Of a stretch of DNA of 64,000 nt, positions 1 through 64,000 are shown piece by piece. The DNA lies in assembly GCA_964247055.1 (NCBI GenBank), contig OZ176052.1, forward strand, positions 3,782,001 through 3,846,000, given 5' to 3'. The translations under genes and the position numbers were made by a program. Source of the stretch: Paragordius varius. Lineage: Eukaryota > Animalia > Nematomorpha. Position 1 is the stretch's first letter. Every line of letters begins with the position of its first letter. The notes under the pieces are model-generated. The model was given only the letters and a program-made list of their open reading frames with translations, was not told the origin of the DNA and made no database searches.

Positions 1-190
1 AATATTACAAATTTTTTTCTTATTAACAATACACACATGTTTTTTTAGTTTCATTAAATATTTTTACTTTATAATTTAAATTTTAGTTTATATTTTAATT
101 TTATTTTTACGTTTGACAAAGATTACTTGTAGTAATCGAAATATTATATTATAATAAATTATATAATTTTTGCTGATTGATTCCATATAT
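1..190. mobile_element. Partial internal segment of the TACCATTT MITE family
   Basis: Approximate reverse complement of the internal part (about 30355-30530) of the 30170-30620 copy, e.g. ttttacgtttgacaaagattacttgtagtaatcgaaatatt. Confidence 0.6.
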
Positions 191-530
191 ATTTATACTA
201 TCACACTTCAGCGTAAACAATATCCAATATGAAAATATATTTACCATAAAATATTGAATTATCTAAAAATTCAATAAAACTCACAATTATATCCATGATA
301 ATTTTAGTGAGACAAATATATATGTTAAAACCATATATTTTTTAACGTAATTTATCGTTTTAAATTACAAAATAAGCAAGTGTTGTAAAATTGTATTAAA
401 CATACTTTGATGTGCGACAATCGTAACCACAAAAGTTGCAATTAATAAAAAGAAAATTAAATTATATGGTTTTTATGAGAAAAAGTTTAACTTTTTATGT
501 TTCGTATCTATAATTTTGACATACTTTTTA

Positions 531-13743
<13,213 letters not shown>

Positions 13744-13996
13744 TAATAAAATTTGTGTAAAATATATATAAATTCAACGCCACACAGGATATCTTTAAAA
13801 TCAAGCAACAAATGAATTTAGACGTATATTTTTTTCATTGGTATAGCAATGAATGTATGAAAAAGGAATGTGATAGTAGTTTTTATTTTAGCTTATCTGT
13901 TGTGAGAAAATTTGTTTAAGACATCACTTCAACACCTTTTATATAGTTTTATATTCCTAAGCAATATAAATATTGAATATTTTAAAACGTAGTTTA

Positions 13997-15146
13997 CCCT
14001 TCGATTAAAATGGGGTATCTAAATACCCCAGACTAAATTTGAATTAAGATTTTTAAAAAACTACTGAAGGAAACGGTCCCAATTTAAATTTATGCTTATA
14101 TCCTAATAAAAATTATATAAATATGCCAAAATATCCAAATAAATATTTGTTTTGAAAAAAAAAATTCCATGTCAAACTACCTCGACGCCATTTTTATTTA
14201 ACAAAATTTTTGCAAAATATCGTCTTTATTTAAATTTAAGGGTAAAAAAGCTAATTTTTTATTTAACACTTGGATACAACACACTCATTTTGCCTTCGAT
14301 TCATATTGGGGTAGTTGGATACCCCAGGCCTGTTTAAAATTAAATACTTTAAGAAGTATGGAAGGAATCAAAACCATGGCAAAATTTTGCACTTATATAA
14401 CAATGATAAACCGAAATATATAAAAAAAAATTATTCAAAAATATTTGATATTACGTATTTTGAGCTAAAACCGGAATGTAAAAATTTCGTCAATGTGACA
14501 TGTTTCAAATTTTTTTAAAAAATAATACAAAATAAACCGCTTTTTCTATATCAATGTTAGATGCAATTTATACAAACAATTAGCAGTAGTTTTACCCTTA
14601 AAATTAAATGAAGACGATATTTTGCAAAAATTTTGTAAAATAAAAATGGCGTTGAAGTAGTTTGAGATGGAACTTTTTTTATAAAACCAAATTTTATCAA
14701 GATATTTTGGCATATTTATATAATATTTATCAGGATAGAAGCATAAATTTAAATTGGGACCGTTTCCTTCAGTAGTTTTTTAAAAATTTTAATTTAAATT
14801 TAGTCTGGGGTATTTAGATACCCCAATTTGAATTGAAGAATTAAATTACACCAAACATTGATAGAAATAGAAGAAGCGGTATATTTTGTATTATTTTTTA
14901 ATTTTACCATTGCACACATGTCACTTTGACTAAATTTTTACCTTTCGGTTTTAGCTTAAAATAAGTGATATCAAGTATTTTTGAATAAATTTTTTATATA
15001 TTTCGGTTTTTTAATGTGAGTGCAAAATTTTGGCATCGTTTTGATTCCTTCCATATTTTTAAAAAATTTAATTTTAAACAGGCCTGGGGAATTTGACTAC
15101 CCCAATTTAAATCGAAGGACTAAAATGAATGTGTTGTATCCAGGTG
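13997..15146 (-). mobile_element. piggyBac-like non-autonomous element (outer copy, interrupted by a sibling)
   Basis: Right end gtatccaggtg|TTAA (15147-15150), degenerate left end cccttcgatt; the two halves are the reverse complement of the 40343-40908 copy. Confidence 0.7.
14267..14840 (+). mobile_element. piggyBac-like non-autonomous element (inner copy, TTAA target duplication)
   Basis: TTAA at 14263-14266 and 14841-14844; starts cacttggatacaac; colinear with 40343-40908. Confidence 0.8.
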
Positions 15147-15770
15147 TTAAATTAAGACGAGTTCAATATCCATTTTCCTTTTAAGGTGCATAATACAAAA
15201 AAAGTTTTTATAAAATATAACTTTTCCGTAAATTTATTTTTTTTTATTTTGTTATATAGTAATATAATAGGCTGTTATATTATAGTTAGAAGATCTAAAT
15301 TTATAAATTTAGCGTTTATGTTATATACCACCAAAAACTAATAATTATTGATTTTGAATTAGCTGGTTATTTAAATTTTATTTTAGAGTTGTCCCAATTT
15401 TGGACTCTAAATATTATAATATTTAAGGAAATTATATTTTAATTACAAGAGAACAATGTTTGATGATAGAATTTTAGCTAAAATTATTTTGAAAACAGTA
15501 GTTCATTTATAAGATTGAACTCTGGTATAAAACAACCCTATTATGTCATTGTGGACATAGAAATGAAGGATCATAAAGTATTAATAATATTTTTGAAATA
15601 AAGCATTTGTTTTCCCAATTTTTTTAAATAATGTGCGCTAACTTTGCGATTTTTTGATACCGAACAATTACCAAATGCAAAACACTTTCTTATATCACTC
15701 GTAAGCCATGAAATTAAAGTGCCATGAGAATCCTGATATAATCGTTCGGTATATATATATATATATATAT

Positions 15771-17408
15771 CAGGGCTTCTTAAACTTTTGTAGTTCCCGA
15801 CCCCATTTATGATTGCGAGTTTCTTAACGACCCCAACAAATAAAAAAGAAAAATAATAATTTCTTCGAAATAACACTTAGAAATTTTGTTGATAAAATTT
15901 ATCAGGAATGAGAGATTAAAAATATATCTACATTTTTTATAAATTTCCATAACATTTGTGATTCATAGTAAATTTATACAAGATACTAGCTGGCCCTGTC
16001 ACGCTTGGGTGTGGCGTAGTCTCACCGATAATTATTCTTAATAATTTGCAATAAATAGAGTTAATGGAGATATAAAAAATAATAATAAACATATTTAATA
16101 AGAAGAATGTCTTTAATTATTCTTTTACGGGTTTTTGCAAAGGCTGAAATACTGTTTACTCGAATTTGACCATATTAAATCTGTCCCTTATTAAATATTT
16201 AACAATCATTGGATTAATTTTAAGATTTTCGTTTTACGAAGTCATGGTTAAAAGTTTTAATTTGAAATTGTGTTCATACAGCTGGGATCAAGGATATAAA
16301 AAGTAAATCATTTGTGGTCCCTTTTTAAAAGAAAGAATGATATTATACTAATTCCACTGAAATGTGTTTAACTGAACTCATATGGCTTCTTAAGTTTCTT
16401 GAAAATCAGCTCCAAAACCACGCCATTTTTGTATGGCGTCTCAGTTTTAAACCGATAGGCCCCTACCCATTTGCCTTTATAGGGCAAATATTCGGAATCA
16501 TCTTTGATACCATCGTCTCATGGGTTATTCGAAAAAATACCTCAACACTAAATAATCGTTATATGATGGCGTTTTAGGTCATAAAGGCCCCAAATTAACG
16601 GCTAATAAAAGAACCCGACCTTAATTTTTACCTAGTTACAGGTAATATTAGCTTTTAATGAGCTCACATGGCTTCATAAATTTTCTGTGAATTAGCTCCA
16701 AAACATTGCAATTTCTATATAGTGGCGCAATTTTAGCGGCTATCTGTTTACCCAGCAGCCAATATTAAAAAAACGCAAGACTAAAATTTTTTCCTTTTAA
16801 CAGAGAATAACTCGAATCCTCAGTAAATTTTAACGGTCTTATACCCTGGGCAAAAAATTATTTAGTTTTTTTTTGAAAAAATGGCATTTTACGGGGGGAA
16901 CGGGTAAAAAGAGAGCCTAAATTAAAAAAAGTAAGCCGAGTAGGTTCGAAGCAATCAAAAAAAAGTAAAAATAATCATATTTGAAATCGAATAGTCCAAC
17001 ACGTTTTCCGGAAAATTGTCAAAGACTCGATTTTTTTTGACTCGTGTTTTCAAAAAAAACCGTTTAACTGGGAGTCTAATTCAAAAAAGGCGAAGCTATT
17101 GTCGGGGCATTCATTAATGATTGCATTTTTTTTGACACTTGGATTTGAATGGGTCTACCGGTTTTCCGGAAACAGATCACAAAGCCAGCATTTTTTATTT
17201 TTATAAATATATAGATTATAATGATCGGAATAGATGCTGGTATAAACAGCCTTTCCGAATTAGAAAATTTTATGATATATTTATCTGCGATGAATGTTAT
17301 TTTATAACAATAATTTTACATGTTAAATTGTATTTTTATCACTCGCGACCCCATAATTTTGCTACGCGACGCCAAATGGGATCGCGATCCATAGTTTAAG
17401 AAGCCCTG
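15771..17408. mobile_element. hAT (Buster/Charlie-type) non-autonomous element
   Basis: TIRs cagggcttcttaaac...gtttaagaagccctg; 8-bp flank atatatat on both sides; subterminal gcgacccc motifs. Confidence 0.85.
15986..17215 (-). mobile_element. Non-autonomous Helitron nested in the hAT element
   Basis: Minus strand A|TCTATATAT 5' end and GC-rich segment + CTAG|T 3' end, no TSD. Excision restores caagata+ttataatgatcgg, the empty site seen in the sister hAT near 51884-51903. Confidence 0.8.
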
Positions 17409-18469
17409 ATATATATATATTTAATCCTAATTTTTTATACTTCGATTATGGACGCATTGTTATGCAATTTTTTATTACAAGGTGCGGCAAAAAGGGGATC
17501 AAAGAGAAATATTAAATCATATAGTTTTTGATTAATGAAATAGTTAACGAGAGAGTTAAATTTTTTACTTGCCATTAGGTATTGAAGAGAAAATACAACT
17601 AAATTTTATTTGTCTCACCATCGTAATAAACCTAAACGCAAAATAATTCTGATAATGATTTTTTATTTTTTGAGAAGGAATCGCTTTGGCATTAAATGTG
17701 AATCTAATGCATATAAATTCTAATATCTATCTGGTACTCTTGGTGATTTTAGTTTTAGTCCTTACAGGTGTTTTAAGAAGGTTGCTTATATAATAATTTC
17801 TCGATGATATCGAAAAATCGCAAAGTTAGTGCACATTATCTATAATAAAAAAATTTGAATGCTAAACACTGTGCTTTCCTTAAAAATTAAAAAACTATAT
17901 CATACAAGATGTCACGCCTCGCTGTGACTCATAACCGATAACTATTGTAATAAATTTTTGAATAAATGAGAAAATGGACTTAACCCTAATATTTCACTAA
18001 AAAGTATGCCTAATTATAAATTTTGCATCAAATATTGTACGTATTACACGAAATCGGCCATATTAAAACTGCCCCTTATTATAACTATTCAACTAGGATT
18101 TTATTTTTTAGATTTGTTTTACAAAATATTGGTCAAATGTTTTTTATGTAATTTTTATAAGATGGGAGAAATCAAAGGATATAAATAGAAAATTATTTGT
18201 GATCCCATTTACGAAGGAAAGTATGTGTATATGACTATACGAATCCCAAAAATGTGTTTTATACGATACGATATCTTTTAATGGCATGTGATACAGATAT
18301 CCAGCAATCTTTTACCCTTAAAGTTAAGTGACAATATTTAGGGAACAAATATTATGGTAAATGTATCAATTATATCAAACAGCATTATCTATTCAGCTCA
18401 AGTTAATATTTTCAATTTTCCATTTTTTTGTTATTTTTTGGTTTATATGACCACCCGCTTGTCGGGCTT

Positions 18470-19330
18470 TGCTGACCCCTGGCTTTACATGTTATTCAGT
18501 TAATAAAAATAAATGTCTTGAATACAAAGGTTTAGCCTTCTGCTATTTAATAAATTCGTATAAAGCTGATTTTCGCCCATTAAAGGATTATTATAAAAGT
18601 AAAATTTCGCTCATGTTTTTCTTGAGGCAGTCGCGATGAATTACAATTTTGTGCGTATCAAATGACATCATATCGATTGAGGTTTCAAATAAGAGCATAA
18701 ATTATATTTTAATGAAATAGGTCCCACAACTGCATTATAATAGACCTTTTGTAAAATTATGGAAATGGACATCAAGTTCAGCGATATCACATAAATAAAA
18801 TATATTTGCAAAATTTGTGATGACTTTCTTGAACTGAAGGAAGAGGCTATCTTTATGATAGATTAACACTTAAACTTTAAAGGTAGAATCGTTTAGAATT
18901 ATTTTAGCTCCAAGCGATGTCAAAGGTGTAATTAAATCCTTTTTTAAAAAAACAATATGTTAAGCATCGGATGTAACTCCTGCTAACAAATTTTAACAGG
19001 GAATGTGAATATTGAAAGTTAGCAAATAATATTCGAGGCACAACATAATCCTATTGATTCATTTTTATAACTCAAAGGATTATAATTAAAACAATACTCA
19101 TTTTACCAATAACTTGTTTGCTTGAACTATCTAGAATTATATGGTCCACGTGCATGTATGTATCTAGCTAGACGTTGTCGATTTATAGCTTTTTTGTAGG
19201 TAAATGTGCGTCAACATCATTAGTGTTCAAATGATAAATGGATTTTTAATACTAAATATTCCTAGGTGGCCGCGGGAAATTTTCTCCCAAAAAAGTAGCC
19301 GGCAGGAAAAAAGGTTGGCCAACCCTTGCT
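18470..19330 (+). mobile_element. Decayed hAT (Buster/SPIN-like) 3' remnant
   Basis: Ends gccggcaggaaaaaaggttggccaacccttg, resembling a hAT right terminus; only a degenerate STYxCE-like trace, no intact ORF. Confidence 0.4.
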
Positions 19331-19735
19331 CTATATAATACGCAACTATTTAAAAATAATGTGGCTTACACAGTTTTTTTAAACACAGACCAATATGAAT
19401 TCAATAATCATATTTCCGTAGCAAAAATTTTATCAGAGAGCAATTTTTATTGACTCGTGGGTTTAGCTCTATCCGATGTGTAATTACTGAGTATTAATTT
19501 CAACCGTATTAATCCATATGTTTTTCGTTCTACTTCAATGAATGTGATTTGGTTCGTAAACGTTCTCTATGATTTTTTTAGATATAAACAACAAAGTGTG
19601 AGAAAGTATTTTAATATTAAAATTAATACATTCTTGCAAGGGTATTTTTTATTTTTAGTTTATATTAAAAAAACACCGATGCCATTTTATCAGGTAGGTT
19701 AAGTATCAATTCAGATTTCACTGATGTTATATACC

Positions 19736-22700
19736 TAAGGTGACCAGATTTTTTGAAGGAAAAAGCGGGACAAATCTGAGAAGGGGGGGGGGGTCATTGG
19801 GGGGTACAACCAAAAATTTTTATACAAAAAAACTATTGTAATATTTATTTATTTTTAACACAAATACATTATAAATATAAAAAAATATGTACTTTACAGG
19901 TTGTTTGTACCTTATTCAATAAATTTAATGCACGAACAAAGGGTGAAGTGATTGTAATATTCTAGAAAAAATAATAAAGACGAAATCATCACAAAGTGCG
20001 CTGGGTGATGCAAGAAGCGGCACAAAAAATATTTTTAACAATTTAGCGAATAATCTTAATCAAAACATTATTGGTAGATACACAACGCTATTCAAACAGC
20101 TACTGATTTGTTACCCCTGGATGTGGAAAATATAGATGCTAAAATGCTTAGATATTGTAGAACTGTTGGTTAGCTCTTTTGCCAGCGATTGAAATATTTA
20201 TAAAAATGTGATCTCCTAGAATCCTATTTTTTATCACAGGAGAAAGGTCAAAATTCCAAGTCAAAAAAGGTTAGAAAATAATTTTATACCATTACTTAAT
20301 CGCAATATTATAAAGCATCTAGAAAAACAAGGCTCAATTAATAGCCAGAATATAAAAATGTTTTATACAGACAGAAACGATTATTTGGAAGACAAGACGG
20401 TGCACAATGACACTTTTTTATGAAGTCTCATTGTTAAATAAATATATTGAATGAAAACTTATATTATGGACAACAGAAAAAAATACGTAGGATAGAAATG
20501 GTTAATAATCATTTTTAAACAAATTATGTTCCATACAATAATATTTTAATTGTAGAATTTGCATTATCTTTAGCTGAACCACTTCTATTAAACGCATTTT
20601 TCCACAGTAAATTAAGTAAGAACAAGGAATCAAATTTAAATGTTGAACAAGTGCCATTTTATGTGTTTAAATATAATTTGACAAATTATGAAGACTTATA
20701 CAATATTTTAAGATTTTTGTTTATTTTTTAACATAAAAACTTTATAAATATAAGAAAATATTTTTTTCTTTGGTATATTTTTTGTTTGAGTGAATGCGTT
20801 TTAGCAGATTGTCATCATTTTTTAAAATATTGTAGAAGTCTTCACAAGAATTTGTCCAATTATATTTGACAGATCAAACTTTAAAGGTTCAACATTTAAA
20901 TTTGATTTTTCCGATGTCCACACCTGATTTACTGTGGAAAAAACGCGCTCAGTAGCAGCGTTGGTTCCAGGTAAAGATAGTGAAAATTCCACAATTTTTT
21001 AAATATTATTGTATGTAATATAGTTGGCTTCAAAATGTGGAATATTTCCAACCATTTCTTTTCTACTGTTTTGTCCATAATTTAAGTTTTTCATTATTAA
21101 TATATCTTTTAACTAAGAATTTTTGGGAACAGATATAATCAAATGATTTTTGAACATCGCACCAATTAAATTCTGGTTTTAATGATATCCAATGAAAATG
21201 ATCAATTTCATTGAATTGCGTCGTCCAGTCTTCCAAATAATCTTTACAGTTTGTATAAAACATTTTTATAAGGTACAGGATATCTTGGAGCGATTTATTA
21301 AGCCTTGTTTTTCTAAATTATTTATATTGCGGATGGTTAATAATATAAAATTATTTTCTAACCTTTCTTGACATTGGAATCAGGTTCTAACTTAATTGAC
21401 TAATTCGATTGCCGAAATTTTGTCACCTCCTACCAATTTAATAACATTTGAAAGAGAGAAGATTAATTATGTAGGGACTCTAACCATATTTTTGAAGAAT
21501 CACTTTCAAAAAACTTTTCCAAAGTTGTAGGACATTTGTTCTGTGATAAAAAATAGGATTTTATAAGATCATACATTTTTAAAATTCTTTCGATAGCTGG
21601 CAGAAGAGCTAACCAACGAGTTTTACAATATCCAAGCATTTTTTGATATTGAACTTCTGCATTTTCACAGAATTCCTTAAGCGTTTCAACGCGTACCCTG
21701 TATATATAAAAAAGATATATATTTTAATAACTAAATTTTCCACATCTAGGGGTAACAAATCAGTAGCTGTTTGAATAGCGTTGTGTAAATGCGCTGCACA
21801 CCCAACGCCAATAATGTTTTGATTAAGATTATCTGTAATTTATGAAAAATATTTTTTGTTCCCCTCCTTGCTTTTCCACCGAAGTTCGTAATGGTATCAG
21901 CGCAATATGCGATGATTTTGTCTTTTAAATTATTATTATCTTAAAATATTCATTATTGAAGTAAAACTTATTTCGGAATTTACACCGGGTAGCGAAATAA
22001 AATCTAAATTAATTACTCCAGTTTCTTTATCAAAATATCTTATTAAAGTGGGAAATAATTATGTTTCCTTATGAGATGCATCAAAGTATAGCGATATGAA
22101 ATTAATTTTCAGCAAATCTTTTTGTACTTCAGAAAATGCATGTGGCGAAAGGACATTGCATATAATGGCTTCAGCCCTTGTACGGGCACATGTAAATTTA
22201 TTGAATAAGGTGCAAATAACCTGTGAGGTACAGTCCATAGATCTGAAGGAATGATTGCGATTAACGGCGTGAAAAGATAACACGCCCTCAGCTAGTGCCA
22301 AATTCTTTTCTTCCTCTCCAAAAGCGGTTTTTCGAAAAAAATTCATTTTGTAAGATGATGCCCCCATATCTAAACATTTTTCATGTTTCTGTGTTTCCAT
22401 ATGCTTTGTAATATCATGCTTGCCGCCATGTGCAAGGGTGAATTCCCCCTCGCATATAAGACATTTAAGATGATTCATTCTTCGTTTTTTTGATAAAAAG
22501 AAAATCTTTCATTAATTCATCGTTGAATTTACAACCTCTTTTTGTGCTCATATTTATAAACTACTATTAGTATAATAAATATTATATTACCTTAATTTTC
22601 TGGAATAGTGTAAGGTACCGATTTGTAGTATCAATTTGTCTTTTAAGCTACCGATTTGTGGTATTAATTTGGCTTTTTAATAATGTTGGCAAGTAAAACA

Positions 22701-23242
22701 ACTAAAATATTAGTATAATAAATATTATATTATCTTAAATTTTCTGGAATAAACGTGTGAGGTACCGATTTGTGGTATCAATTTGTCTTTTAAGCTACCG
22801 ATTTATGGTATTAATTTGGTATTTTGATATGTTAGCAAGTAATAAAACTAAAATATTAGTATAGTAAATATTATATTACCTTAATTTTCTGAAATAAACG
22901 TATAAGCTACCGATTTGTTAATCTAGACATTTGTGGTGTTAACTTGGCTTTTTGATAATGATGACAGTAGTAGTGGGAAGCAAAGTGTATAATCATATGA
23001 TATAAATTCGAAAAAAATAAATATTTTAATTTAAAAATAAAAAATTTTAATTTAAAATTGAATAGATTTTACAGATATTTAATGATAAAAAATTTAAACG
23101 GATAAAAAAATTTATTTGTATTAAAAAATTTTTTTTTATATAATCGTGAAAAAGCGGGACATTTTAAAAACGTAGCGGGACGCGGGACAAAGTGTGAAAA
23201 AGCGGGACTGTCCCGCCAAAAGCGGGACATTTGGTCACCTTA
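19736..23242 (-). mobile_element. hAT transposon, Blackjack-type ends, defective transposase
   Basis: TIR taaggtgacca...tggtcacctta; 8-bp TSD TATATACC both sides; frameshifted minus-strand transposase (zinc-finger-like CLICEGEF..HMETQKH, GTNAATERVF); GCGGGAC subterminal repeats; about 135-bp tandem repeats at 22570-22980. Confidence 0.92.
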
Positions 23243-24004
23243 TATATACCATGTAAATTTGGACAATGATAAAAAATTATAATCACATATTTACCAGGTT
23301 ATTTTTCAAAAATGTAACTAACTTTACAAACATGGTTTTAAACAAGGTATAATCCTCTGATGTTATTTAGTCATTGAAAATGAATATGGATCACTGTATA
23401 CAAATATGAGAATAATAACTCTTTCGAACTTTTACATGGGCGGGTCGGAAATGATGGGTTAATCGTAAAGAGGACCGAGTCACTAACGCGCTTTAGTACA
23501 CGGACACGATTTAAACTGAATGGGCCCCCACGTTTTCCGGAAAGGTCTTTCATACCTAAAATTTTAGTGATATGCATTTTTCAAAAAACCTGCTTTTTAT
23601 GAAGGGGGGGGGGGGGCAAAATGAGTGTCTAATTTAAAAAAATAGTCGTTTTCGGCGATTCATAAATCCTTAAATAATTTTTACCTTGGAATTTGTTTGA
23701 GCCTATACTTTTTTCCCAAACGTATGCACATCTTATTTTAATAAATATATAGATTTTTGTATTAAATTTAAAATTTTAGCCACAGGTTCTCGCAAATTTT
23801 TTACCCCTCTAAAATTGTCTAATTTTCTTAAACAAACGCATATATGCCGAGATGGCGCGATAATAATTTTAAATATATCATTATGACATCAAAGTTTTTT
23901 GATAAAATTGAGAAAAAATTTATAGCAAGTTTTTGTATTTTCGCATGAGGGAAATAGCATTAATAATTCTTACAGGGGTGTCCAACATTTAATGCCTTCT
24001 TGGG

Positions 24005-26245
24005 TAAGGTGACCAGATTTTTTGAAAAAAGCGGGACAAATCTGAGAAAGGGGGAGTACAACCAAAATTTTTTATACAAAAAATTTATTGTAATATTTAT
24101 TTATTTTTTACCCAAATACATTATAAATATAAAAAAATATTTTATTCTTTGGTATATTTTTTATTTAAGTGGCGTTTAGCATATTGTCATTATTTTATAA
24201 AATATTGTAGAAGTCTTCACAAGAATTTGTCGAATTATATTTGACTGATAAAATGGCTTTTAAAGTTTCTACATTTAAATATGATTTTTCCTATGTCCAC
24301 ACCTGATTTACTGTGGAATAAACGCGCTCAGTAGCAGCGTTGGTTTCAAATAAGAATAGTGTAAATTCCACAATTTTTAAAATATTATCGTATGGAACAT
24401 AGTTTGTTTTTTCTACTGTATTTTTTTTCTGTTGTCCAATAATTTAAGTTTTCATTATTAATATAAACTAATAATACTTCGGAAAAAAGATCTTTTTTGA
24501 AAGATTACTTTTTGAGAATTTTTGGGAGCAGATATAATCAAATGATTTTTGTACATCGCACCAATTACATTCTGATTTTAATGTTATCCAATAAAAATGA
24601 TCAATTTCATTGAATTGCGTCGTCCAGTCTTCCAAATAATCTTTACAGTTTGTATAAAACATTTTATATGGACAGGATATCTTGGCGATTTATTAAGCCT
24701 TGTTTTTTTAAATTATTATTATATTGCGGATGGTTAATGGTATAAAATTATTCTAACCGTTCTTGGCATTAGAATTTTAGGTTACTAACTTCATTGGCTA
24801 CTTCGATTGCCGAAATTTTGTCACCTTCTATAAATTTAATAACATTTTGAAAGAGAGAAGCTTGATTATGTAAGAATTTTAACCATATTTTTGAAGAATC
24901 ACTTTCAAAAAACTTTTTTAAAGTTGTAGGACACTTGTCCTGTGATAAAAAAAAGATTTTAAAGGATCATACATTTTTAAAATTCTTTCGATAGCTGGCA
25001 TAAAAGCTAACCAACGAGTTTTACAATATCTATGCATTTTTTGAAATTGAACTTCTACATTTTCACAGAATTCTTTAAGCGTTTCAACACGCACCGTGTA
25101 TATATAAAAATGGGATTATATTTTAACAACTACATTTTCCACATCTAGGGGTAACGAATCAGCAGCTGTGTTAATAGCGTTGTGTATTATGTGCGCTGCA
25201 CACCCAACGCCAATAATGTTTTGATTAAGATTATCTGCTAATTTAGGAGAAATATTTTTTGTTCCCTTCCTTGCTTTTACCGAAGTTCGTATTGATGTTG
25301 TCAGCGCAATATGCGATGAATATGTTTTTTGAATTATTTTTTTTTTAGAATATTCATTATTGAAGTAAAAATTATGTCGGAATTTTCACCGGGTAGAGAA
25401 ATAAAATCTAAAATTTTCGCAATCATTCCTTTAAATCTATGGATTGTACCTCACAGGTTATTCGTACCTTATTCAATAAAAAATTTACATGTGCCCGTAC
25501 AAAGGCTGAAGCCATTGTATGCAATGTCCTTTCGCCACATGCATTTTCTGAAATACAAAAAGATTTGCTGAAAATTAATTTCATATCGCTATACTCTGAT
25601 GCATCAAATCACAAGGAAAGAAAATTATTTCCCAGTTTAATAAGATATTTTGTTCCAGAAACCGGATTAAAAATTTAAATTTTAGATTTTATTTCTCTAC
25701 CCGGTAATTCCGACATAATTTTTACTTCAATAATGAATATTCTAGAAAAAAATAATTTAAAAGACAAAATCATCGCATATTGCGCTGACAACACCGATAC
25801 GAACTTCGGTGGAAGAGCAAGGAGAAACATATTATTCATAAAGTAGCAAATAATCTTAATCAAAACATTGGCGTTGGGTGTGCAGCATATAATACACAAC
25901 GCTATTAAAACAGCTTCTGATTTGTTACCCCTAGATGTGAAAAATGTAGTTGTTAAAATATATTACTATTTTTATGTTTACAGGGTACGCGTTGAAACGC
26001 TTAAGAAATTGTATGAAAATGCAGAATATATCAAAAAATGCTTGGTAAAACTGGTTGGTTAGCTTTTCGGCCAGCTATCGAAATAATGATTCTTCAAAAT
26101 CCCATTTTTTATTACAGGACAATTGCCTTAGAATTTGGAAAAGTTTTTTGAAAGTGATTCTTCAAAAATATGATTAGAGTTCCTACATAATCAAGCTTCT
26201 CTCTTTCAAAATGTTATTAAATTGATAGAAGGTGACAAAATTTCC
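24005..26245. mobile_element. Truncated, rearranged copy of the same hAT family
   Basis: Left TIR taaggtgaccagat at 24005; transposase on minus strand about 24190-25415, then on plus strand about 25416-26245; no right TIR found. Confidence 0.85.
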
Positions 26246-27546
26246 TGTTATTTATAAATATTTTTTGTGAAACACAACTTATATTTAACCTTAATTTGAA
26301 TATCAAGTAATATTTAAAACAAAGATCCGAGGTGACGAAAATGTTCAGCATCATTGACCGGCTTACTGTTTTTTTACCCTTTCAAACATACTCATACCAT
26401 AAAACTCGCTTTCACAAAAATTTTTCTCTTAATTAAATTTAAGCAAAATATTCATTTTTCAGAATTTTTTGAATTTAATATAAATTATGTTTTTTCTATT
26501 TATGACATAATTTAATGATATTTGTTGACAAAAAAAAATTTGATATATATAAGGTGCTCAAATTTTGCGATTTTTCGATATGGTTACTACAAAAGTGATA
26601 ATAACTTTATAAAATTATTCGTATCCTAAAACCAAAAGCACCACTAAATATATATACATATGTATGTATGTATATTTAATCAGGATATTTGTTTATACCC
26701 CGTAAACCGGAATATTAATCCCACTGATGATGATTATATAATTAAATTTTTTGGTAAAAGCTAAAACTTCGAATGCAATCCAATTTACACATGGCTCCAA
26801 AAGTCTTAAAGAGCCGCTAAAATGAGCCAGTTAGTTTTCCCAAATTAAAATCGCGCAATATTTTTTATGATAAAAATCTAATTATTTTTGCTGGAAGCAA
26901 TTTCAAGACATTTGGTCAAGGTTAGCGCATGAAGGCATTTTTAAAAATATTAAAAACAGTCGGTCAAATTGGGGATTTTCTATACTAATATTTTATAGAT
27001 CAGCAAAAATGTCAATTTGGTTCATACACCTTACATCTCAATAATTAATATATCAAATCGAAATTTAATTCGCTTACACTAAAGATCAATTTTGTGGTTG
27101 AAAAAATTAGTATATTATCTATTTTTATTAGTTATTTAGCACCGGATTACCCTCTAAAGTATAAAAAAACTTAAAAAAACTTAATTTATGATAAAAAATA
27201 TGCAAAACTCAATCTCAAACGATTTACCGTTAAATTTTATAAAAGAGAAAACTTTCAAATAATTATAATCTAACATTTGTAAATATAATTCGAGTTTGGA
27301 AGCTTAAATGTGCAAGACTTTTGTTTTATAATTAAAATTTTTATTAAAATAGAAAAATAACTATATTAGAAGATTTTTAAGTAATTAAACTTTAGGGATA
27401 TAATTTATTAAATATTCTTATTTATATGTAATAAAGTAAGTTATATCGTTATCAGCCAATTTATTGAAATTTAAAAAATTAGGTATTACAAAACTAATAA
27501 ATAATTTATTTTAAATATTTTACATATAATTATTGCAAAAAAATAA

Positions 27547-30500
27547 TTATTTGAACAATAGATGTAATTTTGCTGATTTGTAATCGGCCCGTAGTTGAAC
27601 AAAGTTAAATATCATGCTTTTATCTATGTTTATCTACAATAATATATAAAATTGGTTAAGTTTCATTTAAAAAATAAATCAATGGAAACATTATTATACA
27701 AACAATTATAGGTAAAAAAATATATGTTTTTGAAAAACACCTTTAAACAATTACTAATCTGATAAAAATAGGTATGAAAATATATATACTAAGTCCTCGC
27801 CCAAGCAAATTTGTTTAATGTTTTGCGGAGGCACAACTAAAAGATTAACAAGCGCTTTCAAACTATCAAACAGGCAAACGATGAGAGGTATGGATGAAAA
27901 TGCATCTTTTGCCAAATTTCGATATTCATTTATATCGTATATAGCTGTGATTGCACCTTAAACATTATGAAACATTCGTTATTGCACGGAAATTTATTGA
28001 TTTAAAAGATATAAATTTTGGTAAGAAACCCCACAAAATTACTAAAAAAATAATGGATAAAAACCTGTTAAATTAAACGTAAAATTAAGGAAATGATCCA
28101 ATATGGTACGGTGGAATTCGATCCCCAACTCCAACATAAAATTATCCAAATTTTTTCCATCCAAATTGCTTTTAATATCTTCAATTTGTTTAGCCAAAAA
28201 TGTAACTACACCCTGACAAGCCTAATTATTTATAATTATATTTTTACATCAAATTTTACCCACAAATAAAAGTTTATAATAATTATATAGAAGGCTAAAT
28301 TTTCGACAACTTTCAAATTTTGTTACACGAATTATTAAACTGTTGAGGTTAAATTAACTTTTTAAAAAATTATTATTTTGCGACCCAAACAAACATATAA
28401 CAACTCCAAACTAAACAATTAAAAAATAAGCAAATATTTTAATATTATTATTATCAAAATCTTTCAAGGTATAAACTTGAGTTTTTGAACTAATTTGTGA
28501 TTGGGATGCAGCGTTTGAATGTATTGTGGATGATAAATTCAAAAGTCCTGATGTTTTAGGTTGCCCACTTCGTTTACTCAGCAATGGTGAAAGGTTAAAA
28601 GCAGAATTCAAACCAGTGGACGATGTGTCTTTATGCACTTCGGAATGGGCATTATCTGTTAAAGGGGCATGCATTATATTAATTAATCTATAAATGAAAT
28701 GAAAAATTAGTTTAAATAGTGTGTTCCTACACTGAGAGTATATATGTAAATACAACTATATGATTATAATACTAGGAAAACGACAAAATGTAAAAACTAA
28801 ATGACAAATATTTTAAAAAATAAGGCAGCTATATTTTTAAACTTAATATATAGTATTTATTTATATTAATATTATCGTTTTGGGTTTCAAAATAAACAAG
28901 AATAGCGATGTAAATTGTTAATATACTTTGTCGATTTTCGCAATCGAAATAAAGGTTATATAGAGAAAATCGATCAATATTTTAAATTTTACTTTACAAT
29001 AAATAAATATGGAAAAACCTGATAATCCAGCATTGCTAGTTGTTAATTGTTGTGGAGGATTAAAATCCGTCTTTTTTTGTTTTTGCGTTAATTCATGTTT
29101 AACACGAGTCATAATCATTTGGGCGTATCGTTCAAGACCTGAGGCTAATTTACTTTCACAATTTTCACGCCATTTCTTATGTTTGCGGAGTCGATTGCTT
29201 ATTTCCAAGCCAGCCTTTTTATCCAAACGTTCATAACTGGATTGTTAGATTGGAAAAATAAAAAAGAAATCACCAAATAACTCTCTTTAAAGTTAAAGTT
29301 TTTTTTGGAAATATATCAATTCATATACTTTGATTACAAATTAATAATTGATGAATATACCATTATTTATCAATTGGTGGTCAAATTTCTTTGTTTAAAA
29401 ATTTAAAGTTTTATGCAAAAGCTTTACAGGTTCCTTTGCTATATGCAAATACATTTTCAGTCGGTCCCGTTTTTATCAAATAATTACATGTTTTGAGTAA
29501 TTTACCATTTACATGCATACCGCTAACTTCTAAAATATTATATGAGACTCTGTAATAAATATTATAAACCCATCTTAAAAGATTAAAAATGGCAAGTTTG
29601 CATTCTGTTTCATTAAAAAAAACCTCATAAGGGGTGATATATGATCTTCATACAAATCCTGAACCCTCAAAAAGATGCGTGTAATACAAGCTAGGGTTCT
29701 CAAAAATATAACTTTAGGAAAACCCGGATAGTATTTTGAAAGTGAGGAATCCAAGTTTAATAAGTCTATTATAAGTATAATTTTAAAAATTATATTAGAA
29801 GTAAAACTCTTTAATATCAATACTAAAGTGAGAAATATTTTAAAAATGGAAATCTCTACCCTATATTAAAACAAATCTCCTTTGAAAATTTTAATGCATA
29901 TAATTACTCTGTAATTCAACGTCTATGGCGTATTCAATGTGTTGAACGTACAAATAATCCAACATAACATCATACAAAACCATGGCGTTAATTGATACAT
30001 CAGTAGGTGGTGAAAGCTAATGGTATAAAAATAGACTTGTTTAAAAAATTTACCATGGTTAATAAAAATTTACACATAATAAATTTAATCATTAATGAAT
30101 TTACATATTTCCAATTATATAATGGCAAAAATAAAAGCATTGGAATGCAAATATTTTAAAATATAAATATACCATTTAGAATTCAAATTCACCCTTAAAC
30201 AATTCAGATTCACCTTTAAACAATTCGAATTCACCCTAAAAATAGATTATGTGTTTACGGGATAATATAGTTCATCATTAATATGAAATATATTTTTACG
30301 ACATAGTTTATTATTTTTTCATTATATTAATTTAAACAGAATTTTATTATTATATATGGAATAATTCAGCAAAAATAATATAAATTTATTATAATATTTC
30401 GATTACTACAAGTAATCTTTGTCAAACGTAAAAATAAAATAAAAATATAAACTAAAATTTAAATTATAAAGTAAAGATATTTAATGAGATATGAAACTAA

Positions 30501-33500
30501 AAAAAATTTTATATTTTAAAAATATTATAAAATAAAGGTAATTTTTAATCCTAATAAACACATAATTTATTTTAGGGTGAATTTGAATTGTTTAAGGGTG
30601 AATTTGAAATGTAAATGGTATACAACCAGAAGGAAATAAATTTGTTCTAATACAGTTATTTTGCAAGATAAATGTTAAACATTAAATGGTAAATATATAA
30701 GGAGTAGTTTTATTAAATATGCAAAATAATCTCGCATTATTATTAAATATATATACCTTTTTAGATCGCCGTTCACACTCTAACAATAATTGTAACATTT
30801 TGTCAGACACCTTCGCTTCGTTTACTAGCAAAAGCGGTTGGCCAGATTGTTGAGCAGCAGACAAATTATTCTTGCTATATAGATGTGGTATATTAGTAAA
30901 AAATACTACTCGTTTATAATTTCTGTTGATAACTATTATCTTTCAATCAATTTTCTATTGAATTTTCGATTATCATTATATTGCGGATTTTACAACTGTT
31001 ATTACAAAACATAATCAATCCGTCATTTACCATTACAATATCATATTTCGCATTTTAAGAGCGTCTTTAAATCATGCACTTTTCCTTGTAAATTAAATCA
31101 ACCGTTTGTTAATACTATTTAACACAATTTGTAAATATTTTTGAAGCGAATCATTATAGGGAAAATTATTTGGCCAATTCATGTATTACTTTAATGTTTC
31201 GATAGAATGATAAAAAATTGTACTTATCAAATAATAAATCAACTAAAAGTGCATTTTTGCGTATAAAAACCGGTTATTTTCCCATATCTGGGGTTATTTT
31301 TTACCCTCTATTTAATTCCCATTCATATCCATAATATTCAAACAACTTATACTTTGCGTTTATAGATGTGTTCCCACCACCTTCTAAAGCGGTTGTCGGT
31401 GCAGAATTTACAATTTCATCAAATGGATTTTTTGCATCAATCGATAAATTGGTATTGTTATTATCTGTGTTTGTTTGATTATTTGCTTCAGAATTTGTTT
31501 CATCACCATCAGTACTGTACAAATATATGGGCTCAGCGCCACCCACCCCTATCATGCGTTTAAATTCGGCTAATCTATGAATTTATTGCATTGCAATTGT
31601 GCAAAAAATATATTTTAGGCATAATTTCATATTTCATTTTCAGGGATAAAATCCTATATGTTCGTATATATTGTTCATCAAAATTATTGTTTTTATAATT
31701 AATTGATAACATGATTCCAGTAAATTTATAGGCCATTTTGGCAAAAAACAATAATGTTTATAACTCTAAAATTATTGTGTAACATGAAAATATATATCGA
31801 GTATATATGATATATATTGATAATTGAAAAATTTAAAAACAATAAAAAATAATAGATTGCCAAATTATGCAAGAAAAATAAGATAAAAAATTTGATACCC
31901 GCCAGTTGAAATAGGTTTTTTCTCATAACGTATGTTGTCATAGAAACGATCCAACAAATTTTGGCATTTGTATTTGAAAAATTTAAGTTCAATGCTATAC
32001 ATTATAAAATAAGGCTTGTCGCAACAATAGTTTTAATATATATGAAAATTTTAAATTTCGAATTATTTGCAATATTGTATCAACTTTTTATTAAATCATT
32101 CTAATTTAATTTTTTTGGAAATTATTATCTAAACAAAAAGATGTGGAATATACCTTATATAGTTTTCCAAGTATCGTCCAAACAAATTTTTCATAAGCCT
32201 TTGCAAAAATTGATCATCTATCCCCATCTTTACATCTACCAAATGATCGCACAAATTTTGGGTTCTAATTTAAAATATAAAAAAATAATTCATATAGTTT
32301 AAGAATTTTATATTTTTTGTAAAAAACCTGCTAATAAATAATGTAAACAATACATACTTTGTGTATAAATCATAAAGGTTGACCAAAAATCCTTCAATAT
32401 CTTGCGGGCATTTATCTTCCAATGAATTTTGGATGTGGTCCTATAAAATTCCACAAAATAAATAAGTTTTAACATAATTTAAGACAGAAATGTGAAAAAA
32501 ATTATTCAATAAAAAATATGGTCTTATTATAGTTTAACTAAAATTTATTTATATATATGTTTATAATTACGTTTAATTTCCCTTGGAACACATTAATAAT
32601 GAATTTGGCATAAACTCTTTGAGGGTCAGGGAATATGGATTCAATCATTTTTCCAGTTTTAATGCATAATGAAAGCGCCTCCCCAAACAAATCTGATCGA
32701 TAAAAAGCACCCTATTTTGGATAGTGTTTTTGAAACAATATATAATTTAAATAATATAGATATATGGTTTTAAAAAAATAAATTAATTTTGCATTTTATT
32801 TTTCTAAAAAGGCAAACAAATATAAGTTACCGCTTGACATTGTTCCATAAAAGCATCCACGCATCGATAATAATTCTAAACATGTAATTTGATAAAAAAA
32901 TTGAACTATCAAAATATCATGAGAGATATCATAAATTAGCATTTTATTTAGAAAAATATAATTTTTTATATAAAAACCAATATAATAGATATTGGACTAT
33001 ATTAAAACTCCATTAAAAAGCTAAGTAAACCACCTTAAAATTAGAGAGCATTGTAATAATTCGACGCAATTTTTCCTCTTGACTTAAAACGGTATTTTTG
33101 AGGCCAGAGGAACCTACACCACCACTCATTGAAGTTGAAAGAGACGTGTCAAGCGATATAGATCCCGATTTATCATGCATAGAGGTGCTAATAGGCGAGT
33201 TTATGGCAAATGGATTGGGTCCTTACAGGCGAAAAAAATATATGGGGAGAAAAAAGTTGGGATAAATAATTTTTTTTAACAGAAATATAGATAAAGTTGA
33301 ATTGGCATATATACCTATCATTAATAATTAAAAAATTATGTATATATATCATCTCATAAAGAAAGATTCGTATTCTCCTTTAACAATAACGATAAAGCTT
33401 GAATCACGATATATTGTTATTAGGCAGTGTTAATATAAATTAGAACGTTAAGTTTAACTTTATACCACCTCATTGAATTAATTTATGCAGAGTTTTATAA

Positions 33501-36500
33501 AGACAATATTAAATAAACCATAACCTATTCCTGATAACAAAATGAATAAAGATTTTAAAAAATAGATATGTATGCAAATAATACAACTATTATACAAAAT
33601 GTTATTTATTATAAAATAAAATTGCGAAAATTGGTCATATTAAAACTTTACAATATAATTTTATCATTTATTTTAAGGTGGTAAACATTGTTATAATTAA
33701 ATTTAAGCTCCAAAAAGTATATGTATATATAATTTCGTGTACCAGAATCCATGGAAGTAAGCAATACCGATGGAGTACCAGCCTGCACAGTAATAAATGC
33801 ATCGATGAGATTTGTTTCGACTTGTTCGTAAATCTGATTTATTTTATCCCTCGTGGCTAAATAAGCCTCTTCCTTGGTACTTTTCTTTGAATCTAAATTT
33901 TTTCAATTCTTTATTTTGATTCAAATAGATGAATTTTTTAATTGCGTTTGTGTATATATATATATATATATATATATAACTTATATGGACTAAGATATTT
34001 AAACTGTTTAAACAAATTAGTGACTTAAATGCTAAAAAATGTAAACAAATCGTTCAAATCATACTATATGTAAATATTTTAAAAAAAAGTTGTTTTAATG
34101 CCAAAAGTTGATTATGGATAGGCGGATTTACAATATTTAAATAACTGTAAATTCTTTAATTTGTTTAACCTTTTTCGGTTTCTTCCACCTTTTCTTTCGT
34201 AATTTCTGGATTACTCTCATCTTCAGGTGAAAATGGATTTTTGGCCACATTCTTTTGACCGTTTTCCATTTTGTTTTGGGGCGAATTTACTAAATAAAAA
34301 AAGTATTGTGTTACAATTTCCGATTCATTGATTCAATTAAATAATCATCATACGCTTATTTTTTCTTATGTCTTTCAACGTATCTGGGGATATGTTTGAA
34401 ACAATGTCTTGTGATATAACATACAGTTTCTGAATGATGTCAGCGGCTTCTAACAGCTATAAATAAATATTTAATCTAAAAATTATTAATTAGTATATAA
34501 ATTGGAAATCATGTCAGAAATCAAAAAATATTTAAAACGTGAATTTTTTGATTAGTATTGATATTCTTTGTCATACGTAAATAAAACAATAAAAAAAAAT
34601 TTATATTACTTAAAATAATTAAAATATCCCTAACCACGGTAAAAGTTTATATTTTAGTGTCTTTATTATCCTAAACATAATGATTACATAAAAAATATTT
34701 ATATTTTTTTGCTTAATGCAAAACATATAACTAACTTGATTGGGATCTTTAAATATGGATTCTTTATCTCCGCGCTTTATATTAATCGAATCAGCCACCA
34801 ACATATTATCCATAGATATTCGTTTATTGGCGGACAGTGGTGTCTTAGTGTTAACATTTTCAGCTATGTTTAAAAAAAATTTTTTTTCATCAATTATATA
34901 ACCAATATTTATATAAAATATTCTCTTTCATATGTGTTTCGAGCTAAAATTAGAATTTTTTAACGTTATAATTGTTTGTGGGTGTTTTAATCCGATTTGT
35001 AAATTAAAATTTTGGTTTTTTAAATTTTAGGCTGGTCAACTCTGTTATTTAAAAATATATTAGATTTCGGTTTTCTTTGACTAAAACAAAAGTCTATAAT
35101 AAATCAATCCACAGTATATGCTCATTACCCCTCAGTTATAGATTGTTTTATCACGATAATAAATTGGCGTCACCGTATAATTTATTTCACATCGAATTGT
35201 TAATTCAAAAGAGAGCCATCAAAAAAAGTTGAGATTTTTATTCTGGTAAATTGAAAAATATATGCGGAGATGTACAGCAAAATTATCAGCGACCGTCGAC
35301 ACATCCATCCCATTTTAGCAATTTTATACTTTTGCTCAATCTCTCTAGGTTGATTAGATTTGAAAGTAGAAATGAAAAGTGCATAAAATTACAGGATGTC
35401 ACATTCGAATGAATCAATTTTAGATTAAAATGCCGTATATTATTTGAATTGTTAGATGGTATAAATGAGTGAATGATAGAAAAAATCAGGAATATGAGGT
35501 GTATATGCCATCTAAAATAAATTTTAGTAAATCGACTAAAGAACATTAACTTTTGAAATTATGAAAAGCTGAACAATAGGGTAGAATAAAGCCAAAAAAT
35601 GATTTAATTATTAATATTATATAAAAGTAAACTATCCAAAGATTTCCAAATTTTTTTTAAATTTAAATTGACTAAACCTATGACAATAATGGTCTTCGGT
35701 GTATTATTGAATATTCACCAACATGTATTATGTTTGATTGCGATTGTAATTTAGACCGCAAAATTTCTTATGCGATGACAAGATCATAAATTTAGGTTTG
35801 TTGACTGCTAACTGCATTTCGTAATCAATTGCCGTTTATTATTTATTAAAAACCTGCCAATTTAGTGTTTCCAGTTTTACAGTTATAGACAATGAACCGG
35901 AATACACATCATCAAAATTTCTAGAATGTGGTTTAAATGTAATTATATCGAATCCCTACTCTGCCCGGCCCCATTTCAATGGGTGAGTCGTAAGAAAGAA
36001 TCTCTTTAGGAGGCACTCCGCCCCAAATAAACGGATAAATCCTGTTTGAATCAGCTATGCTTTAGGGCTGGAAACCAAATAAAGCATATTTTTTGTATTT
36101 ATAAATTTTGACATAAAGAGCTTTGATTTTTTGCATTTGTGTTAATAAACTATGATAAAAGTGTTACCACATATATGAACAAAATTGATTGGCGGAAAGT
36201 ATACAGAGGTATGATAAAATGGAAACAATCTTTAGCAGTATTATGTTACACATTGAAAGAATGGTTAGACAGTAATAGTTGTGAATTTATAGATTTTTAT
36301 TTGTGTTTTAAATAAACAACAAAAATAGATAAGTTCTGTATATTTGCTGTATTGTTGGCTGTTATTGTGGATGTTTTGCTAAATCTATTTCGTAAATATT
36401 TCACAAGGGCTTGTGATATTATAAATTCGGCTATACTTTTGCACAAATTATTGGAAAAATCATGGTAAAATTTAATTTCTAGGTTCGAATAGATTTGATA

Positions 36501-39455
36501 TTTATAATTATTTTTCTACAATGTATTATATATATGCTTTGCACAAAATCGGTACAAAGCCATTTTTTTATTTGTCATTATTGAATTCGATTGGAGTATA
36601 TTATTATTACATTACATGTTTTCACTCGTGAGAGCGGTCATGTTATACAACCTGTCACGCCATAAAACTCTATCTATGGCGTCCTCTGCATTAAGCTCGT
36701 ATTCTGCTAGCTCTCTTTTTACTGTATCTATCCATTTTGTTTTAAGCCGCCCACGTCCTCGTTTTCCCTCAACTATATAACCATCTATTATTTTTGCAAT
36801 ATAATTAGAATCTCTCCTTTCAATGTGCCCGAACCAACGTAGCCTATTTTTTGACATTCTTTCCACTATTGGTTTAATATCTGTGCTCCCACGAATAAAT
36901 CTATTCTCGATTCTGTTTTTTCTAGTTACCCCACACATCATTCTGAGCATTTTCATTTCCGACACGTTAAATTGTCTTTCTTCGGATTTTTTGACACCCC
37001 ATGTCTGTGAATTATACATCATTGAGGGCTGGACAACTGAACTGTAAATCTTACCTTTCACTCTAACATCAATATTTCGATCGCATAACACTAGTCGACA
37101 AATTTGGACATTTTTAAGCACCACCACTCAAACTTTTAAATTGTGACTAATTTCAGTGTTTTAAAACCGAATGTGAAAAATTTTTTGATCCCGCCAATCA
37201 GAATTTTAAAATATCATAGGTTTTTGAATTTTTCAAAAACAAGAGAAAATCGAGAGAAAATTAAATATAACTTTATAATAAAATGTTATTATATCATAAA
37301 CTTAATATCATTTAATAATGCGTTTTAAACTCTATCTTTTGAATATAAATATGTCATTTAAATATCAGAGAGAAAAAAATAGTACGGACTTAAACGTCAA
37401 AATTTAGTCTTTTTCTTTCAAGTGAATTATTAATACGTATAAAAAAATTTTAAAAAAATACTAAAAAAGGCCTTCTATGGTTTAAACCTTTGGCTTTTAG
37501 ATAGGCTATATTTTTTTGTTAGTTTTCGTTCTTTCGAGTACTTATTAGGCTTTTTTTCTTGAGTTGGTTCTTACAAAAAATTCTTTATTTATACCTAGTG
37601 GATATACTTTATTTTTTAAAATTATTGGTTGTTTTGTATTTTTGATTTCAGATGGATGTTGTGTAGCCACTTTTAGTAGAATTTACTATTATGGGATTGG
37701 ACCATTTGTATTTACCTAATCTTTTTATTCAATTTAATTGTAGCATTTATCTAACATATTCTGTGAATTGGTTAATTTGACATGTCAACTTGCCTGGATT
37801 TTGCTTGCAAGTCTCTCTTATCGGGCTTCACGATTACTTATTGTTATCTTTGCCATATCTGGCATAATTGGATCGCTTGGGGGATATGCAGAGCTTGTGC
37901 AGTTGCCCGGATCTATCACACTATACATAAGCCCCTTTTAGAATTTTTAATACTTTGGCTCTTTGCTTGTTAAGTTTCTTAATTTTGTTATTCATACATG
38001 GAATATTACTTGTATCGACTTGCTCGTTGAAATATTTAAACATATGTACACGAGAAATGATTGTTATTTTTAAATTAAATACAAATTTAAAAATTAAATT
38101 TTGGAAAAATCCTATTGGTGGCCTCAATTTTCTTTTTTGTTTTGGCCTTTCCATGCCATTAGGTATCAGAAAATGAAAAATAATGGGGTGGTGCAAAACC
38201 TTGTTGAGCAGTGTAATACGCTCGAAATTTTCTTCCAATTTACCCAGCTGCTCTTTATTCTTAAATTAATATCGTCAGTTAACGAACCATCTGCACTTAA
38301 CATAGCTCCCAGATATTTGCAACTTTCTTTACCCTTCAGAACCCAACTATCATCAACTACCATTTCATGTTGTGGACCCCCAAAAGAACATGTTCGGTTT
38401 ATGCTTTGTTTACTTTCAGACCATATTGATCCAGCATAACAACCCATCTGTTTACCGTTCGCTTTAACTCAATTAATGAATCAGACAAGATGATTATGTC
38501 ATCTTCATAAATTAAGTACCATCCTGAACGCACATTAACAACCTTGGCTACCTCGTCCATACAAATTATAAACAATAAGGGGCTGAGTGATGAGCCTTGG
38601 TAGACTCCATGCTTTATTGAAAAGGGCTCTGATAAACCTTGTGGAGTTTTAATCCTGGAGGTGTGTGATTCGTACATTATTTTATATAGGATTCATTATT
38701 AGTAAAAAATTAAATTTAAAATTTACATAATATTTAAAATAAAACTTTTTGAAAAGTAATTTATAACCTGATATACAAAGTCGTTTTTGTATTAAAAATA
38801 ATATTTGTGGTCAAAGTGAGCTTATTCAAACGCATCACTATCTTTTGTCAAAATATACTGAATTAAATTATTAACAAACCTTCATCCAAACCAAAGTTCC
38901 AATGTTCAGCTAGAAATTCACTGTAAAAAGTTAGCAATTTTCTGGCTTCAATTAATCTAACGCGTGGAATATTAACCGATTCTAATTGGTCGCCTAAACG
39001 AATCACCTTATTGGCAACATAATTTACTCTATCATCCAAATTTTGGTATTGTTGTATTAAACTCTACAAAAATAAAAATAATTATAACTAAAAGTTCACT
39101 TTGTAGTGTTTATTATAATTTAAGTTATATATTAACAACACCTGATGTTTTTTCTCCACTTGATTGAGGGTATCAAAAAATCGTTGTTTTTCATCCAAGC
39201 ATTCGGTTTCAAGTGATTCCATTTTTCTTTCAGTTTCCAACTTCAAAACTTTCAATTCCTCCAGAACTTCTAACATTGCATCCCTCATAACTTCTGGCTG
39301 CATAGAATCTGGTTTCCAATTCGATGCATTACCCAAGACTTTAAGGGCTAATTTTTCCACAAAAGCTTCTGGTTTAAAGTTATCCTAATATTAATATTAA
39401 TGGGTACTTGTTCTAATTCTTGTAAGAATGTAGATTTTAAAGTTATGTGAGCCAT
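27547..39455 (-). CDS. EXOC5: Exocyst complex component 5 (Sec10), 22 exons, about 1012 aa
   Basis: GT-AG exons: 39408-39455, 39142-39384, 38880-39063, 34736-34863, 34354-34456, 34170-34289, 33743-33892, 33034-33221, 32831-32875, 32571-32711, 32358-32440, 32154-32264, 31899-31994, 31353-31574, 30757-30874, 29908-30016, 29624-29765, 29019-29236, 28477-28655, 28065-28221, 27790-27956, 27547-27633. Total 3039 nt, open to TAA. Sec10-like blocks: YVANKVIRLGDQLESVNIPR, EAADIIQKL, NLYDLYTKT, QKKTDFNP, LDGKNLDNFMLELG, FVQLRADYKSAKL. Confidence 0.94.
30170..30620. mobile_element. TA-flanked MITE in an EXOC5 intron
   Basis: ta|TACCATTT...AAATGGTA|ta with repeated ttcaaattcaccctt subterminal motifs in inverted orientation. 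Confidence 0.85.
36598..38677 (-). mobile_element. 5'-truncated RTE-clade non-LTR retrotransposon remnant, interrupted
   Basis: RT motifs GVYQGSSLSPLLF, YEDDIII, KYLG; C-terminal LRWFGHIERR..KRGRGRLKTKW typical of RTE; short taa-type tail near 36600; frameshifted and split by about 1.1 kb of unrelated DNA. Confidence 0.85.
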
Positions 39456-39550
39456 GTGATTAACACATTTTTTTATCGAAAGAGCTGTATCAGTTGTAAA
39501 TATCGCGTAGAGTAATTTATATCAATATATATATATATATATATAATATA

Positions 39551-39808
39551 TACCATTTACAATTTAAATTCACCCTTGAACAATTCAAATTCACCCTAAA
39601 TATAAATTTTGGGCTAATATAACTTATTTTTTATATGAAATAAAATTATACTACATAGTTTATCATTTTTACAGGATTATATTAATTTAAAATTTTAAAA
39701 TTAAAAAAATAAAGGTAATTTTTAAACTTAAAAAACACATTTATAGGTGGAAGTTGAATTGTTTGAGGGTGAATTTGAATTTTTCAAGGGTTTTGAACTG
39801 TAGTTTAT
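39551..39808. mobile_element. TA-flanked MITE (TACCATTT family) about 95 bp upstream of the EXOC5 ATG
   Basis: Starts taccatttacaatttaaattcaccctt; inverted agggtgaatttgaa motifs at the right; right terminus degenerate. Confidence 0.75.
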
Positions 39809-40342
39809 ATACAGTAGCGTATGGTATAAAACATTATTAGTTTATAAAAGAAAAAAAATGTTTTTTAATAAACAAGCCTAGTTGTATATACACATATCCA
39901 TAATATCCCCTTGTTTTAAAAAACTTTTTTATTCTTTTATGGACTAATATTGTTTTATTCCATATGCTACTGTATATACACTGTGTGCAAAAAAGAAGGT
40001 TAATTTTTTTTGAGATAGCATATGACCAGCGAATTTTGCCGCAAAAATTTTATGTTGACGACATAGTTTTTAATATTAAGAAAAAAACAAAATGGGGCTA
40101 AAAGTGAAAATCAAGGATAAAGATGAGATATTATGGTTTGTTATAATTTTAGGAGATACAGTCATGTATCATTTATTTTATCAAAAATTAATTTTTTTCG
40201 TTAAATGGGTATAAATATTTGGTAAATAATAAAAAAAACAAGAGCTCTATGGTAATTCTTATACTTTTTTGTTGAATATGATATTGAATACCATAGAGCT
40301 CTTGTTTTGTCCATTCTTTACCAAATATTTATACCCATCTAA

Positions 40343-40908
40343 CACTTGGATACAACACATTCATTTTAGTTCGATTCAAATTGGGGTAATTATATGCCCC
40401 AGGCGTGTTTAAAATTAAATTATTTAAAAAATATGGAAGGAATCAAAACCATGGCAAAATGTTGCACCTATATAAAATTAATAAACCGAAATATATAAAA
40501 AATTATTCAAAAACACTTGATATTACTTATTTTAAGCTAAAACCGAAAGGTAAAAATTTAGTCAACGTAACATGTGTGCAATGGTAAAATTGAAAAATAA
40601 TACAAAATAACCCGCTTTTTCTATTTCTATCAATGTTAGTTATAATTTAAATAAAAAAATTATCTTTAATTTTACCCTTAAAATTAAATAAAGACGATAT
40701 TTTGCAAAATTTTTGTAAAATAAAAATGGCGGCCAAGTAGTTTGACATGGTTCTTTTTTTTCAAAACAAAATTTTTAGATATTTTGGCATATTTATATAA
40801 TTTTACTTAGAATAGAAGCATAAATTTAGATCGGGACCGTTTCCTTCAGTAGTTTTTTGATAATCCTAACTCAAATTTAGTCTGGGGTATTTAGATACCC
40901 CAGAAGTG
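40343..40908 (+). mobile_element. piggyBac-like non-autonomous element
   Basis: ctaa|CACTTGG...GAAGTG|ttaa; colinear with 14267-14840. Confidence 0.8.
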
Positions 40909-41149
40909 TTAAATACAAAAAAGAATGCAATAAAAATTTCAAAACAGAAAAATATATTCATGTGCAAAGTTTTGAAATCATTTTAATGTAGGGAAATTTT
41001 TCTACATTTCGAATTAAGTAAAAAATAATTACCAAAATTAAATCTAAAGAAAATATATTAATATTAAAATAAGCGAAAATTCGTTTATGTGTCTTTTAAA
41101 AATTCATCAATAAAAAAATAATTTAAGTATCAATATGTCATAGGGCAAT

Positions 41150-41212
41150 TTAAAGCACTCTCAGGGCTGCATGCGGCCGGCGGGCCGCGGTTTGAGTGTT
41201 ACTCGATTAGAC
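41150..41212. mobile_element. Isolated hAT-like terminus
   Basis: gggctgcatgcggccggcgggccgcggtttgag resembles Charlie/Buster-type right ends. Confidence 0.45.
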
Positions 41213-41214
41213 TT

Positions 41215-41748
41215 TTGGTAAATATGGTATCCTAAGCGCTTAAAAGGGTTACGTTTTGAACGATCACTAACCGGCATTAGCATAAAACATTGTTTTATTT
41301 TTTCGACATAAAAATGCATACTTGCAAGATAAGGTATTTTGACAATTTAAGACAAGTTGAAAAGAATTAAAGATTGAAATTTTTTTATGGCACAAAATTA
41401 GCTGGAAGTGGAAATGATGATATATTGTTAAACAAACCTAAATTACATAAAGTCCTTATAGAATTAATAATAAAAAGGTGTCAAATTTCGATATACCAGG
41501 AACTCCAGCCCCACCAATGGAACCCATCACGCCTTTAACATTATGTAAATATTTAGTGTAAAAAACAAAATCTTAGTTTCGGATGCAAAAATATAAATAA
41601 TAATTTAAACCTAAATCTATGTTATTCAAATAGAAACGACTAAAAATAGAATTTTTACAGCATTTGGAAAATATGAATTATTTTGACCAAATACTCTATC
41701 TACTGCAATCAAAAAAACGCTAACTAAACTTAAAGGGAAGCGCGGCAT
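41215..41748 (-). pseudogene. Decayed paralog of the Gly/Pro-rich micro-exon gene
   Basis: Exon 1 (41682-41748) reads MPRFPLSLVSVFLIAVDRVFGQ with donor GT changed to AT. Exon 2 (about 41497-41547) reads HNVKGVMGSIGGAGVPG|gt with no AG acceptor. Weak exon-3 trace near 41215-41250. Upstream motif aaattgacaatgacattgat is shared with the intact paralogs. Confidence 0.8.
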
Positions 41749-44700
41749 TTTAAAAGAATCATGTAAAATTTATTTAATAAGTTTGATGACAACAACAACA
41801 AAGTTAGATGTATTTAAAATCAATCAATGTCATTGTCAATTTTGTTTGTTTTCGTTACCTATCAAGCTGTTATTAAATATTTTGCTTTTTGAACACTTGG
41901 CCAAAAATATGAATTTTCATATACAACTAGGCCACATATTAAAATTTGGATAATTCATTCATATCGTTACTTGTTTTGATTTATCGATCTTCAAATTTAA
42001 ATTTGATAATACTTTTCATATCTAATGGTAAACAGTATAATTAATTTAATTATAAACATAAGGAAGATTAAACCTTAAAAATTTTTTATTTTGACATCAT
42101 TATTCAGAAATTATGTGCTATTGAAATTTGTTCAAAGCGTTTTTTTTTCAATGTGCAAAAGAGCTCTAAAAAATGTTTAAAAATAAAAAATGGATATCAA
42201 TCAAAAATTTACTATTATTTAGCAGATATATCATCCAAAATTGGGCTCAAAATAAATAAAAAAACCAAAAATTATCAAAGCAGGGGCGAAGATATATTTG
42301 TTCGAACCCTGGTGTAAAATTCTTGCTTGTCTCTTGATTCTGTATAAGAATTGTTAGCATTTTAATAATTACATTTGGATCCTTATGATTTGTAGTTGTG
42401 CCCAGAGTAGTATAAAACTGCAATTTTTGATAAGAGGGTAAACTTCTAGACCGGAAAAAAATAATAATCCTGAAGGCTTATGACTGCAATCATCGGTTAT
42501 CAGAAAATGCTATAATTGCAAATTTCTGTATTGTTTTCATTATGTCTGTGTTTCAAAATTTATTACATTACTAATCAAAATAGATATACTCCTGCCAAAT
42601 GGTTTAAATTTATATTAAAGGTATAATTATATTTTTATTTGAACCGTACACCTGGAACCAGAATTAGGCTTTTTGGAACCAATCTACTTCTGTTTCTAAT
42701 TTTTTAAAATTTTAAAACCGACATTGGTTTGATATTTATTTTTATACTCTATAATGGGCTTTTACCATATGTTCGACTTAAAAATAAAAAAATCGTTTTT
42801 TAGGATGTTAAAAAAATCGAACAAAAAAATTTCAGAATTACAAAAAATTTACATAGTTTTAAGATTCATAAATTTAATAAGTGCGATTCCGTCTGTCGAC
42901 TAATATTTTTCAGACACGGGGAATTATATGTAAGCCAACTTAGAATTGTTTGATTATAATCAATGCGCCATTGTTTCTAGTTTTATAATTCTGTTAAACG
43001 GAGCTTTGTATTTAAAACTTCTAACTTTATGTATAAGATAATATTTTAATAACTCCATAATATATTTAATAAAAATAACGAGTTCTGAAATCCTTTTTGG
43101 ACGCAACCCGCATAGGTTTTCTTTTTATTATCCAAAATAATTTGACTTCTGTAAAGCCCTGTTTTTAACCAGATAATTGCGCAATCATATGGAATACAAG
43201 CCTATGATTTGCATTAGAAACCAAATTTTATCAATTAACTTGATATGATCTGATGTCCAATACCCATTTATAATTCTATTTCAGATATATTATTGTATAT
43301 AGAGTCAAAATATATAGCTTAACTGTGTACCATAGTCATTTTTCCGGTCATACTTGCGTCAATTGAAAATCTAATTTACTGAACATTTGATTTCATTTGC
43401 TACAATCAATTAATTTTTAATTTATATGTTTGAATTATAGTTTAGTCATAAAATAAATGGTAATAACTTTAAGAATATTCTTCCCGTACCAATCAATAAA
43501 GTTAATTGAATATTTAAAATTCGTGACCGGTCCAAACCGATAAGGCTAAAAATAAATTTTAAAGCAATAAGTTTGTGTAAAATACTTTAATTCAAATGTT
43601 TTTAGGATGTGTATTTGTTCAAAAGTGTGTTATTATTATAATTCAAAAAACGCACGATTCTTAAAATTAAAATCTCTTAATGATACATGAAATAACTGAA
43701 AAAATCATTTTAATTAAAGATGATTAACCCATTCTGCTCCAACATAAATATCAGAGCTAAGGAGCGAGGTTTGCTATCTATTATGCATTTTTTATCAGCA
43801 ATAGAGCTTAGGGCAAAAAGATTAAAAATCGGGTTTAAACCACCAAAAAATGTAATAGTCTCAGGATTGTTGAGGAGAATGGAGCCGGAATAGATTTATT
43901 TTAAAAATTCTAATAGGGTCATTGTCAAAAAATTTAATAAAAACCCAAAGGCATGGGTTACCAAAACCGGTTCTTAACCTTAGGTATAAGGTTAACCAAA
44001 ATCTAAATTTTGCTTGTTATTCTATGTTTATTTGAATATTAAGGCGAAATGATTTTTTATATGGTTAACTTGAGTATTTGAACGATACACAAAATTCCAA
44101 TAACCGTTGATTTCTTGTAACTAATTATATTTAACGCTATGAACAATGCCATGTCTATCTTCAAAAACTAATAATTTTTTTAGCTCTCATTTTGAGGTGA
44201 TTTGTTAATTCATTGATAAAAATCTTCTGTAAATTGTATGTTTCGTATTTTTTAATTATTAACCCTGCGCGTGGCTGCGACACAGACGAAACAATAATCT
44301 ATCAAATAGCCTTCAAAAAGGAAATCCGAGAATATAAATGTTAATAATTAAATTTTAATGAATATACACTATTCGCGAAAGATCACTTCAAAGTCATGTT
44401 TGTGAAGGCGTATTTTATATAAGGTGCGGCTCTACCTAAGACTAATTTAATAAAAGCAACCATAATCTTATCTTGACCTTTATCAGATAAATGCATAGGG
44501 GTAAGGGAGTGTGTATGAACACTGGTTTCATTTAAAAACGTGTATTACCCATGTTAGGCGCTTTAATAAATTAAAAAAAAATATTTTTATGGTAATGTGA
44601 CCAGATAGGCTGTTTTTCGCAGTATAGTACTGGGTTTTTGGAACTGCGCCTGTACTGCGCCCACTTTTGTACTGCTTTTTGAAATTAAAAAAAATTTTTT

Positions 44701-45734
44701 TTATAAAACCTTTTATTTATTTAAAAAAAAATTTTAGAACTTAATATAGTACCCTGCGGTAAAAAACTAAGATTGGCCTATTTGTAATTGGTTAATATTT
44801 TATTTCTGATCGAATTATACATAATACTTAAGATTGCAGCCTTTCGCTCAGTGGCGAAACTATAAATTTCGGACTCCACACAGTACGATTCAGAATGGCT
44901 CTTTTCAGGGCTTCCGGAAAAAGAGGCCTTAAAATTTAAAATTAACAAAATCAATTTATGATATTTTAATAAATGTTAGATCAAGTTTAGAAAGTTCATT
45001 ATTTGTTATAATTATCAAACAGAAAATTATATAGAAAATTCTTATTCCCGTAACATATTATATGATTTCGGATAACTTTTTTTTATTTAAAATTTAGGAG
45101 TTTTTACGTTTTCTATACTAATTAGGTGAGATGCAAGATATTACATAATTTTTTTTCCTAAACTTTATTTTTTATTAGTTTTCTTATTTTTTTGCATAAA
45201 CAAATATGAGATATTTTATTGAAGCGTACTTCCGATTTTGAAGCATGATAGAAATGGTTTAACGCTTTAAGATGTAATAAATCCCTTTTTCTAAATAATT
45301 CAATGATGTTAAACATTACTATAGGTTCAAGTTTTTAATTTAAAGGTTTTGCTTGCAAATTTTGGTGAATTTTTGTAAAAAAACACAATTTTTATTAACA
45401 TAAATTTGAAAGCGAACGAATATTTTAATCAAAATTTTGATTAAGAATTGGCATTATCGAATTATATATATAAAACGTTATAACATCTCAACCGTTTATA
45501 TTGTTTCCATCATGTTAAAAATAATATGAAATACGCTTAAGCAAAATTTTGATAAAAATTAAATTTTTGAAAGTGTATATTTTTTAAAAAATATATTTGG
45601 TTGATATCAAAATTTAGTATATATTTAAAAATAGAGCACAATGTCGGATTTTTGCAACAGTTCATTTTAAAAAAGCCAAAAAATGCAGAGCCCACATCTA
45701 ATTAAATTTTTAAAACTATTTTTTGCTATATGTA

Positions 45735-48700
45735 TAAGGTGACCAGATTTTTTGAAGGAAAAAGCGGGACAAATCTGAGAAGGTGAAGGGGGGTCGTTGG
45801 GAGGTACAACCAAAAATTTTTATACAAAAAATTTATTGTAATATTTATTTATTTTTAACACAAATACATTATAAATATAAAAAAATTTGTACCTCACAGG
45901 TTGTTTGTACCTTATTCAATAAATTTACATGTGCAGAAACAAAGGGTGAAGATTGTAATATTCTAGAAAAAAATAATAAAGACGAAATCATCACAAAGTT
46001 CGCTGGGTGATGCAAGAAGCGGCACAAAAAATATTTTTAACAATTTAGCTAATCTTAATCAAAACATTATTGGCAGATACACAACGCTATTCAAACAGCT
46101 ACTGATTTGTTACCTGCTTGGATATTGTAAAACTGTTGGTTAGCTCTTTTGCCAGCGATCGAAATATTTATAAAAATGTGATCTCCTAGAATCCTATTTT
46201 TTATCACAGGACAAAGGTCAAAATTCCACAAAAAAGGTTAGAAAATAATTTTATACCATTACCTAATCGCAATATTATAAAGCATCCAGAAAAACAAGGC
46301 TTAATGAATATCCAGAATATAAAAATGTTTTATACAAACAGAAACGATTATTTGGAACACAAGACGGTGCACAATGAACTTTTTTATGAAGTCTCATTAT
46401 ATTAAATAAATATATTGAATGAAAACTTATATTATGGACAACAGAAAGAAATACGTAGGATAGAAATGGTTAAAATAATCATTTTTAAACAAATTATGTT
46501 CCATACAATAATATTTTAATTCTGGAATTTGCATTATCTTTACCTGAACAACTGCTAATGAAGGCGTTCCACAGAAAATTAAGAAAGGACACGGAATCAA
46601 ATTTAAATGTTAAATAAAAGCCATTTTATGTGTTCAAATATAATTTGACAAATTATGAAGACTTATACAATATTTTAAGCAATTTTGTTACTTTTTTAAC
46701 ACAAAAACTTTAAATAAAATATTTTAGTCTTTGGTATATTTTTTGTTTGAGTGAATGCTTTTTAGCAGATTGTCATCATTTTTTAAAATATTGTAAAACT
46801 TCACAAGAATTTGTCAAATTATATTTGACAGATAAAACGGCCTTTAAAGTTTCAACATTTAAATTTGATTTTTCCGATGTCCACACCTGATTTACTGTGC
46901 AAAAAACGAGCTCAGTAGCAGCGTTGGTTCCAGGTAAAGATAGTGTCAATTCCACAATTTTCAAAATATTATTGTATGTAATATAGTTGGCTTCAAAATG
47001 ATGAAATATTTCCAACCATTTTTTTTCTACTGTATATTTTTCTTTTGTCCATAATTTATGTTTTTCAATATTAATATATCTTTTAACTAATGATACTTCA
47101 GAAAAAGATCATTTTCTGAAAGATTACTTTTTGAGAATTTTTGGGAGCAGATATAATTAAATGATTTTTGAACATCGCACTAATCATCTGATTTTAATGT
47201 TATCCAATGAAAATGAATTGCGTCGTTCAGTCTTCCAAATAATCTTTACATTTTGTATAAAACATTTTTATATGGTGCATGATATCTTGGCGATTTATTA
47301 AACCTTGTTTTTCTAAATTATTTATTATATTGCGGATGGTTAATGGTATAAAATTATTTTCTAACCGTTCTTGACATTGGAATTTTAGGTTACTAACTTC
47401 ATTGGCTACTTCGATTGCCGAAATTTTGTCATCTTCTAAATTTAGTGACATTTTGAAAAAGAGAAGCTTGATTATGTAAGAATTTTAACCATATTTTTTA
47501 AAAATCACTTTCAAAAAACTTTAAGTGGTAGCACATTTGTCCTGAGGTAAAAAAAGATTTTAAAGGATCATACATTTTTAAAATTCTTTTAATAGCTAGC
47601 ATAAAAGCTAACAAACGAGTTTTACAATATCCAAGCATTTTTTGATATTGAACTTCTGCATTTTCACATAATTCTTTAAGCGTTTCAACATGTACCGTGT
47701 ATATATAAAAATAGGAATATATTTTAACAACTACATTTTCCACATCTAGGGGTAACAAATCAGCAGCTGTTTGAATAGCGTTGTGTATTATATGCGCTGC
47801 ACACCCAACGCTAATAATGGTTTGATTAAGATTATCTGCTAATTTATGAAAAATATTTTTTGTCCCTCCTTGCTTTTCCACCAAAGTTCGTATTGGTGTT
47901 GTCAGCGCAATATGCGATAATTTTGTCTTTTAAATTATTTTTTTCTAGAATATGCATTATTGAAGTAAATATTATTTCGTAATTTTCACCGGGTAGGGAA
48001 ATTAAATTTAAATTTTAATTTTTACTCCGGTTTCTGAATCAAAAAAATATCTTATCAAAGTGGGAAATAATTTTGTTTCATGGTGATTTGAAGCATCAGA
48101 GTATAGGGATAAGAAATTAATTTTTAGCAAATCTTTTTGTATTTCAGAAAATGCATGTGGCGAAAGGACATTGCACACAATGGCTTCAGCCTTTGTACGG
48201 GCACATGTAAATTTTTATGGAATAACGTGCGAATAACCTGTGAGGTACAGTCCATAGATCTAAAGGAATGATTGTGATTAACGGCGTGAAAAGATAACAC
48301 GCCCTCAGCTAGTGCCAAATTCTTTTCTTCCACTCCAAAAGCGGTTTTTCGAAAAAATCGCTCATTTTGTAAGATGATGCCGTCATATCTAAACATTTTT
48401 TATGTTTCTGTGTTTCCATATGCTTTGTAATATCATGCTTGCCGCCATGTGCTAGGGTGAATTCCCCCTCGCATATAAGACATTTAACAGATGATTCATT
48501 CTTCGTTTTTTTAATAAAAGGAAAATCTTTCATTAATTCATCGTTGAATTTACAACCTCTTTTTGTGCTCATATTTATAAACTACTATTAGTATAATAAA
48601 TATTATATTACCTTAATTTTCTGAAATAAACGTGTAAGGTACCGATTTGTGGTATCAATTTGTCTTTTAAGCTACCGATTTGTGGTATTAATTTGGCTTT

Positions 48701-49139
48701 TTCATAATGTTGGCAAGTAATAAAACTAAAATATTAGTATAAAAAATATTATATTACCTTAATTTTCTGAAATAAACGTGTAAGGTACCGATTTGTGGTA
48801 TCAATTTGTCTTTTAATCTAGAGATTTGTGGTATTAACTTGGCTTTTTGATAATAATGACAGTAGTAGTAGGAAGGAAAGTGTATAATCATTTGATATAA
48901 ATTCGAAAAAAATAAATATTTTTAATTTAAAAATAAAAAATTTTAATTTAAAATGGATATAGATTATAAAGATATTTAATGATAAAAAAATTTAAACGGA
49001 AAAAAATTTATTTGTATTAAAAAAAATTTTTTTTATATAATCATGAAAAAGCGGGACATTTTAAAAACGTAGCGGGACGCGGGACAAAATGTGAAAAAGC
49101 GGGACTGTCCCGCCAAAAGCGGGACGTCTGGTCACCTTA
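45735..49139 (-). mobile_element. hAT transposon, Blackjack-type ends; most complete transposase (frameshifted)
   Basis: TIR taaggtgaccaga...tctggtcacctta; TSD TATATGTA both sides; minus-strand fragments 48572 to 46776 (MSTKRGCKFN.., YSDASNH, ADN, GCAAHIIHN, KTRL, PGTNAATE). Confidence 0.93.
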
Positions 49140-50489
49140 TATATGTAGTGTATGTTATATTTTAGTGATATTGTTTAAAATTAAGCATTTAGCTTTCACC
49201 AAAAAATATATTTGAAAAAATTGCGCACCTTTCGCAATTTATACGGAGCACCTACCACAAAAGTGTAAATATCTTTAATAATTCGTAAAGGTTAAAACCA
49301 AAAGCACCACTATAATCCTGATATTTTCCTATCAGAATATATACATATCATCAGGATATTTTTTGTGGAAATGTAATATATCCCACCGATGGTGTAAAAA
49401 CAGGGAAAATATGTTTTAATTTTGTACTGCGTCCAAGTTCAAAATATCTGGTCACATTATTTTATGGTAAATGAAGGCGATCCCCTTTTACCCAAAATTT
49501 CTTCAAAGAAATGGTTTCTCAGAATTTCTTAATACAAAAAAGTATAATTAACCATACTCACTGCATTTCAATACGGATATAAAAATTTGTTGTACCTTAA
49601 TGGATTTACATGATTTTTGAAAAATTACTGCAAAGTTAATATTCTACATTTTTAAAAAATTGATTTGCCGGTAATCATTTTTAAAGTATTGGAAAATTAT
49701 TTAAGTGATTAATTTGGATATTAAACACGACGATCCCCATGTTGCTTTAACACACTCATAGAAGGGTTCAAGGCAACTCTGTTTCAAATTACAAAAGCAT
49801 ATTATAGGTTAAATAAACAATATTAATATATATTTATTTATTTTAATAGTAACAACACCATCAATTCCTGGTACTGCTTCATGACCTTCTACCTTTTTAT
49901 ACTCGTTGACATGTTGGGGTAGTTTTATATCCCAGAGCTCATTTCGTAAATAAACCACTGCTTCAAACGTTATTTTAGCTAGAATATAATTGTGAATTTT
50001 TGTTCTCATGTATTAGATAAATATATGTTTACATTATGTGTAAGACTCTAAGGTTGAGACAGCGCCAAAACATTTTTGAAACGAACAGCTGATATTAAAA
50101 TCAAAATAAATCAAGTTTTTGCTGGTAAAATGCAGCAAAGCTTTTTACAATGGATTATTTATATTTACTGACCATAATATACATTTATTTGGCTATTAAC
50201 GATTTAAAATTTAAAAATTGCAGCGAAAAGGTTTTTTTATTTTACATTTTTAAAAAAATTTGTTTTATGGGCCTAAAAGGCCTTTATATCTTACTTTTTA
50301 ATTTATATTCCGATCGCTCTAGAACAGGGCTTCTTAGACTTTTGTAATTCCCGACCCCATTAATAATAGCGAGTTTCTTAACGACCCCAACAATTCGAAA
50401 AACGCTTAGAATTGTTGATAATATTTATCAGGATTATTTCGGTTTTAAGAGATTGACAAAAATAAATCTGCATTTTTTATAAATTTCTA

Positions 50490-51851
50490 TACCATTTTTC
50501 ATGCAAAAACATCATTTTTTCAACCAAATGCAACATTTTTTCAACCAAACGCAACATTTTTTCAAGCAAACGCAACATTTTTTCAAGCAAAGACATCATT
50601 TTTTCAAGCAAACGCAACATTTTTTCAAGCAAACGCAACATTTTTTCAAGCAAACGCAACATTTTTTCATCCAAACGCAACATTTTTTCAACCAAAGACA
50701 ACATTTTTTCAAGCAAAAACAACAATTTTTTAAAAATTAAAAACCATTTTTTTTATTTTAAGACATATTAAATTTAAAGTTAATGGAAATTAATTTTAGC
50801 GTAGAATTATGATTTTTATTATTTTATAATAAATATGTGATGGTATGATTGATTTTCAAACAAAATTTTGCCCATAATTGCATTATTTATATTATATTTT
50901 TTCTTTTACAACAGTTTCACTAAATCAATAAATACAACTTGCGCTTTAAGAGTGTCTTGTTTAAAGTTTCTTTCATTTTTTTGCAAACAACCGTTATTTT
51001 CGTATGTAATTATCTATTTTTTTTAATTTAAACTAATATCTTTATTTATTAGTAATTGAATCAAAAATAATATTTTTATAGTAAAAACATCTTTATTTGT
51101 TTCGAACTAATTTTCTTTAAATCAATATTATTGACTTATTGTTGTTTTAAACTAAATATTACGATTAATAACCCACAAATCCTTGATGTTTAATAATGTT
51201 AAATTTTTTATAAAAAATAATATTGATATATATACGGTTCTTATGAAAGAAATGGTATTCCCTTAAAAGTTTAGGAAATAAAGAAAATAGGTTAATGATA
51301 GGATAGATGAATATAATATTGCTTGATTAATAAAAGTTAGAATCAAAATTAAAATATTGAAGGACCAAATTGAAGTGTTCTAGGACCAACTTTAAATTTT
51401 CAAGGACAATTTTGAAGCGCAAAATGTATGGACTGATAAGGTTAAACTAAAGTTGTAAAAGAATAAAATAATATAAATAATGCAATTATGGGCAAAATTT
51501 TGTTTGAAAATCAATCATACCATCACATATTTATGATAAAATAATAAAAATCATAATTCTACGCTTAAATTAATTTCCATTACTTTAAATTTAATATGTC
51601 TTAAAATAAAAAAAATGGTTTTTAATTTTTAAAAAATTGTTGTTTTTGCTTGAAAAAATGTTGTCTTTGGTTGAAAAAATGTTGCGTTTGCTTGAAAAAA
51701 TGTTGCGTTTGCTTGAAAAAATGTTGCGTTTGCTTGAAAAAATGATGTCTTTGCTTGAAAAAATGTTGCGTTTGCTTGAAAAAATGTTGCGTTTGGTTGA
51801 AAAAATGTTGCATTTGGTTGAAAAAATGATGTTTTTGCATGAAAAATGGTA
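50490..51851. mobile_element. Foldback-type element, about 400-bp TIRs built on a 21-bp tandem repeat
   Basis: ta|TACCATTTTTCATG...CATGAAAAATGGTA|ta; arms contain ttttttcaagcaaacgcaaca repeats; the site is empty in the sister hAT near 15945-15955. Confidence 0.88.
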
Positions 51852-51904
51852 TATAATATCTTCTGATTGATAGTAAATTTATACAAGATATTATAATGAT
51901 CGGC

Positions 51905-53978
51905 GGTCCCTTTTTAAAGGAAAGAATGATATTATACAAATTCCCCAGAAATGTGTTTAAGTGAACTCATATGGCTTCTTAATTTTTTAAAAATTAGATC
52001 CAAAACCACGCCATTTTTGTATGGTGTCTCAGTTACCGTTAGACCTCTACCCATAGACCTATATGGAAAAAGCGCTGACTTAAATTATTAGCCTTTATAG
52101 GGCAAATATTTGAATCATCTTTGATACCATCGTCTCATGGATTTTCGAAAAAATACCTTAACACTAAATTATCGTTATATGATGGCGTATTTTTAGGGCA
52201 TAAAGGCCCCAAATTAACGGCTAATAAAAAAACGCCTGATTTTTTTACCTTGTTACGGATATCAAGCTTTTAATGAGCTCATATGGCTTCATGATTTTCT
52301 GTAAATTACCTCCAAAACAAAGTGAATAGTGGCGCAGTTTTTGCCGGGTAGCTCCTAATCCAGGGCAGGTATAAAAAAGCGCTGGTTAAAATTGCCCTCA
52401 TATGGGGATTATCTGGAATTATCATGGAATCCATTCCTATTAGAATCATAGGTTTTCTGAAATTTGGCTCCAAAGGTATGCTATATCGATATGGTGACGC
52501 AGTTTTACGCGGGTAGCCTCTAACCAGGGACGAAACGAAAAACGCACGATTAGATTTGCCTTATTCGGGTAATACCTGGAATCATGATTGATTCCATATG
52601 CTCTCGTGGTGCCCCAAAACCAAAAAGTCACTCTATGGTGGCGCATTTTTCAGAGCAAGGGCCTAACTGGGTAATTTAATAAAACCGCTTTACTCAAATT
52701 TTTGCCTTTTTAGGGTAATATTTCGAGCCCTTATTGAACTCATATGGCCTGATAAGCTTTCTAAAATTTGCCTCCAAAGTCACGCTGTATCGATATGGAT
52801 GCGCAGTTGTTGGCGGGTAGCCCCCTACCCAGAGGCCAATATAAAAACGACGTTCGTAAAAAATTTTGTCTTTATAGGTTAATAGCTGGAATCATCATTC
52901 ATTCCTTATGTTACTAATAGTTTTTGGAATGGCTTCACTATCAATCATAGCGCATTTTTTAGGGCGTAAAGGGCCTAATTAACGGCTAATCTAAAAAAAC
53001 CGCTGGACTTTTATAAGTTAAAATAAAAACCCGGAAATTTTTATATAAATATAAAAAATCAATAATTAAGAAATTACCAAATCGTAATATTTCAGGCCTA
53101 TATTAAATTTATGTGGCCTGATAAGTTTTTTGAAAACTAACTCCTAAACAACGCAATTTCGATATGGTGGCGCAGTTTTAGGCGGGTAGCTCCTTACCCA
53201 AACGCTGATACAAAAAAGCGCATGATTAAAATTTTTGCGTTTTTACGGATAGGAATCATTATTGATTCCTTGTGCTCTCATTAGTTGTTGGAAAAATTGC
53301 CTTAAAACTAAAAAATCATTCTATAGTGGCGTATTTTCAGGGCGTGAATAAAAAATCATACGACCTAAATTTTTGCCTTGTTATGGGCAATATTTTAAGC
53401 ACCTATTGAACTCATATGGCATGATAGGTTTTTTGAAATTTAGCCCCAAAGGCACGCCCATATGACAGAGCAGTTTTTAGCGGATATCTCCTTACCCAGC
53501 TGCCAATATAAAAAAACGCTCGACTAAAATATTTGCCTTTTAACAAGGAATACCTGGAATCCTTATTGAATTTTTAGGGTATCATACCTTATGCGAAAAA
53601 TAGATTCAAAAAATTATATTTGTGGACATTTTTTTTTGGAAAAAAATGCATTTTACGGGGGGGGGGGGGCGGGTAAAAAGAGGGTTGAAATTAAAAAAGC
53701 GAGCCGACTATGTTCGAAATGAAAATAAGTAAAAAAAAATATATGAAATCAACTGGTCCAACAAGGTTTCAGGAAAATTGTCTTAAAGACATGATTTTTC
53801 AAAATAACCTGTTTTTTACACGGGGTGGGCCCGAACTGGGGGCCTAATTCAAAAAAAGCGATGTGTCGGGGCATTCATTTTAATGAATATATTTTTCGAC
53901 ATTTGGATTTGAATGGGTATACCGGTTTTCCAGAAACAGATTACAAAGCCGCATTTTCCATTTTTATAAATATATAGA
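51905..53978 (-). mobile_element. Helitron, 3'-truncated, with expanded internal tandem repeats
   Basis: Same 5' end (plus-strand ttttataaatatataga|t) and internal sequence as 15986-17215 and 61519-62524; CTAG end missing. Confidence 0.75.
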
Positions 53979-54590
53979 TTTTACAAGTTAAAAAACATTT
54001 TTTGTTAAATTTAATTTCTTGCGACCCCATAATTTTTCTAAGCGACCCCAAACGGGGTCGCGACCCACAGTTTAAGAAGCCCTGCTCTAGAATATAAAAC
54101 TATCCCATAATGGAGTGTTACCGTATTATTTTTATAGATAGTGTCATGTTTTTTCAAACTTTTGTTTATTCAAAATAGATCATAAATCTCTTTAAAAATA
54201 TGTAATCAATTGCGCTATGGTTGTTATCTTGTCAAAATTGCTAACGTTTTACCAAAAATATAAAAAATTGATAACTCAATACATTTTGTATTTTTAAAGT
54301 TGGACGCAATAACACAAAGTGTGTTTTATTGTATCAATAGGTAAAAGTTAAAAATCACCTTTTTGAGGTCTTAAACCAAACACAACTTATTTATGACACT
54401 TTGACAGGTAAAAAATACAAATAAAATTGACATTGATCGATTTTCCAAAACAATTCATTTAGTTGATGTTATTATGATGTCTAAAAAACATATAAAAGGG
54501 CAAATTTTTTAAGAGTTTTCACTTTTCATAATTATAACTTTAAACTTTTAATTACTTAATCTCTTACCTCATCATCCTATCAATTATAAA

Positions 54591-54905
54591 ATGGTCCGTT
54601 TTCTTCTTTGTTTAATAAGTGTTTTCTTGCTCGCAGTTGTTGGAGTATTCGGACAAAGTAACCTGCATATATTTCAAAATTCTTTAATTAAAAACTTTAA
54701 AAAAATGTGTGAATTTAAAAGGATCGTATGCAACCCTTGAAATTAGATCAATTTAATTTATTAATCCATTCAAATTTTAATAGTTTTCCCTTAAAAAGTG
54801 TAATATTTATATTATGTATATTTATTAGTACCCAATATTGGAGGCGTAGTGGGGTCCATTGGTGGAGGAATTCCAGGTAAATCATAAAATTTTATTTTTT
54901 TTCAA

Positions 54906-54948
<43 letters not shown>

Positions 54949-55612
54949 TTTTTAGTCAAAAGCAACACTTTATCAACCAAACGCAACATTTTTTAGTTAT
55001 CTTTGCTTGAAAAATGATGCGTTTGCTTGAAAAAATGCTGCACTTGCTTGAAAAAATATATGTGATAAATTAATTGGATTTAGGTGTGCCAGGCGTACCT
55101 AAGATACCATCTCTTCCAATCCCAAGTATATATATATATATATATAATAAAATATATTTTTTATTTTATTTTACATTTAATTAATATTATCTTTTAGGTG
55201 TACCTAAAGTACCGGCAAGTATGCTTTTTTATCGCTAAGATATTTTTGTATTGACTTTTAATTTATACAATATTTGACCATAAAATATACTTAAAAATCT
55301 CTTAAAAATATCATTTTGCCAATTTTTAATCTAAAACATATTTGTTTTCTAGTTCCATCCGTACCAAAAGTTCCAAGTATTCCAGGTATTTATTTTAATC
55401 TTCATACATCTTCTAATGTCAAATATTTTTTTAATACTATAAATTAATTTGCCACAAATATTTAAAGTATAATAATAATTATACTTGCTAGCCGCTCCGA
55501 AATTGCCCGCTGTCCCAAAACCTTCACGTAAAATATCTGCTAATTATAATTTTTAAATTTTATTTGGCCTGATTATAAATCCTTATTTTCATATTCTATT
55601 ATAGTTGGCTAA
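54591..55612 (+). CDS. Micro-exon gene A: secreted Gly/Pro-rich peptide precursor, 84 aa
   Basis: Exons 54591-54657, 54829-54876, 55084-55125, 55198-55218, 55353-55385, 55492-55527, 55605-55612, all GT-AG and phase 1. Product MVRFLLCLISVFLLAVVGVFGQIPNIGGVVGSIGGGIPGVPGVPKIPSLPIPSVPKVPAIPSVPKVPSIPAAPKLPAVPKPSLG*. Exons and splice sites are conserved in paralog B while introns diverge. Confidence 0.88.
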
Positions 55613-56503
55613 ATGAATGGAGATTCAATGATAGCTTACGATTCCTAAATTATTAATATTTATAGTTTTTTTCATAAAATTTTTTTTGCACCTTATTAGT
55701 TATTTTTATTTTACATCAATTATTGTAACTCTCAAAATTTAATAAATAGAATCATAACGCATCTTATATATTGTATCTCATATGCATTATTTTAAGTGTC
55801 GACCGTTCAAGGAGTAATAACGTTGACTATAAGCAGTTTACGGTCATATACAAACAGCATAAATTGGAATTTCTGCGTGCAACTCCTGTATGACTATATT
55901 ATTACCATTATGTTTTTTCAAAATTACTGCTTCCTATTTCTCAAGAGCCACTCTAGTCCCAGTACCAAATTTTTAAAACCTACGCTGGTTTGTTTTTGAA
56001 TTTTGATAAACATATTTGATTCTGGTTCTATACTATCTTAAATGTCCTTTCTTCAAATAAGAAAAAATCTCTCTGTATTTAATAATTGCATACGGATTAA
56101 AAATTTATAGAACGTTTTAAAAATCATCTATATTATCAGCTTTGGGAAGTTATTAACCATGGACATGGTGAGATCATATTCTAACAACTCAATGATATAG
56201 GAAAAAACATTAACAAAAGATGTTCGTGGTAATGTCAAAAACAAAATATTATTAAAAAATTTATAAAGAAAAAATGCATATTACCGGTTCTAAAAAACTA
56301 GTTTAGAAAACTTTTTTTGGAATCCCGCTTTTGCTCGAATTTTTCGATATCCACCTGTGGAAATTTTATTTGTATTGTCTGATTTTGAGCTTTGTATTTC
56401 ACGAGATAACTACGCAATCATGTGCAAATTGAGTCAAAGATTTACCATTTATATGGTTTCCAATAACCTATTTTTGCAATAGTTGTATTAATGTAAAATT
56501 AAA

Positions 56504-57046
56504 CACTTGGATACAACACATCCATTTCAGTCCTCCGATTCAAATTGGGTCTTTGGAGACACCATGCGTGTTTAAAATCAAATATTTTTAAAAATATGGA
56601 ACATATAAAATCATTGCAAAAGATTGCACTGATATAACATTAATGCACCGAAATATAAATAAGATTTATCTAAAAATACTTGATATTACTTATCTTATGG
56701 ATAAGCCTCTAAAGTAATAATTTAGTCATAATAACATGTGTGCATTAGCTAAATAAAAAAATAATGCAAATTAAACCACGTTTGTTTATATCAATGTTAG
56801 ATATTAACAAATATCTATCATTTTAGCGTAAGATTCAATTAAACACGATATTTTTATAAAATGGCGTAGAAGTAGTTTGATATGGAACTTTTCAAAACTA
56901 AATTTTATTTAGTATTTTGACTTATTCATATAATTTTTATTGGGATGAAGCATAAGTTTGAATTGAAACCATTTCTGTTAGGTTTTTTAAAATATAAACT
57001 TAAATAAAGCTCGGGATCCCTAGATAACCCAATTTGAAACGAAGTG
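56504..57046 (+). mobile_element. Diverged piggyBac-like MITE (duplicate at 58708-59250)
   Basis: Starts cacttggatacaac, ends cgaagtg; colinear with 40343-40908. Confidence 0.75.
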
Positions 57047-57287
57047 TTTGAAAAACCTATATAAATTGTATAGTAGTCAATATTTTTCTGCCTTAACCAT
57101 GTATTATAGTTTTTTTCCAGATACACTTTAGATGTTTTTATATATATACAATTTTTTAGTCAAAAGCAACACTTTATCAACCAAACGCAACATTTTTTAG
57201 TTATCTTTGCTTGAAAAATGATGCGTTTGCTTGAAAAAATGCTGCACTTGCTTGAAAAAATATATGTGATAAATTAATTGGATTTAG

Positions 57288-57816
57288 GTGTGCCAGGCGT
57301 ACCTAAGATACCATCTCTTCCAATCCCAAGTATATATATATATATATATAATAAAATATATTTTTTATTTTATTTTACATTTAATTAATATTATCTTTTA
57401 GGTGTACCTAAAGTACCGGCAAGTATGCTTTTTTATCGCTAAGATATTTTTGTATTGACTTTTAATTTATACAATATTTGACCATAAAATATACTTAAAA
57501 ATCTCTTAAAAATATCATTTTGCCAATTTTTAATCTAAAACATATTTGTTTTCTAGTTCCATCCGTACCAAAAGTTCCAAGTATTCCAGGTATTTATTTT
57601 AATCTTCATACATCTTCTAATGTCAAATATTTTTTTAATACTATAAATTAATTTGCCACAAATATTTAAAGTATAATAATAATTATACTTGCTAGCCGCT
57701 CCGAAATTGCCCGCTGTCCCAAAACCTTCACGTAAAATATCTGCTAATTATAATTTTTAAATTTTATTTGGCCTGATTATAAATCCTTATTTTCATATTC
57801 TATTATAGTTGGCTAA
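57288..57816 (+). other. Duplicated exons 3-7 of micro-exon gene A, without promoter or exons 1-2
   Basis: Exons 57288-57329, 57402-57422, 57557-57589, 57696-57731, 57809-57816 match gene A with intact splice sites. Confidence 0.85.
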
Positions 57817-60455
57817 ATGAATGGAGATTCAATGATAGCTTACGATTCCTAAATTATTAATATTTATAGTTTTTTTCATAAAATTTTTTTTGCACCTTAT
57901 TAGTTATTTTTATTTTACATCAATTATTGTAACTCTCAAAATTTAATAAATAGAATCATAACGCATCTTATATATTGTATCTCATATGCATTATTTTAAG
58001 TGTCGACCGTTCAAGGAGTAATAACGTTGACTATAAGCAGTTTACGGTCATATACAAACAGCATAAATTGGAATTTCTGCGTGCAACTCCTGTATGACTA
58101 TATTATTACCATTATGTTTTTTCAAAATTACTGCTTCCTATTTCTCAAGAGCCACTCTAGTCCCAGTACCAAATTTTTAAAACCTACGCTGGTTTGTTTT
58201 TGAATTTTGATAAACATATTTGATTCTGGTTCTATACTATCTTAAATGTCCTTTCTTCAAATAAGAAAAAATCTCTCTGTATTTAATAATTGCATACGGA
58301 TTAAAAATTTATAGAACGTTTTAAAAATCATCTATATTATCAGCTTTGGGAAGTTATTAACCATGGACATGGTGAGATCATATTCTAACAACTCAATGAT
58401 ATAGGAAAAAACATTAACAAAAGATGTTCGTGGTAATGTCAAAAACAAAATATTATTAAAAAATTTATAAAGAAAAAATGCATATTACCGGTTCTAAAAA
58501 ACTAGTTTAGAAAACTTTTTTTGGAATCCCGCTTTTGCTCGAATTTTTCGATATCCACCTGTGGAAATTTTATTTGTATTGTCTGATTTTGAGCTTTGTA
58601 TTTCACGAGATAACTACGCAATCATGTGCAAATTGAGTCAAAGATTTACCATTTATATGGTTTCCAATAACCTATTTTTGCAATAGTTGTATTAATGTAA
58701 AATTAAACACTTGGATACAACACATCCATTTCAGTCCTCCGATTCAAATTGGGTCTTTGGAGACACCATGCGTGTTTAAAATCAAATATTTTTAAAAATA
58801 TGGAACATATAAAATCATTGCAAAAGATTGCACTGATATAACATTAATGCACCGAAATATAAATAAGATTTATCTAAAAATACTTGATATTACTTATCTT
58901 ATGGATAAGCCTCTAAAGTAATAATTTAGTCATAATAACATGTGTGCATTAGCTAAATAAAAAAATAATGCAAATTAAACCACGTTTGTTTATATCAATG
59001 TTAGATATTAACAAATATCTATCATTTTAGCGTAAGATTCAATTAAACACGATATTTTTATAAAATGGCGTAGAAGTAGTTTGATATGGAACTTTTCAAA
59101 ACTAAATTTTATTTAGTATTTTGACTTATTCATATAATTTTTATTGGGATGAAGCATAAGTTTGAATTGAAACCATTTCTGTTAGGTTTTTTAAAATATA
59201 AACTTAAATAAAGCTCGGGATCCCTAGATAACCCAATTTGAAACGAAGTGTTTGAAAAACCTATATAAATTGTATAGTAGTCAATATTTTTCTGCCTTAA
59301 CCATGTATTATAGTTTTTTTCCAGATACACTTTAGATGTTTTTCTAAAAAAAATTGTTTCATTAATATACAATTTAGAGGGTCTCTTTTTTGTTTTGTAA
59401 TCAAAGAGGACTTGTGTCAAGACAAAAAATTTAATTTCTATCCTTGATAACGGTTGAGAGTGTCTTAAGTAGATAATCACATCGTTCTAGAATATTCGTT
59501 GTTGTCTCTGCTCTCTTTTTTCTGATTCGGAATAGACAACAAAAATCCTAAAACGGTGGGAAGTGTCAGCAGATATACTTCCCAGTAATTAGGGAGTCTA
59601 AGAATCATTAAAGAAAGGAAAGAGGAAGATGATGGTAGAGAACGACTTATAAGGATAAAGACAAAGTTTGCTTCTGAAAGAATGAAAATCTCTTTTGAGA
59701 CTGCCGTGATCAATAGGTTTTTATTCAAAGGAGTAAACTTTGTCTACATCCTTGTGAAAGAATACTCCTTTCATCTTGTTGATGTTATATTTATTCATTA
59801 TCTACTTCGCCTGCACAGGGCTGACAATGAGGATAATTGGTCAATTTCGTAGTTCGAACTCCGCACTCACATACAATGTAAAATTCTTTACCTATACCAT
59901 CATGGAAATAATTGGTATATTTAAGAATATTCGCATGTATAAATCAATTCGATCAAATTCGTTTACGAATTCAACCACCAAGCCAAAGATTAAATGTAAA
60001 AGATGTGCATATGCAAGGTATTACAATATATAAAATATATTATGATTTATATCACATGAAATAACATCATTAAAAACCATTAGATAAATTAAAATTTTTG
60101 CTCATATCTGCTCACAAACATATAGGATGGCAAAAAATTTTCTGAACTGCTTGATGCCTACTCCCTTTGCGTTTAATAGAAGCAATGATGCTCAGCGCAA
60201 AAAAATTATAAATAATGTTTAAAACCATCAAAAAATGTAAATGGCTCAGGATGAGTAGAATGGAACGGAATAAATTTTCGTAATTATAATAAAAAATACA
60301 AAAGTATTTGGTATAAAACCGCTTTTAGACGTTCGGAAGTATCACCAAAAAAACTGTATTTAATGTCTTTAAATAAAAGACAAACTGATCAAACTTTAAT
60401 GGTTAATGAATTTGAAAAATATGCAAAATCCAAAAACTGTAAAGATTGTCCAAAC

Positions 60456-60642
60456 AAGGGATGTCCAACACGCTTTGTGGTGAGGAAAAGTGCTTAAAAA
60501 AATGTTAAAAAAATAAAAAATTGGATTTTAATCCAAGTTTAACGATTAGTTAGTAATACATCATCCAAAATGCTTCTAATAAATTAAAAAAACCAAAAAT
60601 AAACATATCAGTCCGAGAAGACATTTGTTATAGACAACCCTA
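60456..60642. mobile_element. Short AGGGATGTC...GACAACCCTA MITE (probably hAT)
   Basis: Imperfect terminal inverted repeats; relatives at 4863-5045 and about 42150-42310. Confidence 0.55.
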
Positions 60643-61518
60643 GTCTGAAATATAACATATCCATTCTGTGTAAAACTATAAGCAATGCCTAACTAATCTG
60701 TTAAAGTTTAAATTATTATGAATTTTTTCAGCTCTCAGAATCATTTAAAATGCCTTTTGTGATAATAATTTAATAATATTATCTCTGACGCGTTATTTTA
60801 TGATTTTCATATGAAAACTGTGCCCAACGCGTCGCCGATAGACAAAACAAAGATTTGTGAACAGTCTTTAAAAAGGAGGCCAGACTATGATCAGGCTTTC
60901 AAAAGAAATGGTGAATGACTAAAATTGAAATCTAAATGAACTACCCTACACTCAAAAAATCACTAAAAGGTTACGCCAGTGAAAGCATAATTAGGGTGGA
61001 ACTCCACCTAAAGATCAATTTATAAAAGAGCAGCCATAATCTCTACCTTAATGAAATACATAGGAGTGGATATGAATACCGGAGCTTATCTAAAAACGTG
61101 GCTTTACTATATTCGGCGCTCTCATAAAGGAAAAAAAATATTTTTTATTGAAATCGAATGGGCATCCCTGTATGCCGGAAAATTGCTCAAATATAAGATT
61201 TTGGGCACTTGTGTTTTTTCAGCCTTTATTTTGCAGGGGGTGGGGGATAAGGAGCTATTTAAGAAAAATTAGTTCGACTATATATTATAAATTGTATTTT
61301 AGTGCATTAACTTTACGCGTTTATCGAGAAATCGTTTTGAAAGCCAACCTTTTATTTGTTGGTCCCATTTAATGTATTTTTCAATTAAGTTAAATGGTGA
61401 AGGAATCGACCCCAATACTGCTTCAACACACTTATAGAAGGGTCGGAGGCAATTCTGTACCAAATTACAATAGCAATTTATAGAAATAGCACAACATATA
61501 AATATATATATATATATA

Positions 61519-62524
61519 CTAGCGTAAATCTCGTGCTGCTACGCAGCCCGAGGAAGTCCTTCGGACTTCTGGGAGGAGGGAGACATTTTTGATTTTATAA
61601 GGAATTTTGGTATGCGGCACGAAGTTTTAAAATGATTCACATTGTCTCATATTCTGAAATTTGGCTCCAAAGGCATGCTGTATCGATATGATGGCGCAGT
61701 TGTAGCCGGGTAGCCCCCTACCCAGAGGCCAATATAAAAATGGAGTTTAATACAAAAATTTTGCCTTTATACCTGGAATCAACGTTTATTTCTATGGAAG
61801 AATGGCTTCAAAACTAAATAATAGTTTAATGATAGCGCATTTTTTGAGGGAGTAAAGGGCCTATTTATCGGCTAATTCAAAAAATCCGCTCGACTTTTGA
61901 CTTTTTACGGGTAATACTTTAAGCAGCTATAGAACTTATATGGCCTGATAGGTTTTCTGAAAATTAGCCTTAAAAGCACGCTATTTGGATATGATGAATC
62001 AGTTTTTAGCGGGTAGCTCCTTACCCGCAGCTATCATGAAAGAAACGCTTGACTAAAATTTTTGACTTTTATCAGGGAATACGTGGAATCCATATTGAAT
62101 TATTACGGTCTCATACCTAGGGCGAAAAATAGATTTAAAAAATTATTTTTGTGGACTTTGTTTTTTGAAAAAATGGCATTTTACGGGGGGAGCGGGTAAA
62201 AAGAGGGCCTAAATCAAAAAAGCGAGACGACTATGTTCGGCGCAATCGAAAATAAATTAACAAAAATTATATTGGAAATTTAATGGTCCAACACGTTCTC
62301 CAGAAAATTGAAGACACGATTTTTGTGGACTTCTGTTTTCAAAAAAAACCCGTTTTTCACACGGGGTGGGCCGAACTGGGGGCCTATTTCAAAAAAAGGG
62401 CGAAGCTATTGTCGGGGCATTCATTAATGATTATATTTTTTCGATGTTTGGATTTGAATGGGTCTACCGGTTTTCCGGTACCAGATCACAAAGCCAGCAT
62501 TTTCCATTTTTATAAATATATAGA
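61519..62524 (-). mobile_element. Non-autonomous Helitron
   Basis: Minus strand A|TC 5' end; 3' hairpin (plus ctcgtgctgctacgcagcccgag) followed by CTAG|T; no TSD. Confidence 0.85.
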
Positions 62525-63049
62525 TATTTGTTGGCCACTTCAAGTCTCGTATAAGGTGCTCTTTATGTCGTGTTTTTGCACACTTTTGTTTAATTATAAA
62601 ACATCATAAATCTTGGTCTAAATTTTAAAATAATGCTGTTTTATAATACTTGTTATGTTGTCAAAATCGCTAACATCTTGTCAAATGTATTGGAATCAAT
62701 ACAATTTCTATTTTTACAGTTAGATGAGTTTGAGTTTCAAATAAACATTTGATAAATACCATATTTAAATGTATTAATTTAAATAAATATTTAAAAGTTT
62801 AAAACTGAAGATTTACCTTTTTTCACAGGTCTTACAAACAAAACTTATTTATGACAGTTTGACAGGTAAAAAAATACAAATAAAATTGACATGACATTGA
62901 TCGATTTTCCAAAACAAATCATTTTGTGGATGTTGTTATCATGTCTAAAAAATCTATATAAAGGCAAATTTTTTTATAGTTTTCACTTTTTAAAATTATT
63001 AAACCCTTAAACTTTTAAATCTCTTATCTCGTTTCTTATCAACTATAAA

Positions 63050-63917
63050 ATGGCCCGTTTTCTTCTTTGCTTAGTAAGTGGTTTCTTGCTCGCAGTTGCC
63101 GGAGTTTTCGGACAAAGTAAACCCCCATTTTTAAATAACATTTTAATTTAAAATTATAAAAAAATTGTGATTTAATTACTCTTAAACTTCCATTCATCGA
63201 TATAAATATTATCCAATTTTCTATATTTATTAGTACCGAATATCGGAGGCATAGTGGGGTCTATTGGTGGTGGAATTCCAGGTATATCATTTTTTTTATA
63301 TTTTACACAATACTATATATATATATATATGATTTCTATATTGGATATTATCGCTTTAGGCGTACCTGGTGTACCTAGCCTTCCTAAATTACCATCCCTT
63401 CCAATTCCAAGTATATATACAATAATCATATAATAAATATATTTTCTAGTTCTCCTTTTTTAACATTTGAATATTATTATTTTTATTTTTAAGGTGTACC
63501 TAAAGTCCCGTCTCTTGCAGGTATGCGTTTATATCGTTAAAATATTTTTGAATTGACTTTTCATTTAAATTTTCATTTGAAATAATTTATCAAACATTTA
63601 AACAAAATGCAAATATATTTGAGCACATCTATATACTCGAAAAATATCATTTGCCAATATTTTTTCCCAAAACATATTTGCCTTTTAGTTCCATCCGTGC
63701 CAAAAGTTCCAAGTATTCCAGGTACTTAATTTTATAATTTTTCACTTATTATTTTTATTCTTAATTATTAAATTACCAATCATTAAATAATTATCTTTTT
63801 TAGCCGCTCCTAAATTGCCCGCTGCCCCAAAACCTTCACGTAAAATATCAGCTAATTCTAATTTTTATTTTATGTTTTTGATTATAAATCATTTTACATA
63901 TTTTTATAGTTGGCTAA
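63050..63917 (+). CDS. Micro-exon gene B: secreted Gly/Pro-rich peptide precursor, 89 aa
   Basis: Exons 63050-63116, 63234-63281, 63360-63410, 63494-63520, 63689-63721, 63804-63839, 63910-63917, all GT-AG and phase 1. Product MARFLLCLVSGFLLAVAGVFGQIPNIGGIVGSIGGGIPGVPGVPSLPKLPSLPIPSVPKVPSLAVPSVPKVPSIPAAPKLPAAPKPSLG*. Confidence 0.9.
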
Positions 63918-64000
63918 ATTGATGGAGATTCAACGATGCTACACAATTCCTAAATTCCTGATTTTTATTGTCTCATTTTATAAAAGAATTTTTCCAAAAA

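Follow-up and report, generated by a model that had tools for sequence, protein, structure and literature searches.

Paired small-exon genes of a horsehair worm, predicted to encode secreted proline-rich peptides

Introduction

The closest described counterparts of the locus reported here are the micro-exon genes (MEGs) of schistosomes, which have 10-20 exons, mostly of about 15 nt (internal exons 3-81 nt), separated by introns of 0.1-5 kb. Their alternative splicing is documented, 35 genes giving at least 87 proteins, and studies of dN/dS have been used to argue for their diversification. MEGs have been described as restricted to the Schistosomatidae; a micro-exon gene of Tetracapsuloides bryosalmonae, cited in a first-pass annotation of the present locus, is likewise present in the literature. 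A second comparable group is formed by the bicycle genes of aphids, fast-evolving salivary effectors with CYC (Cys-Tyr-Cys) motifs and about 17 exons on average (minimum 5), for which gene structure tells more than sequence. In vertebrate tropoelastin, all exon borders are of phase 1:1, allowing cassette-like removal with the reading frame kept.

At the level of the peptide, the relevant comparison is with secreted, cationic, proline-rich peptides of the amphipathic polyproline-II type, among them the (VHLPPP)8 domain of gamma-zein, apidaecin, drosocin and Bac7. In such peptides, a three-residue period separates hydrophobic from polar side chains, so that each kind occupies its own face of an extended helix. 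Known proline-rich antimicrobial peptides carry Arg-Pro motifs.

Results

Two seven-exon genes

The window analysed is a stretch of 64,000 nucleotides (Paragordius varius, contig OZ176052.1), in which two neighbouring small genes, A and B, each in seven pieces, most likely code for secreted proline-rich peptides that natural selection has retained. A listing of open reading frames across the locus gives only pieces of at most 50 aa; the first-pass annotation had proposed two hidden seven-exon genes there, and every one of its coordinates and lengths is present in the sequence, as follows.

54591-54657, + strand: gene A exon 1, coding part (67 nt), a signal-peptide-like stretch of 21 residues plus Gln22, ending in phase 1
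54829-54876, + strand: gene A exon 2 (48 nt), Gly-rich segment, 90% identity with exon 2 of gene B
55084-55125, + strand: gene A exon 3 (42 nt), (aliphatic-Pro-x) triplets; longer in B by 9 nt, in frame
55198-55218, + strand: gene A exon 4 (21 nt); longer in B by 6 nt, in frame
55353-55385, + strand: gene A exon 5 (33 nt), 97% identity to B
55492-55527, + strand: gene A exon 6 (36 nt), 94% identity to B
55605-55746, + strand: gene A terminal exon, 8 coding nt (55605-55612), 3' UTR and AATAAA
63050-63116, + strand: gene B exon 1 (67 nt), signal-peptide-like
63234-63281, + strand: gene B exon 2 (48 nt)
63360-63410, + strand: gene B exon 3 (51 nt)
63494-63520, + strand: gene B exon 4 (27 nt)
63689-63721, + strand: gene B exon 5 (33 nt)
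63804-63839, + strand: gene B exon 6 (36 nt)
63910-64000, + strand: gene B terminal exon, 8 coding nt (63910-63917), with a 3' UTR that leaves the window

The coding extents are thus 54591-55612 for gene A and 63050-63917 for gene B, with seven coding exons apiece, and the spliced reading frames are open over 84 and 89 codons, respectively. All 12 introns, 70-207 nt in length, run from GT to AG, begin with GTA and have a T-rich tract ahead of the AG. Because exon 1 measures 67 nt and the internal exons are all multiples of three, every intron is of phase 1 (12/12, bearing out the earlier proposal on both points), and all five internal exons of each gene (21-51 nt each) start at codon position 2. 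The eight nucleotides previously given as the terminal exon are correct as its coding part, which in gene A finishes a Leu codon and adds Gly and the stop codon TAA (55610-55612); the exon itself continues to the AATAAA at 55741-55746, 130 nt past the stop codon. The 83 nt that follow the stop codon of gene B within the window are 81% identical to gene A. GC content is 0.47-0.49 in the exons vs 0.17-0.18 in the introns, the surrounding genome being AT-rich, and by codon position it amounts to 0.64, 0.5 and 0.27 in the coding sequence.

Selection between the paralogs

Comparison of A and B identified 17 synonymous and 8 replacement changes in the coding sequence (Nei-Gojobori dN/dS 0.15; binomial p=3.2e-5), all eight replacements exchanging residues within the group V/I/L/A/G. 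The exon differences are hence largely synonymous or conservative, as had been noted, and the dN/dS proposed as a check on the gene models came out at 0.15, not near 1. For the mature part alone the ratio was 0.11, while the other five frames gave pN/pS values of 0.33-2.3, the constraint being confined to the predicted frame. The exon sets of the two genes are identical; they differ by repeat-unit indels within exons, of which there are only two, the in-frame indels of 9 and 6 nt reported before. The introns had been described as diverged. This is correct for indels, with gap columns making up 35% of the intron alignment vs 5.6% in exons, but not for substitutions, since identity over the alignable parts is 87.5% in introns, barely below the 90.6% of exons. 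All 24 splice dinucleotides are intact, as are the start and stop codons of both genes. Together these observations support the view that A and B are credible genes under selective constraint, each encoding a small protein whose N-terminus resembles a signal peptide; the correctness of the gene model is here demonstrated by selection between paralogs and not by RNA.

The predicted peptide

The predicted products (84 and 89 aa) consist of a signal-peptide-like start, a Gly-rich stretch and about 15 (aliphatic-Pro-small/Lys) triplets. The N-terminus presents Arg3, a hydrophobic core of 17 residues (mean Kyte-Doolittle 3.05), Val at -3 and Gly at -1, followed by Gln. This n/h/c layout, the sole basis on which the signal peptide was judged, fits the signal-peptide exon proposed to come first in both genes. 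Read by eye, cleavage would probably occur at Gly21|Gln22, with Gly18|Val19 as a possible alternative. The predicted mature peptide would comprise 62-67 residues with 26-27% Pro and a net charge of +5, its five Lys being accompanied by no Arg, no acidic residue, no Cys, and neither Tyr nor any other aromatic residue. In the triplet pattern, the residue before Pro is aliphatic in 15 of 16 cases, and that after Pro is G, K, S or A in 15 of 16. The period-3 power of Pro is significant in gene A (p=0.02) and not in gene B (p=0.19), where the register is displaced by two-residue 'hiccups'. A and B agree fully in the Gln after the predicted cleavage site, the Ser-Leu-Gly-stop end and the 8 terminal coding nucleotides.

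Promoter elements and further copies

Both genes are preceded by a family-specific element and a TATA box:

54429-54444, + strand: upstream element of gene A (GACATTGATCGATTTT)
54491-54497, + strand: TATA box of gene A, about 100 nt ahead of the ATG, conserved in B
62893-62908, + strand: upstream element of gene B
62955-62961, + strand: TATA box of gene B

The 200 nt upstream of A and B are 90% identical at aligned positions. The upstream element has four matches at up to two mismatches vs 0.15 expected; three of these precede A, B and a decayed third copy, C, and the element is kept in the three-way alignment.

Family members additional to A and B were found in the window:

54936-57139, + strand: tandem duplication, copy 1, starting in the TA microsatellite of intron 2 of gene A and holding exons 3-7
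57140-59343, + strand: tandem duplication, copy 2, a promoter-less second set of exons 3-7
about 41174-41860, - strand: decayed third family copy C, with relics of exons 3-5
41816-41831, - strand: upstream element of copy C
41683-41748, - strand: exon-1-like part of copy C
41492-41542, - strand: exon-2-like part of copy C

Neither the exon 3-7 duplicate of A nor the decayed copy C figured in the first-pass annotation. The family it described, with two intact copies, was therefore correct as far as it went, and gains one partial duplicate and one decayed copy. The duplicated unit measures 2204 bp and is 100% identical, with zero mismatches at an offset of 2204 over 54946-57130; it places second versions of exons 3-7 at 57288-57329, 57402-57422, 57557-57589, 57696-57731 and 57809-57816. 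In sequencing run X1, word depth was 529-998 in the duplicated part vs 249-615 in the flank, which is suggestive of two real copies but no proof of them. The word depth of the A and B exons in DNA runs is unlike that of a repeat family. Copy C has lost the TATA/5' UTR stretch and at least three splice sites, among them both the donor and the acceptor of intron 1 and the donor of intron 3. Its exon 1 differs from those of A and B by 11-14 synonymous and 8-9 replacement changes (pN/pS 0.18-0.25), which implies an old family that spent a long time under constraint. A single window thus displays the turnover of a family: two intact genes, a recent partial duplicate and one dead copy.

Searches for transcripts and homologs

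Splice joints were absent from the five sequencing runs that hold the locus, runs which contain the introns and are DNA-like. In the five RNA-labelled runs of the species, which are few, small and of undocumented stage, words of gene A or B made up 0.00 of the sample; this absence is weak negative evidence. The spliced protein was not present in a collection of 5.8 billion proteins that included the open reading frames of run assemblies, no homolog was matched among proteins of 46-147 aa, and no Pfam family matched at E values up to 10, in agreement with the earlier failure to recognise a homolog.

Discussion

Comparison with described systems

As in schistosome MEGs, a signal-peptide exon leads a series of short symmetric exons that can be dropped in frame, the predicted products are small secreted orphans that annotation pipelines find with difficulty, and the copies are in tandem with transposon-rich flanks. 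Unlike MEGs, A and B have seven exons of 21-51 nt, introns of 70-207 nt and a dN/dS of 0.15, and the protein and Pfam searches gave no sequence relationship to a MEG family; with seven exons and short introns, they are a mild case by the description given for MEGs. The products of aphid bicycle genes are likewise secreted, and the genes are built of numerous small internal exons, beginning at codon position 2 between phase-1 introns; their minimum of five exons is exceeded by the seven of A and B, but the CYC motifs are missing here, the mature peptide having neither Cys nor Tyr. Tropoelastin resembles A and B in that all splice sites are of phase 1:1, the protein is repetitive and its exons are repeat modules. 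It is also rich in Gly, Val and Pro with Lys-Pro stretches, a likeness of composition only; the short stretches Ile/Val-Pro-Gly and Ala-Pro-Lys-Leu-Pro in A and B resemble the hydrophobic and KP-type cross-linking motifs of elastin. There is no homology. Tropoelastin, found in vertebrates, measures about 60-70 kDa, is encoded by some 34-36 exons, alternates between hydrophobic and cross-linking domains and has a C-terminus that contains Cys, compared to a peptide of about 65 residues here. The amphipathic polyproline-II peptides share with A and B the cationic charge, the Pro-rich composition and the three-residue pattern; they differ in having Arg or His, PRP or PPP motifs and mostly 18-45 residues, as opposed to one Pro per triplet, Lys as the sole charged residue and a Gly-rich head.

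Proposed organization and function

With moderate confidence, A and B are taken to be intact paralogs for secreted proline-rich repeat peptides made from one main mRNA each, and not an exon-shuffling device. A segmental duplication of about 8.46 kb holds both genes. Together with the promoter-less partial duplicate and the old decayed copy, they make up a small family of the birth-and-death type. Each gene would probably be transcribed from its own TATA promoter, and splicing out of its six ordinary GT-AG introns would probably yield a single main mRNA some 0.45 kb long. Its product would enter the secretory pathway by means of the 21-residue signal peptide, with cleavage probably at Gly21|Gln22. 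The mature peptide would then begin with a hydrophobic, Gly-rich head and continue as about 15 triplets of the form (Val/Ile/Leu/Ala - Pro - Lys/Ser/Ala/Gly). Triplets in such a row are predicted to adopt an extended polyproline-II rod that turns once every three residues and shows one aliphatic, one Pro and one small/cationic face. Judging by composition, such a rod may adhere to a surface outside the cell, the candidates being cuticle or matrix, a membrane, or the surface of a host or microbe.

The exons of A and B each end inside the third residue of a triplet, and an exon consequently holds a whole number of repeat units. The uniform phase 1 and the 3n exons are thus best read as the footprint of gene growth and not as a working exon-shuffling device. 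The design, with all introns in phase 1, agrees with the 1:1 cassette organization that is general among repetitive secreted proteins, as seen in tropoelastin, MEGs and aphid bicycle genes. The architecture had been said to define MEGs; given that tropoelastin exons are all 1:1 too, that claim does not hold.

Alternative explanations

The two conserved ends of the peptide, together with its charge of +5, its 26-27% Pro and its lack of acidic residues, could instead point to a bioactive peptide with capped ends, whether a hormone-like signal or an antimicrobial of the proline-rich class, acting on a receptor or on microbes. Gln22 directly after the predicted cleavage site would become pyroglutamate, and the terminal Gly of the 8-nt coding end would be consumed to amidate Leu. 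This is considered unlikely: the cleavage site is a guess with Gly18|Val19 as the other candidate, 62-67 residues is long for an amidated messenger, dibasic processing sites are absent, and the Arg-Pro motifs of known proline-rich antimicrobial peptides are missing.

A variation system like that of MEGs is quite unlikely; in it, many different combinations of skipped phase-1 cassettes would produce a population of peptide variants for a host interface, and the exon 3-7 duplicate would be a fresh cassette expansion. The design does match the descriptions of schistosome MEGs and aphid bicycle genes, every internal exon can be skipped in frame, and exon 6 of gene A could join the second exon 3 (57288) in frame; moreover, the source genome is probably that of a parasitoid worm, and stage-specific expression would fit the missing signal in RNA runs. 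Set against these points, the dN/dS of 0.11-0.15 is far from the rapid evolution of the MEG and bicycle families, and such strong purifying selection argues against diversification of the MEG type in an arms race. Likewise, the introns are short and their sites uniformly good, in contrast to the long ones that flank MEG micro-exons; the two genes share one exon set, their differences being limited to repeat-unit indels within exons; and tropoelastin exemplifies a 1:1 design arising in repetitive secreted proteins without an antigenic role. For the splice diversification suggested in the first-pass annotation, the runs examined gave no support. The host-interface role suggested there sits badly with the mature-part ratio of 0.11, the reverse of the rapid change usual in effector families at host interfaces. 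Very unlikely, too, is the fuller version of this idea, a lineage-specific host-interface family expressed only in the parasitic stage in many cassette combinations and caught by the duplicate in a snapshot of cassette expansion; if true, it would represent a third independent origin of the MEG/bicycle strategy, built on an amphipathic polyproline-II repeat.

Finally, that A and B are non-working, as recently silenced duplicates or a chance arrangement of open reading frame fragments, is highly improbable, for the zero RNA signal in the runs examined, the lack of a homolog and the clear death of copy C are countered by the frame-specific synonymous excess (p=3e-5), the 24 of 24 intact splice dinucleotides, the intact starts and stops, the in-frame exon indels, the conserved promoter, TATA and poly(A) signals, and the absence from A and B of the signs of local decay that copy C displays.

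Significance

Annotation that is based on open reading frames systematically misses small secreted peptide genes in tiny exons, as annotation poor in RNA often does; the present locus is a clean and compact example of such genes. To our knowledge, almost nothing is known about the secretions of horsehair worms, which are parasitoids. As a conserved cationic proline-rich peptide, the predicted product would be a cheap candidate for synthesis and for tests of surface binding or antimicrobial activity. More generally, A and B bear on the question of whether the phase-1 micro-exon design is 'variation machinery' or simply the way in which repetitive secreted proteins grow.

Gene Structure and Genomic Setting

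Two paralogous micro-exon genes, A and B, were delineated on the forward strand:

54591-55612, forward strand: gene A, exon model confirmed in sequence
63050-63917, forward strand: gene B, exon model confirmed in sequence

The exon coordinates and lengths that the first-pass annotation had assigned to both genes match the sequence exactly. A first coding exon of 67 nt is followed in each by five internal exons (48, 42, 21, 33, and 36 nt in A; 48, 51, 27, 33, and 36 nt in B) and by 8 last coding bases ending in TAA, giving spliced frames of 84 and 89 residues, respectively. The 12 introns, 70-207 nt in length, are all of phase 1, and each starts with GTA and ends in AG behind a T-rich tract. 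The 8-nt terminal exon originally described stands as a coding length only; because an AATAAA is located at 55741, 3' of the final coding bases of gene A, these 8 nt represent the coding portion at the head of an ordinary terminal exon that runs on to this motif. A TATA box is found ~95-100 nt 5' of the ATG of each gene. Exon GC is 0.47-0.49 vs 0.17-0.18 for the introns, and within codons GC declines from 0.64 (position 1) to 0.27 (position 3). No fragment longer than 50 aa appears in the ORF listing at the two loci, and hence both genes were, as had been noted, invisible to the ORF track.

The window itself is AT-rich (GC 0.22-0.36 per 2 kb) and full of transposon remains, which fits the published genome of the nematomorph Gordionus with its GC content of 26.93% and 63.8% repeats, mostly DNA transposons. 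Its minus strand carries exons of a SERCA-type P-type Ca2+-ATPase at 1463-4791, judged from motifs in ORF translations, with intervening introns that are several hundred bases long; retroelement reverse-transcriptase-like ORF fragments at 36612-38677; and, at 22059-22478 and 47498-48572, related sets of transposase-like ORFs with a zinc-finger-like N-terminal stretch in common. Neither Rfam nor a tRNA scan gave a hit in the window. A further element was identified upstream of gene A:

50453-51880: foldback-type element, its ends inverted arrays of a 21-nt unit (~10-11 copies each), its inner part palindromic

A reading of these tandem arrays (50.4-51.9 kb) as a coding repeat related to the genes was rejected, since they are the inverted ends of this element.

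Constraint and Divergence Between the Paralogs

Genes A and B lie within a segmental duplication of ~8.46 kb that includes an upstream repeat array. This array has a period of ~300 bp, with copies 60-88% alike, and is located upstream of both genes at 52411-53500 and 61652-62050; no tRNA-like gene was found within it.

The exon differences between the paralogs had been judged largely synonymous or conservative, and the comparison of dN and dS proposed as a check bears this out. Over the full spliced frames, 17 synonymous changes stand against 8 replacements (dN/dS 0.15, Nei-Gojobori; binomial p = 3.2e-5 against neutrality); in the mature part the counts are 14 and 4, respectively (dN/dS 0.11). 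Each of the eight replacements exchanges one of Val, Ile, Leu, Ala, and Gly for another. The same test applied to the other five frames returned pN/pS values of 0.33-2.3; the constraint therefore acts on the predicted frame. Indels in the exons number just two, one of 9 nt and one of 6 nt. The accompanying claim that the introns have diverged is true mainly for indels (35% gap columns in the intron alignment), because the substitution identity of alignable intron (87.5%) is near that of the exons (90.6%). The 200 nt 5' of the two genes are 90% identical over aligned positions and contain a 16-nt upstream element. Within the window, this element occurs only 5' of family members, bar one weaker match, where 0.15 matches are expected by chance. 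The resemblance of A and B to coding genes is thus more than chance.

Turnover of the Family

A third member of the family, copy C, was located by a tblastn search of the window with the predicted product:

~41174-41860, minus strand: copy C, decayed third copy

Copy C retains the upstream element, an exon-1-like stretch with 68% identity at the protein level, an exon-2-like stretch in frame, and relics of exons 3-5, the last with a transposon-like insert on its 3' side. It is devoid of the TATA/5' UTR stretch and has lost at least three splice sites, namely the intron 1 donor (AT for GT), the intron 1 acceptor, and the intron 3 donor. A working gene using other splice sites was considered and rejected, there being no usable acceptor before the exon-2-like stretch and the promoter stretch being deleted. 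Its exon 1 differs from those of A and B by 11-14 synonymous and 8-9 replacement changes, and this low pN/pS (0.18-0.25) indicates that copy C is an old paralog, long constrained, which died late. It also serves as an internal control: decay in this genome breaks splice sites, and no such damage is seen in A or B.

Part of gene A has itself been duplicated in tandem:

54936-57139 and 57140-59343, forward strand: the two copies of a 2204-bp tandem duplication, with zero mismatches between them

The duplication starts in a TA microsatellite of gene A intron 2, and exons 3-7 are repeated at 57288-57816 without a promoter and without exons 1-2. In X1, the sequencing run most like the assembly, word depth is 529-998 over the duplicated part vs 249-615 in the flank, which hints that the duplicate is present in the individual from which that run was made. 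At the exact left edge of the duplication, adjoining the TA microsatellite, is a miniature inverted pair built from the 21-nt unit of the foldback-type element (54946-55060 in intron 2, and again at 57150-57264); this pair may have seeded the duplication. Its word depth of ~94,000 in X1 assigns it to a very abundant repeat family. The notion that the A and B exons are themselves part of a transposon is dismissed by their ordinary word depth, as opposed to that of this intron-2 MITE.

Comparison with Known Gene Designs

No recognizable homolog had been reported at the outset, and none was found. A search of 5.8 billion proteins (those of 46-147 aa) with the 84-aa product of gene A returned no match, not even to itself, and a Pfam search yielded nothing at E up to 10. 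A literature search combining "micro-exon" with "Nematomorpha" found no related report. The design of symmetric phase-1 exons is held in common with the micro-exon genes (MEGs) of schistosomes, and a review confirms that a micro-exon gene has been described in Tetracapsuloides bryosalmonae, as the first-pass annotation had stated. The further statement that this architecture defines MEGs was not upheld: the aphid bicycle genes, with exons starting at codon position 2, have the same design, as do tropoelastin genes, in which all splice sites are 1:1. It is therefore general to repetitive secreted proteins and no mark of a single family, and A and B are orphan genes of a known kind of design.

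Expression and Splicing

Five sequencing runs contain the A/B locus with its introns and behave as DNA. In four such DNA-like runs, examined over 54400-57100, introns are covered like exons, contigs extend through the introns, and no joint at a predicted junction occurs. Five RNA-labeled runs under the same species label contain 0.00 of the sampled A/B words. This absence, together with that from the protein collection, argues weakly against expression of A and B in the sampled material and does not address isoforms.

Between 54431 and 55643, run X3 (labeled "organism B") has zero differences from gene A, at low depth, and runs X4 and X5 (a second "organism A" sample) carry 7 differences in intron 1 and a single exonic one, 54595 T>C, which changes Val2 to Ala, the residue in gene B. 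The two labels may mark one species, not two.

The first-pass annotation envisaged a family diversified by MEG-like alternative use of its exons. Three features count against this idea: the low dN/dS between A and B, the same exon set in both genes, and introns that are short and have good splice sites throughout. The A/B locus is solid as a gene and unproven as a variation system; most likely, A and B are ordinary, constitutively spliced genes encoding a small secreted peptide. Gene structure, selection, and family turnover are demonstrated by the sequence, and transcription, secretion, and the conformation and role of the peptide are inferred from it.

Predicted Product and Role

As read from the sequence, residues 1-21 are arranged like a signal peptide, with Arg3 followed by a hydrophobic core of 17 residues (mean Kyte-Doolittle value 3.05 for A, 2.62 for B); relative to the predicted cleavage site, Val occupies position -3 and Gly position -1. 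If cut after Gly21, the mature peptide would begin with an N-terminal Gln and be 62 residues long in A and 67 in B, not counting a final Gly. This part is 26-27% Pro with 5 Lys, and it is without Asp, Glu, Arg, Cys, Tyr, Phe, and Trp.

A Gly-rich head is followed by a tail of ~15 aliphatic-Pro-x triplets, where Val, Ile, Leu, or Ala precedes Pro in 15 of 16 cases and Gly, Lys, Ser, or Ala follows it in 15 of 16. The period-3 signal of Pro reaches significance in A (p = 0.02) but falls short of it in B (p = 0.19) because one or two two-residue "hiccups" shift the triplet register. Every internal exon terminates within the third residue of a triplet, so that each exon comprises a whole number of repeat units; the indels between A and B (three and two residues) are changes of such units.

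Ser residues next to Pro would suit the product to O-glycosylation, and its Lys-Pro stretches resemble the cross-linking motifs of elastin. In the secreted peptide, the tail probably adopts an extended polyproline-II rod with one face aliphatic and the other cationic or small. Such a peptide would act outside the cell through surface binding, the target being possibly a component of cuticle or matrix, a membrane, or the surface of a host or microbe.
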